A model generated the notes under the pieces. The model searched no databases and was not told the DNA's origin. It saw only the letters and a program-made list of their open reading frames with translations. Of a stretch of DNA of 64,000 nt, positions 1-64,000 are shown one piece after another. This DNA is from an uncultured Bacillales bacterium. GTDB taxonomy: Bacteria; Bacillota_I; Bacilli_A; RFN20; CAG-826. The DNA lies in the NCBI GenBank assembly GCA_937902735.1, contig CALELS010000013.1:134523-198522 (forward strand), written 5' to 3'. A program made the position numbers and the translations under genes. Positions within the stretch are counted from its first letter, which is position 1. The number at the start of each line of letters is the position of its first letter.

Positions 1-1179
1 TTGATGGTCTTTGTCCATCTTATAATAACCATTAAATACGTTATAACCTTTGATTAAGATTTCTCCTGATTCATGAGAAGATATTATCTTTTTCGTGTTT
101 GGATCCATAATAGCAACTTCAATATCTTCCATTAAAGTTCCTACAGTAGTTTTTTGTTTTTCTTTAGGTGAATCTGGATAGACAAGTGAAATCATTGGAG
201 AACATTCAGTTTGTCCATATCCATTCATAAATATTGCTTTAGAAAACCTTCTTTCTAGGAAGGCGAATTCTTTTTCACTAGTAAAGCCTCCACCAACAAT
301 ACAATGTTCTACAAATCTACCTCGATGTAGCCAAAAGAATGGAGCTCTTGCGAGTTTATCATAGATTATTGAGACAGAAGCATAGTCACCACATTTGTTT
401 TTAAGGAATTCTTTATATAACTGTTTGGCATTCAATAAATCATTTAAATATACACATCTTTGATACGCCATATAGGCATTAATAACAAGTAGACCAAAAC
501 AATGGAATACTGGAAGTAGGCACATGAATTTATCTGGGAATACAGGATCTAATTTATAGAAGTTATGGTAAATGATATTCATCAAAGAATATTGACTTAA
601 CATAGCTGCTTTAGGTTTAGCGGTTGTTCCTGTAGTAAAGATGATATATGAAGTTCTTTTACTTTCTTCTTCCCTAGAATAAGTAGAAACTACTTCTTTA
701 ATATCTTTATTATCATTTAATATTTCTTTAAAAGATAAATCGGAATTAGAGATAGATAATGTATTTTCTTTATCTATACCTACTTCTCTTAGAAGAATAG
801 TTAATTCTCTTTTATCTTTTTGTTTTGCTAAATATTCTCCATATACAAGATATTTACAGTCTGTAAAGTTAATAGCGTCCTTAATAGAATCATGTCTAGC
901 CATATAATTAAGTAAGACTGCCACTGCACCTATCTTACATATTGCAAAGAAAGACACTACCCAGTTATATGAATTCATTGAAAGAAGCGCTACATGATCA
1001 TCTTTCTTAATTCCTTTTTCTTTTAAGATTGATGCAAGATAGTTAACACTTTTATCTAATTCATCAAAACTAAATATATCACCTTTGTAATATATAGCGG
1101 GTTTATCTTTCTTATCACTATCTAAGCGATATATATCTTCGAAGATATAATTACCTATTTTTCTTTGAGCTTCATGCAT
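1..1179 (-). CDS. AMP-dependent acyl-CoA synthetase/ligase (C-terminal end runs off window start)
   Basis: Minus-strand ORF in frame down to position 1. ATG at 1179-1177 is preceded by AAAGGAG. It carries the AMP-binding signature IIFTTGTTAKPKA. Absent from the ORF track because it is truncated. Confidence 0.8.
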   Translation of the reverse strand, partial: MHEAQRKIGNYIFEDIYRLDSDKKDKPAIYYKGDIFSFDELDKSVNYLASILKEKGIKKDDHVALLSMNSYNWVVSFFAICKIGAVAVLLNYMARHDSIKDAINFTDCKYLVYGEYLAKQKDKRELTILLREVGIDKENTLSISNSDLSFKEILNDNKDIKEVVSTYSREEESKRTSYIIFTTGTTAKPKAAMLSQYSLMNIIYHNFYKLDPVFPDKFMCLLPVFHCFGLLVINAYMAYQRCVYLNDLLNAKQLYKEFLKNKCGDYASVSIIYDKLARAPFFWLHRGRFVEHCIVGGGFTSEKEFAFLERRFSKAIFMNGYGQTECSPMISLVYPDSPKEKQKTTVGTLMEDIEVAIMDPNTKKIISSHESGEILIKGYNVFNGYYKMDKDHQ

Positions 1180-1527
1180 TAGCTTGCTCCTTTTTAATCT
1201 TTCTATTTTTAATAGCCTTAACAATTAAATCAATAATGATATATAGGACTACTAAGAAGATAATGGTTATTATGACATATAAAAATGGTTGGAAATCCAC
1301 AAGCACTACATTATTTTGGAAAATAACCCTATGAATAAATGTTAAACAAATTGGATGGAGTAAATAAGTAAGCGAAGAATGAGCGCCATACCACCATTGA
1401 GGAGGGTTGTGGATAAATAACTAATTCTTTAAGGAATCAAATAGGCACTTTTTCAGCCTGCATTTTTTCCTCTTTGCTTAAGCAAAATTGATTTCGATAA
1501 AATCCCTTATTATAAGAAATGCACAAG

Positions 1528-1570
1528 AGTATTACGGTTTGGTAATAGAGCGGCTCGAAAAATATAAAGC
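1528..1570 (+). promoter_or_regulatory. Promoter-like element TTGGTA-N18-TATAAA; copy 1 of a duplicated ~43-bp leader (second copy at 12799..12842)
   Basis: AGTATTACGGTTTGGTAATAGAGCGGCTCGAAAAATATAAAGC is near-identical to 12799..12842. It lies ~55 nt upstream of the 1624 start. Confidence 0.45.
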
Positions 1571-1623
1571 AGCTTTTATTAATTGAAAGTGAATTATTAT
1601 TCATAGTCCATTAAAATAGATAT

Positions 1624-2463
1624 ATGGCTGAAGACAGAAACCTATTTGGAATGCTTGATGACATTTCGGCTGGCCAAGCTGAGATTTTAAGTGAGATCAC
1701 TGGTGTAAAAACCCATGTTAGTGATACGGATTCTAAAATTGCTGAATTGGAGCAAGAGATTCAAAAGCTTAAAAATAAACCAGTTGCCGAACCAAGACCT
1801 GCAGTAAACGCTCCTCAAAGAAGTGAAAAAGAAATACTACAGACGTTTTTAAAGCAAGCAAAAAAGAGCTGGATGTGGTTTGGTAATAGTGCAGAATTCA
1901 AGAAGTGGAAGATACTCGCTATTATATCCTTATTAATTTTATTAATAGCAGGACTTGCGACAACCATTGTTTCATCTATTTGTTTTAAGCTTTATAGCAC
2001 GTTCACATTGTTTGAAAATGCTTGGATGATATTTGGCATCATCTACTTAGTTTATGCGGCTAAAACGCAGCGTATTTATGAAGTTAATGCGCTTGCTGCT
2101 AATTCATCGACTAAATATGAAAAAGACAATCTGGGAATGATGTTTGCTAGAAAAGAGAAGGTTGTTTTTAGAATTTTCAAATGGCTTGCCATCATTTCTG
2201 TTGTTTGCAACATCATCGCTATATGGGCGGGCATGGGCAAAACAAACCAAGTGTTCGCTACCATAATGGAAGTTCTCTTCTTAGGGGCTATTATATTTGC
2301 TTATTTCATGAATCTTAATTTGTTTGCTCAATATTCAATCATTTATGTCGAAGGACACAACTTAACCACGAAAGAAAGAGTAGTGCTTGTCCTTCCACCA
2401 GGAGCAAAGAGTTTAATGCCTGAAGAAGATTTTAAAAAGAAGATGCCGTTCTTCTACGAATAG
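1624..2463 (+). CDS. Membrane protein: N-terminal coiled coil, 4 predicted TM helices, conserved acidic/KKKMPFFYE tail; paralogous to the C-terminal two-thirds of 13973..15236
   Basis: ORF-track protein with hydrophobic segments LAIISLLILLIAGLATTIV, MIFGIIYLVYAA, LAIISVVCNIIAIWAG and VLFLGAIIFAYFM. It aligns with the 427-aa ORF from RIAALEAW... through KKKMPFLYDKY. Confidence 0.7.
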   Translation: MAEDRNLFGMLDDISAGQAEILSEITGVKTHVSDTDSKIAELEQEIQKLKNKPVAEPRPAVNAPQRSEKEILQTFLKQAKKSWMWFGNSAEFKKWKILAIISLLILLIAGLATTIVSSICFKLYSTFTLFENAWMIFGIIYLVYAAKTQRIYEVNALAANSSTKYEKDNLGMMFARKEKVVFRIFKWLAIISVVCNIIAIWAGMGKTNQVFATIMEVLFLGAIIFAYFMNLNLFAQYSIIYVEGHNLTTKERVVLVLPPGAKSLMPEEDFKKKMPFFYE

Positions 2464-2472
2464 GAGTTGCAT

Positions 2473-3621
2473 ATGTATTTATCTCATTTAAGAATAAAGA
2501 ATCACCCAATTCTCAAAGATTTTGAGTTAGATTTAGTAAATCCAAAAACAGGAAAGCCGTATGCGGTTGTTGCTTTTGTTGGCGAAAATGGTTGTGGCAA
2601 GACAACTCTTTTAAACGAAATCTTTGATTATGAAAATTCCAAATATTTTGTAGATAAAGAGAAAGAGCACCCATTCTCGATCGCTCCATATTGCTCTTTG
2701 TTTTTAAGGCAAAGCAGTCTTGCTAGAAATGCCATGAAAGAAATTGGCAAATTGATTGATGGAAAAGATAGGTATGCTGTTAATAGCCAAAGCGCAGCCA
2801 TTCAAGGAATGAAAACAACCAATCCCTTAGAAGACAAACAGCAAGGACTCAAATTACTAGAAATACTTGATGATGTTGAAATATATAAGCTCTTCAAAGA
2901 AGGAGTGATTAGTGAAGTGGCTTGCGGATCTGAAATATCAAAGTTAATCGATGGTAAAGAACGCGGCTATGACATATCTAATTATTCTTCTGGACAGCAA
3001 GAGATATTACTTAAATTAAAGGACCTGAATGAATTCTATGCAAATACCGACAGTGTGCTTTTGGATGAGCCTGAAACATCACTACATCCAAGATGGCAAT
3101 TGGAAATCGTTAACTTAATTAGATTGCTCTTAACTGATATTAATGGAGACACGCCTCAAATATTCTTAGCTACTCACTCAGAAAAAGTGCTTCAGTCTTT
3201 AATTGGTAAAGAAGATGCTTTGATTGTTAGACTTTTTAAGGAAAAAGGAACCATTAAGAACGAAACTATTAGTCAAATGCAGCTCTTGCTTAGAAAACCA
3301 ACCTTTGCTGAATTAGACTATGTCATTTTCAAAATAGATTCGTATGAATACTGTAATGAATTGTTTGATCTTCTAGAGTGGAGATATGGCGTTAGTGGCG
3401 ATAGGGGCGTTGATAGGAAAATACAAAAGAGCGAATTCTATAATGATGAAAAGCACCATAAAGAGTGGCTTAATGATAAGTTTAATGAAGTTACTTGCTA
3501 CACATTGCCTGTTTATGTTCGAAATTATTTTCACCACCCAAAAGATAAGATTGAGCCCACACCTGAAGAACTGCACGAAGCAATAGAACTACTTCGTAAT
3601 GTCGTTTTAAATTTAGAGTAA
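2473..3621 (+). CDS. ABC/SMC-type P-loop ATPase (AAA_21/AAA_15-like, OLD-N-terminal-like), no nuclease domain
   Basis: Walker A GENGCGKTT, ABC-signature-like YSSGQQE, Walker B VLLDEPETSLH and H-loop LATHS. An AGGAG RBS sits 6 nt before the ATG at 2473. The track's 2467 start is TTG. It begins 10 nt after the membrane-protein stop. Confidence 0.75.
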   Translation: MYLSHLRIKNHPILKDFELDLVNPKTGKPYAVVAFVGENGCGKTTLLNEIFDYENSKYFVDKEKEHPFSIAPYCSLFLRQSSLARNAMKEIGKLIDGKDRYAVNSQSAAIQGMKTTNPLEDKQQGLKLLEILDDVEIYKLFKEGVISEVACGSEISKLIDGKERGYDISNYSSGQQEILLKLKDLNEFYANTDSVLLDEPETSLHPRWQLEIVNLIRLLLTDINGDTPQIFLATHSEKVLQSLIGKEDALIVRLFKEKGTIKNETISQMQLLLRKPTFAELDYVIFKIDSYEYCNELFDLLEWRYGVSGDRGVDRKIQKSEFYNDEKHHKEWLNDKFNEVTCYTLPVYVRNYFHHPKDKIEPTPEELHEAIELLRNVVLNLE

Positions 3622-3698
3622 AAGTGAAATAATATAGTAGACAAAGTTAATCGTCGCTTTCTTCTGTAATCTGCAGTACGAGGAGGAGGTCGCGAATA

Positions 3699-3920
3699 AT
3701 GATTAGCATTTGTCACATCTCTTCCGAAGACTTTTTGGAAGACGTCAAGATTCAGATTAAGAAACAATTCAAGAATCAAGATAACTTTGCAGAAATTATC
3801 TATCTTTCTAGAAAGCAACTTAATCGAATTCTCAATAACGCCGATGACTTAACTGTTCACTGGATTAAAGAATTCTGTGAGAAGCTTGGCTTGGACTTAA
3901 GAAACTACATCTTTGAGTAG
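3699..3920 (+). CDS. Small HTH-like protein (possible regulator)
   Basis: Strong RBS GAGGAGGAGG. LSRKQLNRILNN...LTVHWIKEFCEKLGLDL resembles a helix-turn-helix. Confidence 0.35.
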   Translation: MISICHISSEDFLEDVKIQIKKQFKNQDNFAEIIYLSRKQLNRILNNADDLTVHWIKEFCEKLGLDLRNYIFE

Positions 3921-4030
3921 ATGATAGGGACTTAGGTCCTTTTTCTTTGTCCGTTTTTTTGGGACAAAACAAAGAGTGTGTTTACTTGTGTTCTATAGTA
4001 GTGGTGTCGAAAGGCAAAGGAGAAAAACCT

Positions 4031-4312
4031 ATGGACAGAAAAACACAAGAAATATTCTTCAAAAATTCCGTTGATATGGATGTGATAGGAAAACTTGCTA
4101 GCACAATGGTTGACGGTGTTGATGAAGCAGGAAATCCAAAAAGAATCAAAATCGAAATTAGAAACACTGATGAATTTGATACAAATCTATCTATCGAAGA
4201 AGTTGTCGACAAGATAGACAAAGAGTATGCCAAAGAAGAAATGTTTAAATTAGATCTTCTCAGAGCATGGAAACAAAATAATCACTATGTGATTGTGGGA
4301 GTTAAATTATGA
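4031..4312 (+). CDS. Hypothetical protein (start moved to the internal ATG that has an AAAGGAG RBS)
   Basis: AAAGGAGAAAAACCT-ATG context; no recognisable motif. Confidence 0.4.
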   Translation: MDRKTQEIFFKNSVDMDVIGKLASTMVDGVDEAGNPKRIKIEIRNTDEFDTNLSIEEVVDKIDKEYAKEEMFKLDLLRAWKQNNHYVIVGVKL

Positions 4313-4491
4313 GCGAAAGTTTCATGCAGGTTGCTACGGTATTAGGAATTATTAACACCGTAATAAGCACAATCGCTTGTCCAATCATTGCTGGTTATAA
4401 AAATAGAAGCGTTGTTGGTTGGATATTCGGCGGATTGTTCCTTGGACTCATTGGCCTAATAATTGTTGCCTGCCTTCCACGAAAAGATTAA
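4309..4491 (+). CDS. Small (60 aa) two-TM membrane protein; paralog at 21812..21991
   Basis: ATGA overlap with the upstream stop. About 80% identical to the 59-aa ORF at 21812 (TVLGIINTVIS.IACPIIAGYKNRSV.GW.FGGLFLGLIGLIIVACLPRKD). Confidence 0.5.
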   Translation: MSESFMQVATVLGIINTVISTIACPIIAGYKNRSVVGWIFGGLFLGLIGLIIVACLPRKD

Positions 4492-4754
4492 CCACTAGAG
4501 CCGCATTGTAAATCATATTCATGCCTCCTTTCTAGAATTTACAACTCATAGTTCTTTTACACCCGGCATTCCACTCTAATAGCGGCGTTAGGGTGGGTGC
4601 CAAGCCTTAATTAACGAGATACATCATTATGATGTGATATAATATCGGTAGATTAATAATTTACTCGAAGTGATCAGACACGTTATTTGTCTCGGTAACG
4701 TATCTATCAGCCAAATGGTTATTAAATTATTAGTCACCAGAAAGGGACTCTTTT

Positions 4755-5819
4755 ATGTATAAAAAGACATTCGTGCCACTTCTAATAGCACTAGCCTCAA
4801 TTGGAGTTATTACAGGTTGCTCCAATAAGGGTGAAACTCAAGAAACAATATCTGTAACCGATATGGTCGGTACAACCATAACCATAAACAAGAACCCTAA
4901 AAAGGTAGCTTGTATCTCTAGAACAACATATGACTTGTTAGTAGCGTATGGTCTTGGAGATAAGATTGATGGAGCCTACAAAGGCACACTCAATAATAGT
5001 TGGGTGCCACTCATCTATCCTCAAAGTCAAAATCACTATGTATATGAATACAACAATAGTAGTGAGCTCTTCCTATCAAGAGGAGTAGATTTAGTGTTCG
5101 CTCCTGAAAAGTACATGGCCGATGATTTAAATGCACACGGTATCCCTGCTTTATGCGTTTCCTTATATGGAAATCCAACGTTTGACAATTACGTCACCTT
5201 CCTTTCTCAACTTGTTACTAAGATTTGGGATGGCGATGATATCAAAGCCAAAGCAGCAGCTTGGGAAAACAAAGTCACAACTGCGATTAGTGATGTTACA
5301 ACCGAATTAGTCAAGCATGATGTCTCAAAGAAAAAGATCTTCTATGTTCGTGGCGATAAAGATAAAGGTGTTTGCTATACAGATACTAAATCTTCATTCA
5401 CAGAATATGCCTATAGATCAATGGGCTTTGACTTTGTTGGTGCTTCATTAAACACAACGAACCCTTCTACTGAAGAAGTAGTAGCACAAAACCCAGACGT
5501 CTTTGTTTGCGGTGGTCAATATCAAAACAAGAACATCAATATTCTCAAGACCGAAGAGCCATACACAAATTTAGATGCAGTTAAGAATAACAAAGTCTAT
5601 AACATTCCAATTGGTTTCACTGCATTTGAGCAATTATCCGCTATGACTCCAATATTCTTCTATGACCAAGCAAATAAGATTTATCCAGAGTATTTCTCAT
5701 ATGACATCTCTTCTATGGTTAAAACAAGCGTTAAAGAGTATTTCGGGACAGATTTAACTGATACACAAGTTGGCTATATGCTAAACGGACTTAATCCACA
5801 AGGCGGCTCGTTGTACTAA
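4755..5819 (+). CDS. ABC transporter substrate-binding lipoprotein (Fe-siderophore/B12 periplasmic-binding-protein type)
   Basis: Lipobox LIALASIGVITGCSN. Position fits an operon with a FecCD permease and an ATPase. Confidence 0.75.
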   Translation: MYKKTFVPLLIALASIGVITGCSNKGETQETISVTDMVGTTITINKNPKKVACISRTTYDLLVAYGLGDKIDGAYKGTLNNSWVPLIYPQSQNHYVYEYNNSSELFLSRGVDLVFAPEKYMADDLNAHGIPALCVSLYGNPTFDNYVTFLSQLVTKIWDGDDIKAKAAAWENKVTTAISDVTTELVKHDVSKKKIFYVRGDKDKGVCYTDTKSSFTEYAYRSMGFDFVGASLNTTNPSTEEVVAQNPDVFVCGGQYQNKNINILKTEEPYTNLDAVKNNKVYNIPIGFTAFEQLSAMTPIFFYDQANKIYPEYFSYDISSMVKTSVKEYFGTDLTDTQVGYMLNGLNPQGGSLY

Positions 5820-6844
5820 TGAATGAAAAAGCATTAAAAAGAAGAACTTTAATATCATTCATCGTTTCAATAGCAGTATTTGTAGTAGTCTTCGCCCTAG
5901 CTTTGATGCTAGGAAGATACAGAATCAAGATTGATGAGTTCTTTAAAGCTGTGTTCACGGATGGCTCTGCTTTGAATACGCAAAGAAGTATTATCGTCAA
6001 TCTTCGATTCCCAAGAACCATAATGGCGGCATTTGTTGGTATTGGCTTGTCTTTGTCTGGCTTGCTTTATCAAGAAACATTTAGAAATAAGCTTGTATCA
6101 CCTGATTTATTAGGTGTAAGTACTGGCGCATCAGTTGGTGCAGCCTTAGCCATTGTTCTTGGACTATCATCTGCCTTCATTAGTGTATTTGCATTCTTAA
6201 TGGGCTTATTAACTGTGTTTGTTACAGTGATGATATCTAAGCTATTTAGAAACGGTTCATCAACCATATTGCTGTTATCAGGCATTATCGTTGGCGGTTT
6301 CATGTCTGCGATATTATCGATGATTAAGTACTTCTCGGACGATGTCACAACATTAGCCAGCATTACTTATTGGCTTATGGGTTCATTTGAGAGTGCAGAT
6401 ATGAGTAGAGACTACATCCTAATGGGAGTGGTGGTTGTCTGTGTTGTTGTTTTGCTTCTCATTTCTCATCCAATTAACTTGGTTAATCAAGGAAAGGCTG
6501 AAGCTCAAACAAAAGGCATTAACTACAACTTCTATCGTGGTTTGATCATTGTCTTATCAACAGTTCTTACTGCTATATCGGTATGTTTCTGTGGAACCAT
6601 ATCTTGGATTGGTTTGGTCATTCCACATATAGTTAGATTGCTTGCTGGAAGAGATGCGAAAAGGACCATTCCTCTATGCATAACTTTTGGCGGAACATTC
6701 ATGATTGCGGTTGATGTTTTGTCTAGATCTTTCACTGATTCAGAGATTCCTTTAAGTGCTGTGACAGGACTTTTAGGAACAGTTATATTCGTAGTTATTT
6801 TGATTATTAAAAGGAGGAAGTTAAATGAACATAAAGACATCTAA
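5819..6844 (+). CDS. FecCD-family ABC permease (iron-siderophore/cobalamin type)
   Basis: Polytopic membrane protein typical of the FecCD/BtuC family. ATGA-type overlap with the upstream gene. Confidence 0.85.
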   Translation: MNEKALKRRTLISFIVSIAVFVVVFALALMLGRYRIKIDEFFKAVFTDGSALNTQRSIIVNLRFPRTIMAAFVGIGLSLSGLLYQETFRNKLVSPDLLGVSTGASVGAALAIVLGLSSAFISVFAFLMGLLTVFVTVMISKLFRNGSSTILLLSGIIVGGFMSAILSMIKYFSDDVTTLASITYWLMGSFESADMSRDYILMGVVVVCVVVLLLISHPINLVNQGKAEAQTKGINYNFYRGLIIVLSTVLTAISVCFCGTISWIGLVIPHIVRLLAGRDAKRTIPLCITFGGTFMIAVDVLSRSFTDSEIPLSAVTGLLGTVIFVVILIIKRRKLNEHKDI

Positions 6845-7598
6845 TTTATCCTTTAAATACGATAAAAAAGCAGCAAAACCCGTATTAAATTCAATAAATC
6901 TCGAGATTAAAGAGGGAACTGTCAATGTTTTACTTGGCTTAAACGGCTGTGGCAAAACCACCCTTATTAAACTCCTTGCTGGCCTTGAAAAACCAACAGA
7001 AGGAGCCATCTATTATGATGATCAAGATTTACAAACCATACACATTAAAGAGAGAGCCAAGAAGTTCTCATATGTTCCTCAGCAAGCCAATGTAACAAGC
7101 GATGTTCCAGTTAGACAATATTTATCTTATGGAACTACAAACACGCTCGCGTTTTATGAACATCCTGGTAAAGAAGAAATGAAGTTGGTGGAAGACTCTG
7201 CAGAGAAACTTCACATCACTCATTTACTTGATAAGAATCTTGGCGAGATAAGTGGTGGTGAACTTCAAACAGTACTAATTGCGTGTTCATTAATTCAAAA
7301 CACACCAATTATGCTTTTGGATGAACCAACATCTGCTCTTGATATGAAGAACCAAAATTTAGTTTTATCCATCCTCAAAGACATTGCTAAAGAGCAAAAT
7401 AAAACAATTGTTCTTTCATCACATAATCCAAACCATGCATTGTTCTTAGATGCCAACGTTGTGCTCATACACGATGGTGTGGTGCGTGAAGAAGGAACCG
7501 CAAAAAAATTAATTAAAGTTGAAAAGCTCGTTCCAATCTATGGAGACCATGTATGCGTTTCTAAAGATTTAGGGTACGAAGAAATATCATTTAAATAG
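6825..7598 (+). CDS. ABC transporter ATP-binding protein
   Basis: Walker A GLNGCGKTT, signature LSGGELQ, Walker B LLDEPTSALD. Confidence 0.9.
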   Translation: MNIKTSNLSFKYDKKAAKPVLNSINLEIKEGTVNVLLGLNGCGKTTLIKLLAGLEKPTEGAIYYDDQDLQTIHIKERAKKFSYVPQQANVTSDVPVRQYLSYGTTNTLAFYEHPGKEEMKLVEDSAEKLHITHLLDKNLGEISGGELQTVLIACSLIQNTPIMLLDEPTSALDMKNQNLVLSILKDIAKEQNKTIVLSSHNPNHALFLDANVVLIHDGVVREEGTAKKLIKVEKLVPIYGDHVCVSKDLGYEEISFK

Positions 7599-7696
7599 AT
7601 ATAGCTACCTTTTTTGGGACAAAACAGTGCTTACTCCATTTTTCGTTATACATTGTTGACGTCGATAAGAACTCGACAGAAAGTGAGATAACCGAA

Positions 7697-8344
7697 ATGG
7701 AAAATCAAAAATTTAAGAAAAACGCCAACAACATCATGTGGGTAGAGTACTGGATTAGAAAGGCCCACCCTTCATTTGAAGAATATGAACTGTATGCTGA
7801 GAGATACGATGATTGCAGATGGATCTGCGAAATCGAATTACCTCTAATCAACAAAACAGTTAAATCTATTTCCGAAAAAGAAGTAAACGCAATGCTAAGT
7901 GCTTCAGAAAAAGCAGCAAAACTCATCAATGAATATATGAAAGAGCATCCAGAGCTCGTAATCAGAAATTCATTTAAAGGAAAACGCTGGGAAATCGTAA
8001 GCGATGAAAACGGCAAATTCCTCTCGATGGGTATGAGCAGTGCCTGGAGACGCGAACAAGGCAAGCAAATGGAAAAGATGACAAGAGATTCACTTGAAGC
8101 CGTTAAGAAAGCAATCAAAAGACTAGCCAAGATTAATGGAACCAGTAAGAATTTATTTATCCAAGTCCTAGATCAATCGCTCTTCGATGAAGACAAATCA
8201 ATCCAAGACATTATGTATGAAGTAAATAACAAAATTGAAAACGATTATCATATGAGCAACATGACAGTCTGTTACGACAAAGATGGAGATAGTGTAATCG
8301 TAGTGGGTTACACCTTCCCGTCTAAGAAAGGAGGTCTCCAATAA
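7697..8344 (+). CDS. Hypothetical protein
   Basis: Long ORF with a GAAAGTGAG RBS-like context; no recognisable motif. Confidence 0.5.
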   Translation: MENQKFKKNANNIMWVEYWIRKAHPSFEEYELYAERYDDCRWICEIELPLINKTVKSISEKEVNAMLSASEKAAKLINEYMKEHPELVIRNSFKGKRWEIVSDENGKFLSMGMSSAWRREQGKQMEKMTRDSLEAVKKAIKRLAKINGTSKNLFIQVLDQSLFDEDKSIQDIMYEVNNKIENDYHMSNMTVCYDKDGDSVIVVGYTFPSKKGGLQ

Positions 8345-9077
8345 TGAAATACTTATTCTTCGATATTGAATGTTCAAATTGTTTCAATGGTGTTGGTAAG
8401 ATGTGCGAGTTTGGATACGTCCTTACTGACGAAAACTTCAACATCATGAAACATGGCGATATACCAATGTCTCCTGGTAAAGGCAGCGACTGCAGGTTCT
8501 ATCTTAAGGGTAGGAAGCATGAAAAAGACCTAGAGCTAGCATATGAGTATGACTATTACTTCAGTCAACCAGAATTCCCATCATTCTATAACCAAATAAA
8601 AAGGATGATGGAAGATCCTGACACTGCATGCTTTGCCTACTCAATGGATAACGATATTCCTCATCTACATCAATGAATGTATGTGTTACCGCATACCATA
8701 AGTCATTCGAGTGTGGTCGTCTAAACGAGTTAGCAGATCTATTTCCAGATTTAAGTGACCATTTAAGGAATATAAGTGACCATGTTGTAGATCTAGAAGA
8801 GCCTTTTTCAAAAGGGATGTTCTATGATGTTGCGATGGGTGGCAGAAGTTCTATTAAAGTGGTGTTACCTGCCTTATATCCAAACGACCCAGAATTGGAT
8901 TACCATTCTCTTCCTCTTGTGCATAATGGTGGAGAGGCCATGGACATTTATCCGAAAATGTTAGAAGCTAATCCTGGTGAAAAAGAAAAGATTAGGCATG
9001 GTCTACTTGTCTACTGTTGCTTAGATACTTTAGCAATGGTAAAGGTGCTTAAAAAGCTCAGAGAATATATCAAATAA
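8344..9077 (+). CDS. DnaQ-like (DEDD) 3'-5' exonuclease-like protein encoded as two overlapping ORFs (8344..8676 and 8673..9077)
   Basis: LFFDIECSN...FGYV matches Exo I (DxE). HGLLVYCCLDTLAM in the second ORF resembles the Exo III region. The ORFs are in different frames and joined at cAATGAatg (ATGA overlap). This is either a frameshift-split gene or a coupled gene pair. Confidence 0.45.
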
Positions 9078-9184
9078 TAAAAACATTAAGGGCAGACGGA
9101 AAACGGCTCTACGGGGCTAAAAAGTCTGTTTTTATTATACTATTTATAGTATAATAATAGTGTAGAAAGAAAGAGGTAAGAAAT

Positions 9185-9709
9185 ATGTACGACTACACAA
9201 TTAGAATTAAAAAAGATAATAGAACCATCTGCGCCATTGGAGCAAATCACTTACAATACGACAATGTTATTTGGTGGCAATTGGCTAAATTAGTAAATAT
9301 AGTATCAGGAGGATTTGCTACAGTAGAACAATTAGCAAAAATGATTGAAGATGGAACTGAGTATTTTCACCAAGCGGCTGAATATGCTGATAGTGATCCA
9401 GTTCTTGATTTAGATAGTGAAACAATTGATATGCCATGGTTTCCGGTTTACAAACAAGAAGAGGTTTGCCCAGAAGAATGCTGTATTAGTTTAAAGATCA
9501 AAGACGGTAAATATTATTCTGTGTATGAAGATGGCGAAGAATACTTGATGAACAATGTTGAATTTGATGACGCTGATTTATTAAAGAAAAGAACCGTTTC
9601 CTTAAAAGAATTTAAGAAAGTATGCGACTTTGTTGATAGAATAATAATGAACGACGAAACAGATTTTGTTTTAAACAAAGAATTAGTTATTAGATTTAAT
9701 AATGCTTAA
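9185..9709 (+). CDS. Hypothetical protein
   Basis: ORF with an AAGAGGTAAG RBS; no motif recognised. Confidence 0.5.
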   Translation: MYDYTIRIKKDNRTICAIGANHLQYDNVIWWQLAKLVNIVSGGFATVEQLAKMIEDGTEYFHQAAEYADSDPVLDLDSETIDMPWFPVYKQEEVCPEECCISLKIKDGKYYSVYEDGEEYLMNNVEFDDADLLKKRTVSLKEFKKVCDFVDRIIMNDETDFVLNKELVIRFNNA

Positions 9710-9722
9710 GTAGGAGAATCTT

Positions 9723-10235
9723 ATGGTTATCAAAGCTATCTATATGGATATCACAAAAATAGGTGAATTAGCTGATGTTATTGTCAACGCTGCAAACGAA
9801 TCACTGCTAGGCGGTGGTGGTGTTGACGGTGCAATCCATAGAGCAGCCGGCCCAGAATTGTTAGAGGAATGTCGAACTCTTCATGGGTGTCATCCTGGAG
9901 AGGCCAAAGCTACTAAAGCGTATAGATTAAAGAACAAGTACATTATTCATACAGTTGGACCGCGTTATTATTCTGACCCGCATCCAGCAGAAACATTAGC
10001 AAATTGTTATTTAAATTGCTTAAAACTAGCAGATGAACTTGGAATGGAATCTATAGCATTTCCATCAATATCAACAGGCATATTTGGATATCCGGTTGAA
10101 GAGGCTGCTGAAATATGTGCTAAGGTAGTATGTGGCTACAAGCCAAAGCACTTGAAATATGGATACATGTGCATTCTTAATGACGAACACAACGAGGCTG
10201 TTTACAACGGAGCATTCCAAAAATTCAATCATTAG
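9723..10235 (+). CDS. Macro-domain protein (ADP-ribose/O-acetyl-ADP-ribose processing, MacroD/YmdB-like)
   Basis: [28 protein letters not shown] and [13 protein letters not shown] are canonical macro-domain motifs. Confidence 0.85.
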
Positions 10236-10273
10236 GATTGTGATATAATTTTGCAAAAGGAGTAATAGGTGTT

Positions 10274-11584
10274 ATGTTTAATCAGGAATCTATCAATTTG
10301 TTCGTTAAAAAATTCAATATCTTTTTTAGAACAAAGATGGAGATAGTTATTAAAAGAGAACAAAAGAACTATGATTTGCTCAACACTTTTTTAACCATAT
10401 TCTCTCCAGATAAAATTCCGTCATTAGCTCTTGAAGATTATTGTTTTGCAAAAGGCAATAAGAACACTATGTGCTATTGGATTGATAACACGCTTAATGA
10501 TTTGGGAGACATACACATTAATGGCCAATGTGGCTTTCAGAAATTCGGTATTCAAAATATAAATGGTGAATACGTATTCAAGAGAAGCAATCAAACAAAT
10601 TGTAAATACGGTGATAATTCTGATGACGTTTATAAAACAATTAACTCAGAGCTAATAAAAGTCATTGCTGCAGCTATTGCGTTTAATGCCGACGAAATTG
10701 ACAAATCAATGCTTCCCCAAGTTTTTAAATCGAAACTTTCATATTTATATAACAAAGATCATTGGATGCCTATTTATGTCAATACCGATGTGGATAAGCT
10801 ATTAGATGTTTTTGAAATTCCATATTATCATTCTGAATCTTTGACAAAAAAGCGAGTCAAACTATATTACTTCTACTTAGAAGTGAAAAAGCAAATACCA
10901 TTTATTACTACATGGGAATTTATGAACTTTGTTTATTCTGTTGATGGATATAGAGATTATCTAAGGAATGGTAAACCTGTTAATCATTCAAGCGCAAACG
11001 CCGAAATACGAATGAGTGGCCCAGATGACTCTACGATCAATTCTCAGGACAGCGAAGAAGACGAATTAGATTTGAGCGATGAGGATTTGATTGAATTTGT
11101 AGGCACTTATACTAAAAACGGAACAATTGATAACGGAGTTACTGCTTCCAGAAAGAAAAGAAACACACCAAGAAAGACGGACTACCAAAGAAAGCAGAAG
11201 AATAATGAGCGAAAAGGAACGATTGGAGAAAAGCTTATTTACAATGATGAAGTAAGTAAAATTGCTAATCTGAATCTTAATTTAGAAGTTATTCATAATG
11301 CTGCAAACGATGATACTCTTGGTTATGACATCACTTCTTATGATGAGAAAGGTAAAAAAATCTTTATTGAAGTTAAAACAACTACGAGTGGCAGAATAGA
11401 TGGCTTTCATCTCTCTGTTAAGGAAGTTGAGAAAGCTATTGAATTAGGAGAAAGATTCAAATTGTACCGTGTTTATAATTTAAATGTAAAAAACAAAACA
11501 TACGACGTTGAAATCTTTAATGGTGTAGAACTATTTGAAACCTTCAAACTCAAAGAAACAAGCTTCATTGCTTTAATTAATTAG
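10274..11584 (+). CDS. Two-domain protein: unknown N-terminal domain + C-terminal DUF3883-type PD-(D/E)xK nuclease
   Basis: C-terminal LGYDITSYDEKGKKIFIEVKTTTSGRIDGFHLSVKEVEKA matches the DUF3883 pattern (GyDI...IEVKtt...f.lS.nE). Confidence 0.6.
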   Translation: MFNQESINLFVKKFNIFFRTKMEIVIKREQKNYDLLNTFLTIFSPDKIPSLALEDYCFAKGNKNTMCYWIDNTLNDLGDIHINGQCGFQKFGIQNINGEYVFKRSNQTNCKYGDNSDDVYKTINSELIKVIAAAIAFNADEIDKSMLPQVFKSKLSYLYNKDHWMPIYVNTDVDKLLDVFEIPYYHSESLTKKRVKLYYFYLEVKKQIPFITTWEFMNFVYSVDGYRDYLRNGKPVNHSSANAEIRMSGPDDSTINSQDSEEDELDLSDEDLIEFVGTYTKNGTIDNGVTASRKKRNTPRKTDYQRKQKNNERKGTIGEKLIYNDEVSKIANLNLNLEVIHNAANDDTLGYDITSYDEKGKKIFIEVKTTTSGRIDGFHLSVKEVEKAIELGERFKLYRVYNLNVKNKTYDVEIFNGVELFETFKLKETSFIALIN

Positions 11585-11586
11585 AT

Positions 11587-12555
11587 ATGTCTAAAAAATC
11601 AATTTACATAGTTGAAAACGAGATTCGTCCTGGCGATTATGTTTTCTTTTATAGTGGAGAAGTTCTTACCGTAACTAAATACGATAAAGACAGACATAGA
11701 ATCACATTTGAAGATGGCTCCGTTAGAGATCTCTATGTCATATATGATAACTATGTTTCAGATATACGTCATCCGGCTGAAAAAGTTACAAAAACAAAGT
11801 CAGATAAGAAATGCAGTTCAAAATCAAAAACTACGAAAGCCAAACCCGCAAAGAGAGAATCCAAGACGTTCTCCCTTTATGCGTTAGCAAGCGGGAAACC
11901 TGGAAAGAAATTCACAATCAAAGCATTTCTGCAAATAACTAAGAACGCTAAGAAAAAGCCAGGTGGAGCCAATACTGAAAAGACAATTAAGCTCGATGAC
12001 GGTTATGTTTATGAAGCTGATTCGCAGCAAGAAATATCGACGCTTAAAAAGTTGATTTCGCATGATGCTTTTAAAAGATTGAGGGGACAATGCATTAATA
12101 TCCCGTATAGATATGGTGGTAAGACCCATAATTACTATCCCGATTTTATCATTCTCACTCAGACCAACAAGATCATTATTATGGAAGTAAAAGAAATTGC
12201 CCAAATGAACACAAAGCAGAATATCAAAAAATATGATGCTCTTAAGAGATATTGTGAGAAGAATGGTTATTTATATATCATGTGCGATAAATCATTTAAA
12301 CCATATGAAAAACTTAGTAAGTTCACTGCAAGTAGTCGAGTGGAAACTGCAATCGATGATGCTCTTGACGAAAAAGGATGTTTTGATTATTCAGATTTTA
12401 AAGAATTGATAAAAGGCAAAGACCATAAAAAGATAAAAGGCATCAGAAACTCGATCGGTATTTATATCAAATCACACAAAAAAGTCAAAATGATTGGCGA
12501 TTTAACATTCAATAGTTCAGATTTCCGTATTATTAGAATCAAGAAGAAGAAATAG
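11587..12555 (+). CDS. PD-(D/E)xK-fold nuclease-like protein with small N-terminal beta-rich domain and K-rich linker
   Basis: YYPDFIILTQTNKIIIMEVKE (PD...EVK). Begins 2 nt after the upstream stop. Confidence 0.5.
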   Translation: MSKKSIYIVENEIRPGDYVFFYSGEVLTVTKYDKDRHRITFEDGSVRDLYVIYDNYVSDIRHPAEKVTKTKSDKKCSSKSKTTKAKPAKRESKTFSLYALASGKPGKKFTIKAFLQITKNAKKKPGGANTEKTIKLDDGYVYEADSQQEISTLKKLISHDAFKRLRGQCINIPYRYGGKTHNYYPDFIILTQTNKIIIMEVKEIAQMNTKQNIKKYDALKRYCEKNGYLYIMCDKSFKPYEKLSKFTASSRVETAIDDALDEKGCFDYSDFKELIKGKDHKKIKGIRNSIGIYIKSHKKVKMIGDLTFNSSDFRIIRIKKKK

Positions 12556-12684
12556 GGGCAAAACGCTCCTTTTTTTACATTCTTATATGCAAATACGTAT
12601 TATGAACCCTGGTCAAACCCATGAGTGGTCAACTACTACACTGGGATTTTAAAGTAATATTATATATAATATTAAAATTGCATA

Positions 12685-12760
12685 AAAACATATTCCCTGA
12701 TACACCGGTTGCCTATGATATATAGTGCGTAATTAAACCCCATGTCAGGGAATATGTTTT
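12685..12760. repeat. Perfect 16-bp inverted repeat AAAACATATTCCCTGA / TCAGGGAATATGTTTT flanking a 44-bp spacer (MITE-like or large operator); third arm copy at 37329..37342
   Basis: Read directly from the sequence at 12685-12700 and 12745-12760; TCAGGGAATATGTT recurs at 37329. Confidence 0.6.
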
Positions 12761-12798
12761 ATTGTCCAATTATGCCTTCGTTATATTTTTTACGCCAT

Positions 12799-12842
12799 AG
12801 TATTACGATTTGGTAATATTACGGTTTTGAAAATATAAAATC
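12799..12842 (+). promoter_or_regulatory. Second copy of duplicated promoter-like leader (TTGGTA-N18-TATAAA)
   Basis: AGTATTACGATTTGGTAATATTACGGTTTTGAAAATATAAAATCC aligns with 1528..1570 in the same register. Confidence 0.45.
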
Positions 12843-12904
12843 CGTGCATGTGTGCGTTAATTATTTGTTTATGGCACATATCATACGATAAAATAAATAA
12901 AGAT

Positions 12905-13981
12905 ATGGATTTCGCTAAAAGGATGGAAATAGCCAAAAGGCAAGAAGAGAGGCATAGAGCTCTTTTAGAAAAAAGAGAACGCTTTACCGATGCCGAAGAA
13001 AAATATAGACAGTTCTTTTTAGATATAGATAAAAATGAAGCTCATCTTTTTGGCGATTTGCCAGAAAGAAAGACTGAATCAACTCGTCGCATTATAGAGC
13101 TTCTTCTTAAGAATCCTGAAGAATATAAAAGAAAAACAGCTGAGATTCATGCCAAATACCCCAAACTAACATCTAGTGAATTCACAGAAGCATTGAAAAC
13201 AATGTGGAAGTATCAATACGAATACTATAAAGAGCTGGTTGATTATTTAAATATGACCAACGAAGATTATGAGACTCTTTTCTCACCAGAATATAAAAAG
13301 AAAACATTCGAAATGGCCAAAAATGGGCTTTTCCTGTTTTATGAAGAAACTCCTGACATGGAAGAGTTCTTGACTGATGACACAGACAAAAATATAGAAT
13401 TTGTTTTGAATTATATCTCAATGGATGATTTTGGTCCGTTGAGACAGATGCTCATGTATTTGTATACAGAAGAAGATCCTTCAGACTTTTTAAGAACTGT
13501 TAAAACTAGAGATTTTAAAGAAGCGATTGCTTGCTTGATAAATGGTTGCTATGGATCTTGCGCTAGAACAATGCTTGCCTTGATTGAAAACGAACACACT
13601 AATGCCTCAAATATCAATAGAGATTTCTTTGAAGATAAAATTACTAAAGGCGCGGATAGAGCTATTGAAATATCCAAACAACTTGGTGAGATTCATGTTT
13701 CTTATTTCGCGGAATGTTGGAAATTAATGAATGATTATTATCAAGAAATAACGGCAAATAGCGCAAAAAAATCAACTAGATATATAAACAGAAATGAAGT
13801 TGTGCATGGTGTTTATTGGGATGCTATTTTGCCTGACAAAAAGGCGTGTACAGAACTAGTTTTGTTTTACGTCAGTTTTAAAGCGATGTCGTTTTTGCTC
13901 CAAGAAGTTTATGATATGAGAGCAAGAGTTAATGAGGAATTTGATTTAGTGATTGCAAAGGAGTTATCAGAACGTGCTTGA
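12905..13981 (+). CDS. Alpha-helical protein with a candidate HEPN-type Rx4H motif (RNEVVHG)
   Basis: RYINRNEVVHGVYWD lies near the C-terminus. The track start at 12848 sits almost at the predicted TSS, so the ATG at 12905 is preferred. The HEPN assignment rests on the motif only. Confidence 0.4.
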   Translation: MDFAKRMEIAKRQEERHRALLEKRERFTDAEEKYRQFFLDIDKNEAHLFGDLPERKTESTRRIIELLLKNPEEYKRKTAEIHAKYPKLTSSEFTEALKTMWKYQYEYYKELVDYLNMTNEDYETLFSPEYKKKTFEMAKNGLFLFYEETPDMEEFLTDDTDKNIEFVLNYISMDDFGPLRQMLMYLYTEEDPSDFLRTVKTRDFKEAIACLINGCYGSCARTMLALIENEHTNASNINRDFFEDKITKGADRAIEISKQLGEIHVSYFAECWKLMNDYYQEITANSAKKSTRYINRNEVVHGVYWDAILPDKKACTELVLFYVSFKAMSFLLQEVYDMRARVNEEFDLVIAKELSERA

Positions 13982-15236
13982 TTTCTTGAATTATTTAGGG
14001 AATAAGGTAGTTGGGCGTTATAAAACCGTTGAGTCAAACATTAGAAACCGCTCCAATTCTTTTTACGACTCCTTTCTTGATCTTTTAGAAGATACTGTTA
14101 AAGCCATTTTAATGAATGAAGATATTGGCTATGACGGCAGAACTTGTGGAGAGATATTAAGAGAACCAGATGTTAATAATTTCTTTAAACATAAAGCTAA
14201 TATAGATAAAGATCTTTATTCGAAAGTCGGAGACTATATCAAAAAGATAAACGAACACAAACACCATAATGAAAAATATGTCAATGTCGATACTGTCATT
14301 AACTATATGTCTACATATTATGGGTTTGTAACTCCTTATCTTATTTACAAAGGCATAGAAATAAAACCATTTAATGAGGCCTATTTTAGAGGCATTTATG
14401 GCGTTACTTTAGAAAGAAGCAAAGAACTTGACAATGTTTCTCAAAAAGTGGATGAGTTTGTTTCAACTACTAATGTAAAAATTGATGAGCATTCAACTAG
14501 AATTGCTGCACTTGAGGCTTGGTCACAAGAATTTAACAGAAGGCAAATGCAACCTCAACCACAGTCGAGTGTTAAACCGCCAGAGAAAAAGAGTGAAAAA
14601 GAGGTAATGCATTGGTTCTTTAGAACCTCAAAAAAGAGCTGGCGTTGGTTCGGAAATCAATTCGAGTTGAATAAAAGCAAATCACTAGCTATTTTTTCTC
14701 ATGTCTTGCTCTTGGTTCTTGGACTGTTAACAACTATTGTGACATCTATTTCTACAAAGATTTATACGACATTCACCCTATTCGAAAACATTTGGCTTAT
14801 CTTTGGAATCCTCTTGTTAGTTTATGCGGTTAAAGCAAAACTTACATACGAGAGCGGAGACTTAGCTAGAAATACCAATTATAAGTATAAACAAGACCAA
14901 TTTGGGTTATGGAATCCGGGAAAAGAGAAAGCTGTATTCAAAGTGTTTAGGTGGTTAGGAATAATAGCGGTAGTAGGGAACATTATCTATATTTGGGTTC
15001 AATCCAGTAATATAAGCTGGCTTGCAACGATATTAGAGGTGCTGTTCTTAGGCTCAATCATCTTCTCGTTCTTCATGAACGTTTCACTATTTGCGCAATA
15101 TACCATTATATATTTAGAAGGAAAAAATATGAGCGGAACCGAATATGTAAAACTTGTTTGGGACCCAATGATTAAACAATTCCTTGTGGAAGAAGAATAT
15201 AAGAAGAAAATGCCGTTCTTATATGACAAATATTAA
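13973..15236 (+). CDS. Membrane protein: unique ~180-aa N-terminal cytoplasmic domain + coiled coil + 4-TM domain paralogous to ORF 1624..2463
   Basis: An AAAGGAG RBS lies 9 nt before the GTG at 13973, overlapping the upstream stop (the track uses TTG at 13953). C-terminal homology includes SWRWFGNQFE, TFTLFENIW, VLFLGSIIFSFFMN and EEEYKKKMPFLYDKY. Confidence 0.65.
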
Positions 15237-15247
15237 TGCATCAATAA

Positions 15248-15274
15248 AGACATCGTGAAAGCGGTGTTTTTTTG
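15248..15274 (+). terminator. Putative intrinsic terminator
   Basis: ACATCG-TGAAAG-CGGTGT stem (one G:U pair) followed by TTTTTTT, 12 nt after the stop at 15236. Confidence 0.4.
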
Positions 15275-15333
15275 ATATGATAGATATTGCATCGTAATGC
15301 TCCGGAGCCTCGCAATAGCTTAGCAAAGGAGAA

Positions 15334-15552
15334 ATGAAGTTTATGATGCAAGATTCTATGTCGGCTCGCGCTGGCAAAAATCTTAAACGCATTATCAAGG
15401 AAAAAGGCTTCACTCAGGAACAATTTGCTGAGCAAATGTATGTAGATCCAACAACTGTTCGCAGATGGTTGGCACACGGGATCAAGGATATTGATACCAT
15501 CAGTACAATAGCCGAAATCTTCGATATAGACGTTATGGACATCCTTAAATAG
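15334..15552 (+). CDS. XRE-family HTH transcriptional regulator
   Basis: GFTQEQFAEQMYVDPTTVRRWLAHG is a classic HTH_3 pattern. Confidence 0.75.
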   Translation: MKFMMQDSMSARAGKNLKRIIKEKGFTQEQFAEQMYVDPTTVRRWLAHGIKDIDTISTIAEIFDIDVMDILK

Positions 15553-15569
15553 GGTGTCTTTTTGTTTTT

Positions 15570-15588
15570 GCACTATTATAAATAGTGC
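15570..15588. promoter_or_regulatory. Palindromic operator candidate GCACTAT-TATAA-ATAGTGC (NrdR-box-like half-sites) upstream of the nrd operon
   Basis: 7-bp perfect inverted arms. The half-sites resemble the NrdR-box consensus acaCtAt/aTaGtgt, but the centre is 3 bp longer than canonical. Confidence 0.4.
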
Positions 15589-15655
15589 ATTTGTTGCGCT
15601 ATTTTGAGTGTTGACAATAATTCAGAATATTGGTGTCGAAAGGAAACAAACACTA

Positions 15656-16071
15656 TGACACCAAAAAACAAATACTTCAAAGTTACAGCCAAATGCGGAC
15701 ACGTTGGTAAAGGCAATTATGTCCCAGTGGCATTCGCTGTTAAAGCAGAAAGCAGAAGTGCTGCATCTCAAAAAGTTATGACTTATCACAGAGTCAAAAA
15801 ACAATTAAACGATGCAATCATCTCCTGCGAAGAAATTGATAGAGATTCTTATAAGGAACTCATGCAGGCGAACAAAGAATTCAAATATCTCCAATGCAAA
15901 TGCAATAGACAACAAAGAGAGATTGAAGGATTCGATTCACTCATCTGCAAAAACGAATACAGAGAAGAAAGACGCAAAGTCGAACCAGCCAAATCTATGA
16001 AATATAGAAGAGCAATCTATGAGTTGGGCGGCAGAAGAAGCTCTCTCTCACTCTGCTACGGGGAGGACTAA
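15656..16071 (+). CDS. Small Cys/His-containing protein (AKCGHVG...NY family), first gene of the nrd operon; truncated paralog at 40007..40294
   Basis: AAAGGAAAC RBS. ~85% DNA identity to 40160..40294 (reverse strand) over the first ~130 nt. 4-nt gap to nrdG. Confidence 0.55.
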
Positions 16072-16074
16072 ATC

Positions 16075-16515
16075 ATGAAGATCTATATCAATTCTATTCA
16101 ATTTAACAAGAGCCTTGTTGATGGTCCAGGAGTGAGAACATTAGTTTTCTTCCAAGGCTGTGACATTCATTGTCCAGGATGTCAAAATCCATCTTCTTGG
16201 GATATTACAAAAGGAACTGAATATTCTGTCAAAAACCTATCAAAAATCATAAAAGATGGCACTTTTAACGGGAAAATCACACTTACTGGTGGTGAGCCAC
16301 TTATGCAAAAAGAAGCGTTAGTGGAGCTATTAAAAGAGCTCAAAGGTTTAGATGTCATAGTTTATACAGGACATCAAAAAGAAGACGTTCCAAATGAAGT
16401 ATGGAAACTCACTTCTTATGTCAAATGTGGTCCTTTCATTGAGCGACTTAAAACTACAATCAAGCCTTATGTGGGATCTAGTAATCAAGAATTAATTAAA
16501 TCGGAGGGCAAATAA
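16075..16515 (+). CDS. nrdG: Anaerobic ribonucleoside-triphosphate reductase activating protein (radical SAM)
   Basis: FFQGCDIHCPGCQNP (CxxxCxxC) at the N-terminus; size ~146 aa; directly upstream of nrdD. Confidence 0.85.
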   Translation: MKIYINSIQFNKSLVDGPGVRTLVFFQGCDIHCPGCQNPSSWDITKGTEYSVKNLSKIIKDGTFNGKITLTGGEPLMQKEALVELLKELKGLDVIVYTGHQKEDVPNEVWKLTSYVKCGPFIERLKTTIKPYVGSSNQELIKSEGK

Positions 16516-16517
16516 AT

Positions 16518-18224
16518 ATGAAACAAAACACTAATGAAAATGCAGCAAATAGAACCAGTTATGTTGGTCATGTCTATACGGTTGGTGAAAGAGCTTATAA
16601 ACAAGAAATACTTAACTCTCTTCCTGCTGAATGGAAAGATTTGCACACAAAAGGTTATATCCACATCCATGACTTAGATGCTTATGGATTAACTTATAAC
16701 TGTTTAACTTTTAATCTAGTTCCTAACTTTCCTTATGAAAGATTTAAAGATTTCTCTGAGCAAAGAAAGATAGTCAGATTATTTGATTTCCTTAAAGAGT
16801 TGTTTACCAAGATGGGAAATGAGCAATCTGGTGGTATGGCTTTTGCTAATTTTGATAATGAAATGGCAGAAGTTATTACCAAGCTCGGAATCACAATCAA
16901 TGATGTCAATCTTTCTTTAATCAAAGATGCTATCGGAGAGCTTATTCTCTGGTGCAACGACAACCATACTAGAATGGGTCAAACCAGCTACTATGTTACT
17001 TTTAACATCGGCTTAGCGGATAGTGACTTAGCTAGATCTATAGCTTCGTTCCTCCTTGATGAATTTTACACAGCTGGTGACCTTATCTATAAACCAAACA
17101 TTGTCTTTAAAGTCCATGCTGGTCATAACCGCTTCGCCGATGATCCTAATCATTATCTTCTTAAAAAAGCTTTACTATGTACTGCTAAGAAGATGATTCC
17201 TACCTACCTTCTTTGCGATAGTGCTCCAGATAAAAACTATGATCCATATCGCTTAGCTGTTATGGGTTGCCGCACAAGAGTTGTAACTGACGTCTATGGC
17301 TGTGAAGGCTCTATTGGAAGAGGCAATATTGATAACATTTCCATTAATCTTCCTAGACTTGCTTTAGAGATAGTCGAGAAATGGCCAAATATCGATGTGG
17401 ATGAAAGAGTCCGCAAATTTAAAAAGAGATGGAATGAAGTAGCAACTGTTACTAAAGACATCCTTTTGGATAGATATTACAAAACCTGCAAAAGACAAGC
17501 TGATGATTTTCCAACCAATTCCGAATATAAACTTTGGTGCAAAGATTTCACAACAGTTGACTCTTTAGAAGAGGTCTTTAAACACGGCACATTATCGCTT
17601 GGTTTTATTGGATTAAGTGAGGCTGTCGAAGTTTTAACTGGTGCTAAATATTACTCAAGCGCAGATAACTACGTTGTTGCATTGGGAATTGTCAAACACA
17701 TGAGAGATTTCTGTGATTTCTTAAGATATGACTACAATCTTAATTTCTCTTTGCTTGCTACTAGCGGTGAACTCATTTCAGGAAGATTTATCGATATTGA
17801 TAAAGAAATCTTCAAACCAGAAGTAGATATTTTCGCTAAAGGTTACTATACCAACTCGTTCCATATTGATGTAGATAGCGGACTTCCTGCTTACAAAAAG
17901 ATTCAAATGGAAGGATTATTTCATGAACTCTGCAATGGTGGATGCATCACGTATGTAGAGCTAGGTGAAGCTCCTTTAGGAAATTATGAAGGTCTACTTG
18001 AATATGTTGAAGTTGCCATCAAAGCAGGTACCCATTATTTAGGCTTTAATTTCCCAAAGGACATCTGTGATGAATGTGGCACAAGTGGTGTTTTTGACGA
18101 ATGCCCAGTTTGTCATAGCAAGCGCATCACTAGAATCAGAAGAGTATCTGGATATCTCGAGATATTAGATGGTTTTACCAAAGGCAAAAAGGCAGAAGAG
18201 AAAAACAGGAGGAAGAATGGATGA
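16518..18224 (+). CDS. nrdD: Anaerobic (class III) ribonucleoside-triphosphate reductase, compact phage-like form
   Basis: C-terminal zinc ribbon CDECG...CPVCH followed by the glycyl-radical motif RRVSGYLE. Confidence 0.9.
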   Translation: MKQNTNENAANRTSYVGHVYTVGERAYKQEILNSLPAEWKDLHTKGYIHIHDLDAYGLTYNCLTFNLVPNFPYERFKDFSEQRKIVRLFDFLKELFTKMGNEQSGGMAFANFDNEMAEVITKLGITINDVNLSLIKDAIGELILWCNDNHTRMGQTSYYVTFNIGLADSDLARSIASFLLDEFYTAGDLIYKPNIVFKVHAGHNRFADDPNHYLLKKALLCTAKKMIPTYLLCDSAPDKNYDPYRLAVMGCRTRVVTDVYGCEGSIGRGNIDNISINLPRLALEIVEKWPNIDVDERVRKFKKRWNEVATVTKDILLDRYYKTCKRQADDFPTNSEYKLWCKDFTTVDSLEEVFKHGTLSLGFIGLSEAVEVLTGAKYYSSADNYVVALGIVKHMRDFCDFLRYDYNLNFSLLATSGELISGRFIDIDKEIFKPEVDIFAKGYYTNSFHIDVDSGLPAYKKIQMEGLFHELCNGGCITYVELGEAPLGNYEGLLEYVEVAIKAGTHYLGFNFPKDICDECGTSGVFDECPVCHSKRITRIRRVSGYLEILDGFTKGKKAEEKNRRKNG

Positions 18225-18787
18225 TTTATTACATAGCAGATACACACTTTAGAGATCAGTCCATTTTTGATAAATGTAAGAGACCTTTTAAGTCAATCCT
18301 AGATATGGATGAGACCATTATTAACAATTGGAATAATAGAGTTAAGGATGACGACGTTATCTATGTTTTAGGTGACTTAGTTAGAGATGATGATGTTTCG
18401 GCTATTCAAATCTTTAATAGATTAAAAGGCCATAAGCACTTAATCGTTGGAAACCATGACCACCAATTATTAGACGTCATCAAAAGCTCTAACTTGTTTG
18501 AATCAATCAAGTTCATAGATTTGGTTATCGATAACAATCGCAAAGTCTGTGTTTGCCATTATCCATTAATGGATTGGATGGAATTCAATAGACAAGGCAT
18601 TCTAGTTTACGGTCATATCCATAATAAAACTGCAAAGAATGGCGATGCCTATAAACAAATAAAAGAGTTTTATAAAACATTACCTGCATATAACTGTGGT
18701 GTCGACGTATGCGATTTTGAACCAAAGACATTAGATGAGCTTATTCGTTTAAAGGAGGAAAACAAAGATGAACCATATATCAATTGA
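18221..18787 (+). CDS. Calcineurin-like metallophosphoesterase
   Basis: IADTHF, GDLVRDDD, GNHDHQ and GHIHN motifs. Confidence 0.75.
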   Translation: MIYYIADTHFRDQSIFDKCKRPFKSILDMDETIINNWNNRVKDDDVIYVLGDLVRDDDVSAIQIFNRLKGHKHLIVGNHDHQLLDVIKSSNLFESIKFIDLVIDNNRKVCVCHYPLMDWMEFNRQGILVYGHIHNKTAKNGDAYKQIKEFYKTLPAYNCGVDVCDFEPKTLDELIRLKEENKDEPYIN

Positions 18788-19346
18788 AGGCATGGATGGT
18801 GTTGGAAAGAGCACTGTCTGTCAACTTTTAGCAGAAAAGACTGGTTATACTTTTGTAACTAAGCCGCTTCATTATTTAACCGATTCCGATGATAGCAAAG
18901 ACTGGCCTAACTATTTCAGAGCCAGAGATATAGCTAACAATAGTGAAAATCGAGACTTTTCCGCATGGTTTTATGGCCTAGGCTTAATCTACAGCTACGA
19001 AAGATTCAAAAATCAAAACATCATCACGGATAGACATATCGTATCCAATTATTGTTGGAGTGGTGTTCCATCTAATATGGACATCTTTGATTTGCTTATT
19101 AAGAAACTTGGTGCGCCAACACTAACAGTGATTCTATATGCAAATGAAGATACAGTTCGTAGCAGACTCTTGAAAAGAGATCTAACAGATAGTGATTTAA
19201 AACGCGTTGATAAGACTGAAAAAGTCTATGAGAGAATGATAAGCTTCTGCGAGCTAAAACATTTCCCATACATCGTTATAGATACTTCAAAACTTAACCC
19301 AGAACAAATAGTGGACATCGTTCTTAAAAAGATGGAGGTGCTTTAA
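18768..19346 (+). CDS. P-loop nucleotide/nucleoside kinase (thymidylate-kinase/dNK-like)
   Basis: IEGMDGVGKSTV P-loop of the TMPK/dNK family. Confidence 0.65.
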   Translation: MNHISIEGMDGVGKSTVCQLLAEKTGYTFVTKPLHYLTDSDDSKDWPNYFRARDIANNSENRDFSAWFYGLGLIYSYERFKNQNIITDRHIVSNYCWSGVPSNMDIFDLLIKKLGAPTLTVILYANEDTVRSRLLKRDLTDSDLKRVDKTEKVYERMISFCELKHFPYIVIDTSKLNPEQIVDIVLKKMEVL

Positions 19347-21799
19347 TGAACTATAAATACTCAGAAGACATGAAATATTTAGCTCTTTATTGGGCTCTTA
19401 GATTTGTTGAAACAGAAGAAGACATAATGGTCAAAGAATATAAAGGCGGTTATAAAATAACCATTGATGCAGAGCACCAGTATGTTGATTTTGGCAATCG
19501 TATAACTATGATTGGCGACAAGACATTATCTTTAACCGACCATAAATCGTTTGTTGTCCTCGAATGTGTAGATAAACTTCTATCAATGGGTTACCTTCCA
19601 TCAGAGATCATCATAGATCTTCAAAATGAGTTCGATATTTATGCAAACAATTTATATATCAAATGCTTTGAATGGGGTCATATGGATGATAGCAATATCA
19701 CTCCAAAACCAGGTACATTTCTTTCGATTAAATATGAATCTAGATTAATCAGTGGAATCATTGAAAGAAAAACCGAAATCCGTGATGGATATGATACTTT
19801 CGAATATGGCATCTTTGATTTGAAAAAGAAACAACCCGTGTATCAATTAAGACATAAGAACTCCATCAAAACGGATAATAAAGACTTTGTTATCGAAGAT
19901 GATGTTTTCGTTAAATATAACGGTAATGATAAAAAAGTAGTCATACCAGAAGGCATTAAAGCTGTTGGGCCATGTGCGTTTTGGGATAATCAATCAATAG
20001 AAGAAGTGGTGCTTCCTAATTCGCTTATTAGCTTAGGCGGAGACACTTTCTATAATTGCAGAAATCTTAAAAAAGTAGTCATTCCATCTAAGGTAGAGAA
20101 AATTGCTAACAATCCTTTTGCTGGATGTCCTTTACTATCTTTAGAGAACCATTCAAAAAACTTTAAATTAGTGGATGATGTGCTCTTCGATAAAAAGAAA
20201 ACGATCCTTATCTATTACTCAATTTCTAAAAAGAATGAGAAATATAAAATCCCCTATGGTGTATCCATCGTTGGTAAGCATAGTTTCTTTATGGCGGATA
20301 ATCTTAAAGAAGTTATTATTCCATCAACAGTTAGAAAACTTGAAAACAATCCATTTTCTGGCTGTAGCAAACTAGAAGTCATTAATAAGTCTTCCTATAT
20401 TAATATTATTAATAAGGTTATATATAATCGCTTTAAATCAAGTGTCCTTGGTTGCATCAATTCAATTGAAGCAGATGAGCTTGTTTTAGAGCCAGTTAAA
20501 AGCATTGGTAGAAACTCCTTTTGGAATTGCAAAGGCATTAAGAAGATTGTTTTACCTGCTACATTGAAGCAGATTGGTTATAACCCTTTTGTTGGCTGCT
20601 CCAACATTCATTTTGAAAGCCATAGCGACGAGTATGTTGTTGATAATGACATCTTATTTGATAAGAACAAAAACAAAATAGTGTGCTATCCAGCTTGGAA
20701 AGCGGTCGGAGATGTTTATATTCCTGAATCAGTAATTGCTCTTGAAAGAGGCGCTTTTTCAGGATGCAATAGAATGACAGGCATCAACCTCCATAATGTA
20801 AACGTTATTAGCAAATCATGTTTTACAAACTGCTTATCTCTAGAAAGCATTTATTGTAGTGACTTAATCAAATACATTGGCGAATGGGCATTTGCTTATT
20901 GCACGGCGCTTAAGAACATTTCCATTTCACCTAAAACAAAAGTCGACAACAACGCTTTCTCTAATTGCAATCCATTAATTGAGATTAGAAATAATCTAAA
21001 TAACTATGTTATTGAATCTGATAACTTATTCACTTTAATGAGTATGACCGCTAATTATAGTGGAAGGATTGATTCGATTGTTATTGACCCACCATATAAC
21101 TCAAATATCGATTATATCGGCTATAAAGATTCCAATTACGATAATGGTTACATTTCTTTTATGAGGGAAAGACTAATTATTGCTTATCAGCTTTTAAGTA
21201 ATAAAGGTTTCTTGATTATCAACATAGATGATGGCGAGTTCAACAGCTTAACAACTCTATGCAAAGAGATTTTTGGTGATGATCTCGTTTCAACGCATAA
21301 ATGGAAGAAAAAGCATCCATTCTTCGATGCCAACAGGGTTGTATTGAATCCAAATAAAGTTCAAACAGATTTTGAGAACATCATTATTTGTAGAAAAACA
21401 GCTGAAGCAACCCTACATTCAATTTATCAACCTTACATTGATAATGGTGTTTTGAAAGAAAAGGAAACTAATGTACCAGATGTTTTTGATTGCTTTGGAA
21501 CAACGTCTTCTGCAAAAGATGAAATCTGCGAGTTATTTGGTACACGCGAGTATTTCTCAACACCTAAGCCGGTTAAGTTGATTAAAGAATTTGTTAGAGC
21601 AACCACTAATAAGGACTCAATTGTTGCTGATTTCTTCGCCGGTAGTGGAACTCTTGGACACGCAGTTTATGACTTAAACAAAGAAGATGGCGGCAACAGA
21701 CATTTCGTTTTAATTTCAAATAATGAATCTGATATTTGCCGCAAAGTAACTAAAAAGAGAATGGAACTGATTGGTTCAGCGTTCCAATTTCTTGGTTAG
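19346..21799 (+). CDS. Fusion protein: N-terminal domain + ~6 BspA-type leucine-rich repeats + C-terminal beta-class N6A/N4C DNA methyltransferase (PF01555-like)
   Basis: Repeats of the form VVIPEGIKAVGPCAFWDNQSIEEVVLPNSL...FYNCRNLKKVVIP. MTase motifs are IVIDPPYNS (IV), FSTPKPVKLIKEFV and DFFAGSGTLGHA (I), in beta-class order. Confidence 0.8.
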   Translation: MNYKYSEDMKYLALYWALRFVETEEDIMVKEYKGGYKITIDAEHQYVDFGNRITMIGDKTLSLTDHKSFVVLECVDKLLSMGYLPSEIIIDLQNEFDIYANNLYIKCFEWGHMDDSNITPKPGTFLSIKYESRLISGIIERKTEIRDGYDTFEYGIFDLKKKQPVYQLRHKNSIKTDNKDFVIEDDVFVKYNGNDKKVVIPEGIKAVGPCAFWDNQSIEEVVLPNSLISLGGDTFYNCRNLKKVVIPSKVEKIANNPFAGCPLLSLENHSKNFKLVDDVLFDKKKTILIYYSISKKNEKYKIPYGVSIVGKHSFFMADNLKEVIIPSTVRKLENNPFSGCSKLEVINKSSYINIINKVIYNRFKSSVLGCINSIEADELVLEPVKSIGRNSFWNCKGIKKIVLPATLKQIGYNPFVGCSNIHFESHSDEYVVDNDILFDKNKNKIVCYPAWKAVGDVYIPESVIALERGAFSGCNRMTGINLHNVNVISKSCFTNCLSLESIYCSDLIKYIGEWAFAYCTALKNISISPKTKVDNNAFSNCNPLIEIRNNLNNYVIESDNLFTLMSMTANYSGRIDSIVIDPPYNSNIDYIGYKDSNYDNGYISFMRERLIIAYQLLSNKGFLIINIDDGEFNSLTTLCKEIFGDDLVSTHKWKKKHPFFDANRVVLNPNKVQTDFENIIICRKTAEATLHSIYQPYIDNGVLKEKETNVPDVFDCFGTTSSAKDEICELFGTREYFSTPKPVKLIKEFVRATTNKDSIVADFFAGSGTLGHAVYDLNKEDGGNRHFVLISNNESDICRKVTKKRMELIGSAFQFLG

Positions 21800-21811
21800 G
21801 AGGAAGCATAT

Positions 21812-21991
21812 ATGTTCGATGTTCCAACTTGGGCTACTGTATTAGGAATAATCAATACAGTGATTAGCATGATAGCTTGTCCTATCATTGCAGGGTATAA
21901 GAACAGGAGCGTAGCCGGATGGTTTTTCGGAGGGTTATTCCTTGGACTTATTGGACTAATTATCGTTGCTTGTTTGCCTAGAAAAGACTAA
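21812..21991 (+). CDS. Small (59 aa) two-TM membrane protein, paralog of 4309..4491 (below ORF-track size cutoff)
   Basis: An AGGAGGAAGCATAT RBS precedes the ATG at 21812; stop TAA at 21989-21991. Sequence MFDVPTWATVLGIINTVISMIACPIIAGYKNRSVAGWFFGGLFLGLIGLIIVACLPRKD. Confidence 0.5.
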   Translation: MFDVPTWATVLGIINTVISMIACPIIAGYKNRSVAGWFFGGLFLGLIGLIIVACLPRKD

Positions 21992-22041
21992 ATGAAAAAG
22001 ACCACATTTCCTAAAAATAACTGGGATTTGTGGCCTTTTTG

Positions 22042-23781
22042 CTATAAAACAACAACTTTATACGCTAATGTTTGCGTCTTGAATGGGTCCTTACATTTGA
22101 TGTATCCATCTAGGATTGATGGTAGTGCAGCAATGGCTTGTCTGCTCTCTCTAAATTTATCTAGAGTGATTTTATTTGATGCATCGATTGTCACTACAAT
22201 TTCATGTTTATCAACCGCGATAATACGGTAGAAGAAGCAGTCCATCATTTCTTTGGTAAGCATCTTATAAGTTATTTCTTTGCCTTTTAAGATATCAATC
22301 ATCTTGGATAAGCGGACTTCAGCTTCTTTTCTTAAGACGGTCTTATCTTGGACCCTTTGTATTTCTGCGACTACGTTTTGATAATCATTAACTAAATCTT
22401 GGTAACGTGTATCCAATGTCTTTCTCATCTCAACCGTATTAGCGGCTGCTCTTTCTTTTAACAAGAAGTCGATATCTCCATTAAGTTGGCTCTTCTTTTC
22501 GAGTAGCCTATTGAGTTCTTCGTCAACATCTGTTTCTTCTGATAACGTAGATGTTAAAGCTTTAGATAGTTTATTAAAGGCATTAGTGTTACCCATATAA
22601 AGTTTATTAATGATATCAGCACATGCTCTTAGAATCATGTTTTCACTAAGTGGTTTTGAGTGGCATCGATGGGTTTTAGTTGGATAGATATAAGTATTGC
22701 ATTGGAACATAATCTTTGGCTGTCCATCAGGATAACCTTTATACCATGTTCTTCTTTTATAGGATGCTCCACAGCCATAGCAGATAATCATGCCGCTTAA
22801 TGGATGTTTGGTGTTGTATTTACTTAAATCTCTATTCTTCCCAACTGCTTTAGCGGATTGAGACTTAAGTCTAGCTTGCACTCTATTCCATTGTTCTATA
22901 GAAATAATGGGTTCATGTGCTCCCTCGACTTTATACTTTTGTCTTTGACCTCTATTTTCTCTACGCTTATGGGTAAGATAATCAACGGTATAAGTCTTTT
23001 GGAGTAATAAGTCACCCATGTATTTTTCGTTTCTAAGCATTCCTAGAACAGTGGTGTTATTCCAATTGGTTCTACCAGTCATGGTTTTAATGCCACGCTT
23101 TTTAAGTTCTCTACATATGGTGTCTGGTCCCTTGCCTGAATCATATAAATCAAATATCAAACGAACCACTTTAGCTTGCTCTTCATTGATGACTAATTGC
23201 TTTTTATCTTCGCTTAGGTCATAGCCCATGAAGTTTGATGGTGCTACAAATGGCACACCTTCACGCATTTTCTTTTGTACGGTCCATGTAACGTTCTCTG
23301 AAATGTGTCTACTCTCTTCTTGAGCCATAGAGCTAATTATTGAAAACATGAATTCGTTTTTAGCATCAAAGGTGCTTAGTCTTTCATTATCAAAATAAAC
23401 TTCGACACCTATTTCTTTCAGTTCACGTATTGTCTGGATTGTTAAGACAGTGTTTCTTGCAAATCTTGATATCGACTTAACTAGGATTAAATCAATCTTG
23501 CCAGCTTTGGCATCTTTAATCATTTGATTGAAACCGTTTCTACCTTTCGCTGACGTGCCGGATATACCTTCATCTGCGTAAACCTTTACTAATTGATAAT
23601 CAGGATTCTCAAGGATCCTTTTGGTCCACTCTTCAATTTGGTTGTTAAAAGAAGTGGATTGCTCTTCGCTGTCAGTACTAACACGACAGTACGCCGCAAC
23701 GCGTTTTACTCGCGACTCAGATAGATCTTTATCAAATATGCTATCCACCTTTGTAGGAGCAATAATTTGTACATTATTCAT
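22042..23781 (-). CDS. Large serine recombinase (resolvase catalytic domain + recombinase domain + Zn ribbon + coiled coil)
   Basis: AAYCRVSTDSEEQ catalytic Ser motif; CYGCG...C zinc ribbon; ~579 aa. Confidence 0.9.
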   Translation of the reverse strand: MNNVQIIAPTKVDSIFDKDLSESRVKRVAAYCRVSTDSEEQSTSFNNQIEEWTKRILENPDYQLVKVYADEGISGTSAKGRNGFNQMIKDAKAGKIDLILVKSISRFARNTVLTIQTIRELKEIGVEVYFDNERLSTFDAKNEFMFSIISSMAQEESRHISENVTWTVQKKMREGVPFVAPSNFMGYDLSEDKKQLVINEEQAKVVRLIFDLYDSGKGPDTICRELKKRGIKTMTGRTNWNNTTVLGMLRNEKYMGDLLLQKTYTVDYLTHKRRENRGQRQKYKVEGAHEPIISIEQWNRVQARLKSQSAKAVGKNRDLSKYNTKHPLSGMIICYGCGASYKRRTWYKGYPDGQPKIMFQCNTYIYPTKTHRCHSKPLSENMILRACADIINKLYMGNTNAFNKLSKALTSTLSEETDVDEELNRLLEKKSQLNGDIDFLLKERAAANTVEMRKTLDTRYQDLVNDYQNVVAEIQRVQDKTVLRKEAEVRLSKMIDILKGKEITYKMLTKEMMDCFFYRIIAVDKHEIVVTIDASNKITLDKFRESRQAIAALPSILDGYIKCKDPFKTQTLAYKVVVL

Positions 23782-23794
23782 TTATGAATACCTC

Positions 23795-23974
23795 CTACAC
23801 ATATACATCACTCTTGTTGGTATCATTATCAACAATTATGTCCCCTAAATGCAGGGTAGACTTGATACGAGCGTATTCATCTGGTGTGAGTAATTTTTCT
23901 TTATAGAAGTATGATAGGATCGCCACGATAATAGTGGCTTCCATTTCCTTATTATTAATATTTTGTATAGACAT
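23795..23974 (-). CDS. Small protein upstream of the recombinase (start at the internal ATG with a GAGGAG RBS)
   Basis: GAGGAGATTTTTT-ATG context; MSIQNINNKEMEATIIVAILSYFYKEK... Confidence 0.4.
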   Translation of the reverse strand: MSIQNINNKEMEATIIVAILSYFYKEKLLTPDEYARIKSTLHLGDIIVDNDTNKSDVYV

Positions 23975-24685
23975 AAAAAATCTCCTCGCCATTAAAGGCA
24001 AGAAGACATACGAGCAGTAAAGAATGCTCAATCTTTTCAACGCACCCTAATCTTATCACACCTAGCAGTGGTTCCCTAGATGCCCACAGGACATCAATTT
24101 CTATTAATAAGTCAAATAAGTCAAAAGCATTTACACACGCGATAACTTTAATAAATCCGATGATTTCTGCTTACGCGCGTAAAGAAAAAATTGCAAAAAT
24201 CGCTCCCATTGGTCCCATAGGGTTTGAGCGGTACAAACAAACTTTTTGGAAACCCGTCTTTTTAAATCTCACTTGTCCCTAGTGAGGTGAAAGGTGAGGT
24301 CAATGAGGTCATTTCTAAACTTTTTGTAAAAATCACTAAAAGTGAAAAAGAAAATGTGAGCAGAACAATGAGATAACCGCCATTAACTAGTGAGGGGATT
24401 AGAGTGTTTGCTTAAAAAAGTTAAAAGCTATACCCCAAAACAGCCCCACAAATGTGTGTAGTAGTGAAGAAGCTTAAGAAAGTTTGCTTCTAGGGTTAAC
24501 GATCTATCTTCTAAATGTCCTTATATCGCCTGAGATAGTAGACAAAATCTGCACACTTGGGTAACTAATTCGCCATAAACTGGTGAAAAGATGGTAGAAG
24601 GGGGGTCAAAAGACCAGATTCTTCTCCATATATAGTGAGGCTGATGTCTTGCCTAAAAAGACAAATCTTAAGAAAGGATAGTACT

Positions 24686-24937
24686 ATGAACAAAACTAAC
24701 GCAATGAGAATGTATCTTGTTATCAAAAGAGAGACTCTAGGTCTATCTATGCGCGAGACGTCACGCTTGTTACAGATGGATTTTCATTATTATTACCGTA
24801 TTGAGACTGGACTAATAACACGTGTAAGTTTTATCTCTTTGTGTAATATCGCGATGGTTTTAGGGATTAGTTTAAATGATCTCTTCAATATGGAGACGAT
24901 ATATCAAAAACAAAGCAAAGGAGCAGTGGATTTATGA
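24686..24937 (+). CDS. XRE-like HTH regulator, divergent from the recombinase
   Basis: KRETLGLSMRETSRLLQMDFHYYYRIETG. An AAAGGA RBS lies before the ATG at 24686. Confidence 0.55.
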   Translation: MNKTNAMRMYLVIKRETLGLSMRETSRLLQMDFHYYYRIETGLITRVSFISLCNIAMVLGISLNDLFNMETIYQKQSKGAVDL

Positions 24938-25025
24938 CAATCTTTTTAACGCAAAACCAGAAGACATAGTCGTTTAGTTTGCTGCTCCTAGCTTACTTGT
25001 TGGATTTAATAGGAGGCTAGTAGCT

Positions 25026-27224
25026 ATGAAGTTTTACAAATCCAATGTGTTGGGTATGCCTAGTAATACTAGATATCCTCACGAATTCGAAGCAAAACAA
25101 ACGACAAACAAAGAACAAATACGACAAATATTTAATAAGGACTATGTATGCGCTACATACAAGTATGACAAAAGGGACTGTGCTAACTTTCTAGTTTCAG
25201 ATTGTTTGGCTCTAGATTGTGACAACGACCATAGTGATGATCCAAATGCTTGGATTACTCCTGAGAACCTCATCAGTGAATTTGATAATGTGTTCATGAT
25301 CTTCCATATGTCTAGAAACAACATGAAAGAAAAAGATGGCAAAGCACCTAGACCTAAGTTTCATGTCTTTATGTCGATGGAACCAATTAAGAATCCAGAA
25401 GCATACGCGGAATTAAAAAGAAAAATTAATACCATATGGCCTTATTTTGACAAAAATGCAGAAGATGCTGCTCGTTTCTTCTTTGGCACTGAAGAACCTG
25501 AAGTTATTGTCTCTCCTGGTAAATTAACCATAAACGCTTATATCGACGCTTATGAAAAATTCGCCAATATGGACGATGATAATCAAGTCATTAAGTGTGG
25601 AGAAAGAAACTCAAAGTTATCTAAGTACGCTGCGATTATCTTAAAAAGATATGGCGATACTGAAGAAACCAGACAACTCTTCGAGGACAAAAATGAAAAA
25701 TGCTGTGAAGAACCACTTGAAGATTCTGAATTAAACCTCATTTGGAATAGTGCTCTTAAATTCTATAAAACAAAGATACTCACTAATCCGAATTATGTGA
25801 AACCAGATGAGTATGGTGGCGAATCCTATGTACCAAGTGACATGTCTGATGTTGGACAAGCATTAAAGTTTAGTGAGCATTATGGCTCTATTATCGCTTA
25901 TAACCCTGCGATGAAGTTTGTGGTCTATGACCAAAATAGATGGGTTGAAAGTGAAGAGCTTGCTCTAGCGGTCTTACATCAATTCACTAATAAACAAATC
26001 ATGGAAGCTTTTAAGCTCTATAGAGAAGCTAGTGATAGTGGTGATAAAGAAAGAATTGATAAGGCGAAAGCATATCTAAAATTTGTAACTAGCCGCAGAA
26101 ACTCTAACTATATCAACGCGACATTAAAACAAGCTACTCCTTATATAGGTGTTGATACTGAGAAATTCGATGCAGATCCGTTTCTCTTATCTACTCCTGA
26201 AGGTGTTTATGATTTAAGGATTGGTCCTTTTAGGCCAAAGCCACATAAACCAGAAGACTATATCACCAAAATGACTGCATGTTCCCCTTCTTTTAAAGGT
26301 AAGGACATCTGGGAGGAATCTTTAAATAAGATATTCTCAAACAATAAGGAATTAATTAGATACGTACAGCAGTGCTGTGGCTTAGCGGCAGTAGGAGCGG
26401 TATATGTTGAAATGATGCTTATTGCTCACGGTGAAGGCGGTAATGGTAAATCAACATTCTGGAACACCATCTTAAAAGTGTTCGGTGACTATGGTGGGAC
26501 TCTTAACAGTGACAATCTATTCGTAAATAACGGTAAATCATCTAGATTTGAAAAAGCGTTCCTAAAAGGAAAAAGACTAATCATTTCTAGCGAAAACGAA
26601 CAGGGAGCAAGGCTTAATGATGGAATGATCAAACAGCTATGTTCCACTGATAGAATCAAAGGTGAAAAGAAGTTCAAAGATGAGTTTGACTTTACTCCTT
26701 CTCATACAATGATTCTTTACACCAACCATTTGCCTAAAGTCACCACTGGTGATGATGGCACATGGCGTAGACTAAAAGTTATTCCGTTTACTAATAAGTT
26801 CACAGGCAATAACGACATTAAGAACTATTCCGAGTATCTATTTGAAAACTGTAAGGAATATATTCTATTTTGGGTCATGGAGGGTGCGAAAATTGTCATA
26901 GACAATAAATTCCACATCGAAGAGCCAAACGTCGTTCTAGAAGCTTGTAAACGATATAAGAATGAGAATGACTGGTTACATCAATTCATCAATGAGTGCT
27001 GTAAGCTCGGCGAAGATGAAAAAGTCAGCTCTGGAGAGCTTTATCTAAAGTATAGAGATTATGCTTGGCATAGAAATGAATATGTTCGTCCAAGTAATGA
27101 TTTCAAAGCAGCGATGGAGCTTGCTGGATTTAAAACGACTCATCCTCATAACAAAGTTATCTATCATGGCATCCGATTACTTACTGATAATGAATTGGGT
27201 GTCGAGGATGACTTTCTAAGTTAA
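25026..27224 (+). CDS. Phage/plasmid primase-helicase (P4/D5 family, SF3 NTPase C-terminal domain)
   Basis: LIAHGEGGNGKSTFWNTI Walker A, typical of P4-family primase C-terminal domains; 732 aa. Confidence 0.8.
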   Translation: MKFYKSNVLGMPSNTRYPHEFEAKQTTNKEQIRQIFNKDYVCATYKYDKRDCANFLVSDCLALDCDNDHSDDPNAWITPENLISEFDNVFMIFHMSRNNMKEKDGKAPRPKFHVFMSMEPIKNPEAYAELKRKINTIWPYFDKNAEDAARFFFGTEEPEVIVSPGKLTINAYIDAYEKFANMDDDNQVIKCGERNSKLSKYAAIILKRYGDTEETRQLFEDKNEKCCEEPLEDSELNLIWNSALKFYKTKILTNPNYVKPDEYGGESYVPSDMSDVGQALKFSEHYGSIIAYNPAMKFVVYDQNRWVESEELALAVLHQFTNKQIMEAFKLYREASDSGDKERIDKAKAYLKFVTSRRNSNYINATLKQATPYIGVDTEKFDADPFLLSTPEGVYDLRIGPFRPKPHKPEDYITKMTACSPSFKGKDIWEESLNKIFSNNKELIRYVQQCCGLAAVGAVYVEMMLIAHGEGGNGKSTFWNTILKVFGDYGGTLNSDNLFVNNGKSSRFEKAFLKGKRLIISSENEQGARLNDGMIKQLCSTDRIKGEKKFKDEFDFTPSHTMILYTNHLPKVTTGDDGTWRRLKVIPFTNKFTGNNDIKNYSEYLFENCKEYILFWVMEGAKIVIDNKFHIEEPNVVLEACKRYKNENDWLHQFINECCKLGEDEKVSSGELYLKYRDYAWHRNEYVRPSNDFKAAMELAGFKTTHPHNKVIYHGIRLLTDNELGVEDDFLS

Positions 27225-27239
27225 CTAAGGTTAGGCCGG

Positions 27240-27690
27240 TTAGGTTTATAACTACAACTCGCATAAGGAAGATTTTAATAGGGTCTATCCATATAGGAAG
27301 TAGTAGTTAATGAACTAACACACCTAACCTTTTCTTTATCTTAGTTTCAAAAAAAGTTATGAAATGAGTTCTCCGACCTCTCCTTATACCCCCCCTATGT
27401 ACTAAGTACATGATGCCATAGTACCGACTGGCCCGACGTCAGAAATACGGGAGGCAAATTTTCTCAGTTTTTGGATAATTCTCAGTACCATAAAGGGGAG
27501 GGGGTATCTGAATCTCTACGACTAAAAAAGTGGACACCGGCCTGGGGTTTCACGCACAAAAATCGCGAAATCAAAGGGGGAATAGGGTAAAAAGCAAACG
27601 CTGCTAATTTTATATCCATTAGGATATAACTTGCTATATTTCTCGACAAGAGCGACTATGTGTTTAGGAGGAAAAAAGCGTAAAAAACTT
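27240..27690. other. Structured noncoding region downstream of the primase: candidate replication origin of the element
   Basis: Palindrome ATGTACTAAGTACAT, complementary C-run and G-run (TATACCCCCCCT / AGGGGAGGGGGTAT), GGTTAGG/CCTAACC arms, and GC content well above the local background. Confidence 0.3.
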
Positions 27691-27946
27691 GAAAAAACGC
27701 ATTAAAAATATGAAAGAAAGTGAATTAAAAATCGGCATTAAAGTAAAAGCTATTTTAAGAGAAGATGGCAAGCATATTGTAGTCGGTGAGATCATGAGCA
27801 TTACGCTTGATAATCACCCATACCAAGAAACATGGGTATCGCTAAATGTGAGTGGTGGAGATGTTAATGATGACCAAGTCCATCTCATGATTAGAGATAA
27901 CGTGAATGTAACTATCCCGGCAGTAGATGTACTTGGATTATATTAA
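27689..27946 (+). CDS. Hypothetical small protein
   Basis: ORF only; start ambiguous between 27689 and 27710. Confidence 0.35.
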   Translation: MKKRIKNMKESELKIGIKVKAILREDGKHIVVGEIMSITLDNHPYQETWVSLNVSGGDVNDDQVHLMIRDNVNVTIPAVDVLGLY

Positions 27947-28041
27947 ATTTGTTACTAGTATATTAGCTTTTTCTTAACTAGTAATAGTGAAGAACGATAA
28001 AATATGATATCATTTTTGAGACGTGTTGCGAGGAATGTTTT

Positions 28042-31000
28042 ATGATAAACGATTCTTATTACAATGAATTTACTCAAAGAATTTTATTCGAGACCATTTT
28101 AAGTGAATTAAAAGAAAGAGGTGGCACAACATCTGGATACGGTACACTCTTTGAAAAATTCTGCCAAAAAATAATATTAACCTCGCCTTTCTTTGCTGAT
28201 GATGTTGTTAATGTTTGGTTATGGAAAGACTTTCCTGGTAACGGCGGACTTCACGATAACGGAATTGATATTGTTGTTTTGGATAAAAATAATTCTTTTT
28301 GGGCTGTTCAATGTAAATTTTACGATAAAGATGCATCGGTAAACAAATCAGATATTGATTCCTTTATTGCAGCGACAATTCGCGAATTTGTCTTTGAAGG
28401 GAGAACATATAATTTCTCACAAAGATATGTATTTTCAACAACCGAAAGTGTGAGCCAAAACGCTTCAGGCATGTTTGTCTTATTTGGGCCTGAGTCAATC
28501 TTCCAATGTGGTATTGATTGGGAACACTTTTCACTTGATGAAGTGGACAACATGCAAGCTCTCGGTAAAAAATCACCGAAGCCACATCAAGAAACAGCTA
28601 TTGAAAAAGTGTTGGAAGGATTTAAAACGAATGATCGTGGAAGGCTCATCATGGCTTGTGGCACAGGAAAAACATATACCTCATTAAAAATTGTCGAAAA
28701 GTATATTGAATTATTAAAATCAAATAGTGCTAAAAACATTCTCTATCTAGTACCTTCTATTCCTTTGCTTTCCCAAACGATTTTAGAGTGGAAAACGCAG
28801 ACATTATTGCATAATTGCAATATGTTTGGTGTGTGTTCAGATGAAACAGCTGGTCAAGATAGGAGGACAAGAAATCGTGATGAGCTGACTGTTCAAATGC
28901 CAATTCCTGCTACAACAGACTCTTCGAAAATCAAGGAAGAATTGGATAAAGGAACTGCAAATGTTAATTTCTTTTTTTCCACATACCAATCAATTGATGT
29001 TGTTAACAAAGTTCAAAATGATTGTGATATAGAATTCGATATGGTTATCTGCGACGAGGCGCATAGAACTATTGGTGCTTTCAAAGAAGAAGATGAAGAT
29101 ATTTCGTGTTTTATCAAAGTTCATGATAAGGACTTTATTAAAGCTTCAAAAAGACTTTATATGACAGCGACGGAGAAGATATATTCTTCTAATGCTAAAG
29201 CAGATGCTGAAGAAGGTGGCTGGAACGTTTATTCAATGGATGATGAATCGATTTATGGTCCTGAATTCTATTATTTATCTTTCGGTGATGCTGTAACAAA
29301 ACAACTATTGACTGATTATAGATTGTTGGTATTAAACATCAGAAAATCGGATGTAGCCAATCTAAGATTACCAGAATCTGCATTTTCAAATTTGGATGAT
29401 GCCTCACGCATAATTGGTGCGCTAACTGCTTTATCAAAAATCCCTCCAGAATATAATCCTGAGGAATTCGAACAAGACCCAAAACCAATGAAAAGAGTTG
29501 TCGCTTTCTGTTCTACTATAGCGCAAGCCGATTCAATTGCTCAATCCTTTAATCACTTAGCTGATAAAAAGTGTTTGGGTGAAGAATATATGAGAGATCA
29601 AGGCTTTGTTATTCCTCACGCAAAATTAATAACTGGTCAAGATAACACCAAAGAAAAAAATAAGAAACTCAATTGGCTGAGAGACGAAATTGAAGATGGT
29701 GAATGTAGAATTCTTACCAATGCTAGATGTCTCTCGGAGGGAGTTGATGTTCCGTCTCTAGACTCTGTTGTTTTTATGGCCAAGAAAAGATCACAAGTTG
29801 ACATTATTCAAGCTGTTGGAAGAGTCATGAGAAAGTTCGGGAGCGGTAGCGAGAAAAAATATGGTTACATTGTCATTCCTGTAGTGATTAGCGATGAAAG
29901 AATGACTGATAAAACATTATCTGCTAACGAAGACTACAAAGTGGTTTGGCAAGTAGTTCAAGCTTTAAGATCACACGACGAAAGACTAGATACAGAAATA
30001 AATAAGGTGGGTGTAACAGGACGTTTACCTCAAAGCATTTGCATTTTAAATACATTCATACCACCAATATCAAGAAAAGGACACAAAGTCAGTTCTTTGA
30101 GACAGGAGCAAGAAGAAGGCTTGGATACAGATAACCCAGTCGCTTCTGCCGGCGATTATGTTGTGAGAATCCCATCTGATGAAGAATTAAAAGAGAATGA
30201 AAAAACTTTTAGCGCCCAACTTGTTAAACATTGTGGGAACAGGTTGTATTGGGAAGACTGGTCAAAAAATATTGGCGATGTAACTAATAATGTTGCTTTA
30301 AAAATTAAATCTCAAATTACTGACTCACCTAGTGCAAACCGTTCATTTCAAAAATTTGTTAAGGATTTAAGAAAACTTTTAAATCCAAGTGTGTCAGAAG
30401 AAGATTGTGTTAGCATGCTTTCTGAGCACATTGTCACTCTCCCGGTATTAAAGAGCATTTTTTTAGAAAACACATTAATTGATAACAATCCAATTACCAT
30501 AATTATGGAATCAATGGTTAAAAGATTAAGTGATTTAAATTCAGAATTAGAAGAACTTGAGCCATTTTATCAATCTGTAAGAAAAACCGTAGAGGGTGTA
30601 ACAAGTTCCGAAGGAAGACAAGAAATCATTAGAAAACTGTTTGAAAAATTCTTCCAATATGCTCTTCCACAATCAGCTGAAAAATTTGGAATTGTTTACA
30701 CTCCGGTTGAGATAGTTGATTTTATTATCAACTCAGTCAAATATACTTTAAACGCTTCTTTTGAAGCAAATTTAACAGATAAAAACATCAAAATACTAGA
30801 TCCTTTTACCGGTACAGGAACATTTGTTGTTCGATTGCTGGATATTCTAAAAGAATCAGCAGTTTCTGAAGAAGATTTTAAATATAAATACTTAAATGAC
30901 ATCTGGTGCAATGAAATAATGCTCCTTTCATACTACATTGCGTTAATTAATATTGAGGATGCCTACACTAGAAACAACGGTTCGATTCTACCCTTTGAGC

Positions 31001-32889
31001 ATGCGGTTTTAACTGACACATTCCAATTGGCTGAGAAGAGAAAAAAGAAGTATTTCTCTACAGTTTTGTTTGAAGAACAAGAATTCACTGTTGCTAATCA
31101 AAAAGCAAGAGAAGAAGATGAGGATGATATAAGAATTATAATTGGTAATCCTCCTTATTCGGCTGGCCAAAAGAGCGCAAACGATAAAAACAAAAATGAT
31201 AAATATGACAATCTGGATGGCCGAATTTCCGACACTTATTTAAAAAATACGAGTGTTGTTGCAGCTAAGTCTATGTATGATTCATATGTTAGGGCTTTTA
31301 GATGGGCCTCTGACAGAATATCTGATAACGGGATTATTTCTTTCGTTTCCAATGGCTCGTATATAGACAGTGTTGCTTTTAATGGTTTTAGAAGAGAACT
31401 TGTGAAAGAATTTAATTCCGTTTACGTGTTCAATCTTCGAGGGAACCAAAGAACACAAGGAGAAGTTTCGAGAAAAGAGGGCGGTAAGATATTTGGGAGC
31501 GGCTCTAGGAATACTATTGCAATCATTGTTCTCGTGAAAAAACACAATCAAGCTTTTGATGGTTTTATTCACTACTATGATATAGGTGATTATTTATCTA
31601 GGGAGGAAAAACTCGATATTATTAGAAATTTCAAAAGCATAGAAAATATTCCGTGGGAGAAGATTACCCCTGACGATAACAACGACTGGATTAATAAAAA
31701 AGATACATCATTTACAAAGTTCACTGTTATAGCTAATAAAAAGGGAAAAGAAGAATCTGTTTTTGGCAGTCGTGTATCATTGGGTTGCTCTACTGCTCGT
31801 GATTCTTGGGTTTACAATTTTTCAAAGAAAACCTTAATAGAAAACGTTGATGAATTTATAGATTTTTATAACAGTCAAAGACAAGCTTTCTTTGCTGCGA
31901 AAGCAAAAAATTCAAAATTGATAGCAGAAGAATTCTTAACCTTTGATAAAACAAAGATTACATGGGGCAGAGATATACTTAAAAGATTGAAAAAGAATTC
32001 GCCTATACAAAATAATAACGATATAAGAGTTGTTATGTATCGTCCTTTCGTAAAGAAATATCTTAATTTTAACACCGATTTAATCAGCGATCCTTCTTTG
32101 GTAGACAGTATATTTCCTAGAGGCAGCAATAATGTTTGTATCGCATTAGCAGCGCCCCCATTAACTCAGGAGTTCTCTTGTATGGTTTCGAATTGTATCT
32201 GTGACTATCATTTATTAGGTCAGACACAAATGATGCCTTTGTTCTGGAACGAAGAAAGCAGTAGCGACAGCATTTCTATTTTTGATGACACCACGATAGA
32301 TGGGATCAGCGATGAGTTTTTGGCAAAATGCCGAGCTAAATTTAGCGATAATTCGTTAACTCACAGGGATATATTTGCTTATGTCTATGGTCTTTTACAC
32401 TCAAAACAATACAAAGAAAAATACAAAAATAACCTTTCTAAAGAATTGCCGCGCATACCTCTCTTGGAGGGATATAAAAAGTATATTGACATTGGTAACA
32501 AGCTTATTGACTTGCATATTAATTATGAAACCCTTAAACCTACTGATGTAGTGAAAACAAAAATCAAAAAAGATAATTACAAAATAACAACCATCAAATT
32601 CCAAAACAAAAATAAGGATGCCATCGTTTTTAATGACGATATTTTGATTTATAACATCCCTGCAAAAATTTATGATTATAAATTAAATGGTCGCAATCCA
32701 ATTGAATGGGTCTTAGATCAATATCAATATTTCGTCGATCCTTCCTCTCAGAACATTGACGACCCAAACCTTTACGATGAGAAACAAAATGGAAAGTATA
32801 TTTTTAATTTGATTCACTCACTTATTACTATGTCTTTAAAAACAATTGAATTGGCAGAGAGCCTTCCAGATTACAAAGAAATTGATTAG
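28042..32889 (+). CDS. Type ISP (LlaGI/LlaBIII-like) single-polypeptide restriction-modification enzyme: Mrr-like nuclease + SF2 translocase + gamma N6-adenine MTase + TRD
   Basis: Mrr_cat motif DNGIDIVV...VQCKFY. Helicase motifs ACGTGKTYT (I), VICDEAHRT (II), MTATEK (III), LSEGVDVPSLD (V) and QAVGRVMR (VI). MTase motifs LDPFTGTGTF (I) and IIGNPPYSAGQ (IV). 1615 aa. Confidence 0.8.
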   Translation: MINDSYYNEFTQRILFETILSELKERGGTTSGYGTLFEKFCQKIILTSPFFADDVVNVWLWKDFPGNGGLHDNGIDIVVLDKNNSFWAVQCKFYDKDASVNKSDIDSFIAATIREFVFEGRTYNFSQRYVFSTTESVSQNASGMFVLFGPESIFQCGIDWEHFSLDEVDNMQALGKKSPKPHQETAIEKVLEGFKTNDRGRLIMACGTGKTYTSLKIVEKYIELLKSNSAKNILYLVPSIPLLSQTILEWKTQTLLHNCNMFGVCSDETAGQDRRTRNRDELTVQMPIPATTDSSKIKEELDKGTANVNFFFSTYQSIDVVNKVQNDCDIEFDMVICDEAHRTIGAFKEEDEDISCFIKVHDKDFIKASKRLYMTATEKIYSSNAKADAEEGGWNVYSMDDESIYGPEFYYLSFGDAVTKQLLTDYRLLVLNIRKSDVANLRLPESAFSNLDDASRIIGALTALSKIPPEYNPEEFEQDPKPMKRVVAFCSTIAQADSIAQSFNHLADKKCLGEEYMRDQGFVIPHAKLITGQDNTKEKNKKLNWLRDEIEDGECRILTNARCLSEGVDVPSLDSVVFMAKKRSQVDIIQAVGRVMRKFGSGSEKKYGYIVIPVVISDERMTDKTLSANEDYKVVWQVVQALRSHDERLDTEINKVGVTGRLPQSICILNTFIPPISRKGHKVSSLRQEQEEGLDTDNPVASAGDYVVRIPSDEELKENEKTFSAQLVKHCGNRLYWEDWSKNIGDVTNNVALKIKSQITDSPSANRSFQKFVKDLRKLLNPSVSEEDCVSMLSEHIVTLPVLKSIFLENTLIDNNPITIIMESMVKRLSDLNSELEELEPFYQSVRKTVEGVTSSEGRQEIIRKLFEKFFQYALPQSAEKFGIVYTPVEIVDFIINSVKYTLNASFEANLTDKNIKILDPFTGTGTFVVRLLDILKESAVSEEDFKYKYLNDIWCNEIMLLSYYIALINIEDAYTRNNGSILPFEHAVLTDTFQLAEKRKKKYFSTVLFEEQEFTVANQKAREEDEDDIRIIIGNPPYSAGQKSANDKNKNDKYDNLDGRISDTYLKNTSVVAAKSMYDSYVRAFRWASDRISDNGIISFVSNGSYIDSVAFNGFRRELVKEFNSVYVFNLRGNQRTQGEVSRKEGGKIFGSGSRNTIAIIVLVKKHNQAFDGFIHYYDIGDYLSREEKLDIIRNFKSIENIPWEKITPDDNNDWINKKDTSFTKFTVIANKKGKEESVFGSRVSLGCSTARDSWVYNFSKKTLIENVDEFIDFYNSQRQAFFAAKAKNSKLIAEEFLTFDKTKITWGRDILKRLKKNSPIQNNNDIRVVMYRPFVKKYLNFNTDLISDPSLVDSIFPRGSNNVCIALAAPPLTQEFSCMVSNCICDYHLLGQTQMMPLFWNEESSSDSISIFDDTTIDGISDEFLAKCRAKFSDNSLTHRDIFAYVYGLLHSKQYKEKYKNNLSKELPRIPLLEGYKKYIDIGNKLIDLHINYETLKPTDVVKTKIKKDNYKITTIKFQNKNKDAIVFNDDILIYNIPAKIYDYKLNGRNPIEWVLDQYQYFVDPSSQNIDDPNLYDEKQNGKYIFNLIHSLITMSLKTIELAESLPDYKEID

Positions 32890-32898
32890 GGAGATTTT

Positions 32899-33630
32899 AT
32901 GGAAAAAGAATTGAAGTGCCCTATTTGTGGACAACCGACCAGAATCTATATGGGAAACGCTCGTAAAGATTTGCTTTGCGCAAAGCATGCAGAAGCTTTA
33001 AAAGCTGGCAAGATTGAAATAAATGATAAAGGTCTATTCATTGATAAAGAAACCGGCAAAGTTTTAAACATGGACTACATTGAACCCAAAAAAGAAGAAA
33101 AGAAGCAAGAGGGCGTAGTTAAATGCATTGCCTGTGGCAAAGAAACTAAACCAGGATTCTTATTCTGCGGTGGTTGCTATAAGAAATATGCAGATAAGAA
33201 ATTGCTTGTAGAAATAACAAATTGCCGCGACATAACAATTCTCGATGATTCATACGAAGGCAAATTTACATGTACTGACGGCCATATTGTTAAATCCAAA
33301 TCAGAAATGATTATCGATAACTGGCTATTTGACCACAACATTGCTCATGCTTATGAAAAGAAACTTCCAATTGATGCGGATGAAAATCATGATTTGCATC
33401 CAGATTTTTGCCTGCCAGGTTATGGAGACGACCCAGATGACATTTATGTAGAATACTGGGGATATAACGAAAGCAATATTAAATATACTGAATCAAAAAA
33501 TTACAAAATGAAAATATATAAGCAGTTAAAAGTAACTGTTATTTGTTTACAAGAAAAAGACATCATGGATATCAATGCCTCTTTAAGTAGAAAACTTAAG
33601 TTTTATAAAAAAGGCACCATTAACGAATAA
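32899..33630 (+). CDS. Two Zn-ribbons (CPICG...C, CIACG...CGGC) + C-terminal nuclease-like domain with PDF...EYWG motif
   Basis: IIDNWLFDHNIAHAYEKK...HPDFCLP...IYVEYWGYNE aligns with residues ~430-520 of the downstream helicase (IANWYFINGIDYIYEAPYEK...MPDFRLP...IYHEHYGINK). Confidence 0.55.
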   Translation: MEKELKCPICGQPTRIYMGNARKDLLCAKHAEALKAGKIEINDKGLFIDKETGKVLNMDYIEPKKEEKKQEGVVKCIACGKETKPGFLFCGGCYKKYADKKLLVEITNCRDITILDDSYEGKFTCTDGHIVKSKSEMIIDNWLFDHNIAHAYEKKLPIDADENHDLHPDFCLPGYGDDPDDIYVEYWGYNESNIKYTESKNYKMKIYKQLKVTVICLQEKDIMDINASLSRKLKFYKKGTINE

Positions 33631-33635
33631 TTCGC

Positions 33636-36629
33636 ATGGGATTATTTGGGGATATTAAGAATTGGATTGTTAATGCTTGGACCGTAAGCAATCGCTTTGA
33701 TCCTTATTTTAATAATTTCAATCGGGACTTAAGCTATCTAAAAATTATCAAGGAAGATATAGACCCTGAAATTACAAAGATTTATAACCAGATTAAGGCC
33801 ACAGCTCCTCAAAAATATGCGAAACAAATAGCCCAATATGAAGGAGCGATTGTTAAGATTAGAGACCACAATAATAAAGTTAATAGAATTAACGATGGGA
33901 TGAGTGGCTTTGATTATGACAAAATCTTGGATAACCCGCATCACTTTGATTGCTCCTTAATTTCGAAGTATGTTGAAATAGCTAATTTAATTAAAACCTT
34001 CCCCAAATATGGCTCACCGTATGATGAGTTTGTTGAACATGTTGATGATATACAGAAGTTTTATTACCAGTTAGTAGAAGAATATGATGCTGTTCTTGAA
34101 TACAACGAATTGGCAACGATAGATTCGTCTCTAGGGTATATCGATTCAAGGCACAAAAACCAAATTATTGGAAAAAGAAACACTCTAAAAAATAAGATAT
34201 CTGCTCACGGTAAAACGTTTTATATTTGGAGCAATAATTCAGTAGTTACCAATGCAATTAAAAAACACAACGAAGTGTTTATAGAAGAGAACAAATCAAA
34301 TCCATTATTTAATTCTATTAATGAAAGAAGTTTAGACTCTGAACAAAGAGAAAGTGTTCTGACTGACGAATCTTCAACTTTGGTAGTAGCTGGTGCTGGC
34401 AGTGGGAAAACATTAACAATATGTGGCAAGGTTGAGTATCTTTTAAAAGTTCAAAAGGTGAACCCTTCTGATATTCTTTTACTTTCTTATTCTAAGAAAT
34501 CCGCTGAAGATCTTCAAAAAAAGGTAAGCAAAATTGATAGCAGACTAACCGTGGGCACATTTCATAAAATAGGTCTTGAAGTTTTAAAAGAAACCCAAAA
34601 CAAAACCTTCATGGTCGAAGATCAATATAAGGCAATTATTGAAGCATATTTTAGAGAAGAGATGAGAAAAAGGCCTCATATGCTTCAGACGATTTTAACT
34701 TATTATGGTTTGTATTTAACATCTGATAAGCATGATAAAAAATATAAAAATGAAGGTGAAATGTACGAAGACTTAAGAAAGTCCGATTTTTCAACATTAA
34801 GAACCCAACTTCTTTCATTAACAAACGATATTAATAAACGTGAAACAATTAAAAAAGAGTTAGTAAAGAGCTTTGAAGAAATGGCCATTGCTAACTGGTA
34901 TTTTATTAATGGTATAGATTATATCTATGAAGCCCCATATGAAAAAGATGTCTCCACCGCAGACAAAAGACAATACATGCCAGATTTTCGCTTGCCTAAG
35001 TACAAAATCTATCATGAACATTATGGAATTAATAAACAAGGCAGAGCAGACCAATTTGAAGGTCAAGAAGCAGCGATGTATGTTGCTAATATGCAATGGA
35101 AGAGGACTATTCACCAGCAGAACAACACGGTTTGTATTGAAACCTATTCGTATGAATTTGATGATGGTACTGTCTTCGATAAGTTGGAAAAGGAACTCAA
35201 GAGCAGAGGCGTGATTTTTAAGCCACTTGAGGATGATCAAATATTCAATGCTCTAGAGTCAATTTATGAAGGCCAGGCTTTTAAGTCGTTTATTAACTTG
35301 ATTAGAACATTTCTAAGTCTTTATAAGGCGGTTTATAGAAGTGCTGATGGTTTTGAGGAATTAAAGAAATTTGAGTTCGCAAATAGATATGAAAGAAAGC
35401 GCGCAGATTTTTTCTTAGATATTGTCAAAGACGTTTATCTTTACTACATGGAGTATTTACGTAGAGAGGACAAAATTGACTTTGACGATATGATTCTTCA
35501 ATCAACAATTGATTTAGACAAGACAGATAAATTCAAATACAAATACATTATTGTTGATGAGTTCCAAGATATTTCTGTGAGCAGGATGAAATTCCTTAAA
35601 AAGCTCATTTCTCACGGAGATTCAAAACTATTTGCCGTTGGTGATGACTGGCAGGCTATTTATAGATTCTCTGGATGTGATTTGAATATATTCTTAAAAT
35701 TCCCAGATTACTTTGGTGAATCAGCAATTACTAAAATAACAACCACTCATAGAAATTCGCAGGAACTTCAAGATATTGCTGGACCATTTATCAAGGCTAA
35801 TCCAGAACAATTTGATAAGAAGATTAACTCTGCTCGTCACCTAGAACACCCTGTTCAGATTATGTATTACTCCGATAAGAAATATTATGCCTTTTTGGAT
35901 GTTCTTAAAGAAATTGCAAAGATTAATAAAGAAGCAAAGGTATTGATTTTAGGCAGAAATAATAAGGATTTTGAGGATATTGCATTAGACACCAGAGTGT
36001 ATATTGATTTCAGAGAATCTAATGAAACCAGAACAGTAGTTAAGGTGAGAGATTATCCTAAAATGCAATTATCTTATAGTACAGTTCATGGTTCAAAAGG
36101 TTTAGAAGAAGACTATGTCATTATTATTAACGCAGATGATTCTAGGCTTGGATTCCCAAATAAAATGGAAGATGATGAACTTCTTGATATGGTTTTGAGT
36201 TCAAAAAGTGGCTACGAATATGCTGAAGAAAGACGTCTGTGGTATGTTGCTTTGACCAGAACAAGAAATTATACATACATAATCGCAAACAATGAAAACC
36301 CTTCTATCTTTGTAAAAGAAATAGAAAATCAATGTTTAGTTATGAATCCAAATATGGAAGTAAGCCATGAAGGAGAAATATCTTGTCCTCGCTGCAAATC
36401 CGGTAGATTAGTTTTAAGAGCTAATGAAAGTGATGGCAGCAAATTCTATGGTTGCTCTAACTATCCATATTGCAACTATTCCATTAATGATTTTAGGGCC
36501 GTCAAAAGAAATAAACGTTGTCCTCATTGCGGAGATATCATGGTCTTCAAAAAGGGCCCATATGGAGCTTTTTACGGTTGCCACAATTATCCTAGATGTA
36601 AGCACAAAGAGGAGTATGATGGCAAATAG
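33636..36629 (+). CDS. UvrD/PcrA-like SF1 helicase with a nuclease-like (PDF...EHYG) insertion domain and two C-terminal topoisomerase-type C4 zinc fingers
   Basis: AGAGSGKT (I), IIVDEFQDIS (II), GDDWQAIYRFSG (III), TVHGSKGLEEDYVIII (V), YVALTRTRN (VI); CPRCKSG...YGCSNYPYC and CPHCGD...YGCHNYPRC. Confidence 0.85.
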   Translation: MGLFGDIKNWIVNAWTVSNRFDPYFNNFNRDLSYLKIIKEDIDPEITKIYNQIKATAPQKYAKQIAQYEGAIVKIRDHNNKVNRINDGMSGFDYDKILDNPHHFDCSLISKYVEIANLIKTFPKYGSPYDEFVEHVDDIQKFYYQLVEEYDAVLEYNELATIDSSLGYIDSRHKNQIIGKRNTLKNKISAHGKTFYIWSNNSVVTNAIKKHNEVFIEENKSNPLFNSINERSLDSEQRESVLTDESSTLVVAGAGSGKTLTICGKVEYLLKVQKVNPSDILLLSYSKKSAEDLQKKVSKIDSRLTVGTFHKIGLEVLKETQNKTFMVEDQYKAIIEAYFREEMRKRPHMLQTILTYYGLYLTSDKHDKKYKNEGEMYEDLRKSDFSTLRTQLLSLTNDINKRETIKKELVKSFEEMAIANWYFINGIDYIYEAPYEKDVSTADKRQYMPDFRLPKYKIYHEHYGINKQGRADQFEGQEAAMYVANMQWKRTIHQQNNTVCIETYSYEFDDGTVFDKLEKELKSRGVIFKPLEDDQIFNALESIYEGQAFKSFINLIRTFLSLYKAVYRSADGFEELKKFEFANRYERKRADFFLDIVKDVYLYYMEYLRREDKIDFDDMILQSTIDLDKTDKFKYKYIIVDEFQDISVSRMKFLKKLISHGDSKLFAVGDDWQAIYRFSGCDLNIFLKFPDYFGESAITKITTTHRNSQELQDIAGPFIKANPEQFDKKINSARHLEHPVQIMYYSDKKYYAFLDVLKEIAKINKEAKVLILGRNNKDFEDIALDTRVYIDFRESNETRTVVKVRDYPKMQLSYSTVHGSKGLEEDYVIIINADDSRLGFPNKMEDDELLDMVLSSKSGYEYAEERRLWYVALTRTRNYTYIIANNENPSIFVKEIENQCLVMNPNMEVSHEGEISCPRCKSGRLVLRANESDGSKFYGCSNYPYCNYSINDFRAVKRNKRCPHCGDIMVFKKGPYGAFYGCHNYPRCKHKEEYDGK

Positions 36630-36793
36630 GCAAAAATGCTGACAAACTGTTAAAACGAAGAAAATAGAAAAAAATTTAATATCAACTAACTCTTTGAGTT
36701 AAAAAATATTAATAAAATTTGTTTGGAAAAAAATAGAAAAAGTCCCCTACGGAAATACTTTGTATTTCCTTATATATAATAGGAGGACTATTT

Positions 36794-37204
36794 ATGAAAA
36801 CAGTCAAAAATATGAACAGCGAAAAGCTCTCTTCAGATCTCAAAGAATCGTGGAGAATCGAAGAAAAACTACTGAAAACAAACGATTCACTAACCGATGC
36901 AGAAATTCTGTTTTTAAAGACTAGAGCAGAAGAAGGCGTGCCCCTCGGTGAATTTGACTATGGTCTTTATTATTTGTTGGTGCAGAACGATGAAAAAACT
37001 GCAGAGGAATGGTGGAGTAAATTCTTTTATCACAGTAATGGCTTTGGCCTTTGGAAGGCTAGTGGCATATTTGCTTATTTAGGCGATCAGTATTACGACT
37101 GGTCTATGAGATGCTTGCGAAGAAGCGCTTGGAGGCAGTTTAAGCTTTCTAAGATGATGCTCGCCGATATGAAGAAAAATCCATATAAATTTCCAGAAGC
37201 ATAA
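36794..37204 (+). CDS. Hypothetical protein
   Basis: AGGAGGACTATTT-ATG RBS; no motif. Confidence 0.45.
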   Translation: MKTVKNMNSEKLSSDLKESWRIEEKLLKTNDSLTDAEILFLKTRAEEGVPLGEFDYGLYYLLVQNDEKTAEEWWSKFFYHSNGFGLWKASGIFAYLGDQYYDWSMRCLRRSAWRQFKLSKMMLADMKKNPYKFPEA

Positions 37205-37457
37205 AAGTATTAGGTGGCGTAAATTGCCACTTTTCTTTTAACCACCATCGTGATATGATTTTAAGGTCAAAAATGCCACTTTTATATAATACTTTGTATT
37301 ATATAAGTCCAAGGTCTTGCACCCTGTATCAGGGAATATGTTAGAAGTTTATTGCATTGCAATACTTTTTTAAAAATGCAGATTATTTTGTAATAAAAAT
37401 AAGCACATATTGATAACGTGCACAAAAAATGATAAAATTTGGGCACGAGGTAAATAT

Positions 37458-38513
37458 ATGCACAAGTTACCGCTTGATTATAACTATAACGATATTGATG
37501 TTTTAAAAGCATTAAATTCTGCAAACAATAAGATTGGAGAATTGAATGGCATTATCAATTTATTACCGAACCCGAACATTATTTTAAATGCAGTTATATT
37601 GGGTGAAGCTAAAGAGTCCAGTGAAATCGAAAACATAGTAACTACATTTGATGAAATCTTTAAAGAAATAACGTTGAAAGTTAATAATACTGCCTCTAAA
37701 GAAGTAGTGAATTATCGACAAGCTATTTTAAGCGGCTATAAATTTATTAAGGATAATGGTTTTATTTCTTCAAGAATGTTAATTAATATCCATCACATTA
37801 TTGAACCAGATGTTGGGGGTATTAGAAAAATACCAGGTACAGTTGTTAAGAATACCAAAACTGGTGAAATACTACATACTCCTCCTCAAAACGAAGAAGA
37901 AATTAGAGATTATTTGTCTAATTTGGAAAAATACATTAATTATGATGATTTAGAAGATGTTGATCCAATTATTAAAATGGCAATTATTCATTATCAATTT
38001 GAATCTATTCATCCTTTTCATGATGGGAACGGAAGAACTGGTAGGATGCTTAATGTTTTATATTTAGTGCTTAAAAATAAAATAAGCCTCCCTATCTTAT
38101 ATTTGTCAAAATATATTAATTTCACCAAAGATGAATATTATAAGCATCTCTATAACATTAGGTTAGATAATAAATATATTAAGGATTATTTACTTTACAT
38201 GATTGAAGGCGTTAATAAGATGTCATCTTTTACTATTGATTTCATTAAATCTTTTAGAAATCTGATGGATGACGCTTCAGAGCTAATTAAAGAAAAATGC
38301 CCAAAAATCTATTCTCATGAACTTGTTGAATATCTATTCTATGACTTTTATACAAAAAACGAATATTTAAGAGACGCTCTCAACATTTCTAGAAATACTG
38401 CATCTAAATATTTGAAAGAATTAGAAGAAGCTGGAGTTCTTATTTCTGAAATGGTTGGTAAAGAAAAAATATTTAAAAACGCTTATTTATATTCTCTTAT
38501 CGAAAAATGGTGA
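37458..38513 (+). CDS. Fic-family protein (AMPylase-type motif)
   Basis: HPFHDGNGRTGR Fic motif. Start moved to the ATG at 37458, which has a GAGGT RBS. Confidence 0.85.
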   Translation: MHKLPLDYNYNDIDVLKALNSANNKIGELNGIINLLPNPNIILNAVILGEAKESSEIENIVTTFDEIFKEITLKVNNTASKEVVNYRQAILSGYKFIKDNGFISSRMLINIHHIIEPDVGGIRKIPGTVVKNTKTGEILHTPPQNEEEIRDYLSNLEKYINYDDLEDVDPIIKMAIIHYQFESIHPFHDGNGRTGRMLNVLYLVLKNKISLPILYLSKYINFTKDEYYKHLYNIRLDNKYIKDYLLYMIEGVNKMSSFTIDFIKSFRNLMDDASELIKEKCPKIYSHELVEYLFYDFYTKNEYLRDALNISRNTASKYLKELEEAGVLISEMVGKEKIFKNAYLYSLIEKW

Positions 38514-38837
38514 TAAAAAGAAATGCTTTTATTGCATTTCTCAAAAACATAGTTAAGCGACACAAAACAGTGACTAAAAAATGCCCAAAAACATAGTAGA
38601 CCAACCTATAATTTGGCTTTGTTTTCACAATCTTGGATATCATTTTTCAGCATGTACCGTGTACTCTTATTGTTTTTATGTTCAATAAGGAACTCTTTTT
38701 ATAGGTTAAACCTATAAGAATGAAAGAACTATTGAGCTAATTTGCTTAAAATATACCTATTTTTCGGCGAAATCTAAAAATATACCAACTTACAAGTAAA
38801 ACTTTACATATATGTCTAGTTGTGCTTAAATTATGGT

Positions 38838-39572
38838 ATGAAAACTCTACCAATAATCTTTAAATATGAAGATATAAAGGTATTTTATCCAAATGTAGCA
38901 GCCTTTTATGCTTTTGTTGATCGCGCTTCAAAGCGTGGAGAGATTAAACAAATAAAAAGAGGGATATATGCACTAGTAAATCCATCTACCGGAAATATCT
39001 TTGCAACTAAATTCCAAATAGCAAGCCATCTATTTAATGACGCTTATTTTTCATATCATGAGGCTCTAGAATACTATGGTTTAGCTAATCAATCTTTTGT
39101 TTCCTATTTCACTTATTTAACCCATGTTTATGTTGATGATGTGGTTTTTGATGACATAATATATCATTCAAAAAAGAGCGGATATGATTTAGAAATTCTT
39201 AACCGTATGAAAGAAGAAGATATTCGCGTTGTTTCTTTAGAACGCGCAATAGTGGATTCGATAGATTCTCCTTCTCTTGCGGGTGGTCTTGAAGAAATAG
39301 AATACGCTCTTAGTAATTGTCGTAGACTTAAAATAGATAAGATCGAGATGCTTTTAAAGCATTATGATAAATCATTCTTATATCAGAAAGCCGGATATTT
39401 ATTTGAAAAACATTTTGGTGAAAAAATACCAGAATCGTTTTATAAATTATGTTTATCTAAGATAGGCAACAAGATTAATTATTTTGAATCTAAAGTTGGC
39501 CACTCTAAATTAATACTTAAGTGGAAATTAATGGTGCCATTAGAAAGGAGCATGCCTGATGAATTATACTAG
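38838..39572 (+). CDS. AbiEi-family antitoxin/transcriptional regulator (type IV TA)
   Basis: N-terminal wHTH pattern ASKRGEIKQIKRGIYALVNP (l..G.l.rv.rGvY) typical of AbiEi. Confidence 0.65.
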   Translation: MKTLPIIFKYEDIKVFYPNVAAFYAFVDRASKRGEIKQIKRGIYALVNPSTGNIFATKFQIASHLFNDAYFSYHEALEYYGLANQSFVSYFTYLTHVYVDDVVFDDIIYHSKKSGYDLEILNRMKEEDIRVVSLERAIVDSIDSPSLAGGLEEIEYALSNCRRLKIDKIEMLLKHYDKSFLYQKAGYLFEKHFGEKIPESFYKLCLSKIGNKINYFESKVGHSKLILKWKLMVPLERSMPDELY

Positions 39573-40098
39573 AAAATATATTGAATCATTAAACAAAGAC
39601 AACAATTTCATTCAAAACAATCTTGAAAAAGTAGTTAGGCTTTTAGACGTTCTTATATTTATATCCACTGAATTAGATCCATATGGGGACAAGCTTGTTC
39701 TTAAAGGCGGTACCGCCATTAATTTGATGTATACCAATTTAGCAAGATTAAGCGTTGATATTGATTTAGATTATATTGGTTCACTTGATAAAGAAAAAGC
39801 TAGCAAAGATAGAGATATAATCATGGACGCTTTGGATAATTATATGCTTGGCGTAGGCTATGACATTTCTTCTAAATCTAGAGGAAGTGTTATTCTAGCC
39901 AGTAGAACATATTCATTTACCAATGCTTCTCACAATAAAGACAATATTAAAGTCGAAATCAATTTCATTGATAGAATCCACATTAGTCAAAGCATTAGAA
40001 AGAAAATTACTTATTTTGAAAAAGAAGTAATGGTGCATACTCTTCCTTCTCCGTACTATTGTGGACTAAGAAGTATGAATCATTACTGGTTTTATTGA
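39559..40098 (+). CDS. AbiEii/AbiGii-family nucleotidyltransferase toxin, apparently 3'-truncated (179 aa vs ~280-300 typical)
   Basis: AAAGGAG RBS. LKGGTAINLMY...RLSVDIDLDY matches DUF1814 (lkGGTal...RfSeDiDf). The ORF runs into a reverse-orientation duplicated segment at about 40090. Confidence 0.6.
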   Translation: MNYTRKYIESLNKDNNFIQNNLEKVVRLLDVLIFISTELDPYGDKLVLKGGTAINLMYTNLARLSVDIDLDYIGSLDKEKASKDRDIIMDALDNYMLGVGYDISSKSRGSVILASRTYSFTNASHNKDNIKVEINFIDRIHISQSIRKKITYFEKEVMVHTLPSPYYCGLRSMNHYWFY

Positions 40099-40294
40099 GG
40101 CCATTAAGGTATTCGTCATAATCAATTTCAGCAACGCTTCTTATCGCGTCTTTATGATGATGTTTAACTCTAGGGGAATTTCTCACCTTAAGAGCGGCTT
40201 CTTTACCATCTTCAGCACATACGTAGAACATCTTAATAATGTAATTGTTTCTACCAACGTGTCCGCATTTAGCTTCAACCTCGTAATACCTCAT
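40007..40294 (-). CDS. Truncated paralog of the AKCGHVG small protein (15656..16071); its 3' end is read antisense through the AbiEii remnant
   Basis: GAGGAGG RBS. The first ~62 aa are homologous to ORF 15656, then homology stops near 40090. Confidence 0.45.
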   Translation of the reverse strand: MRYYEVEAKCGHVGRNNYIIKMFYVCAEDGKEAALKVRNSPRVKHHHKDAIRSVAEIDYDEYLNGLNKTSNDSYFLVHNSTEKEEYAPLLLFQNK

Positions 40295-40697
40295 ACTTTT
40301 TGCCTCCTCAACTTTGACGCTGATAGTTTACAACGCCGAGGAAACAAAAATAACGAGTGTGTACTTAATTCATTTCTAAACACAATTTTATCAGTTTAGT
40401 TTTACTTTAGAAAGCACCACAGTCGTTAAAGTAAAGATATGTTCCCGCCTTCAAGGGTAAAGCGGAAAATCTGGGTTGAGAAGAAGATAAAAATAAAAAG
40501 CCAACTTTCCACTTGATTTTTTCAGAGAGCTGGCTCTTTTCAGTTAAGGAAATTGGCACTAAAAGCATATACAATATACTTTTATTCATGCATTATTTCT
40601 TTAAAGCTAATCCCACAATGGTTTCAACGTGGGGTTGAAATGGAAACATGACAAGCTTTGTTATTTTAAGAAAAAAAGCAAAAAATGCTTAGATAGA

Positions 40698-41639
40698 CTA
40701 GAATCTCATCCAACAATTCCTTAAAAATAGTTTAATTGATACTAAATCTTTATCTTCGTAATAGTTAACAAGATTCTTCTTAAATTCATCAACCTTGCCA
40801 TAATCGATTACAAGCAAGCCCTGTCCTTTAGAAATCAAGTAATGATTCGCATATATAATAGCAGTTCTTTTATTGCCGTCATTGTAGATTTGAGTCTTCA
40901 TAACATAAAGGCATAGCTCTATGGCCTTATCGATATCGTCTAATTTGCTTTCTAATAAGTCTCTAATATCTTGCTTTACTTTATCTTCAAATGGGATAGG
41001 TGGAATATAAGAAGAACCTCCAATTGTCACTGGTACACCTCTTATTCTTCCTCCATCAGGAATTGCTAATAGACCTTCATTTACTAGCCTAGCAATATAA
41101 GAAGCTAAGTAATAATCACTTGGAGTTTGAATAACATCTTTATCTAAAATGAACTGCCAGGCGTGCTTTAAATTAATAATCTTTTGAACATCTTCAGCCT
41201 TAACATTTTTAACAATGCCGTTATCTATAATTGCTTCGGTATCTGGAAAAGTGGTTCCCACGCCTTCTAATACTGCTTGATCATAAATAATTTTTTTCAT
41301 ATTGGTACGAGCAAAATCTAAATTGAGAACAACTCTGTCTGACAATTCTTCTTCCCTATAGCCAAGTAAGGCCAGTTCTTTTTCAATTTGTCTAATTTCT
41401 TTTCGTATTGTTTTAGCTTCAACATTATTACGAAGCAAAGTGGTATATAGTTCCTCACTATATTCGCCAACATAAGTAGATTTAACTTTGTCTAATTCTC
41501 TTTTACGAATATATACATATCTTTTATTAGAGATTGTCTTAATCTCGGGAGTGCCATCGTATGGTAAAAGATTTAAACGTGCTTGTAGCTCAGCGCGTCT
41601 GTTGAGTAACTCTTGAATTTTAGAAACTAAATTTTCCAT
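40698..41639 (-). CDS. Fic/Doc-like protein with degenerate motif (TQIYNDGNKRTA)
   Basis: GNKRT core of the Fic/Doc motif without the canonical His. Start at the ATG at 41639, which has a TAAGGAGG RBS. Confidence 0.5.
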   Translation of the reverse strand: MENLVSKIQELLNRRAELQARLNLLPYDGTPEIKTISNKRYVYIRKRELDKVKSTYVGEYSEELYTTLLRNNVEAKTIRKEIRQIEKELALLGYREEELSDRVVLNLDFARTNMKKIIYDQAVLEGVGTTFPDTEAIIDNGIVKNVKAEDVQKIINLKHAWQFILDKDVIQTPSDYYLASYIARLVNEGLLAIPDGGRIRGVPVTIGGSSYIPPIPFEDKVKQDIRDLLESKLDDIDKAIELCLYVMKTQIYNDGNKRTAIIYANHYLISKGQGLLVIDYGKVDEFKKNLVNYYEDKDLVSIKLFLRNCWMRF

Positions 41640-42027
41640 ACAATACCTCCTTAGGGAACTTTTCGCTTTGATTATATTATATTTGTTCCCTAAATTCAAT
41701 GTAAACTATGTTCTAACACAAGCAAAAAGAAATGTTTCCAATAACAACGGTTAAGCATCGATATAAAGCACTTTTTCAATAGACATGTTGCCGGCGACAA
41801 GATGGTTGACACAAATACTAAAAATCATAAAGAAAAAAATATTACTTAATGGGTTTCGGCTCTAACAATTATATTAAAAAGTATATATTATACTTTATTG
41901 TTTCAAAGATAAGCCCACAATTGTCTCAACGTGCGATGACACAAAACTTGAATAATTATCCCCTAACGTGGAGACTAGTTAAATAACATGTCTAAAGGCA
42001 TACAATTGCTAAATAACATGTCTATTA

Positions 42028-43320
42028 CTAATTCTTTAAACAACCAATTGGAATAATGTAGATTCCTTCATTACTTAAATAGCCATATTGATCATCAGTA
42101 ATAATGGCTCTAACTGTTGGAAGAGGCATGGTGTTCTTTGGATTGGCAATATTGTATTCTTTGATTAATCTAACCATTTTTTCTAGATTAGCGATTCCAT
42201 CAGAAATATGTTCGTCGCTACTTTTTACTTCAAATAGGCCATATCTTCCATCAGGTAGATGAATTACAAAGTCACATTCTAATCCAAGTCTATCTCTATA
42301 ATATGAAATTTCTCCATCAATTGTTTTTGAATATACTTCTAAATCTCTTCCCACTAGGCACTCAAAAAAGAAACCTCTTGTTTTTGGATCTTTTGATAAA
42401 CCATCAGGACCGATACCTAATGCAGCACAGGCTAAAGATGGATCGAAAAATTCTTTCTTAGGCAAAGAGCGAATTGATGTTTTACTTCTTATATTTGGAC
42501 ACCATGCTGGAATTTCTTTAATAACAAACAGCCTCAACAAAGCGTTGTAATAATCATAAAATGTACTTTCTGATAATGAGTGTCCAGATTTATTAACATC
42601 AGCAATAATCGTCGTATTATCAACGTTTTGTGAAAGCGTTCTAGCGAGGGATCTCAGCAAAACTCTTGTAGTTGTTGGATTTAAATTCATTCCACTTGCT
42701 TCTTGGATGTCTGTTTCACATACACTAGTTAATGCTTGCTTACCATAAGAAAGTAAATTATGAGGAGGATTAACGACGCCTTCTGGCCATCCGCCTTTCA
42801 CAATTAAATCATTAATTATTTCTTTTTGTTTGTCTAAAATCACTGAGATGGGTCTACCAGGGTTGTCAAAAAGATCTTTTAATGACACTTCTCCAGTAGA
42901 ATCTCCACTTTCAAAGAGTGTCATTGTTGTCATATCAATTTTGACAATTCTCATTGAGCCTGTGTGATTAGTTGAACCAGCTTTTGGAGAAAAAGAACCT
43001 GTTAAAATGAATTGATTTTTGAGATGGGTCTCATCAGCGTAGTTTTTAACTTCATCCCATATTGCAGGATATAGTTGCCATTCATCAATCAATCTTGGTT
43101 TTTCGCCGTCGAGAAAGAGTTTGGGATTAGCTAAATACATTCTATCGAATTCTTCTCTTTGACTTTTTGTGTTAAGTTTAATCTCGCTATTAGCAAAGAA
43201 TTCAGAGGTGTATGTTTTACCACACCACTTAGGACCTCTGATGTGCACCGCAGTAAAGTCGGCTAAATAATTATTAATTATATTATCAATAATTCTTGGA
43301 ATGTATTTTTCTTTTTTCAT
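42028..43320 (-). CDS. P-loop ATPase of the AAA_14/DUF4143 type
   Basis: N-terminal IRGPKWCGKTYT P-loop; ~430 aa architecture typical of AAA_14 + DUF4143 proteins. Confidence 0.55.
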   Translation of the reverse strand: MKKEKYIPRIIDNIINNYLADFTAVHIRGPKWCGKTYTSEFFANSEIKLNTKSQREEFDRMYLANPKLFLDGEKPRLIDEWQLYPAIWDEVKNYADETHLKNQFILTGSFSPKAGSTNHTGSMRIVKIDMTTMTLFESGDSTGEVSLKDLFDNPGRPISVILDKQKEIINDLIVKGGWPEGVVNPPHNLLSYGKQALTSVCETDIQEASGMNLNPTTTRVLLRSLARTLSQNVDNTTIIADVNKSGHSLSESTFYDYYNALLRLFVIKEIPAWCPNIRSKTSIRSLPKKEFFDPSLACAALGIGPDGLSKDPKTRGFFFECLVGRDLEVYSKTIDGEISYYRDRLGLECDFVIHLPDGRYGLFEVKSSDEHISDGIANLEKMVRLIKEYNIANPKNTMPLPTVRAIITDDQYGYLSNEGIYIIPIGCLKN

Positions 43321-43355
43321 GACTAATCACCTCGACATTATTATAGCATAATCAA

Positions 43356-43414
43356 AGTGATTTGCAATGTTTTGTCGGAGTGATTTGCAATATTTCGCTG
43401 GAGTGATTTGCAAT
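43356..43414. repeat. Three 23-bp direct repeats (GAGTGATTTGCAAT core), iteron/operator-like, upstream of the ATPase gene
   Basis: AGTGATTTGCAAT at 43356, 43379 and 43402, with exact 23-bp periodicity. Confidence 0.6.
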
Positions 43415-43644
43415 AGCTAATATACCACGAAATGATGGGTTTATCTGCACTTTTTTTGATTTTTTTAAAAATATTTCAGTTTAGACTACTATTTCGGAGA
43501 ATTAAGCTAACAACAGTCTCACAATGTACTGCTATTCAATATGTATAGCCTTTAATTCGTGGAAACAACAAATGATATGTCTTTTTCACCACCTGAAACA
43601 AAGTATGACGAGCCTTTTCGGGTGATTGGGAACATATCCTTTTG

Positions 43645-43968
43645 TTAAACAGCAACTATAAATTCGACATATGAATTGTGCTCTTTTGCCAAACGTAAAA
43701 ATTCAATAATCTTTTCTAAATAAAATTTGCATTGCTGATATCTTGGTTTATCTATGCTTTTCTCAATTAATTCTATTGCCGTATCAATTTGTGTTCCTTC
43801 AAGAATTTGTTCTTCTCCTCTATCTAGAAAATATGCGTCGCATTTTTCGCGGATTTGTCTAAATAATTCGCTATCAAGCATCTTGTCAAAAGTGCCATCA
43901 TCTGTAAAAATAAATTGTTCAAATATCTCATCTTCCGCAATCGGATTATTTGTTTTATAAACAATCAT
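43645..43968 (-). CDS. Hypothetical protein (start at the internal ATG with an AAAGGAAAC RBS)
   Basis: ORF plus RBS context. Confidence 0.4.
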   Translation of the reverse strand: MIVYKTNNPIAEDEIFEQFIFTDDGTFDKMLDSELFRQIREKCDAYFLDRGEEQILEGTQIDTAIELIEKSIDKPRYQQCKFYLEKIIEFLRLAKEHNSYVEFIVAV

Positions 43969-44016
43969 TTTGTTTCCTTTTGTCGGAAATGATTTTTCTT
44001 TCTTTTTCTTCATATT

Positions 44017-45333
44017 TTATCGTGACCAATGTCCACCTTTCTTAGGACCAACACGTTTAATGAATCCGATTTCTTGCAAAGAAGCAACTATTTTCTTTAC
44101 TCCGCTGACGCTTAGTCCTACGTGCCTTGCGACTTCTTCCAAACTTGAATTTGGGTTATTTAAAAGATAATCGAGGATTTTTCTATGAGTTTCTTTTAGA
44201 TTTGCAGACTCTATTTCTCTAACTTTTCTAGCAGATACGCTATCTGGAACAAAAGCAAATGGCAATGTAACCAAAATAGTTGAACTCGATATATTAAAAG
44301 CATTTTTTGAATATTTGTTTACAATAGTAGGAATTCCATGACCGCTTTGTTCGGCAAAATCAGAAATAGAAAAGATTCTAAAAAGCGCCTCATTAACAGG
44401 CATGCTTTGACCACTATAAAATTGATCAAGCGTTAATCTAAATGGAATTTGTCCATAGGAGAACACTTCAATCCTATCATCATAGATAAATACCGATGGT
44501 GACAACATATGAATCCAGTCGTTATGGACGACAGCATTAATCCATGCTTCTTTAAATGATTCGACATCGAATAAATTTGTTTCTACTCTCACACCACTAG
44601 ACAAATCAACTCTAGTTACATTAAGACTCCTTACATAATTCAATATGTCCCTGCAACCTGTCAGCAAAGAACGATTACCATATTCCGTTCTTTCTGACAT
44701 AGCAGTTTTATCAGTCCCGGAAAATCTTACAACCTTGAGTGATATTGTATTGCTGTCGCTCAATAAATAAGCAACTTTATTAAACTTTCCATAGCTTGTA
44801 ACCAAACCAAAGCTTTCAAAGAAAGATTGTTCATATCTTGGATGAACTCCGTTTGCAGCAAAATAATTGAACAGGTCATTAAATTTTAAATCTTGTAACT
44901 CTGATTCAGACGTTTTCAAAATATCAGAGATGCTCGAACTCATTGCATGCCTAATCATGTTGTTGTCCATTAATTCATCAGACCTTATGTTTCTTATGTA
45001 ATATCTTCCGTCAAAACTATATGGAATGTCATTTCCTTCTGCAGTCAATTCAATGTACAAAAGATTGCCGTCGTATTTTTCTTCAGTTTTATATAACAAT
45101 TGTGGTTGGACAAAATTGGATATCTTATCCCTAATCTCATCAAGATATTTTTTTCCTAGTTTCAAGCCAACAACATCGCCATTATCGTTTACTCCAAAAT
45201 AAATGGTTCCCCGACCATTTTTGTTAACCATTGCCGTCAAAGATTTAATCGCTTTATCAAGTTGTGCCAAGCTTTCTTTAAATTCTTGGTATTCGTTTTC
45301 TATTCCAAAATTCATAAGTTTGACCTCCTGCAA
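44017..45333 (-). CDS. AlbA_2 (Schlafen-like divergent AAA) domain protein with C-terminal wHTH
   Basis: N-terminal ...QEFKESL...GRGTIYFGVNDNGDVVGL pattern of AlbA_2; C-terminal EVARHVGLSVSGVKKIVASLQEIGFIKRVG HTH. Confidence 0.5.
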   Translation of the reverse strand: MQEVKLMNFGIENEYQEFKESLAQLDKAIKSLTAMVNKNGRGTIYFGVNDNGDVVGLKLGKKYLDEIRDKISNFVQPQLLYKTEEKYDGNLLYIELTAEGNDIPYSFDGRYYIRNIRSDELMDNNMIRHAMSSSISDILKTSESELQDLKFNDLFNYFAANGVHPRYEQSFFESFGLVTSYGKFNKVAYLLSDSNTISLKVVRFSGTDKTAMSERTEYGNRSLLTGCRDILNYVRSLNVTRVDLSSGVRVETNLFDVESFKEAWINAVVHNDWIHMLSPSVFIYDDRIEVFSYGQIPFRLTLDQFYSGQSMPVNEALFRIFSISDFAEQSGHGIPTIVNKYSKNAFNISSSTILVTLPFAFVPDSVSARKVREIESANLKETHRKILDYLLNNPNSSLEEVARHVGLSVSGVKKIVASLQEIGFIKRVGPKKGGHWSR

Positions 45334-45357
45334 TATCAGTATACTTTAAAGTCTCTT

Positions 45358-45405
45358 TTTAGTCTACTTTTTAGTCTACTTTTTAGTCTACTTTTCCATT
45401 TCTGA
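45358..45405. repeat. Tandem 12-bp repeats (TTTTTAGTCTAC x3 plus a degenerate fourth) in the promoter region of 44017..45333
   Basis: AGTCTAC at 45371, 45383 and 45395; AGTCTC at 45360. Confidence 0.6.
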
Positions 45406-45609
45406 TTATCAGACAAAAAAATAGATAACAGCATATTGCCATCACCTATTCTTCTTGATATTTATGGTTTATTATATTTATATAATAAGTGATAGATGTT
45501 ATCACTCTTTTAGTCGTAGACATGCTACAGTCTCAACATGGGTACAGTTATAATAAGTGCTGACAAAACATCATTTTTCAGGGTGTGCGATTATTGTAGT
45601 GCTGATATT

Positions 45610-46362
45610 TTATTTTAAAACATTATGTAGTTTTAAGAATTTTGTATCATTCATTTGTTCGTTAGTGACATATTTACCATCTTTAAATAATGCATATGTT
45701 GTAATAGGTGTAGGAGCATTTTGTGCTTCTTCCTTACTATTTATATGAACTGCTTTAAATGGAATATTATTGTCTTTAGCTGTTTGTTCTACAATAGGAA
45801 CATATTTCCCATTGAACGGGCATTGACTTGTATAATACAAAACATAGCCAGATTCTTCAATACGAGGATGTTTTGCACATTCTTTAAACATTGGTTTTGA
45901 TGCATTCTTATCAAATGGAAAATACCATAACTGTATTCCATTATCAGCTTCATCTGCTACTTCAAAACCTTTATACTTTAAATATTTTGGGTCAGCTAAA
46001 AATGGTAATTTCTTTTTGCTAGACAAAATACATAATCCAAGCTTTCCTTTTGACTTAGAATCTTTAATGCAAGCATCTAATAAATCGTTTGAATAGCCAT
46101 GACCTTTAAATGATCCTGATACCCATAAACAATCTATATACATGTAACCATTTGCATCTAATGGATTCCAAGCATTTTCTGCTGGTAAATACTCAATAAA
46201 ACATTTACCTCTTTCAACTGATTTTAAAAATACTAATCCATCATCAAATCTATCTTTTAACCAATTCTTTTTCGATGACACTTGAATATCATTATTATTA
46301 GATATCGCACAACATATATGTTCTTTTTCTAAATTATCTTTTGTTACTAAAATATACTCCAT
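45610..46362 (-). CDS. GNAT-family N-acetyltransferase with YoaP-like C-terminal domain
   Basis: YIDCLWVSGSFKGHGYSNDLL (GNAT motif A-like); C-terminal Cys-containing YoaP-like region. Confidence 0.5.
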   Translation of the reverse strand: MEYILVTKDNLEKEHICCAISNNNDIQVSSKKNWLKDRFDDGLVFLKSVERGKCFIEYLPAENAWNPLDANGYMYIDCLWVSGSFKGHGYSNDLLDACIKDSKSKGKLGLCILSSKKKLPFLADPKYLKYKGFEVADEADNGIQLWYFPFDKNASKPMFKECAKHPRIEESGYVLYYTSQCPFNGKYVPIVEQTAKDNNIPFKAVHINSKEEAQNAPTPITTYALFKDGKYVTNEQMNDTKFLKLHNVLK

Positions 46363-46807
46363 ACTTATACTCCTAAATTAATCTTTCAAACATCCAATCA
46401 GAATAACTAAAACTCCGTCTTACTTCAATGAAATTTAACACATTTGAAAATTTTAAATATTTTGTTTTTGGCTGATATGTTCTTATGCTCAATATAGTTG
46501 CAACTATAAAAAGTTAGGTTTAGTGCTGACAAGTGCCTAAAATATGTTTCCTAAGACATCTCGTTTTTTAGTTACAACCCTTAGTTGAAACTACTTAAAT
46601 GCTGACAAACTTTGAATACCGATTGAATCGCTACAGACTCCAATTATCCGAAATAAGATGAAAATGCCTTAAAATATGTTATTTTTACACTATTTTTAGC
46701 TATTTTGGACTATTTCTTTGTCAGCAAACAAACAGTTTCGACATGTGTCGTCACTACAATAGGGATATATCAAATCGTTTTTTGGATAAGAGTTGTTAGG
46801 GTGTTTT

Positions 46808-47878
46808 TTAAATCCTGTCTCCAAAAGGAAGTGATTTTATATACGATTCCATAAATCCCCAATCAGGTTCGCCATTTTCATCAATTGGCAGTTTTAAAAA
46901 CGAATTCTTCATTTGGTCGAGATTCCATTTTCTTCCGTAGGAATACTTAAATTTTTCCATTTTGATAAGACTACAAAGAAATAAACCAATATATTTATTC
47001 ATTTCATGGTCTCTTAAAAAGAGGACGTTTACGTCATCGCTCGCCCAAAAAGGTTCAAACTGATAGAAGGCCTCGCCAACACTCCCGTTATAGTTAACAG
47101 TAATGCAATTTCCAGAAAACATTGATCCGTTTCCTATTTTTTCTCTAACTCCATTGTTGCTATCTATAGCTCCAATAAAATTAATTTTGCCTTCTTCCAT
47201 ATCTTCTTTTGTTAGTCTTGAACCTTTTTTTATCACGAAAAGTTTATTAAAACTAATCAATTTCCAACCGCTTGTATCAAATTTCATTGGATTATTATTT
47301 TTGGTTCCTAAAGAATTCCTTAAAGAGCCCTCTTTCCCGTTTTCTCGAGATTGGAGCACCTCGACACAATCTTCCATATATTTCCAATCAGGTTCGTTAT
47401 TTTCATCGACAGGGAGTTTTATTTTCATTTGCTCAACAACTGAACTATATACAGCTCTACCATATGAATATTTGAACTGTTCCATGTTTATTAATGTCGC
47501 TAAAAATAAACCGATATTGGCGTTCATTTGAAATTTAGGAATTAGAATGTTGACTCTACCGTGTGATACAGCATAAAACGGGTTTGGTTGATAAAAACAA
47601 TTGCAAAACATATCAACCGTTAAACAGTTTCCATTAAATATTTCAGCCTTTCCATCTCCCTCTTCACCTATAAACTTAACAACACCGTTGTTTGTAGATC
47701 CAGAACTAATCAAAGGAATTGGTCCATCTGAACACTCTTCTTCTTTCAAATCGCCTTTACTCAAAACACAATCAAACAAAGAAGAGATTCCAAATTCTTT
47801 CCAACCAGAAGTATCAATCACCGTCAACACCTCCGTTTTTAACTTTATAAGCATAAAAATCTCTGACAGTTTGTTCAA
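46808..47878 (-). CDS. Specificity (S) subunit with two target-recognition domains (HsdS/BcgIB-like)
   Basis: Two repeated halves, each ending ...ENNEPDWKYMEDCVEVL / ...ENGEPDWGFMESYIKSL. Overlaps the 3' end of the R-M gene. The true start may be 47854. Confidence 0.65.
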   Translation of the reverse strand: MNKLSEIFMLIKLKTEVLTVIDTSGWKEFGISSLFDCVLSKGDLKEEECSDGPIPLISSGSTNNGVVKFIGEEGDGKAEIFNGNCLTVDMFCNCFYQPNPFYAVSHGRVNILIPKFQMNANIGLFLATLINMEQFKYSYGRAVYSSVVEQMKIKLPVDENNEPDWKYMEDCVEVLQSRENGKEGSLRNSLGTKNNNPMKFDTSGWKLISFNKLFVIKKGSRLTKEDMEEGKINFIGAIDSNNGVREKIGNGSMFSGNCITVNYNGSVGEAFYQFEPFWASDDVNVLFLRDHEMNKYIGLFLCSLIKMEKFKYSYGRKWNLDQMKNSFLKLPIDENGEPDWGFMESYIKSLPFGDRI

Positions 47879-49835
47879 AGTCTGATTCTTTTAGAAGAGA
47901 ATAATCCGTCTCCATGTATGCTTCAATCAACCATTCGTCTTCTTCGCGGATGTCCATGTAAACAGATTTGATTGGATCAACCGTTTTGCTTACATAATAG
48001 TCAATCCAGCTTTGAACTCTTTCTCCACCGAGTCCTTTTTTCTTCTCTACTCTAGTATTTTTAAGAATCTTATATCCATCGTCTTTACAATACATTAAGA
48101 ACGTTTTCTCGTTTGGTATCTTTCTTCCGTCTTTGTCTAATTCAAAGGATCCGCTTGAATCCTTTTTGAAATGTGGAACTCCGGTTTCAATTATTAATGT
48201 TGTAACAACAGTAGAAGCAGAGACTCCAAATGTTCCATCAGCAAGAGAGAAAGACGCTAGTAAGGTGTTATTCTCTAGTAAATCTTTATGAAATTGTGTT
48301 GCGTCAAAACCATTAGACTTTGAGCTGCCTATCGCAAACACATAAGGTAAAATCACTGCAAAAAGGCTACCTTTTGGCAATATTTCGCATCCTTTTAAAA
48401 CTAATTTTGCGGCTACAGCATTGTCTTTTCCACCAAATGGCGGATTCATACATGCTCCCACTTTGTAGTTTGAATTATAAGACGGAATTAAGTCATTAAC
48501 ACTCGTAAGTTTTAACATATCACCGTTCAATGCTTGGATTAAATTCAAGCCTATAATTCTGAGAGTGGTTATATAAAACAGATAAATATAGTCTTCGCTT
48601 TCAATTCCAGACACCTTATTTCCATTTACACCACCATAGTTATTGATAATGTGAAGCAAATAAGAAAGTGTAAAGTTTCCAAACCCACTGCAAAATTCAA
48701 CAAAGAAATCATCTTCTTTTAAATCTAACAGCTTAACCATAAAAGTAGTAATGTTGGCTGGCGTTGAGATAATGCTGTTTTTACCGTTCTTGTGGATATA
48801 GATGTACTTATAAATTGTTTCAGAAATCAGGAGTTTGTCTTCGTTTGTTCCGTAACTAATAATTGGGAACACTTTATTAGCTAAATCCTTTAAAAAATCC
48901 AACAATGAGTAGATAGAACTATCCAACTCTTTTTTGGTTTTCATCGATGTACACGTTGATTTAATTAACGAAGTAACAGAAATCTTATTACTTGTATTGG
49001 TGAAAGAATATTTGTCTATTTCTCCTCCAGTTCTCACAATAACGGTTTGCATTTCATCAATTATGGAAACGATGGAGTCACTATCATACATGCCAGTAAC
49101 TACGTTTTTTCTAAAATCATCGTTAAACAAGGCCAAAATACATGTGTTAATAAACAATAGAGAATCCTTAACTTCTGTATACTTAATGTGTTGATTTAAT
49201 GAACTAATAATGCCTTCTATTCTGCTATCAACATCGTTCACGCCGAAAGAACGCTTCGCAGTAGAACTTGGCGCCACGCTATAGCTTGATAATAAATTTG
49301 GATGATAATCAGGACTATCTTTCCATTTTGAATAAGTATCGTATTTTTTATAGTCAATTAGTGTAACAACTTCAGAACAATCCAGTTCATTAAGAGAACA
49401 ATAAACTAAGTAATCTATGTGATTTGATTCGCTATTAACTTCTTGAGCTGCTAAAGCATAGAGTTGATGCTCAATTGCTTTTGATTTTTCGTCCTTATAC
49501 TTATCAGGGGCTTTTAGTTCGATGAACATGAAAATATCGTTACTATGTGGCTTGTAAACAATAATGTCAATTCTAGCTTTCTTTTTACTTGGTCTGCCAA
49601 TCGAGTACTCTTTTTCAAAAGCAATATCAGCCATATCATATCCAAGTTCGTTAACCAATTTGGTTACAACATAAGCTCTAACATATTCTTCATCTCCGGG
49701 GAGTTTAGTAATTGTTCTACTATCCCTCCTTGCTCCATATTGAATCTCGTCCTTAGAGAAATCAAAAGAAGTAATCGCTGGATTGCTAGGCCATTGCTTA
49801 AGATATTCTTCTACAAGCTTTCTAAACGATTCCAT
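47814..49835 (-). CDS. Fused restriction-modification subunit (BcgIA-like): N-terminal HsdR_N-type PD-(D/E)xK nuclease + gamma-class N6-adenine MTase
   Basis: ARIDIIVY...FMFIELKAP (D...ELK); MTase motifs FVEFCSGFGNF (I) and GACMNPPFGG (IV). GAGGAGG RBS. Confidence 0.7.
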   Translation of the reverse strand: MESFRKLVEEYLKQWPSNPAITSFDFSKDEIQYGARRDSRTITKLPGDEEYVRAYVVTKLVNELGYDMADIAFEKEYSIGRPSKKKARIDIIVYKPHSNDIFMFIELKAPDKYKDEKSKAIEHQLYALAAQEVNSESNHIDYLVYCSLNELDCSEVVTLIDYKKYDTYSKWKDSPDYHPNLLSSYSVAPSSTAKRSFGVNDVDSRIEGIISSLNQHIKYTEVKDSLLFINTCILALFNDDFRKNVVTGMYDSDSIVSIIDEMQTVIVRTGGEIDKYSFTNTSNKISVTSLIKSTCTSMKTKKELDSSIYSLLDFLKDLANKVFPIISYGTNEDKLLISETIYKYIYIHKNGKNSIISTPANITTFMVKLLDLKEDDFFVEFCSGFGNFTLSYLLHIINNYGGVNGNKVSGIESEDYIYLFYITTLRIIGLNLIQALNGDMLKLTSVNDLIPSYNSNYKVGACMNPPFGGKDNAVAAKLVLKGCEILPKGSLFAVILPYVFAIGSSKSNGFDATQFHKDLLENNTLLASFSLADGTFGVSASTVVTTLIIETGVPHFKKDSSGSFELDKDGRKIPNEKTFLMYCKDDGYKILKNTRVEKKKGLGGERVQSWIDYYVSKTVDPIKSVYMDIREEDEWLIEAYMETDYSLLKESDFEQTVRDFYAYKVKNGGVDGD

Positions 49836-50026
49836 TATTCTACCTCCTCTATGCTGTGTTTTTTAAACAAGACAGCAAGTTTTCTTTTAATTTTCATAGT
49901 TGGTTCACAGTGTTCGTTTTCCCATCTATTTACACTAATAAAAGCAACTCCCAATTCATCTGCTAATTCTGATTGGGTAAGTAACATCTTTTTTCTTAAT
50001 AATTTAATAGCTTCTGAATATTTCAT
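49835..50026 (-). CDS. Controller (C) protein-like XRE HTH regulator of the R-M operon
   Basis: LTQSELADELGVAFISVNRWENEH. Its TAA overlaps the ATG of the R-M gene (TAATG). Confidence 0.6.
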   Translation of the reverse strand: MKYSEAIKLLRKKMLLTQSELADELGVAFISVNRWENEHCEPTMKIKRKLAVLFKKHSIEEVE

Positions 50027-50087
50027 TACGTAATTTACAAATCTACTTTAATATATCACTTTTATCTCATTTCTTCATCATTGATTG

Positions 50088-50118
50088 TAATAAAAAGCCA
50101 CCTTCAGGCATGGGTGGC
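50088..50118 (-). terminator. Putative intrinsic terminator on the minus strand
   Basis: GCCACC-TTCAGGCATG-GGTGGC hairpin followed, on the minus strand, by TTTTTATT. Confidence 0.4.
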
Positions 50119-50890
50119 AACCACTACTCTTTCGGTAGTCGAATGTGCTCTAGCTTTTAACGAGCCCTAGGCACGACGCTAAACTCGATTCCACAATAAC
50201 TTAGGAACACCTATGAAGCATTCGCGACTGCTTAAGATATATTTTACATATCTTTCATAAACAAATCATCATTATCGATCACTTTTTTTCACATTTTTGT
50301 ATAAAATGACGTTATTTTTATAAAAATAATGCTTTTTTATAGTAATTGAATTGCTTTTTGGTAAATTTCTACAACGCATCAATTGTTCAAATTTTATTAG
50401 TAATAATAAATTATATGTGAAGCGTTATGTGGCTTCAGAGGAGAACTACATATTAGTTGTAGCTTATAAAAAGCTAATAATCAAAACTGGATGATGAAAA
50501 ACAAAACCAGCACATGATGTGACTAGAGGCCTATGTACGTTCAGGGATGTCAGGTTAACGCTGAAAACTGTAGGTCTTTCATTATGGCTACCGAATATTA
50601 GTCCAAAGTATCGGATGGCTAACTGATTTGGATAAATCTAGTCCGGCGCGCACCTACGGATTAGTGGGCGATGACATTGGCGGAAACGTTCTACACTACT
50701 ACGAAAAGTTGCATGAGTTATGCTTTGCAACGCGTAGGGCGTTTCTATTGGACTATTGGACCTATTGGACAAGATTGGAGAAAATTTATGAACATTTCAA
50801 AGAAAAGAGAACACTGGATAGAGATGACGAGAGATGCAAAAGACATTATGAGAAAGATTAATCGAATTAAAAAATATGGAGGACCGGATA

Positions 50891-51286
50891 ATGAAAAAGA
50901 TAACAGACGTAATAAAGAAAAAAGAAACAAAGGCAATCATTCTGGTAGACGAATCGTTAATAGCAGAAAATGAAGACACTTATAGAAGATTCTTTGAATT
51001 ATATAATAGTTTTACCAAAGGTAATAATATTTATAAAATTGACTGGAAACATGATTTTTACGTCGTAAATATGAAAAATGTTAAGCAACTTATGAATACC
51101 ATTGATGATATTTCCGAAAAAATAAAACCCTCACAAGTATTGTTTCTTAGCCAAACAATATATGAGGATGTTTTAAGGTATTATGATAACGCCGCACCGT
51201 ATTTTGAATTAATGGCTAGAGCAAGCAATAGGATGATAGTCATTAGTAATTTACTGTTGGAGATGTATAAATTAAACGATTGCTAA
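50891..51286 (+). CDS. Hypothetical protein
   Basis: GGAGGACCGGATA-ATG RBS; no motif. Confidence 0.45.
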   Translation: MKKITDVIKKKETKAIILVDESLIAENEDTYRRFFELYNSFTKGNNIYKIDWKHDFYVVNMKNVKQLMNTIDDISEKIKPSQVLFLSQTIYEDVLRYYDNAAPYFELMARASNRMIVISNLLLEMYKLNDC

Positions 51287-51945
51287 AGCAACTTAAACAT
51301 ATTTGCTTGGGCAATATCATCAATTTTTAAAAGGATAAAGAGAATAAAATGTATTGGTAAATTGAATGAAGGTAGATCACAGAAAGAATAATCAACCTTG
51401 AGTCGAATTGAATCAACGAGCTCATTCAATTGCAATTCACTAAATTTAGTAAGGTCAGCATTTTTCGACTTTAAAATAGAACTCGTGCTTGTTTCTAAAG
51501 CTAAAAATTCTAAACAGCGAGGAAAAATACTTGGGTTTAATCTCCATAAAGCAGTGAATGGAGCAGTATAGATGAAAGTATTTATGGAAGGTAATTCTTG
51601 CTCAAGAAAATTTATAGCAGTCTCAGAAGGTAAATTAGCTATTCGTTTAGTGGTTAAATATTTATATTGAATTGTTGCATGTTTACCTTTGGCAATCGTG
51701 TTTGCATATTTGAATAATTTAGTGTACTCAGGATTGTTTTTAAAAGCACCTTGAAGGAACAAAGTATATACATCGTAAGCATACTTATCCAAAAGATCCA
51801 TATGGTCACCTGATGCTAAAATCAGACAAGCTCTCCTATTTTTCTTTGTGCCACCATATGTAAGCCTTATTTTGTTTTGCTTGCAGTATGCTTCAAGCCA
51901 CAATAATCGAAAATGATTATTATCTCTCATATTTTTCTCCTTCAA
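51283..51945 (-). CDS. Hypothetical protein
   Basis: ORF only. Confidence 0.4.
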   Translation of the reverse strand: MKEKNMRDNNHFRLLWLEAYCKQNKIRLTYGGTKKNRRACLILASGDHMDLLDKYAYDVYTLFLQGAFKNNPEYTKLFKYANTIAKGKHATIQYKYLTTKRIANLPSETAINFLEQELPSINTFIYTAPFTALWRLNPSIFPRCLEFLALETSTSSILKSKNADLTKFSELQLNELVDSIRLKVDYSFCDLPSFNLPIHFILFILLKIDDIAQANMFKLL

Positions 51946-52018
51946 AAAGCAATGTCAAAATCGGTGTTCTCGCTTATATATTATCATACTGACTATAAGT
52001 CAAAGGAGATAATTTATA

Positions 52019-52756
52019 ATGAAACATTCATCAAAATCTATTTTAATGTGGCTTTCAAAAAAGAACAAAGGAGACTGGTTAGGGATATTTAAAGATATCC
52101 AAAATAAGACCGAGATACCAGACGAAATTGATGTCAGCAACGATTACGATTGTGTAACAATTTTAGACCCACAATATAGCAATAAGCTACGTCAATGTTG
52201 GCATCCACCATTCGTGTTATGGCACCTCGGAGACCTTAATTTATTGAACGAGCCAAACATCATGTGTGTCTGTGGACAAAATAGTCCTAATAAAGACACG
52301 ATCAACTTAATTAAGCATATTTGCGATAGCTACGTAATCATAAATGGCGACGACTCTGCTTTGGAAAGAGTCGCTCTTCAAACCGCTATGGCTGAAGGCA
52401 AAAAATTTATCATGGTATTGAATCAAAGCCTCTACAATATCGATTACGATGACACACTAATTCAATACGCAATCCATAACGGATGTTTACTTCTCTCGGA
52501 ATATGGTTGGGAAGATCCTGACGACATCGAGAAAAGTGAAAACGAAAAACAACGTATCATAGGTTTCTTAGCTGATAAGATGCTTGTGACAAGTGCATCA
52601 AGAAACAATATGAGACTTAAATTATTAATCGACGAGTGCCTTAGCAAAGGCTCTGACCTTTTTGCCTTGCCTGCACCGCCATTCAAGGGAGAACTCACCA
52701 ACGATTTACTAAGGGATGGGGCTATCCTTGTTAATAAAAATTCAGATATTTTCTAA
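52019..52756 (+). CDS. DprA/Smf-like Rossmann (SLOG-superfamily) protein, divergent
   Basis: GCLLLSEYG..., QRIIGFLADKMLVTSASRNN and GSDLFALPAPP parallel the DprA motifs (llSEyp, RNRiiagLs..vvea, vfavPG). Confidence 0.45.
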   Translation: MKHSSKSILMWLSKKNKGDWLGIFKDIQNKTEIPDEIDVSNDYDCVTILDPQYSNKLRQCWHPPFVLWHLGDLNLLNEPNIMCVCGQNSPNKDTINLIKHICDSYVIINGDDSALERVALQTAMAEGKKFIMVLNQSLYNIDYDDTLIQYAIHNGCLLLSEYGWEDPDDIEKSENEKQRIIGFLADKMLVTSASRNNMRLKLLIDECLSKGSDLFALPAPPFKGELTNDLLRDGAILVNKNSDIF

Positions 52757-52777
52757 AGAAAGGAGGCAAACTCTTAA

Positions 52778-53209
52778 ATGTTACCATGTTGTTGTGTTAA
52801 GCGTTTATTAACGGTTCTAGAAGCCAAGCCAAGACCAAACCGAAAGGTAAAAACAGCTATCTATTGTTCAAATACAGCTGATGTCGATGGATTAGGACGC
52901 TATGTTAAGCAATATTTAACTGATGAGTCCTATATTTCTCGTAATCAATATTGGTTTGACTACGATAACGAAAACGTTTACATAGATAAAAGCGACAACC
53001 ATAAGATGTTCAATTATGTTATTGCACAAAATTATGAAATAATTTTCATGATGGTAGGTGATGACGAAGAAGAATTGATGGATATTGTGAATCAATTACC
53101 TGATAGTAATAACACCGTATTCATTACTATGGACTGTAAGCTTAGAAGTTATCAATTTCTAGATACAAATAATAGACCTAGACAATTAAAACGTAAGGCA
53201 AGCGATTAG
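52778..53209 (+). CDS. Hypothetical protein, partner of the SLOG-like gene
   Basis: AAAGGAGG RBS; TAIYCSNTADVDG... could be a small Rossmann-like domain (speculative). Confidence 0.4.
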   Translation: MLPCCCVKRLLTVLEAKPRPNRKVKTAIYCSNTADVDGLGRYVKQYLTDESYISRNQYWFDYDNENVYIDKSDNHKMFNYVIAQNYEIIFMMVGDDEEELMDIVNQLPDSNNTVFITMDCKLRSYQFLDTNNRPRQLKRKASD

Positions 53210-53546
53210 GCTTGTCTTTTTAAATATTTAAGAGCTACTGCTATGAAAAAATATCCAATTCAAAGAAGAAATACAGGACAGCACAACAATAATTTTATTG
53301 TTCCTGTTACTAAACCCAATATCCAAATCCCAAATGCCTTTGGTGTGCTGTCTGAAGGTTCCAGGTTTAGAGATCATAATATCGCTGGCCAGATTTACAC
53401 CAGAATAGATCTCCAAGATAAAAACGGAAACAGAATGAGTATCCATCAAAGACAGCAGGTGTTGAATTTGGTAAACAACACTAGGAATTTCTTTCATGTT
53501 AGCGATGGAGCAAATAATCGTAGACAGAATATAAGGAGGTTTAGAC

Positions 53547-53822
53547 ATGTCAAACGATAAATTATCACAATTAGTCAAGGACTACATTGAAGTTGATTCC
53601 GAGATTAAGGCTAATCAATTATTAGCCGATGAAATCAGAACTCAAATCAAAAATGAGATGGCAGAAAGAGGTTTAGAAGAGATTGAGGTCGACTCATTTC
53701 TTGTTAAATCTCGCTCACAACTCGTATCTGTGTTTGACACAAAGAAATTCAAGGAGATGTTACCACAAATTTATGGACAGTTCCTTAAACAAGTCAGCCG
53801 TTCTCAGTTTTCTATTAGCTAA
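53547..53822 (+). CDS. Small coiled-coil protein
   Basis: Perfect TAAGGAGG RBS 8 nt before the ATG. Confidence 0.5.
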   Translation: MSNDKLSQLVKDYIEVDSEIKANQLLADEIRTQIKNEMAERGLEEIEVDSFLVKSRSQLVSVFDTKKFKEMLPQIYGQFLKQVSRSQFSIS

Positions 53823-54343
53823 TACCGGCAAATCTCGTATACCGGCAAATATTACGGCGGTATCAAAAATTATGGAAAACAAGCCCCGTAAGCCTCTCCG
53901 GTTGTAACGATTATCATTCCAAAAAAAGATAAAAATTACGTCATGAGGGGCTACGGTGCTTAGATTTTACACAATTTAGCGAGTATATCTCTCGCGCGCA
54001 CGCGTATGCGCGCAAATATTTATATATGTACAACTTCAAATGCGTAAATCGCTCTTTGTATTAAATAAAAAAGAGCCACCAACAAATTCATTAGTCAGAT
54101 GACTCTGGCTGGAAAAGAGGACCTTGCAATGACAAGAACAACATTAAATTTTCCTGATGATGACGGTGGCATCAATTCAGGAGCAACAAACAAAACCACC
54201 AAAATAAAATTCAATGAAGACGCTTTGTGCAGAGCTTTTATCAGAAAATTCTGCACATTAGGTTATCTAACCTCTTCCGAAACGGGAGAAATGCTAGGCC
54301 GAATTGGCGGCACTAACTATCCAAGAGTGTAGAGGTATTAATA

Positions 54344-56080
54344 ATGAAAGAAGTTAAGGTGATAGCCCCCGTTAAAGACGAGGGCTCTTTAAATGACGGA
54401 TCAAAAGAAATGCCAAAAAGAAGAGTCGCAGCGTATGCTCGTGTCTCTACTGGAAGCGAAGAACAAGCAACATCGTTTGAGAATCAAGTAAGCTATTGGG
54501 AAAAATGGATCTCCGAACAAAAGGACTGCGAATTAGTCAAGGTATATGCGGATCACGGAAAAAGTGGCACCTCCACAAAAAAGAGAGTGTCCTTCAACGA
54601 AATGATTCGTGATGCCCTTGATGGAAAAATAGACCTCATTGTATGTAAATCTATTTCTCGTTTTGCTAGAAACACCCTAGACTCCATCGCTACCGTCAGA
54701 CAGCTTAAAGCGGTTGGAGTTGAAGTTTATTTTGATAACGAACACTTATGGTCGCTAAAAGCAGGGAGTGAATTCACACTCACCGTTTTATCATCTATGG
54801 CGCAAGAAGAATCAAGGCATATTTCAGAAAACATCACATGGGCATTTCGCAAAAAGATGCAAGATGGAAAGCCTTTTGTCTGCACAACCAGATTCCTCGG
54901 ATATGATAAAAACGAAGCGGGCGATCAACTCGTTGTAAACAAAGACGAGGCAGTAATTGTTAAATTGATTTTTGATTTATACGATTCAGGAATTGGCTGT
55001 TTGAGAATTTGCAACGAGCTAATGAGACGTGGATATAGAACAGTCACAGGAAATGTTTTTTGGCATACATCAGTAATAATGGACATTCTAAGAAATGAAA
55101 AATATTGTGGTGATTTAATGCTCCAAAAGACATATACATTCGATTACCTCACCCATACGAGAAGAGATAATGACAATGTGCTTCCAAAATATTATGTAAA
55201 GGATGCGCACGAAGCTATCGTTCCTCGTGACCAATGGAAAAGAGTCCAAGCAAGAATCAAGGACAGTTATGAATCGATTGTCGGGCCAAATTTTGATAAG
55301 AGCAAGCACAACAACAAATATCCTTTAAGCGGTGCCATGATTTGCCAAAACTGTGGACACACATACAAAAGAAGAATATGGAATTCAAAGCATGATACCG
55401 CTAAAAAATATGTTTATCAGTGCACTCATTACGTCATAAAAGACGAAAAAGGAGAAACTTGCCACAGCAAACCAATCGGCGAAACAACAGCACATGAGAT
55501 TTGCTGTGATGTCATCAATAACGTCTATCTAAAAAACAGCAGAATATTTAGCAAAATGACTAATCTCATTCAAAGCACATTCAAACTTGATAAAATTGAG
55601 TCCGAAAAACGCAAATTATCGAGAATTAAAGAGGATTTGAGTGAGAAAATTGATGTTTTGATGGTTGAAAGACTAGATGCCAAGAATCTCGAACTTAAAG
55701 AAAAAATAGACAAGAAATACCAACAGTTACTCGATCAATATGAACATATCGATAATGAGTTAGCTTATCTTACCCAACGCGAAATAGTTGCTAATAACAG
55801 CAAAAGCAGAATGGATAAGATGTTAGCTGTTTTAAACAAAAATAAAGTTACTCCAGATATGCTCACAAGAGAAATGGTAGACGTCTTCTTTTATAAAATA
55901 TTTGTATCAACTTCTTCAGAACTAACATTTGTAATTGACACATCACACACTCTTACACTCGAAAAATTAATCGAGAAGAGAGAAGAGATTGCCAATTATG
56001 AATCGATTTACAGTTCAGAGAAAGCTGATAGAGAATCTAGATTTAAAAATATCGTGAAATATAAGGTAGTTTTAGTCTAG
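54344..56080 (+). CDS. Large serine recombinase (paralog of 22042..23781)
   Basis: VAAYARVSTGSEEQATSFENQ; same domain order as the first recombinase; ~45% identical by eye. Confidence 0.9.
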   Translation: MKEVKVIAPVKDEGSLNDGSKEMPKRRVAAYARVSTGSEEQATSFENQVSYWEKWISEQKDCELVKVYADHGKSGTSTKKRVSFNEMIRDALDGKIDLIVCKSISRFARNTLDSIATVRQLKAVGVEVYFDNEHLWSLKAGSEFTLTVLSSMAQEESRHISENITWAFRKKMQDGKPFVCTTRFLGYDKNEAGDQLVVNKDEAVIVKLIFDLYDSGIGCLRICNELMRRGYRTVTGNVFWHTSVIMDILRNEKYCGDLMLQKTYTFDYLTHTRRDNDNVLPKYYVKDAHEAIVPRDQWKRVQARIKDSYESIVGPNFDKSKHNNKYPLSGAMICQNCGHTYKRRIWNSKHDTAKKYVYQCTHYVIKDEKGETCHSKPIGETTAHEICCDVINNVYLKNSRIFSKMTNLIQSTFKLDKIESEKRKLSRIKEDLSEKIDVLMVERLDAKNLELKEKIDKKYQQLLDQYEHIDNELAYLTQREIVANNSKSRMDKMLAVLNKNKVTPDMLTREMVDVFFYKIFVSTSSELTFVIDTSHTLTLEKLIEKREEIANYESIYSSEKADRESRFKNIVKYKVVLV

Positions 56081-56089
56081 CGTTATAAG

Positions 56090-56115
56090 ACAGTATCTTC
56101 GATACTGTTTTTTTA
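56090..56115 (+). terminator. Intrinsic terminator
   Basis: ACAGTATC-TTC-GATACTGT perfect 8-bp stem followed by TTTTTTT, 10 nt after the recombinase stop. It overlaps the convergent rlmD stop. Confidence 0.65.
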
Positions 56116-57471
56116 TTGTTTGTCCTTGCGATATAGTCCTACTATAGTTTCCACATGATATGTCATAGGGAATAAATCTACAGCATGTACTCTTTCGATA
56201 TTGTATTTAGTTGTTAACTTAACCAAATTTTCTCCAAGTGTTTCAGGATTACAAGAAATATAAACAATTCTTTTTGGAGCAACTTCTAATAAAGAATCTA
56301 TAAATTTATCATCAAGTCCCTTACGTGGAGGATCGACAAAAACACAATCAAATTTATGTCCTTCTTCTTTATATCTTTTTAAGAAATTAGAAGCATCATC
56401 ACAATAGAATTTAGCGTTAGCTATATTGTTAATCTTTGCATTATCTTTGGCATTCTTAATTGCATCATCTATTATTTCTACACCTACTACTGATTTACAT
56501 TGTCTTGAAGCAATTAAACCAATAGTGCCTATTCCACAATAAGCATCTAACACTTCATCATCTTTACTTAAGTTAGCTTCTTTAATTGCTAAATCATATA
56601 ATTTTTCAACTTGGATAGGATTTACTTGATAGAAAGATTTGGATGAAATTCTAAACAAAACACCCAATATAGAGTCTTTAATATAAGATGTTCCATATAA
56701 TGTCCTACATTTATCACCTAGTATGACATTTGTATGTCTACTATTAATATTTTGAACAACTGATTTGATACTAGGATGAAGTTCTACTAAAGCCTTTATA
56801 AAAGCGTTCTTACTTTTAAATTCATCCTTGGTTGTTACTAAGGTAACCATTATTTCATCAAAGTGATATGAAGTTCTAATTAATATATGTCTTATTAAGC
56901 CAGTCCCTTTATCTTCGTCATATGGTTCTAGATGAAATTCTTTCATTAGTTTTTTAATTGTCACAATGATTTCACTTGCTTTAGCATTTTCAATATAACA
57001 TTTAACAATTGGAATGATTTCGTGGGAGTTCTGACGGTAAAATCCACTAATAAGGCGGCCATGAGAATCTTTTCCTAATGGCACTTGAATCTTATTACGA
57101 TATTCATATGGATAGTCCATCCCAATAGCAGGACTAACTTCATATTCTTTTTTAAGATGTCTACGTAAAGCATCTTTTACTTTGTTGGTTTTATATTCAA
57201 GTTGAGCTTTGTAATCTAGTTGTTGAAATTGACATCCTCCACAGGCAGTGCACACTCCACAGAGAGGTTGAATACGGTCTTTGGATTTAGTAATTAGATG
57301 ATGTACTTTACCAAAAAGTGCTCCATTGCGACGATACAAAACTTTTACATCAGCTTCTTCACCTATAAATAGGCCATCAACAAAAACAATACCAATATCA
57401 GATTTAAGAACGCCTTTACCTTCGAATGAAAGGTCAATACATTTTCCTCTTACAATCTCAAACTTGTTCAT
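56113..57471 (-). CDS. rlmD: 23S rRNA (uracil-C5)-methyltransferase RlmD/RumA family (TRAM + Fe-S + SAM MTase)
   Basis: CGVCTACGGC Fe-S cluster motif, DAYCGIGTIG (motif I), VDPPRKG (motif IV). Confidence 0.85.
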   Translation of the reverse strand: MNKFEIVRGKCIDLSFEGKGVLKSDIGIVFVDGLFIGEEADVKVLYRRNGALFGKVHHLITKSKDRIQPLCGVCTACGGCQFQQLDYKAQLEYKTNKVKDALRRHLKKEYEVSPAIGMDYPYEYRNKIQVPLGKDSHGRLISGFYRQNSHEIIPIVKCYIENAKASEIIVTIKKLMKEFHLEPYDEDKGTGLIRHILIRTSYHFDEIMVTLVTTKDEFKSKNAFIKALVELHPSIKSVVQNINSRHTNVILGDKCRTLYGTSYIKDSILGVLFRISSKSFYQVNPIQVEKLYDLAIKEANLSKDDEVLDAYCGIGTIGLIASRQCKSVVGVEIIDDAIKNAKDNAKINNIANAKFYCDDASNFLKRYKEEGHKFDCVFVDPPRKGLDDKFIDSLLEVAPKRIVYISCNPETLGENLVKLTTKYNIERVHAVDLFPMTYHVETIVGLYRKDKQ

Positions 57472-57530
57472 AGCACATATTATCGCACATATATTACGTA
57501 TTTATAAAAGAAATATGCTAGACTAGGTGT

Positions 57531-60035
57531 ATGAAAAATAAACATTTCTTAATCACTTCAATCTTATCTCTTTCATTACTTGCTTCTTGTGGAGTTAATG
57601 TTGATTTATCTCATTTAGATGATCAACCAAATGATAACACCCAAGAAGAAGGTGAATCTCAACAACAAGAAGGAGAAGGCGAAGGGGAAGATGTTCCCCC
57701 CAGTAGTGAGGAAACAAAATATCAAATAAGTCAAAGCGACTATAACTATCTATTTTTTAATTTACATATCACTCATGATAATTTTTTAATTACTTTTAAA
57801 GAAAATAAATATTACGTAGATGATACAAAAATACGTATAGAAAAAAATAATGAGATTATCTACTACGATGCATACGCTTCTAATTATGCAGATTATTATG
57901 AATGTGTAGATGAAACTTGGTATGTAACTCGTTCAACAAGTTTTAATGTTAAATCATATTTCCAAAAAGAACATTTAGTGTTCCCTATTGCCTTTCAAGA
58001 TTTAACGTATTCTAAGAATAAACATGGATATACATGTGCATCATATCAAGTTATTGATGAAACAATAGTCAGTGATGTCTTATATAAGTTTTATGATGGT
58101 GAATGGAAATCTCTTGAATATGATATTGGAGATGAACATTTTGTAGTTAATGTTTCAAATTGGAATAAAACTTCTATTGTGTTACCTACCGCTCAAGAAA
58201 AAGAAGAAGTAGTAATTACTGATGGTAAATTTGAATTAAATAAGTATAATCCAGTTGAGAATATATATGATAAATATGTCTTTATGGCAGGAGGTTATCG
58301 CTTCGAGATAACTAATGTCTATCCTCATCCAAGTAATGGGTATGCCACTATTAAACAAGGTGGATATTTTAGAAATATTGATCCTATTGAGAATCTATCT
58401 TCAATATCTCCTATATTCACTAATGATTCTATTAACCTAATAGTGACTTATTCATTTGGAAGTACATTAATTGATGTACCTGAGCATTCTTATTATCAAT
58501 TAAATAGTAACAACGAAGTAATTTTATCTTATGACTATTTTGCTATCTATGTTCCTATTGGGGATATGGATATTACAAAAATAACCTTCGAACTTAAAGA
58601 AGGAATAACTCATGAAGAAGATGAAGTTGTAAATAATGACATTGATATATATTTCATGAACGATATTCATGGAAGAGTTAATTATGAAGCTAGTAATCAA
58701 CCAGGTTTACTTAGAGCCACAACTACTTTAAGACACAAACATTTAGATAACCCAAAAGGAAATATCATGCTTTCTCTTGGTGATCAGTACCAAGGTACCG
58801 CTCTATCTAATATGACTAGAGGTAAAGTCGTTAATGATTTAATGAACTATATTGGCTTCGATGCCCAAATTGTTGGTAACCACGAATTTGACTGGGGATA
58901 TGATGTACTTAAGAATGCTTTATCCTCAACTAATTTCCCTACTTTAGGAATTAATGTTATTGATGATAAAACTAATCAAAGAAGCGACTTCCTACTAGAT
59001 AAAATGATTCTAAATAGGAACGGACATAAGATTGGTTTAGTAGGAAGTGTTGGAGATTGTTATAACTCAATTGCAGAAGCTAAAAGATGCGGTTATCACT
59101 TTATTACTAAAGAAGATATGACTACTCTAGTTAAGAATGCTTCTAATGCTTTAAAACAAAGTGGTGCCGAATTCATTATATATATGGAACATGGCAATAC
59201 CTATGATGAAAACTATTATGACATCACATTATCAAAAGACCATTATGTTGACTTAGTCCTTAATGGACACTCACATTCTAGATACTGCGAATTAGACTCT
59301 GAAGGTGTCTATCATATTCAAGCGGGACAATATACTTCAGATTATGGCCATATCAATCTTAAATATGATGAAGATGAGCATAAGTTTACCATTACTCCAG
59401 AACTTGTCTCTGCGCCTTATCAATATAACACTGATGATTTTTCAATGAAGAATCTCGTCAAATACTATAACGATGTTGTTTTAGATGGACTTCCTGATGA
59501 AGTTTTAGCTAGTAATGCTTCATATCTTTCTAGACAAGCTGGTGGAGAATTACTTCCATCTTTATACGATCATTACTTAAGAGACGCTAGTAATGATTTG
59601 CTAGAAGAACACAATATTTTAGATACCACCCTTTTAGCGCTTAATTACCCAATACTTAGAAACTATATTTCATCAGGTAAAGTCACATTTGATGACGTAT
59701 ATACTGCCCTACCATTCGATAATGAACTTGGAGTAGCAAAAATTAAAGGAAACACTCTTAAAACAAGAGTGCTTGAAAGAGACGATTATTATACTTATCC
59801 AACATCAATTACTTCCTCAGATATCGACTCAAATAAGTATTATTACATAATCTGTGATGTCTATAATTACGGATATTCTTACAACGAAATGGAGTTAGTA
59901 GGTAATTTCTCTATTTCTTCATTAAAGAATAAATATCCTACGACATTTACTAATCTTAAAGTTGTCCAAGGAATTGATGATTTATACGCTAGAGATATCC
60001 TTAGGATGGCGTATCTAGATAATCTAGTAAATTAA
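57531..60035 (+). CDS. Surface lipoprotein with C-terminal 5'-nucleotidase/metallophosphatase domain
   Basis: Lipobox LSLLASCG; acidic low-complexity QEEGESQQQEGEGEGED; IYFMNDIHGR, GNHEFDWG and NGHSHS metallophosphatase motifs. Confidence 0.8.
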   Translation: MKNKHFLITSILSLSLLASCGVNVDLSHLDDQPNDNTQEEGESQQQEGEGEGEDVPPSSEETKYQISQSDYNYLFFNLHITHDNFLITFKENKYYVDDTKIRIEKNNEIIYYDAYASNYADYYECVDETWYVTRSTSFNVKSYFQKEHLVFPIAFQDLTYSKNKHGYTCASYQVIDETIVSDVLYKFYDGEWKSLEYDIGDEHFVVNVSNWNKTSIVLPTAQEKEEVVITDGKFELNKYNPVENIYDKYVFMAGGYRFEITNVYPHPSNGYATIKQGGYFRNIDPIENLSSISPIFTNDSINLIVTYSFGSTLIDVPEHSYYQLNSNNEVILSYDYFAIYVPIGDMDITKITFELKEGITHEEDEVVNNDIDIYFMNDIHGRVNYEASNQPGLLRATTTLRHKHLDNPKGNIMLSLGDQYQGTALSNMTRGKVVNDLMNYIGFDAQIVGNHEFDWGYDVLKNALSSTNFPTLGINVIDDKTNQRSDFLLDKMILNRNGHKIGLVGSVGDCYNSIAEAKRCGYHFITKEDMTTLVKNASNALKQSGAEFIIYMEHGNTYDENYYDITLSKDHYVDLVLNGHSHSRYCELDSEGVYHIQAGQYTSDYGHINLKYDEDEHKFTITPELVSAPYQYNTDDFSMKNLVKYYNDVVLDGLPDEVLASNASYLSRQAGGELLPSLYDHYLRDASNDLLEEHNILDTTLLALNYPILRNYISSGKVTFDDVYTALPFDNELGVAKIKGNTLKTRVLERDDYYTYPTSITSSDIDSNKYYYIICDVYNYGYSYNEMELVGNFSISSLKNKYPTTFTNLKVVQGIDDLYARDILRMAYLDNLVN

Positions 60036-60293
60036 TAACATAATTCAGTTAGATTCAATCATTTGGAATACCATTTCACATTTGCGCAAGGAAATTTTAA
60101 TATTATTTTCACATTTGCGCACCAATGTGTTTAACCCTTCTTTCCAAAAAAATATAGATCCAATATCTAATATAGGGTTTAAAAACACACGTAAATCAAC
60201 AGAGAATTAGCAACAATATCATAATAAACAGTTGTATATGCTAATGAAAAAGTCGCCCGATACTGGACGACTTAATCGCGTATATCTTATTGA

Positions 60294-62684
60294 TTATCCA
60301 ATTTGTGGGGCATTATACATGCCAAGCACAATTGACATACCATAGTAATATAAACAGATATTTTCGCTGATAGATGGAACGAATGGATCATCTGAAGTCA
60401 TATCGTATCTATTACCAGCATTATCAATACCATTTAACTTATTCATAGCATCATTAATTGAAGCAACTTGGCTACCTGTATAGAATGCAGGTCCACCTTT
60501 TTTATTAACTTCACGAATCTTTGTATGTAATGCTGCAGCAACGCCATATTGATCAGAATAGCTTTGAGCTAATGCACCTAATTCCTCAACGCTTGAAACA
60601 CCATATGCAACGCACATCTTGTAAACAAGTTCATCAACAGTACTTGCACCATATTTTTGCATTAATGCAGCAATGATGCTTGGATCTTGACTTGCAAATC
60701 CTTGAATTTCAATAGCACCTTCTAACATATATATTTCAGGTTGAGCATAATCAAATACATTCGTAACATTTGTTTTGTTATTAATGATTGTGACATTTCC
60801 ACAAACAGGAATATTTGTCATGCCTTCAGCAGCACCAGCTTTATTAACAGCAATTAAGTTGAGGTAACTTACACCACCCATTTGAACGATGACACCTTGT
60901 GGATTAACTGCATCACCATCGCAAGCGTATGCTTTGCCAAATTCAAGGAATAAATCTGACATGGCTTTGATTGTTGGAACTAATCCAGCGGCGTTAAACT
61001 TAACAAACCATTGTTCTGTACCTGCAACATAGTTTCTTAATTCGCAATCAATAAATGTTGTGGTTGGGGTTCTACCGACAATTGTCCAAACTGGTTTTTC
61101 ATAGTATGTACTTTCAATTTCGTATTTGTCGTTTTCACCAACATGATCTTGAATGACGATTGGGCCACCAGCGCCTTCACAAACAGAGTTTGAAACTGTA
61201 AGGGTTCCACCCCAGTTATAGTAGAAACAGTTGAAGTTATCGTAGTTGCGACATTTATCAACTGTAAATGAAAGGTTAGGATCGTTTACTTCTTCAGTCA
61301 TAAGGTTGATATAGCAACTTCTAGTAATTGAATTAGTAAATGAAACATTACCAGTGTTACGACCAGCTTTAACAAGCATTAAACCACCTTGATATTTAAT
61401 ATCATCTTGGGTTTCAGCTTTTGGAGAGTTACCTTCAATGTTTAAATTCTTCATATGGAATTCACCATTGCAAACACGAACTAAAGCAGTATGAGAATCA
61501 ACAGATCCCGAAGATGCTTCACCTCTGAAACGTGTGATTAATGGGAAGTCTTTTATTGAGATTTTGAAGTAGTTACCATTCAAGGTAATGTTTTCACCAG
61601 CAACAAAGCGGCCATAAATGTTGGCAGTATCTTTCAATGTACCAACAATTGATTGATCACCAGCGGCTTGTGCTTCTTCTCGATTGTAGAAAAGTTCTGC
61701 TGGAACATCATCTTTTGTAAGAGTGAGGTTATCATGTAGAATGAGAGCTTTTGGAGCTTTTGATTTATCTAAACCATTGGCATCTTTAAATTCATCCCAT
61801 TTGAACGCGATGTTGGCGACATCACCAGAATGCCAGTCGCCATCACTACCGTTACCATGTCTATTATCGAGATAGGATAATTCTTTAGCGTTATATACAT
61901 TGTATCCTTCAACAACATTAACTTCATAAGTAACTTTGTAGTTAGGATTTGCTTTTTGTGCATCGGTCAAACCACCAGGCATAACTGTAACTAAGAATGT
62001 TTTGCCGTTAGCAGCAGCTGAGAATTTAACATCGCAGTTTCTCGCATCAACGACCTCATATTGTGATGGAAGAGCATCTTCACTGCCAGATTCGGTTTTA
62101 ACTTTAACAGTGAATTCGTAGTCGTGCTTCCATTCACTTTGTGGGACTTCATTCAAATCTTCATCAAGTACACCAAATTGAGGTAAGAAGTTGACAGGGT
62201 TATCATAACCAACGGAGTAACCTTGTTCTCTATCAATGAATTCTTCTTTCTTTTCTTCCTTTACTTGGATGTTATGAGCATAGTTGATAAAAGACTCACG
62301 CTTTGTAACAGGACCAAGAGCAATAAGTTTGTCTTCAACCTCGTCAACGACTGTGATTTCACATCTCGCAGTTTTGCCTTGATCAAGTGTCGAAACAGTA
62401 ACTATTGCTTCTCCAAGTTTGGTTGCAGTAACAAGACCATTGTTATCAACGGTGACACAGTCGCCATTAACCGACCATCTAACAGCTTTGTTTGTAGCGT
62501 TTTCTGGTAAAACAGTGGCTTGGAGTTGTTCCGAAGTATTAATCACCATTGCAAGTTTGTTCTTGTTAAGAGTAACGCTTTCGACTGCCACTACTTCAGG
62601 AGTAGGCTCGACTGGCTTAATACAAGCAGCAAGTGACATTGAAGCAAGACTCACAACAACATATTTTATGAGTTTACTTTTCAT
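60294..62684 (-). CDS. Large surface lipoprotein with N-terminal Big_2 (bacterial Ig-like) domain
   Basis: Lipobox MSLAAC; VTLNKNKL...AVRWSVNGD...TVDNNGLVTATKLGEAIVTVST Big_2 pattern. Confidence 0.75.
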   Translation of the reverse strand: MKSKLIKYVVVSLASMSLAACIKPVEPTPEVVAVESVTLNKNKLAMVINTSEQLQATVLPENATNKAVRWSVNGDCVTVDNNGLVTATKLGEAIVTVSTLDQGKTARCEITVVDEVEDKLIALGPVTKRESFINYAHNIQVKEEKKEEFIDREQGYSVGYDNPVNFLPQFGVLDEDLNEVPQSEWKHDYEFTVKVKTESGSEDALPSQYEVVDARNCDVKFSAAANGKTFLVTVMPGGLTDAQKANPNYKVTYEVNVVEGYNVYNAKELSYLDNRHGNGSDGDWHSGDVANIAFKWDEFKDANGLDKSKAPKALILHDNLTLTKDDVPAELFYNREEAQAAGDQSIVGTLKDTANIYGRFVAGENITLNGNYFKISIKDFPLITRFRGEASSGSVDSHTALVRVCNGEFHMKNLNIEGNSPKAETQDDIKYQGGLMLVKAGRNTGNVSFTNSITRSCYINLMTEEVNDPNLSFTVDKCRNYDNFNCFYYNWGGTLTVSNSVCEGAGGPIVIQDHVGENDKYEIESTYYEKPVWTIVGRTPTTTFIDCELRNYVAGTEQWFVKFNAAGLVPTIKAMSDLFLEFGKAYACDGDAVNPQGVIVQMGGVSYLNLIAVNKAGAAEGMTNIPVCGNVTIINNKTNVTNVFDYAQPEIYMLEGAIEIQGFASQDPSIIAALMQKYGASTVDELVYKMCVAYGVSSVEELGALAQSYSDQYGVAAALHTKIREVNKKGGPAFYTGSQVASINDAMNKLNGIDNAGNRYDMTSDDPFVPSISENICLYYYGMSIVLGMYNAPQIG

Positions 62685-62747
62685 AGTTTTCTCCTTTTTT
62701 CGCCTTTATAAAGGCGTGCGTTTATGTTAACAAGTAAATAAAATAAA

Positions 62748-62769
62748 AGCAACTTTATTTCAAGTTGCT
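62748..62769 (-). terminator. Intrinsic terminator of the lipoprotein cassette (identical copy at 63315..63336)
   Basis: AGCAACTT-TATTTC-AAGTTGCT perfect 8-bp stem; on the minus strand it is followed by TTTATTTTATTT. Confidence 0.6.
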
Positions 62770-62795
62770 CACTTTTATTATCAATTATTTGTCTA

Positions 62796-63251
62796 TTAGC
62801 TAGGTAGAGCAAATATAGTTACAGGAACTTGTAATTTGTTTCCATCTGTTGATTGCACAGCAAATTTAGCTCTGGCAGATGTATTGAAATGAACATGAAT
62901 GTAATACATGTCCACAATGTTAACTGTGTACATAGGTTCAACACCTTCTTCTTGTTCATCAGTGACAACTTCAACTCTCTTAAATGATGTGTTTGTTGGA
63001 TATACTTCTGCTTTTAGAACAACAGTAATACCTTCACCACCGTTTTCATTGAAATGAGTGGAGAATTCATATTCTGTTTTTCCATCCTTGGTCTCACTAC
63101 GATCTTCAATATCTAGTGTTTGTTCTGGAAGAATGATTTTGATTTCTTCAACATAGACATCTTCTGGTGCAGGATCAACATGTTGATTACAAGCAGCAAG
63201 TGACATTGAAGCAAGACTCACAGCAAGAAATTTAATGAGTTTGCTTTTCAT
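62796..63251 (-). CDS. Small lipoprotein, tandem paralog
   Basis: Signal peptide MKSKLIKFLAVSLASMSLAAC identical in style to 60294..62684. ~90% identical to 63363..63824 over the C-terminal ~120 aa. Confidence 0.65.
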   Translation of the reverse strand: MKSKLIKFLAVSLASMSLAACNQHVDPAPEDVYVEEIKIILPEQTLDIEDRSETKDGKTEYEFSTHFNENGGEGITVVLKAEVYPTNTSFKRVEVVTDEQEEGVEPMYTVNIVDMYYIHVHFNTSARAKFAVQSTDGNKLQVPVTIFALPS

Positions 63252-63362
63252 AGTTTTCTCCTTTTTTCGCCTTTATAAAGGCGTGCGTTTATGTTAACAA
63301 GTAAATAAAATAAAAGCAACTTTATTTCAAGTTGCTCACTTTTATTATCAATTATTTGTCTA

Positions 63363-63824
63363 TTAGCTAGGTAGAGCAAATATAGTTACAGGAACTTGTA
63401 ATTTGTTTCCATCTGTTGATTGCACAGCAAATTTTGCTCTGGCAGAAGTATTAAAATGAACATGGATGTAATACATATCAACAATATTTACTGTATACAT
63501 AGGTTCAACGCCTTCTTCTTGTTCATCAGTAACTGCTTCAACTCTTTTAAATGAAGTATTTGTTGGATAAACCTCCGCTTTCAAAACTACAGTAATTCCT
63601 TTCCCTTCATTATCCAAATAGTGGGTTGCAAACTTGTATTCAGTTTTACCATCTTTTGTTGTACTACGATCTTCGATATCTAATGTTTGTTCTGGAAGAA
63701 TGATTTTGATTTCTTCAACGTAGATATCTTTGAAATATCCTTTGATAGCAATACCAAAAAGACCAACTACTAAGAAGGAGACAATATAGACGATAGCTAC
63801 AAACAATATAGTGGACTTTTTCAT
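63363..63824 (-). CDS. Paralog of 62796..63251 with an alternative N-terminus (TM helix instead of lipobox)
   Basis: C-terminal YVEEIKIILPEQTLDIEDRS...VPVTIFALPS is near-identical to the neighbouring gene. Confidence 0.6.
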   Translation of the reverse strand: MKKSTILFVAIVYIVSFLVVGLFGIAIKGYFKDIYVEEIKIILPEQTLDIEDRSTTKDGKTEYKFATHYLDNEGKGITVVLKAEVYPTNTSFKRVEAVTDEQEEGVEPMYTVNIVDMYYIHVHFNTSARAKFAVQSTDGNKLQVPVTIFALPS

Positions 63825-64000
63825 AATTTATTTCTCACTTTTCATAATAGTACGCCTTAATGTAAAGGATATATAACGCTAGGCAGGAAGCAAATATTCC
63901 CGCAGAAATAATAAGTAGTTTAATAAACCCAATTGTGAATGAATGATGCAACGTTTGAGATTCGGTTAAGAAGAAATATGTTAAGCCTGTTAAGACAAAC

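Follow-up and report, generated by a model that had tools for sequence, protein, structure and literature searches.

The question raised by this locus is whether a leftward recombinase gene, a divergent regulator and a primase gene, followed by noncoding DNA and defence genes, constitute the core of a phage satellite. The window is the whole 64,000-nucleotide stretch of DNA analysed. A sequence-only reading had proposed a core like that of phage-inducible chromosomal islands (PICIs); its genes, coordinates and orientations were all confirmed with Pfam, PHROGs and NCBIfam. The core and its noncoding DNA comprise the following features.

21996–22041, no strand: left edge of the conserved unit and site of repeated breakpoints, with the terminator hairpin of the recombinase gene (limits of homology)
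22042–23781, minus strand: large serine recombinase int1, 579 aa (Pfam, PHROGs, NCBIfam)
23795–23944, minus strand, in an ORF reaching 24040: small gene upstream of int1, 49 aa (gene caller)
24041–24685, no strand: noncoding control region with iteron-like GTGAGGT repeats at 24286–24342 (alignment)
24686–24937, plus strand: XRE-family HTH regulator, 83–100 aa depending on the start codon chosen (HTH_3, 4.4e-6)
25026–27224, plus strand: P4-family primase/D5-type helicase, 732 aa (Pfam, TIGR01613, PHROGs)
27227–27331, plus strand: long hairpin right after the primase stop codon, 105 nt (DNA fold)
27334–27390, minus strand: inverted iteron-like 57-mer (repeat search)
27491–27591, plus strand: 100-nt motif related to a cos-like or late-control element that phages have upstream of terS (homology)

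Recombinase int1 matches Resolvase (1.4e-32), Recombinase (6.6e-27) and Zn_ribbon_recom (1.2e-7) in Pfam and the integrase family phrog_95 in PHROGs (6.9e-126); its top NCBIfam model, CcrB, scores 150.7 bits where the cut-off is 900, and the copy in contig L004 is 99% identical. The element therefore has the integrase of a PICI, here a serine-type recombinase. The small gene upstream of int1 was called in contigs L001 and L004 and has counterparts of 63–65 aa in L005 and L092; it matches nothing in Pfam or PHROGs and is possibly a directionality factor or a regulator. The XRE gene belongs with phrog_3/phrog_8 (repressor or regulator) and is kept in contigs L004, L005, L006, L092 and L105. It diverges from the small gene and int1 across a control region of 600 nt, an arrangement corresponding to the divergent regulatory genes of a PICI, with the XRE protein as a putative repressor. 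The primase matches D5_N (2.6e-24) and DUF5906 (5.3e-18), as well as TIGR01613, ‘phage/plasmid primase, P4 family’ (234.8 bits, cut-off 108.7), and phrog_1883 (4.4e-259). It has 4494 homologues at E ≤ 1e-20 and is nearest to phage primases, with 66% nucleotide identity to that of an Anaeroplasmataceae Heliusvirales phage; its helicase core resembles ASFV C962R. The Pfam and TIGR01613 matches identify it as the element's own primase/replicase, as in a PICI, and the iteron-like repeats and the hairpin point to a possible origin.

Noncoding DNA on both sides of the primase gene is conserved as well. The control region, a candidate operator and/or origin, aligns in blocks that are nearly identical in the window, L004 and L006 (compared with a mean of 83% to L006 over the whole unit) and that are also kept in L005. 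About 460 nt 3′ of the primase are noncoding and conserved. The hairpin there has a DNA fold of −16 kcal/mol (z = −3.1) and is kept in eight homologues, with a consensus structure from the eight sequences that includes changes on both sides. The inverted 57-mer is 70% complementary to 24286–24342, upstream of the XRE gene; it is present in L004, L006, L090, L098 and L100 and absent from L005 and L092, and contig L006 has a perfect 32-nt copy of the iteron-like repeat 3′ of the primase. The DNA immediately after the primase is, as anticipated, noncoding and structured. The stretch labelled ‘ori-like’ contains the iteron-like inverted repeat and the hairpin, but the block appears to serve, at least in part, for packaging or late control and not as an origin alone.

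The unit at 21996–27947 is found in at least eight metagenomic contexts, with different flanking genes on both sides. Since independent contigs repeat the unit together with its noncoding DNA (primase identity 72–99%), the gene arrangement is not due to chance. Contig L004 is 94.7% identical at the DNA level over exactly 21996–27947 and has GmrSD on the left. The cargo is type I RM in L006, DUF6339/methylase/UvrD in L005 and of Ssp type in L105, where the recombinase is replaced by one of the L005 type; the primases of L005 and L092 are 72–73% identical to that of the window. Contigs L088 and L089 carry 785-aa ORFs where the primase would stand, and L089 also has two tandem recombinases. Recombinase, small gene, XRE gene, primase and noncoding block are thus a conserved portable unit with a variable, mostly defensive cargo, in agreement with the initial proposal. 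In L090, L098/L099 and L100 the block (hairpin and motif) is present although recombinase and primase are missing, and L114 has the 78-aa gene that heads the cargo without the block, ahead of an RM-type system; an intact satellite is thus not the only setting in which block and 78-aa gene occur. The genes on either side of the unit are listed below.

12848–21991, plus strand: variable genes left of int1 (Pfam/PHROGs)
27710–27946, plus strand: 78-aa gene heading the cargo (122 clusters, 71–100% identical)
28042–40098, plus strand: right-hand defence cargo as a whole (Pfam, PADLOC), made up of the next five entries
28042–32889, plus strand: Type ISP/IIG RM (Pfam, PADLOC)
32899–36629, plus strand: PDC-S69-like nuclease and UvrD/GajB-like helicase (Pfam, PADLOC)
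between the helicase and SoFic, plus strand: 136-aa gene
37410–38513, plus strand: SoFic (Pfam, PADLOC)
38820–40098, plus strand: AbiEi and truncated AbiEii (Pfam, PADLOC)

The 78-aa gene lies 3′ of the motif in L004, L006, L093, L095, L097 and L100. The right edge of the cargo is at about 40100, where AbiEii is cut off; it matches positions 1–159 of a 306-position model, and the AbiEii of L100 has 313 aa. Genes to the left of int1 encode 377-aa and 427-aa proteins without assignment, an HTH protein, NrdG/NrdD, a phosphoesterase, a kinase-like protein, an LRR-DNA methylase and a 59-aa membrane protein. Tentatively, they may form part of the element as cargo on its left side; in the L005 element, which is bounded by repeats, the product of the first gene shares 34% identity with the 377-aa protein. 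PICI defence genes may sit between att and integrase (PMC10085698). A same-strain contig stops near 12660, and in L004 and L105 the left flank of the unit is different from that in the window. The proposed ~27 kb of defence cargo does contain defence genes according to PADLOC, but it is not a single cargo: the RM–AbiE genes at 28–40 kb are distinct from a separate array at 40.6–56.2 kb.

The 100-nt motif provides the connection to phages. Sixteen island contigs preserve it, and it turned up in 13 more public contigs; it lies 3′ of the primase in eight contexts with upstream sequence, L088 and L089 having the 785-aa ORF in the primase position instead. With blastn it matches ten phages. In phi1605 and NatCom_34063, the two with an annotated HNH gene, the match is located between an HNH endonuclease gene and terS, and in Javan422, Javan630 and NatCom_2329 it is directly upstream of terS; the terS genes next to the motif belong to phrog_83. 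A model (R1) built from the island copies only, with no phage sequences, gives a single match per locus just upstream of terS in five of five GenBank phages (E from 1e-7 to 8e-12). It also gives a single match at 76 of 80 IMG/VR loci, picked solely by the presence of a terS relative, and nearly all of these matches end about 25 nt before terS; the four misses are two loci without upstream DNA and two in which a diverged copy can be recognised by eye. In the phages, which are Heliusvirales-like and of Streptococcus/Erysipelothrix type, the motif lies about 25–120 nt upstream of terS. Sister islands of the L096 type have the order motif, terS (phrog_83, 5.4e-29), a homologue of the 78-aa gene, which in L096 is 3′ of terS, and non-phage cargo. 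A PHROGs scan found no terS in the window, and no capsid-size or interference gene was found in the window copy.

By homology, the noncoding block carries what appears to be an element kept by a large phage family between HNH and terS genes. This supports the view that the motif is a borrowed helper packaging or late-control site; it may be a cos site, or else a late promoter or leader. The link to a helper phage through the motif lay beyond what the sequence-only reading could see.

Because of the motif homology, its fixed place before terS and the presence of terS in sister islands, we read the locus as PICI-like. On this reading, 21996–27947 would be the central part of a PICI-type integrative phage satellite that borrows a helper site and resides in an uncultured, Erysipelotrichaceae-like host; we put the chance of this at a little better than even. 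The same proposal, made earlier from gene order, is upheld in its conserved core and the lack of virion genes, with the helper link as an addition, but not in its single cargo. Since variable cargo is also present to the left of int1, the recombinase is not shown to mark that edge. Searches for att repeats around 7.6, 12.6, 22.0 and 40.1 kb found none, and neither an empty site nor an excision junction turned up for the window copy; GTDB relatives reach 71% identity at most and lack synteny with the window. One flank is an ABC transporter operon, and rlmD with surface-protein genes forms the other. The core and right-hand cargo span ~18 kb (22.0–40.1 kb), or ~27 kb should the left genes be part of the element; the PICI norm is roughly 7–20 kb, so the longer version would be larger than typical PICIs. 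The island is a mosaic, and the window copy may no longer be mobile.

As had been noted for the DNA that follows the core, there are no capsid or terminase genes; ORFs of at least 90 aa in the 64-kb window gave no capsid, terminase, tail or lysis match in Pfam/PHROGs. The element is therefore not an intact prophage, a candidate rejected on the lack of terminase, portal, capsid, tail and lysis modules in the 64 kb.

The separate array at 40.6–56.2 kb is an SCC-like tandem array of cassettes with a second recombinase (int2). The rlmD (TIGR00479, 415.7 bits) 3′ end is present in six direct copies, which delimit five short segments and a 9.4-kb element with int2. Such repeats also flank a complete 16.9-kb recombinase–XRE–primase element in L005 and are found in L092 and L012; int2 and the L005-type relatives use the rlmD 3′ end as their target, not that of rlmH. 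These repeats favour a different, though unlikely, reading, in which the core is an SCC-like replicative cassette and not a phage satellite. A Ccr-like recombinase and a D5/Cch-like helicase–primase would then target the rlmD 3′ end, with tandem build-up including recombinase-less cassettes, and the motif would be a regulatory leader of the cargo or a relic of descent. SCCmec, as Mir-Sanchis reportedly described in 2016, has a helicase (Cch) beside ccr, insertion at the rlmH 3′ end and composite arrays. SCC elements (SCCmec and relatives) and the present locus share a Ccr-like large serine recombinase with a neighbouring replicative helicase/primase, insertion at the 3′ end of an rRNA methyltransferase gene that regenerates the gene end, and tandem arrays including recombinase-less cassettes; the likeness in target and array applies to the 40.6–56.2 kb array and, for a primase-bearing element, to L005. 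CcrB is the top NCBIfam model for both recombinases, but the scores (150.7 and 137.3 bits) are well under the family cut-off of 900 and the recombinases are not Ccr equivalogs. Assignment to SCC by ccrAB/ccrC was rejected on these scores, and by rlmH (orfX) on the use of the rlmD 3′ end, with repeats at the array and none beside int1. The int1 core lies opposite in orientation to the rlmD repeats, with none adjoining, whereas the L005 and L092 elements adjoin them. The SCC-like reading also leaves unexplained the high identity of the motif, its tie to terS in about 78 phage loci and the terS of the sister islands.

A minimal 5.2-kb integrative replicon, consisting of recombinase, small gene, XRE gene and primase (21996–27226) and inserted site-specifically at the left edge of a noncoding block that was already there, is improbable; another, older island would then be the source of the block, the 78-aa gene and the cargo. 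The left breakpoint does recur at the recombinase terminator: homology between the window and L004 begins exactly at 21996, and that between L105 and L005 begins at the terminator's outer edge. The right breakpoint lies 2–3 nt past the primase stop, at the hairpin forming the left edge of the block, which starts there after other genes in L090, L098/L099 and L100; a short ‘ACTTTCT...CTAA’ similarity is also shared by the primase end, the left flank of L004 and the ‘empty’ site of L098. However, att sites of serine recombinases should show imperfect dyad symmetry, which the A/T-rich junctions do not have, and L098 has 85 nt more than a simple empty site. The iteron-like 57-mer is common to block and core, recombination has taken place inside the core too (L105), and the linkage of primase and block persists to <50% primase identity where upstream sequence suffices, with the truncated-primase contigs L106–L108 as the exception.

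A decayed Heliusvirales-like prophage, deprived of its structural genes and now fixed in a defence island, is very unlikely: the primase, XRE gene, recombinase and terS-upstream motif have phage relatives, AbiEii is truncated, no att sites were found around the window copy and the parts of the unit also occur apart, but in phages the primase and motif are about 10 kb apart, with helicase, HNH and other genes between them, and random decay is disfavoured because adjacent primase and motif, compact order and intact ORFs repeat in at least eight independent island contexts, with noncoding DNA conserved above the coding level.

The satellite reading can be compared with known systems. SaPIbov4 and SaPIbov5, cos-type SaPIs of S. 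aureus and a PICI subfamily, are similar to the window element in integrase, divergent regulator, primase/replicase and a putative helper-like packaging-site region, as well as in lacking virion genes and carrying accessory genes (PMC5052747). Cos-type SaPIs have a conserved helper cos site in place of the terS operon, and their helpers are HNH-dependent cos phages (PMC5052747). Their integrase is of the tyrosine type and the present one of the serine type, classes that SatelliteFinder treats as interchangeable (PMC10085698). The primase–helicase here is of P4/D5 type, and that of the SaPIs is Pri-Rep. Further differences are that the window showed neither ccm nor ppi nor any other recognisable interference gene, that the host is Erysipelotrichaceae-like and uncultured, that the cargo of defence systems is far larger, and that the cos function here is putative. 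Streptococcus thermophilus StCI and PICMI-type satellites (PMC13376191; see also PMC10803314) are likewise small integrase–regulator–primase elements without capsid-remodelling genes, with putative cos sites similar to those of the helper; integrase class and primase family context differ, and the defence cargo here is much larger. P4-like satellites share the P4-family primase C-terminal domain (TIGR01613), the use (here putative) of a helper packaging site without a terminase of their own, and defence-gene hotspots. The two repeat sets flanking the primase gene here recall the ori and crr of P4. Regulatory logic differs, and the host here is of Gram-positive type; membership of this group was rejected, since only the primase domain is shared and Pfam and PHROGs recognised no psu, sid, delta, alpA or tyrosine integrase.

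If the PICI-like satellite reading is right, int1 would integrate and excise the element, and the XRE protein, acting at the 600-nt control region, would silence it until a product of the helper phage lifts repression. The P4-family primase–helicase would copy the excised circle, starting from the inverted iteron-like repeats that flank its gene and/or from the hairpin after its stop codon. The motif at 27491–27591 would give the terminase or late-gene activator of a helper, itself putative, access to the satellite, whose DNA would then enter helper capsids in the fashion of cos-type SaPIs. The RM, helicase–nuclease, SoFic and AbiE genes beside the core would be defence cargo. The locus appears to represent a known kind of element in a variant form, in which a motif from upstream of phage terS is found amid anti-phage defence genes.

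The recombinase, XRE and primase genes most likely form the core of a PICI-like satellite with a serine recombinase and a P4-type primase, borrowing a packaging or late-control site of its helper. The ORFs and orientations proposed in the sequence-only reading agreed with ORF, Pfam, PHROGs and NCBIfam evidence:

22042–23781, − strand: int1, a large serine recombinase with Resolvase, Recombinase and Zn_ribbon_recom domains (phrog_95 integrase, 6.9e-126)
directly upstream of int1, − strand: a small ORF of 49–81 aa
24686–24937, + strand: an HTH_3/XRE gene, located after a 600-nt noncoding gap
25026–27224, + strand: a 732-aa primase with D5_N and DUF5906 domains
directly after the primase: about 460 nt of noncoding DNA, preceding the 78-aa gene
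27710–27946, + strand: a 78-aa gene, followed by a 1615-aa Type ISP restriction-modification (RM) enzyme

The 732-aa protein scored 234.8 bits against the NCBIfam domain model ‘phage/plasmid primase, P4 family’ (cut-off 108.7). Scans of the ORFs of 90 aa or more over all 64 kb found no capsid, terminase, tail or lysis gene, in line with the absence of capsid and terminase genes after the primase noted from the sequence; the primase is therefore not part of an intact prophage. Phage and plasmid collections contained no close relatives, only gene-level similarity of 65–70%, and no close relatives of the primase were found in IMG/VR. The window has no tRNA or tmRNA gene, which speaks against tRNA-type att sites, and no Rfam family at gathering thresholds; a relaxed-threshold RNA-family search of 23.9–28.05 kb gave only a chance-level PyrR match.

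The noncoding DNA around the primase contains several conserved stretches. Alignment blocks of the upstream region 24041–24685, which includes GTGAGGT-type repeats at 24286–24342, are near-identical in the window and in two related contigs, L004 and L006, though L006 averages 83% identity over the unit. The block of noncoding DNA following the primase starts with a 105-nt hairpin (27227–27331, z = −3.1), 3 nt past the stop codon. The hairpin is kept in eight sequences, with several pairs changed on both sides, and is the only supported structure. An inverted copy of an upstream 57-mer (27334–27390), a C-run, further conserved blocks and a highly conserved motif of about 100 nt (27491–27591) are also located there. 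A 25-nt pattern taken from the motif matched two IMG/VR and 11 metagenome contigs; where the upstream sequence is long enough, the motif is preceded in eight contexts by a primase or, in L088 and L089, by a 785-aa ORF in that position. No consistent covarying helix was seen by eye in the alignment of island and phage motifs, so the motif is more likely a DNA site than an RNA.

A blastn search with 27225–27690 found matches in noncoding DNA of 10 phages, with hosts including Anaeroplasmataceae, Ruminococcus, Erysipelothrix, Streptococcus, Terrisporobacter and others. The match sits between an HNH endonuclease gene and the following gene in phi1605 and NatCom_34063, and just upstream of the corresponding gene in Javan422, Javan630 and NatCom_2329. 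In phi1605, NatCom_34063, Javan422 and NatCom_2329, the four phages scanned, this gene encodes the small terminase subunit, TerS (phrog_83, 1e-30 to 1e-36). A motif model built solely from 12 island copies matched each phage locus exactly once, upstream of terS (E-values 1e-7 to 8e-12), and matched the window once only. The same model was applied to 80 IMG/VR loci chosen solely for a terS relative, from at least 597 that exist; 76 contained a single match on the terS strand, and in nearly all of them some 25 nt separate its end from the start of terS. Two of the four misses are without upstream DNA and two have a visibly diverged copy of the motif. The five phage loci and 76/80 IMG/VR loci (about 78/80 with the diverged copies) thus make the motif a constant companion of the phrog_83-type terS family. 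The phi1605 motif alone, used as a blastn query, matched only itself.

Related islands of the L088, L094 and L096 type share this layout of motif and terS. The order in L096 is motif, terS (phrog_83, 5.4e-29), a homologue of the 78-aa gene and polysaccharide-synthesis cargo; no other phage genes were detected in this island. The terS-linked motif and the terS-bearing sister islands strengthen the satellite interpretation. HNH-dependent cos phages reportedly have their cos site in the gap between the HNH and terS genes, as Kala and Quiles-Puchalt are said to have described in 2014. In cos-type SaPIs, a borrowed cos-type site sits where terS would (PMC5052747). The motif may be cos or terS-binding DNA, or it may act as the terS operon's late promoter or leader, and both would serve helper exploitation. 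The end of L089 and the start of L122 (both IMG/VR contigs) fall within the motif near ‘CGGC/CTGGGG’ and may be true termini of virion DNA or breaks in the assembly; since other contigs are broken at other places, this hint at cos ends is anecdotal. A literature search on the cohesive ends of these phages found nothing usable.

In the phage loci L109 (PV036447.1, 25.5–50 kb) and L101–L104, the layout ‘motif – terS – variable genes’ matches that of the islands. NatCom_34063 has about 8 kb of accessory genes, methyltransferase and ParB-like genes among them, between terS and the portal and capsid genes; in Javan422, Javan630 and phi1605, too, terS is followed by genes for methyltransferase and SAM synthetase.

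In contigs with related primases, the recombinase and the small gene (both −) are likewise followed by XRE and primase (both +), then by the block and often also by the 78-aa gene. L004 has a 99% identical primase and is 94.7% identical in DNA over exactly 21996–27947 and unrelated beyond, with GmrSD and other genes on its left side. L006 is 83% identical to window positions 23751–27950 and then runs into a type I RM system. The gene order is also kept in L005 and L092 (primases 72–73% identical), L005 carrying DUF6339, methylase and UvrD cargo. In L105, the XRE–primase–block segment is 92% identical to that of the window, the recombinase is of the L005 type (94% identical to L005) and the cargo is Ssp-like; an ABC-transporter flank is common to L105 (2078–6410) and the window (4336–8672; 81.5%). 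L089 has two tandem recombinases and the 785-aa ORF at the primase position. These comparisons indicate that the core recombines as a mosaic module and that the genes to its left and right vary. Defence genes of PICIs can lie between att and integrase and also at the other end (PMC10085698). The all-β 78-aa protein forms 122 clusters, all at least 71% identical and mostly on very short contigs, and its gene repeatedly lies just ahead of RM-type systems, even where primase or motif is missing. In L114 (10001–10264), where the block is absent, it precedes a further RM-type system. The AlphaFold2 model of this protein is poor (pLDDT 57).

The view that one island starts with the integrase on the left and owns all 27 kb of cargo was not supported: variable genes lie on both sides of the core, and the right-hand 16 kb is a separate entity. 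The left edge of the recombinase-to-primase segment, the recombinase terminator (21996), is a recurrent breakpoint, and so is the left edge of the block (about 27226), where the block starts in contigs without recombinase and primase. The junctions are ABC transporter – 300-aa gene | block – HsdM in L090 and AbiE – AbiH | block – 78-aa gene in L100, while a 59-aa membrane-protein gene directly precedes the block in L098 and L099. Such recurrent edges, and blocks found without recombinase or primase, would fit a self-contained mobile ‘engine’, the 5.2-kb recombinase–XRE–primase unit, docking next to packaging elements and inserting beside a pre-existing block. This rival reading is rather unlikely; the junctions, however often they recur, do not show the dyad symmetry that would be expected, and L098 does not qualify as a clean empty site.

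The 59-aa gene of L098 is a third homologue of a gene present twice in the window (4312–4491 and 21812–21991, 94% amino-acid identity), one copy ahead of the ABC-transporter operon and the other abutting the int1 terminator. No relics of it were found right of int1. The gene at 19346–21799 encodes an 817-aa protein of unusual architecture, in which BspA-type leucine-rich repeats are fused to an N6/N4 DNA methyltransferase domain. The adjoining genes at 16075–19346 (NrdG, NrdD, the phosphoesterase phrog_547 and the thymidylate-kinase-like phrog_761) form a phage-like nucleotide metabolism group outside any prophage. Farther left, 1624–3621 and 10274–12555 encode defence-type proteins: a PtuA/AriA-like AAA_15 ATPase, a PD-T4-1/NOV_C protein and a protein with a TnsA-like endonuclease domain.

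PADLOC confirmed the defence functions ascribed to the cargo, namely Type ISP/IIG RM, a PDC-S69-like nuclease with a UvrD/GajB-like helicase, SoFic and AbiEi with AbiEii, and recorded PD-T4-1-like and PtuA/AriA-like genes further left. The 27 kb after the core are not one cargo. AbiEii (39559–40294 region) is cut at residue 179, matching 1–159 of 306 model positions, vs 313 aa in L100, so the cargo attached to the core ends near 40100. A 95-aa ORF running the other way (40007–40294) overlaps the 3′ end of AbiEii, and this truncation and overlap mark a rearrangement junction. Because a same-strain metagenome contig ends near 12660, the first gene of the L005 element has a homologue in a 377-aa gene at 12848 and AbiEii is cut, the element may tentatively span about 12.6–40.1 kb.

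The att repeats and the empty site that had been proposed as a check were not demonstrable for the window copy. No repeats were found between the candidate ends at 7.6, 12.6, 22.0 and 40.1 kb, and no rlmD relics left of 40.6 kb. By gene content, the flanks are as follows:

far left of the window: an iron-type ABC transporter operon
far right of the window: rlmD, a nucleotidase and a surface protein

For the flanking rlmD, the nearest genomes are MAGs of uncultured Erysipelotrichaceae from the rumen, none above 71% identity, so the host species is not among the GTDB representatives. A search of GTDB genomes via this flank found no empty site (top relative 71% identical, synteny not conserved), and exact-protein look-ups of flank genes returned the same strain only.

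The mosaic island, in which the putative satellite core is embedded and possibly immobilised, adjoins an SCC-like cassette array. The last ~14 codons of rlmD (TIGR00479, 415.7 bits), ‘HVET[IV]V.L..K*’ with the DNA core CAYGTNGARAC, recur in five more same-strand copies. Three copies match a 20-nt pattern exactly and a fourth site (45521–45540) with at most three mismatches, a setting at which shuffled sequence gave 0.3 matches on average. The repeats bound five short segments, each with one or two genes that are mostly of defence type, and one 9.4-kb element:

40631, 41933, 43526, 45540, 46745 and 56157, − strand: rlmD-end repeats, six direct copies in 40599–56157
between repeats: a Fic-like gene
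between repeats: a DUF4143 ATPase (PDC-S01)
between repeats: a 122-aa gene and a Schlafen/AlbA gene
between repeats: a GNAT gene
between repeats: the 9.4-kb element with a type IIG RM, a DprA-like gene and int2

The second serine recombinase, int2 (54344–56080, + strand), is 46% identical to int1 and converges on rlmD. The preceding region (50040–54343) lacks a primase and contains small genes, the DprA-like (ShosA/PsyrA-like) gene, a RecE-like fragment (phrog_434) and two long noncoding stretches (50040–50670 and 53823–54098). Elsewhere, contig L012 has three rlmD-end repeats after rlmD and L092 has one; the two in L005 flank a complete 16.9-kb recombinase–XRE–primase–block–cargo element. Compared with L005 and L092, the int1 core of the window is inverted relative to the repeats, none of which adjoins it. 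The tandem array of 40.6–56.2 kb at an rRNA methyltransferase gene resembles the SCC composite islands at rlmH; CcrB is the best NCBIfam match of both int1 and int2, but far below the cut-off.

A hybrid lifestyle, undescribed so far, in which Ccr-like recombinases make SCC-style arrays of defence cassettes and phage capsids move satellite cassettes, seems rather unlikely. Such recombinases would build tandem arrays at the rlmD 3′ end and at a second site; some cassettes would be full satellites that combine a P4-type primase with a terS-proximal element for packaging or late control, pirated from Heliusvirales-like phages, and phage capsids could sample and move the whole defence array.

Satellites are well known in Staphylococcus, enterobacteria and Vibrio; among the Bacillota of gut and rumen, the cocci aside, they are hardly known. 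The locus is a testable candidate satellite family for uncultured Erysipelotrichaceae-like hosts, and the rlmD-end array represents an independent, SCC-like way to stack defence genes. The 100-nt motif, preceding one terS family in about 78 of the 80 viral contigs examined, is a searchable DNA signature that links the islands to Heliusvirales, which are among the most widespread gut phage lineages. If the motif is a cos site, helper–satellite pairs could be identified directly from metagenomes, and the spread of large defence cargos in these communities would be explained.

Follow-up and report, generated by a model that had tools for sequence, protein, structure and literature searches.

Two adjacent genes in the genome of an uncultured Bacillales bacterium each encode a protein with the same nuclease-like module. 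Do these genes form one system in which each part depends on the other, or do they represent two separate defence genes that stand side by side? Both are located in a stretch of 64,000 nucleotides (contig CALELS010000013.1), referred to here as the window. The first gene (32899..33630, plus strand) encodes a 243-aa protein that has two zinc ribbons and, at its C-terminus, a Vsr-like nuclease module. This assignment is based on the ORF, its ribosome-binding site (GGGAG, 6 nt 5' of the ATG), homologues, an AF2 model, and PADLOC. The second gene (33636..36629, plus strand) encodes a 997-aa SF1A helicase related to UvrD and helicase IV, as identified through Pfam, NCBIfam, AF2, and Foldseek.

The two genes are co-directional and 5 nt apart. 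The small gene starts 9 nt past the stop of the gene directly upstream (28042..32889, plus strand), which has Pfam and PADLOC matches and encodes a complete 1615-aa Type ISP restriction-modification enzyme containing Mrr_cat_2, ResIII, ISP_coupler, N6_Mtase, and Type_ISP_C (6e-88) domains. An earlier, sequence-only reading of the window had given the ORF positions, the gap, and the location right behind the Type ISP gene exactly. A promoter and terminator scan performed no better than on shuffled sequence and was used solely for the absence of hairpins between the three genes; it placed no terminator-like hairpin between them and no terminator-like site before 36751. The Type ISP gene is probably in the same transcription unit as the small gene and the helicase gene, and such a gene is also found upstream of the pair at loci L096 and L111. 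It is considered context, not a demonstrated functional partner. A 136-aa ORF (36794-37204) was considered as a third gene of the system. It was dropped because it is not conserved beyond the closest relatives (L091, L095/L100) and no family matches it.

The small protein possesses two zinc sites, as the sequence-only reading had proposed. Site 1 (C7, C10, C27, and H30; 32917..32988, plus strand) and ribbon 2 (C76, C79, C90, and C93; 33124..33177, plus strand) are each invariant in 47 homologues, and the second has a weak DZR_2 match at aa 75-97. The Vsr-like PD-(D/E)xK module follows (33247..33627, plus strand, aa 117-243), with a putative active site of E136, E153, D169 (PDF), E185 (ExWG), and K203. 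The AF2 model of the protein has a pLDDT of 85.9. Searches of PDB sequences with the protein and with its profile gave nothing beyond chance zinc-finger matches. The small gene could have been a pseudogene or a fragment duplicated from the helicase gene. This was excluded because the protein is independently conserved along its full length in 302 homologue clusters and is under strong purifying selection (dN ~0.09, dS saturated).

The helicase starts with an all-helical domain (33636..34325, plus strand, aa 1-230) that has no family match; its helices span residues 2-219 in the AF2 model (pLDDT 84.3). It belongs to the SF1A UvrD/Rep/PcrA group. Pfam matches are to UvrD-helicase (3.8e-39) and UvrD_C (9e-11), and Foldseek ranks UvrD, PcrA, and Rep highest (E 1e-14 to UvrD and PcrA). 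The Walker A motif AGAGSGKT (34389..34412, plus strand, aa 252-259) and motif II DEFQD (35556..35570, plus strand, aa 641-645) are invariant in 34 homologues; GDDWQAIYRF, VALTR, and all of the SF1 motifs are invariant as well. At the C-terminus are two topoisomerase-type C4 zinc ribbons (36375..36614, plus strand, aa 914-993), which had been recognized earlier and are matched in two stretches by Zn_ribbon_Top1 (7.2e-20). Their cysteines (917, 920, 940, 946, 962, 965, 982, and 988) are all invariant. The gene is also under strong purifying selection, with a dN/dS of ~0.03 against its homologue at locus L092.

The second copy of the module (34857..35183, plus strand, aa 408-516) lies within the helicase core, as had been claimed, and the alignments place it in domain 1B. 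PcrA aligns to aa 232-319 and 585-745, so that the 1B region is ~265 aa in this helicase and ~58 aa in PcrA. Escherichia coli HelD (helicase IV), the best named relative, aligns to aa 204-327 and 608-898, with 36% identity over the 2A/2B half and 29% over the start of 1A. However, HelD has ~110 aa where this helicase has ~281 aa, contains neither the nuclease module nor topoisomerase-type zinc ribbons, and has a fixed chromosomal context. The DNA helicase IV equivalog model (NCBIfam PRK11054) matched with 317 bits in two stretches, below its curated cut-off of 543. The gene is not a core HelD or PcrA orthologue, in agreement with the variable islands and plasmids on which its relatives are found.

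The homology of the two copies, which share ~110 aa, was confirmed by two methods. BLASTP aligned residues 130-190 of the small protein with 409-466 of the helicase (38% identity, E 1e-6). With hhalign, a profile of 25 small-protein homologues matched the helicase with a probability of 93% (E 3e-7, 87 columns, 129-220 against 408-506). The order of helices and strands is the same in both AF2 models. In a joint alignment of the two families, VKS, E136, Y152-E153, P168-D169-F170, Y183, E185, G188, Y196, and K203 are invariant, and the conserved helicase residues E415, E432, D450 (PDF), E461 (EHYG), and K489 correspond to E136, E153, D169, E185, and K203. The module family is large, with 8240 cluster representatives. 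Its best 150 members comprise 100 small proteins and 49 UvrD-type helicases, most of the helicases with Zn_ribbon_Top1.

The module had been described as a Vsr/DUF559/DUF2726-like PD-(D/E)xK variant, and this holds for the fold only. It has a Vsr/DUF559-like PD-(D/E)xK fold, with an alpha-beta-beta-beta-alpha-beta core that can be superposed on Vsr, DUF559, and I-Bth0305I. At the sequence level, a Pfam search with each module alone gave no match to DUF2726, DUF559, Vsr, MTES_1575, or any other family at E up to 10; DUF2726 was found at 1e-16 in partner proteins at other loci in the same scan. An hhalign comparison with an alignment of the partner DUF2726 domains gave a probability of 0.2%. The family profile found no module in E. 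coli HelD, a 312-aa DUF2726 protein, or a 902-aa helicase.

The positions equivalent to Vsr H64 and H69 are W/Y and N in the module (PMC3239194), and the ExDG motif of DUF559-type proteins becomes E-x-(W/Y)-G. Because the H64 equivalent is W or Y, it is uncertain by what chemistry the module would cut, and its role could be one of binding. Both modules might be catalytically dead DNA- or lesion-binding domains built on a co-opted fold, with the small protein serving as a regulator or sensor. This appears very unlikely. The PD-(D/E)xK-type acidic residues and the lysine are invariant in two families that are only ~33% identical to each other, and the ExDG motif stands at the same place in DUF559-type relatives.

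Another possibility is a selfish origin, with the small gene as a free-standing gene of the homing endonuclease type that inserts beside conserved genes and comes to lie next to helicases only through its mobility. Several observations make this highly improbable. The module does not retain the H or the second D of the EDxHD motif (PMC3239194), and zinc ribbons, not NUMODs, are found at the N-terminus, unlike in I-Bth0305I. There is no intron or intein context, and no two loci were found that are alike except that one has the gene and the other a precisely empty site. Conservation of the small protein is stronger than that of the helicase. A phage-borne homing endonuclease was ruled out because the gene hardly occurs in phage and viral collections, with one weak match among 50,697 phage records and one distant match among 2.9 million viral contigs.

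The shared module connects both proteins to candidates that are already in PADLOC, and the pair cannot be called undescribed as first proposed. Through the module, each of the 47 homologues of the small protein is matched by three PADLOC models, PDC-S69, PDC-S68, and HEAT_CxxC_PD-DEXK. The small protein itself matches PDC-S69 with an E of 1.3e-26 (2.5e-27 for the best of the 47), although the match spans only profile positions 175-284 of 289 and leaves the N-terminal zinc-ribbon half unmatched. The helicase insert matches PDC-S68 and PDC-S69 as well. The PDC-S68 module, however, is C-terminal in a protein of ~1200 aa and not within UvrD domain 1B. The PDC models are computational candidates only (PMC11514479). 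A literature search found no paper that deals with PDC-S69, with a defence role of helicase IV-type genes, or with UvrD helicases that bear topoisomerase zinc fingers and act in defence.

Among known defence genes, Hhe offers the closest logic. Hhe was reportedly described by Gao et al. in 2020 as a single-gene defence with a helicase and a Vsr endonuclease domain. It protects against phage, and mutation of its active site abolishes this protection (bioRxiv 10.1101/2022.06.16.496414). Like Hhe, the helicase described here is a defence-island gene that combines a helicase and a Vsr-fold nuclease in one polypeptide. Hhe differs in its size of ~1900 aa, its other type of helicase, and its terminal nuclease, whereas this protein has a UvrD/helicase IV-type SF1A motor, a nuclease within 1B, topoisomerase-type zinc ribbons, and sometimes a paralogous nuclease gene alongside. 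The resemblance is one of architectural logic only. The Hhe model is not among the 25 PADLOC matches listed for the helicase, out of 39 matching families. Gabija and Hachiman also have a nuclease gene beside a helicase gene in defence islands, and GajB is UvrD-like. However, neither the small protein nor its neighbours match the OLD/TOPRIM GajA, and the GajB models match no more than the generic core of UvrD, in 2-3 stretches. No DUF1837 HamA is present, HamB is SF2 whereas this helicase is SF1A, and no Hachiman model is among the PADLOC matches listed for either protein. In contrast to both systems, a nuclease is built into the helicase here, and its pairing with the small gene is optional. 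By architecture, the pair may be considered a variant of known helicase and Vsr-like nuclease defence genes, with an optional paralogous putative nuclease in trans.

The sequence-only reading had favored a two-gene system. Such a system could be an obligate complex, for example a heterodimeric nuclease formed by the cis and trans module copies, in which neither protein would work alone. The 5-nt gap and the lack of a terminator between the genes are consistent with this. In addition, the adjacency is repeated in diverged lineages (L014, L015, L095, L096, L111, L112, and L115) with small-protein identities of 40-86%, and in every case the nuclease domain of the partner falls in the same fold class. 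The distribution of the genes, however, makes an obligate unit unlikely. In a set of one genome per species with ~70 full-length small-gene loci, ~85% of the loci have no adjoining helicase, a helicase IV-type neighbour is present at 3, and an AAA_11/12 helicase at 4. Among 20 non-redundant helicase loci, the small gene is adjacent at 6, within 3.3 kb at 1, represented by a remnant only at 1, and without a trace at 12. These 12 include L092, where a 96%-identical helicase has a Type III restriction-modification system upstream in place of the small gene. One lineage (L093/L094/L144/L145), seen in several samples, contains a decayed small gene with an in-frame stop (YVEYWG to FIMYR*) before an intact helicase. 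The pairing is facultative, each gene often occurring without the other.

The small gene also has other partners. It adjoins an unrelated SF1 AAA_11/AAA_12 helicase fused to DUF2726, in either gene order, at L009, L013, L020, L024, and L025, and a 312-aa zinc-ribbon DUF2726 protein at L002 and L022. Small proteins that share more than 80% identity have different partners, a further point against an obligate pair. A tentative and rather doubtful alternative is that the small protein is a promiscuous trans subunit that docks on the Vsr-fold nuclease domain of the adjacent helicase-nuclease. The heterodimer so formed would contain two active sites and would turn a single-strand nicking enzyme into a double-strand cutter. 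The three partner types would be the helicase IV type with the insert, the AAA_11/12 type with a C-terminal DUF2726, and the stand-alone zinc-ribbon DUF2726 protein.

The genes that surround the pair point to defence. The host is a gut or rumen bacterium, and the carrier an integrative mobile element with a serine recombinase and a D5-type primase. In addition to these and the Type ISP gene, the window contains SoFic, an AbiEii fragment, Fic, and Schlafen/AlbA_2, which bears out the defence-island setting noted from the sequence. Both genes are found in variable defence islands and on plasmids. Helicase homologues are neighbours of Type III restriction-modification genes (L092 and L144), PLD-SNF2-DUF3427 (L097 and L098), GIY-YIG/Schlafen helicases (L115 and L087), and a DEAD/MZB protein with a PIN protein (L146). 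On plasmids, they neighbour DUF262 pairs and a ThiF/multiubiquitin pair. The small gene at other loci is surrounded by Cas9, PLD-SNF2, and STAND-metallophosphatase genes. The helicase family spans Firmicutes, Acinetobacter, Vibrio, and haloarchaea.

Alternatively, the helicase-nuclease, alone or together with the small protein, could function in DNA repair or recombination, or help the mobile element to replicate, integrate, or transfer. The nearest named family is DNA helicase IV, relatives are carried on plasmids, and the primase and serine recombinase lie 6 kb from the pair, with a primase also near L095 and L144. This role is improbable, however, since the neighbours vary by locus and are overwhelmingly of the restriction and abortive-infection type, the primase linkage is confined to close relatives, and the helicase differs from helicase IV in its score and in the insert and zinc ribbons that E. 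coli HelD does not have.

The reading preferred here, at a probability of about 55%, is that these are two independently mobile defence-island genes with a probable role in degrading invading DNA, present at this locus in one probable operon with the Type ISP gene. One would encode a self-contained helicase-nuclease and the other an optional small nuclease that enhances it. The 997-aa protein would be an ATP-driven SF1A motor of the UvrD/helicase IV type with a Vsr-like PD-(D/E)xK nuclease inside 1B. In UvrD and PcrA, domain 1B faces the DNA junction. By analogy, the nuclease would be positioned next to the unwinding junction, and the C-terminal zinc ribbons probably help the helicase to hold DNA. 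The helicase may load on foreign DNA at ends, nicks, or replication intermediates, translocate, and cut the unwound DNA in an Hhe-like manner. The 243-aa protein likely binds DNA through zinc ribbons, to which the same type of nuclease is fused, and it belongs to a PDC-S69-like family usually encoded alone. Beside a helicase-nuclease, it would most likely add a second cutting activity on helicase-processed DNA, as an optional and not an essential subunit. Some points weigh against this reading. The adjacency could partly reflect island shuffling and not cooperation, helicase IV relatives also function in recombination and repair, and the module has neither the two Vsr histidines nor a sequence-level link to DUF2726, DUF559, or Vsr.

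The findings describe a large family of UvrD-type helicases with a built-in predicted nuclease that has so far been annotated only as "UvrD-helicase domain-containing protein". They also describe a module family that escapes every Pfam model, and provide a first functional hypothesis for the PADLOC candidates PDC-S68 and PDC-S69. A nuclease inside 1B, beside the unwinding junction, would couple translocation and cutting in another way than the terminal nucleases of RecB, AddA, Hhe, and Nhi. The optional but recurrent pairing with two unrelated helicase-nuclease families is a tractable case of the mixing and matching of defence modules. If the small protein does act as a trans subunit, it would be a portable upgrade, passed between defence helicases that are not related to one another.

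Three co-directional and closely spaced genes are found in the window. A complete Type ISP restriction-modification enzyme of 1615 amino acids is encoded at 28042-32889 (+). The small gene (32899-33630, +; 243 amino acids) starts 9 nt past its stop codon and is preceded by a GGGAG ribosome-binding site, and the helicase gene (33636-36629, +; 997 amino acids) starts 5 nt past the small gene. In a scan that overall did no better than on shuffled sequence, no terminator-like hairpin was found between the three genes and the first ones past the helicase were at 36751 and 37212. Between these hairpins is the next ORF (36794-37204, +; 136 amino acids), for which no family match was found. It is kept in the closest relatives only, L091 (95%) and L095/L100 (79%).

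The surroundings are rich in defence genes. Upstream of these are a large serine recombinase (22042-23781, -) and a D5_N/DUF5906 primase (25026-27224, +), and their presence suggests that the block in its entirety is a mobile element of the integrative type. The defence region also contains SoFic (37410-38513), a truncated AbiEii (39559-40098, +), a Fic protein, an AAA_14/DUF4143 ATPase, and a Schlafen/AlbA_2 protein. The AbiEii match is limited to positions 8-127 of the 238 in the profile. The ORF that gives it has 179 amino acids and overlaps one of 250 amino acids that has no Pfam match; together (38820-40098, +) they resemble an AbiE toxin-antitoxin pair that has been truncated. L016, a locus from another genome, holds a copy of 38654-39207 that is 92% identical. 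An 817-aa protein (19346-21799, +) has an unusual combination of BspA-type leucine-rich repeats (LRR_5, 6e-52) and an N6_N4 DNA methylase domain (2e-34).

The small protein and the helicase do share a module, as the sequence-only reading had claimed. BLASTP matched residues 130-190 of the small protein to 409-466 of the helicase (38% identity, E 1e-6), and hhalign placed a profile of 25 small-protein homologues on helicase residues 408-506 (probability 93%, E 3e-7). A joint alignment puts the identity between the two families at only about 33%. Invariant across both are VKS, E136, I139, F144, Y152-E153, P168-D169-F170, Y183, E185, G188, Y196, and K203 (small-protein numbering). In the AF2 models (pLDDT 85.9 for the small protein and 84.3 for the helicase) the order of helices and strands is identical for both modules. 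The proposed Vsr/DUF559-like PD-(D/E)xK type is thus borne out for the predicted fold. Lower-ranked fold matches include RAP domains, TnsA, Bax1, and many restriction enzymes.

At the sequence level the module is a family of its own. A Pfam scan with E up to 10 gave no match to it, and the same scan found DUF2726 at 1e-16 in the partner proteins of other loci; profile-profile comparison of the module with these DUF2726 domains was negative. By eye, its PDF...IY(I/V)E(H/Y)(W/Y)G pattern resembles the DF...IEVDGxxH layout of DUF559 and DUF2726, but with an aromatic residue in place of Asp/His. When compared with the residue roles in Vsr (PMC3239194), it also has no counterpart of Vsr His69. Nuclease catalysis is plausible because an invariant E, E, D, E, K set remains. 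The claim that the system is undescribed did not hold for the module, which is matched by the PADLOC models PDC-S69 (1.3e-26), PDC-S68, and HEAT_CxxC_PD-DEXK. All 47 small-protein homologues tested matched PDC-S69, in a match confined to the C-terminal module of that model, and the helicase insert also matches PDC-S68 and PDC-S69. PDC entries in PADLOC are candidates only (PMC11514479).

The helicase belongs to SF1A and every motif is invariant in 34 homologues. By fold it is most similar to UvrD, PcrA, and Rep. It is not an ordinary HelD or PcrA ortholog. The nearest named family is DNA helicase IV, where it scores 317 bits, below the curated cut-off of 543. Escherichia coli HelD aligns to residues 204-327 and 608-898 only, has about 110 amino acids where the window's helicase has about 281, and gave no match to the module profile. 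Compared with PcrA, the helicase has an extra segment of about 207 amino acids within domain 1B, so that the module, correctly placed before between motifs Ia and II, is more exactly inside 1B. The two topoisomerase-type zinc fingers proposed at the C-terminus are two copies of Zn_ribbon_Top1, with all eight cysteines invariant.

The architecture of a UvrD helicase with the module is widespread. A module-profile search of 1.84 billion cluster representatives (E up to 1e-3) returned 8240 proteins. The best 150 of these comprise 100 small proteins, mostly with CxxC pairs ahead of the module, and 49 that are helicase-sized. Ten longer proteins, nine of them helicase-sized, were scanned for domains; all are UvrD helicases except one protein of 422 amino acids, and a topoisomerase zinc ribbon was found in seven of the nine UvrD helicases. 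On plasmids of Acinetobacter, Vibrio, Halorhabdus, and Paenisporosarcina, relatives carry no annotation beyond "UvrD-helicase domain-containing protein".

Neither gene reads as a pseudogene. The small protein is conserved over its full length in 302 homologue clusters, down to about 45% identity, and the residues of its module and of its two zinc sites are invariant. Its dN is about 0.09 with dS saturated; together with the full-length conservation, this argues against a duplicated fragment of the helicase gene. For the helicase, comparison with L092 gave a dN of 0.020 and a dS of 0.67.

The pairing of the two genes is recurrent but facultative only. A metagenome scan for the helicase yielded 20 non-redundant loci with sufficient upstream sequence. 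The small gene is directly upstream in six of them (L091, L095, L096, L111, L112, and L115) and 3.3 kb downstream in one (L097). This adjacency is far above chance because the small gene is rare. One lineage (L093, L094, L144, and L145) retains just a degraded piece of it, residues 183-236, in which there is an in-frame stop and the catalytic strand is lost; in L144 (7800-7961) this piece lies in the spacer of 207 nt that separates a Type III res gene from the intact helicase. No trace of the small gene was found in 12 of the 20 loci. These include L092, whose helicase is 96% identical to that of the window and where DNA similarity begins exactly at the helicase start codon. The small gene is dispensable for retaining the helicase, and the helicase without it is evidently not toxic. 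The recurrent adjacency of the proposed two-gene system stands, and an obligate unit is unlikely. The Type ISP gene is directly upstream of the pair in the window, L096 (147-2522), and L111 (36-2216), with an extra 131-aa ORF in between in the latter two, and this may be a recurrent three-gene arrangement. In L087 (7509-13934) a distant 311-aa module protein is followed by a Schlafen-type helicase and then a module-bearing helicase IV-type helicase; the module-bearing genes are close together yet not adjacent.

The small gene was also surveyed in one genome per species, giving 80 loci, most of which come from MAGs of gut and rumen bacteria in Bacilli, Clostridia, and Christensenellales. About 60 of these had neither a helicase nor a DUF2726 partner. 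A helicase IV-type gene follows it in L014, L015, and, fragmented, L027. An unrelated AAA_11/AAA_12 SF1 helicase of about 900 amino acids with C-terminal DUF2726 adjoins it in L013 (2144-4849), L020, L024, L025, and, by contig look-up, L009 (10767-13475), in varying gene order. This helicase matches the Mokosh MkoA/MkoC and PDC-S37 helicase models generically only. In L022 and L002 the next gene encodes a zinc-ribbon DUF2726 protein of 312 amino acids. In L002 (10001-11734) this gene is 6 nt downstream of the small-protein homologue, both proteins having zinc ribbons ahead of a Vsr-fold nuclease, and the remaining context is housekeeping genes. Other neighbours include Cas9, a PLD-SNF2 protein, a SWIM protein, and a metallophosphatase-STAND protein. 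Small proteins that share over 80% identity adjoin different partners, which argues against a tightly co-evolved complex. It seems unlikely that the small protein is a portable trans-subunit that docks onto helicase or DUF2726 nuclease partners.

The neighbourhood of the helicase homologues supports a defence function. It includes Type III R-M genes with MC2 and CTD6 conflict-system domains close by, PLD-SNF2-DUF3427 enzymes, GIY-YIG/Schlafen helicases, a DEAD/MZB protein and a PIN protein, DUF262 pairs, a ThiF/multiubiquitin pair, and Type ISP (the window, L096, and L111). The family of either gene was essentially absent from the phage genomes and viral contigs searched. Gabija and Hachiman were considered and rejected, the former because no GajA was found at the locus and the latter because the helicase is SF1 and no DUF1837 protein was found among the PADLOC matches listed. 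In function the closest parallel is Hhe, which joins a helicase and a Vsr nuclease in one protein and whose phage protection depends on the nuclease active site (bioRxiv 10.1101/2022.06.16.496414).

The helicase is probably a self-contained helicase-nuclease, with a motor that would translocate along DNA. Its 1B nuclease would sit where UvrD and PcrA touch the junction, and the zinc ribbons would add grip on DNA. The small protein would be a zinc-ribbon DNA binder with the same type of nuclease. Its gene normally stands alone and, when adjacent, the small protein probably adds a second cut. The observation behind the sequence-only reading holds and its interpretation holds in part. Judging from sequence, this appears to be a defence gene of a known kind in a new architecture, with a paralogue in trans, and it is of interest that this trans-encoded paralogue is optional.

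Follow-up and report, generated by a model that had tools for sequence, protein, structure and literature searches.

The 3′ end of rumA is a published insertion hotspot for large serine recombinases (LSRs). ICEs and IMEs of Firmicutes that target it by means of a serine integrase include the vanG elements, ICE-r, ICESp2905, ICE_Spy2096_rumA, IME_SpnAP200_rumA and CTn5 (PMC4120198, PMC4701971, PMC5704250). A target across species, tandem insertions included, is a Glu codon, the 11th from the rumA end, within a His-Val-Glu (HVE) codon block (PMC4120198, PMC4701971), and the published streptococcal elements use the GA of that codon, 6 nt from the CA of the His codon (PMC4120198). Decay of elements to CIMEs followed by accretion is the accepted origin of such tandems (PMC5704250), as for ICESt1 and ICESt3 at fda in Streptococcus thermophilus (Pavlovic 2004 and Bellanger 2011, as cited in PMC5704250). 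Here we describe an unusually cassette-like form of the rumA hotspot in the window, a 64,000-nt stretch of DNA from an uncultured Bacillales bacterium. The initial annotation had reported repeats at cassette boundaries and offered recombination sites, MITE remnants or insertion hotspots as their origin. We consider it very likely that the repeats are scars of att junctions at a site-specific insertion hotspot, the 3′ end of a rumA/rlmCD-type gene, so that a recombination-site or hotspot origin is retained and MITE remnants are not. Each repeat is probably a remnant of rumA from an event in which foreign DNA was spliced into the tail of the gene, and the repeats would therefore mark the seams of a stacked defence island.

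Similar arrangements occur at other genes. In the SCCmec/SCC composite islands of staphylococci, large serine recombinases (Ccr) enter the 3′ end of the rRNA methyltransferase gene rlmH (orfX) without inactivating it, stacked elements are bounded by direct repeats of the gene end, and ccr-less pseudo-SCC elements can be moved in trans. SCC elements are mostly 10 to 60 kb long and are not single-gene cassettes. The two systems share serine-recombinase insertion at an rRNA methyltransferase 3′ end, gene-end repeats and recombinase-less members; they differ in target (rlmH versus rlmCD), and LSR1, the recombinase of the present locus, probably belongs to a clade other than that of Ccr. The ssrA-specific genomic islands of Dehalococcoides (PMC3146451) are likewise serine-recombinase islands in tandem at one conserved gene's 3′ end with gene-end copies at the seams, but their target is the tmRNA gene and each island usually retains its own recombinase. 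Integron gene cassettes resemble those described here in forming co-oriented, mostly single-gene arrays beside a recombinase gene, with a recombination site at every boundary and a content that varies between strains. Unlike integrons, the present locus has no IntI tyrosine recombinase among its scanned ORFs and no evident attC-type site (no attC model was applied), its cassettes apparently carry their own promoters, and a housekeeping gene's 3′ end serves as the platform.

All strings listed in the initial annotation are present where it placed them, and in the comparison of motif frequency with expectation that it proposed, two motifs were above chance. GTYTCRACRTG occurs four times against 0.20 expected, always intergenic and on the + strand (40621, 41923, 45530 and 46735), and TGCTGACAA occurs five times against 0.61 expected (36637, 45558, 46524 and 46600 on the + strand, 46718 on the − strand), both enrichments being inflated because the patterns were defined after the copies had been seen. 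A 49-nt alignment between 40583-40631 and 41886-41933, the sole intergenic pair to reach strong significance (z = 13.5), supports them independently. No enrichment was seen for the looser motif TGACA(C)AAAC (0 copies versus 1.0 expected; 28 versus 26.7 with one mismatch allowed), and thus copy G (GACACAAAAC, 38559-38568, +) is a chance-level match outside the system. Related contigs keep collinearity through copy F (AAATGCTGACAAACT, 36634-36648, +), which lies 8 nt past the helicase stop and so is not a junction. The claim that copies mark junctions holds for those at 40.6 to 46.75 kb but fails at 36636 and 38559. Absent from the list were a degenerate copy (43526-43476) and the end of the live gene (56157-56113), from which the motif derives. 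The list had also joined two motifs into one composite repeat that we now separate: CAYGTYGARAC is the recombination core within a conserved stretch of codons, and TGCTGACAA is an arm motif of particular cassette families. As a separate observation, copy F shares a real 15-mer identity with 46597-46611, which has no place in the scar model.

The target gene of the hotspot is that at 56113-57471 (−), which encodes a 452-aa rumA/rlmCD-type (uracil-5) RNA methyltransferase (Pfam tRNA_U5-meth_tr, 3.5e-29) with a translated C-terminus of ...VDLFPMTY-HVETIVGLYRKDKQ and stop. The reverse complement of GTYTCRACRTG, CAY-GTY-GAR-AC, corresponds to the His-Val-Glu-Thr codons close to that C-terminus. The live junction (56113-56157, −) is attL-like, with the core CATGTGGAAAC at 56157-56147 and, 3′ of it, an element-supplied replacement C-terminus, IVGLYRKDKQ and stop. 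On the strand of rumA, each of the four GTYTCRACRTG copies translates as H(V/C)ET, 7 to 12 codons and a stop, as does the degenerate copy, and the live gene ends alike. Downstream of the live gene there are five in-frame relics of its 3′ end, every one in the orientation of the gene itself (−). Relic D (46710-46745) reads CAT GTC GAA ACT GTT TGT TTG CTG ACA AAG AAA TAG, or HVETVCLLTKK and stop, and is 80 to 83% identical to the live rumA 3′ end of locus L125 (L numbers denote other loci). Relic C is HVETVACLRLKE and stop (45502-45540); the degenerate relic E (43476-43526; CATTGTGAGAC..., HCETVVSLILRNSSLN and stop) reads HCETVVSL.. and stop; relic B is HVETIVGLSLKQ and stop (41933-41895; 41895-41953 with the adjoining P arm of cassette 3); and relic A is HVETIVGLALKK and stop (40631-40593; 40593-40658 with the P arm of cassette 4). 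When the entire window was scanned in six frames, the relic copies, the live gene, one stray match and nothing more were returned. We conclude that the repeats derive from the rumA 3′ end, roughly its final dozen codons, as in-frame copies that have been displaced, and that they do not form a repeat family of their own. In the mechanism we propose, an incoming element would recombine within the conserved His-Val-Glu-Thr codon block (CAYGTNGARAC) and supply its own replacement C-terminus, by which rumA would stay intact, and the older 3′ end would be displaced downstream to persist as an in-frame relic. From 56.16 to 40.59 kb the window shows five stacked insertions; the youngest is element X with its recombinase beside rumA, and the four older segments would be elements that have decayed or else satellites that such recombinases mobilise in trans.

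Element X (46746-56156, −; about 9.4 kb) contains LSR1, small ORFs, a DprA-like gene, an HTH gene, a gene for an HSDR_N_2 protein and an hsdS-like gene. LSR1 (54344-56080, +) is a 578-aa large serine recombinase with Pfam Resolvase, Recombinase and Zn_ribbon_recom domains; its gene is convergent with rumA, the two stops being 32 nt apart, and ends 76 nt from the core, and a 58%-identical homologue occupies the same convergent position beside rumA at L238. The P half-site of X (ATATATCCCTATTGTAGTGACGACA) lies at about 46771-46746 and the P′ half-site extends from about 56155 to about 56130. Rebuilt from both junctions, attP is an imperfect palindrome of 54 bp that has the His-codon CA at its centre. 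Symmetry about CA was 19 of 28 in X, and the dyad was replicated in two independent elements (21/28 at L238 and 18/28 at L239); next-best centres gave 11 to 13, and the 99.9th percentile of the shuffled maximum was 17. Judged by this dyad, CA is the putative crossover dinucleotide. At L219 the same 54 bp (51 of 54 identical), and nothing beyond, flank a 1.76-kb LSR-less three-gene cassette. Like the rumA ICEs and IMEs, the locus uses the same target gene and the same conserved HVE codon block, about 11 to 13 codons from the stop, and it has a large serine recombinase at the rumA-proximal element end, tandem insertions, imperfect inverted repeats at element ends and element-encoded short C-termini similar to the native one. 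In contrast to them, the attP symmetry centre appears to be the His-codon CA rather than the GA of the Glu codon, and the recombinase gene has its own stop, whereas theirs is translationally swapped with rumA. Moreover, no conjugation or mobilisation domain was found among the larger X ORFs scanned (several short ones fell outside the scan), the host organisms are Erysipelotrichaceae-like bacteria of gut and rumen that have not been cultured, and the arrays consist mainly of 1- to 2-kb recombinase-less cassettes.

The five relics bound five inserted segments, namely, X and four recombinase-less cassettes of 1.2 to 2 kb that carry GNAT-YoaP, Schlafen/AlbA, DUF4143 ATPase and Fic-like cargoes. 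The cassettes had been described as often oppositely oriented, but between 40.6 and 46.8 kb all cassette genes lie on the − strand, the same as rumA. Cassette 1, the "chassis" cassette, has a leader of about 190 nt that alignments show to be conserved (46519-46709, −) and that holds TGCTGACAA copies I (46600-46608) and H (46524-46532). Its cargo is a 250-aa GNAT acetyltransferase with a YoaP-like C-terminal domain (45610-46362, −; Pfam), and its P arm of about 66 nt (45541-45607, −) comprises TGCTGATA distally (45600-45607) and TGCTGACAA proximally (45558-45566), followed by 16 nt and the core. That P arm recurs at L219, L222, L224, L227 and L125, each time with different downstream arms, and at L219 it accompanies the GNAT-YoaP cargo in a different array context. 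Cassette 2 encodes a 438-aa Schlafen/AlbA_2-HATPase_c_4-wHTH protein (Pfam) and a 122-aa ORF (43645-45333, −). Cassette 3 encodes a 430-aa AAA_14-DUF4143 ATPase (42028-43320, −; Pfam), a family that is cargo at rumA also at L136, L138, L145, L228 and L238, and its P arm TTCAAGTTTTGTGTCATCG (41934-41953, −) adjoins relic B. Cassette 4 encodes a DUF6788/Fic-like protein (40698-41699, −; Pfam; relatives called as 313 aa), and its P arm, KLVMFPFQP (40632-40658, −), is itself rumA-like and adjoins relic A. The Fic-like cassette has 95% nucleotide identity at L124 and L125, though the rumA bodies there are 64% identical to that of the window, and the homology stops exactly at the core, 40621. Symmetry about CA was marginal in the TGCTGACAA-bearing cassette arms (14 to 15 of 28, near the 95th percentile of the null), and none was clear in the Fic-like, Schlafen and ATPase cassettes.

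The same pattern was found in other genomes. Across 84 loci around rumA homologues, the peptide motif occurred 89 times in sense and 4 times in antisense, and at least 14 loci in diverse Bacillota carry one or two relics 0.3 to 8 kb downstream of the live gene, their likeness to the live end beginning at the His codon. Arms on either side of the core recombine in varied combinations: six different downstream arms are found attached to the same P arm, and at least seven different rumA bodies carry the VCLLTKK-stop arm. At L219 the D-type P arm of the window directly meets its C-type P′ arm, and therefore the GNAT cassette is missing at that junction. Cassette content between repeats thus differs among genomes, which was the initial annotation's own test, and its view of an island assembled from cassettes is borne out at 40.6 to 46.75 kb. 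Most relic-bearing loci had no LSR within 10 kb, and none of 10 cargo proteins scanned at such loci was a recombinase.

Chance matches in AT-rich intergenic DNA would account for the loose motif and for the 38559 copy, both at chance level, but as the source of the main copies they are refuted, as near to certainty as we can judge, by the counts (4 versus 0.2 and 5 versus 0.6 expected), the z score of the relic A/B pair and replication across genomes. That the repeats are a MITE- or REP-like intergenic family or IS-end remnants spread by transposition is very improbable: the sequences are short, degenerate and intergenic, and at 46600/46718 an inverted pair of 11 nt is reminiscent of terminal inverted repeats, but the copies are gene-end relics confined to the region downstream of rumA here and at the 84 other loci, with no transposase among the scanned ORFs and no Rfam match. 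TGCTGACAA is not the crossover site. Its copy D, inside relic D (46718-46726), is plain Leu-Leu-Thr-Lys codons. Outside relic D the motif is found five times in conserved arms of one cassette family, where it may be an outer recombinase-binding or accessory site. A regulatory role for the copies, as promoter −35 boxes or as the operator of an island-encoded regulator, is unlikely overall, even though copy H is a −35-like box of a putative cargo promoter (TTGTCA-18-TATAGT, 10/12 in the promoter scan) properly placed upstream of the GNAT gene, other cassettes show by eye an equivalent spacing to a −10-like hexamer, and copy F lies upstream of a 136-aa gene. The promoter scan of the region gave no excess of such sites (27 versus 32 expected); copies I and D and the P-arm copies have no −10 partner by eye; copy D is coding; and copy F is antisense to the surrounding + strand genes. 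Less likely still, TGCTGACAA/TTGTCAGCA might be an arm-type or accessory site of a different recombinase, such as a heterobivalent tyrosine integrase, or of an excision factor, the chassis cassettes then being an integron-like system apart from the LSR element. The spread of five copies, in either orientation, across some 300 bp of conserved arms does resemble lambda-type attP arm sites, and LSR attP sites are not normally known to need accessory sites, which counts in its favor. Against it, no Pfam tyrosine-recombinase match was found among ORFs scanned in the window, L219, L222, L227, L228 and L224 (some short ORFs were outside the scan), conservation of the motif does not extend to the L125 P arm, and in the P arms of L216 and L226 CTCAGCA at N17 occurs together with TATTGTAG, the inner motif of X type, a pairing that suggests a single site family.

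Within the scar model, it is quite possible, though we lean against it, that the small cassettes are passive wreckage, that is, full LSR elements deleted to one or two genes, none of which has moved alone since. Integration, decay to a CIME and accretion is the standard three-step route to tandems (PMC5704250), and both the lack of symmetric arms in the Fic-like, Schlafen and ATPase cassettes and the lack of a nearby LSR at most arrays agree with it. In the ICESt1/ICESt3 CIMEs, as presented there, recombinase-less segments also keep attL and attR and are stacked beside an integrase-encoding element, with seams marked by repeated target-gene 3′ ends; those elements have tyrosine integrases and long identity segments, whereas an LSR and a short core are found here, and one chassis with changing cargo is not predicted by simple decay. 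Indeed, the same arms of about 230 nt and 66 nt surround at least five unrelated cargoes, identical cassettes occur in differing array contexts, and the LSR-less cassette at L219 keeps exactly the 54-bp attP of X, whereas independent deletions are not expected to trim to identical ends.

The strings that the initial annotation had quoted as a repeat family at cassette boundaries were all found at the coordinates it gave, and two of the underlying patterns were more frequent than expected. GTYTCRACRTG occurred four times against 0.20 expected (40621, 41923, 45530 and 46735, all intergenic and on the + strand), and TGCTGACAA occurred five times against 0.61 expected, every copy within 36.6 to 46.7 kb, both enrichment figures being inflated because the patterns were defined after the copies were seen. 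The looser pattern TGACA(C)AAAC was not enriched, and the copy proposed at 38559 is therefore a chance-level match. Independent support for the family is provided by alignment of all pairs among 12 intergenic regions (23.8 to 54.3 kb), in which the sole significant pair was a 49-nt match between 40583-40631 and 41886-41933 (z = 13.5). The family was missed by a generic repeat finder. Nothing was found by Rfam at gathering thresholds or by a tRNA search, megablast returned no match for the region against plasmids or for the left 24 kb against phages, and viral contigs yielded nothing with a 20-mer and chance hits only with a 14-mer. Exact-protein look-ups of window proteins returned the same contig only.

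The reverse complement of GTYTCRACRTG, CAY GTY GAR AC, spells the codons for His-Val-Glu-Thr. A RumA/RlmCD-type (uracil-5) methyltransferase gene of the tRNA_U5-meth_tr family, here rumA, lies at 56113-57471 on the - strand, and its translated product ends in ...VDLFPMTY-HVETIVGLYRKDKQ*. Five further versions of this end, which we call relics, were read on the - strand: relic A (first base of the His codon at 40631) reads PHVETIVGLALKK*, relic B (41933) reads HVETIVGLSLKQ*, relic C (45540) reads HVETVACLRLKE*, relic D (46745) reads HVETVCLLTKK*, and an extra, degenerate relic E (43526) reads HCETVVSLILRNSSLN*. A six-frame search of the full 64-kb window for H[VIC]E[TSC][IVLM] returned the five relics, the live gene and one stray match; the relics all lie on the rumA strand downstream of rumA, and the stray was the sole exception. 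Because the matches are so placed, we conclude that the repeats are displaced rumA 3′ ends. Every junction falls within the core CAYGTNGARAC, and the repeats are very probably att-junction scars left by serial insertion into the rumA 3′ end. Thus, of the readings offered by the initial annotation, recombination sites stand, in the form of such scars, and MITE remnants fall, as no copies lie away from rumA. MITE or REP repeats, which would be scattered over many unrelated loci with terminal inverted repeats and target-site duplications (TSDs), were also rejected on the confinement of the copies to the rumA strand downstream of rumA, with no TSD pattern seen. Each relic represents one integration, so that the order of island assembly can be read outwards from rumA, and a seemingly mysterious repeat family becomes a legible record of events.

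Relics were also sought at 80 rumA-homologue loci taken from GTDB species representatives and at four metagenome loci, the closest rumA homologues being those of uncultured Erysipelotrichaceae rumen MAGs (71% amino-acid identity). The relic motif was found 89 times in sense and 4 times in antisense orientation across these loci, and at least 14 loci carried one or two relics 0.3 to 8 kb downstream of the live gene. Relic-bearing loci span Erysipelotrichales, Bacillales, Lachnospiraceae, Haloplasmataceae, Trichococcus and others. In every case likeness between relic and live end begins at the His codon, often extending past the stop, and the sequence 5′ of that codon is unrelated to the live gene. 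The rumA hotspot published for streptococci, enterococci, Clostridioides and Roseburia is thereby widened to uncultured Erysipelotrichaceae-like and many other Bacillota, and displaced HVET...stop relics downstream of rumA offer a cheap search for delimiting islands in draft genomes. No recombinase was found among 10 cargo proteins scanned from the relic-bearing GTDB loci. Cassette cargo (DUF4143 ATPases, Fic, RhuM and GNAT) is shared over phyla-level distances. When loci with recurrent cargo were compared between live rumA and relics in distant Bacillota hosts, AAA_14-DUF4143 ATPases, Fic and RhuM were found repeatedly (L136, L138, L145, L163, L189, L228 and L238). Cargo open reading frames at the hotspot loci are co-oriented with rumA almost throughout.

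A large serine recombinase (LSR) gene, LSR1 (54344-56080; Pfam Resolvase, Recombinase and zinc ribbon), is convergent with rumA at a distance of 32 nt from the rumA stop. Because LSR1 adjoins rumA, the 9.4-kb stretch between the live junction and relic D (46746-56156), here element X, is interpreted as an integrated LSR element that encodes its recombinase at the rumA-side end; the LSR-rumA arrangement at L238, a locus from another genome, is the same. The LSR1 stop lies 76 nt from the core, and a separate 13-codon rumA tail is supplied by the element; a reciprocal exchange of rumA and integrase 3′ ends, with att inside the integrase gene, was not seen for LSR1. The larger X open reading frames matched DprA-like, HSDR_N_2 and Methylase_S domains in Pfam, with no relaxase, coupling-protein or VirB4 domain among them, and a short one has a precomputed HTH_3 assignment.

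Joining the two ends of X gives a predicted attP, ATATATCCCTATTGTAGTGACGACA-CA-TGTGGAAACTATAGTAGGACTATATCG. With the CA of the His codon taken as center, 19 of 28 positions are symmetric; the runner-up center scores 13. The null for these scores, taken as the maximum over 28 centers in shuffled sequence, had a 99.9th percentile of 17. Two further elements share the CA center, that of L238, which adjoins rumA (LSR 58% identical to LSR1; 21/28), and that of L239, which lies inside an array (LSR 50% identical; 18/28). The GA of the Glu codon was rejected as the symmetry center of X, where it scored 6/28, and it fell outside the three best centers in L238 and L239. Linkage of core wobble positions to the left and right arms (23/112 pairs vs 1/10) did not place the crossover. 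LSR attP sites in general agree with that of X in size and symmetry. We infer, with good support, that the join is probably made by an LSR at the CA of the His codon, the crossover dinucleotide being predicted from dyad symmetry. Each of the three predicted attP sites is compact (~54 bp), independent of the others and matched by a conserved genomic attB; all belong to one LSR clade, and recombinase-site pairs of this kind are wanted as genome-engineering tools.

What is already known is the hotspot at this rumA codon block; what differs here is the probable CA center, the separate recombinase gene, the host and the predominance of cassettes. For the vanG elements and ICE-r, the insertion point is the GA of a Glu codon, the 11th rumA codon from the end (PMC4120198). 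Insertions at the rumA Glu codon, at times in tandem, have been described in S. agalactiae, S. anginosus, E. faecalis, S. dysgalactiae and Roseburia, and short element-encoded tails like the native rumA end occur in many genomes (PMC4120198). In streptococci, ICEs and IMEs that encode one serine integrase also target rumA and swap the rumA and integrase 3′ ends (PMC4701971; PMC5704250). The published elements resemble X in hitting the same codon block and in carrying the LSR at the rumA-side end. They differ in that their site is GA, whereas the center inferred here is CA, and in that att lies in the integrase gene of the streptococcal elements, whereas the recombinase gene in the window is apart from the att site. 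Moreover, conjugation genes were absent among the X open reading frames scanned, the host lineage is another, and, unlike the published cases, the window hotspot is dominated by short recombinase-less cassettes with conserved minimal arms.

The cargo between relics D, C, E, B and A consists of a GNAT gene, a Schlafen gene with a 122-aa protein, a DUF4143 ATPase and a Fic-like gene, and nothing else. Directly 5′ of the Schlafen/AlbA gene, at 45355-45395, three overlapping 17-nt copies recur with a 12-nt period (CTTTTTAGTCTA unit). Homologues 95 to 97% identical to the Fic-like protein (40698-41699) are plentiful in metagenomes, and in three contig sets the gene lies 1 to 4 kb downstream of a rumA with differing intervening genes. 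In two loci, L124 and L125, DNA identity to the window is 95% from 41891 and 41764, respectively, and the match stops exactly at 40621, the end of the core; the rumA bodies of these loci are only 64% identical to that of the window. Relic D and the next 190 nt (46745-46519) share 80 to 83% identity with the live rumA end of L125 and the sequence that follows it, and this homology begins at the His codon. Scanning metagenomes with a 24-mer of relic D brought up 17 loci, of which many carry tandem relics, and 35 junctions were tabulated for arm comparison. Among them, the upstream arm ...TTGTCAGCACTTATTATAACTGTACC|CAT (~60 nt) is attached to six different downstream arms, and the VCLLTKK* downstream arm to at least seven different rumA bodies. 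In L219, an upstream arm of the window's D type is fused straight to a downstream arm of its C type. Since arms are joined in this modular way across genomes, the proposal that cassette content between the repeats varies among related genomes is borne out, both by differing arm joins and by different genes between rumA and the Fic-like gene.

Copies of TGCTGACAA have several origins. The one in relic D is made of codons (TTG CTG ACA AAG, Leu-Leu-Thr-Lys), and copies outside relic D are part of conserved arms shared by a single cassette family, here called the chassis. A chassis consists, in order, of the VCLLTKK* tail, which includes a sense copy, a leader of ~190 nt, the cargo and a 3′ arm of ~66 nt. 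The leader carries inverted copies 118 nt (copy I, 46600) and 194 nt (copy H, 46524) downstream of the sense copy, and the 3′ arm starts T(A/G)TCAGCA (45600), with a further copy at 45558, 17 nt from CA. The cargo is GNAT-YoaP in the window and L219, a 161-aa protein in L125, a 257-aa protein in L224, a 329-aa protein in L227, and HTH-DUF3990 with GNAT in L222, the same pair of open reading frames, by size, being present in L223. In a circular form of the chassis the inner copies would be placed as GTCAGCA-N17-CA-N17-TGCTGAC, and arm symmetry about CA is marginal (14-15/28). Copy H forms the −35 element of a promoter-like TTGTCA-18-TATAGT upstream of the cargo. A −35 role for every copy was rejected, as copy H alone fits. 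TGCTGACAA would most likely be an outer or accessory recombinase-binding box, of which one copy may also be a promoter element.

SCCmec, at rlmH, works in the same way as the published rumA elements. The window system works like the SCC island and is not a member, the SCC target of Ccr-family LSRs being the rlmH (orfX) 3′ end and the target here a tRNA_U5-meth_tr family gene. Islands at ssrA in Dehalococcoides also work in the same way (PMC3146451). Integrons are marked by an IntI-type tyrosine recombinase with attI and a Pc promoter beside it, and by attC sites, imperfect palindromes with R''/L''-L'/R' boxes that form hairpins when single-stranded. With respect to integrons of the IntI type, no tyrosine recombinase domain was found in the scanned open reading frames of the window or of arrays L219, L222, L227, L228 and L224, and the cassette boundaries are explained by coding relics rather than by attC. 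Classical integrons are, to our knowledge, absent from Gram-positive bacteria.

The small cassettes could be passive remnants, as tandems have been explained by decay to CIMEs (cis-mobilisable elements) and subsequent accretion (PMC5704250). Like CIMEs, each of the four window cassettes has an att-type site (attL/attR-type) on either side and lacks integration and transfer genes. Also CIME-like is the presence of sites of the same type as those of X on a cassette without a recombinase: in L219, 54 bp of X type (51/54 identical), and nothing beyond, flank a 1.76-kb cassette encoding HTH-DUF3791, DUF3990 and GNAT, a three-gene set seen again with such sites in L227. The window's own four cassettes have arms unlike those of X, with marginal or absent symmetry. 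It is possible, if somewhat doubtful, that the small cassettes were instead moved in trans, which, if true, would mean integron-like shuffling of defense genes in Gram-positive bacteria. A still bolder scheme, which we consider rather unlikely, is that in many gut and rumen Bacillota an LSR-run gene-cassette system analogous to integrons resides at the rumA 3′ end. Its mobile units would comprise one to three genes with their own promoter and minimal att arms, the arms being either a bare 54-bp attP or a chassis in which a ~230-nt 5′ arm, a 66-nt 3′ arm and five TGTCAGCA boxes are combined. LSRs encoded by larger sister elements would act in trans to capture, shuffle and exchange these units, the methyltransferase reading frame would be restored at each event, and the outcome would be variable arrays of defense and toxin-like genes (DUF4143 ATPases, Fic/RhuM, GNAT and Schlafen).

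The TGCTGACAA copy at 36636 (copy F, 36634-36648) had been taken for a cassette boundary, and its identity to copy I over a 15-mer is real. Contigs L235 and L237, which lack the motif, run collinear with the window over 36402-37342, across F, and therefore F is not a junction. The same collinearity rejected F as the right end of a second recombinase element. The 36402-37342 interval is a 941-bp module, the zinc-ribbon tail of a UvrD-type helicase plus a 136-aa gene. L235 and L237 carry it at 90% identity, preceded there by another defense block of SNF2, SMC-like, cytosine methylase and MutH-like genes rather than by Type ISP and helicase genes. At its end, 37316-37342, lies a second junction-like site, GCACCCTGTATCAGGGAATATG, whose sequence is imperfectly palindromic (CCCTG..CAGGG), and the 18-mer at 37325-37342 has an inverted pair near 12.7 kb (12685-12704, - strand; 12745-12760, + strand). 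L230 and L232 to L235, from other samples, are collinear to ~37342 and unrelated beyond. Upstream, a co-directional block at 28042-36629 encodes a Type ISP restriction-modification enzyme (1,615 aa), a 243-aa protein that matches nothing in Pfam and a UvrD-family helicase bearing two zinc ribbons of the topoisomerase type; the L230 version has diverged, being 74% identical in nucleotide sequence over most of the Type ISP gene and 95% identical from its 3′ end (~32.6 kb) on.

A second large serine recombinase, LSR2 (22042-23781, - strand), is 46% identical to LSR1, and the six-frame motif scan found no rumA-type relics on the + strand near it. A 12-nt inverted match of borderline significance pairs CCTTGGACTTAT with ATAAGTCCAAGG (21940-21951 vs 37303-37314), one site lying ~90 nt past the LSR2 stop and the other beside the 37.3-kb junction; these might be the ends of a ~15-kb element with a D5-like primase, the Type ISP enzyme and the helicase. 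Intact paralogous genes for ~59-aa membrane proteins lie 17.5 kb apart at 4313-4490 and 21813-21990 (79% nucleotide identity), the second ending 52 nt from the LSR2 stop with a loosely RumA-tail-like C terminus (...IIVACLPRKD*). In L128, positions 7646-7719 match window positions 21990-22062 (74 nt, 78% identical), comprising a terminator-like hairpin and the last LSR2 codons; this stretch lies inside a rumA array, opposite in orientation to rumA, and may be what is left of an LSR2-like element. At 39559-40294, a truncated AbiEii toxin gene (179 aa) overlaps a 95-aa open reading frame on the opposite strand, and this region looks like the seam that joins the left-hand + strand block to the rumA array. 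Finally, a perfect 111-nt direct repeat (62685-62795 and 63252-63362), whose copies precede adjacent genes of ~150 aa (62796-63251 and 63363-63824), is a recent tandem duplication.
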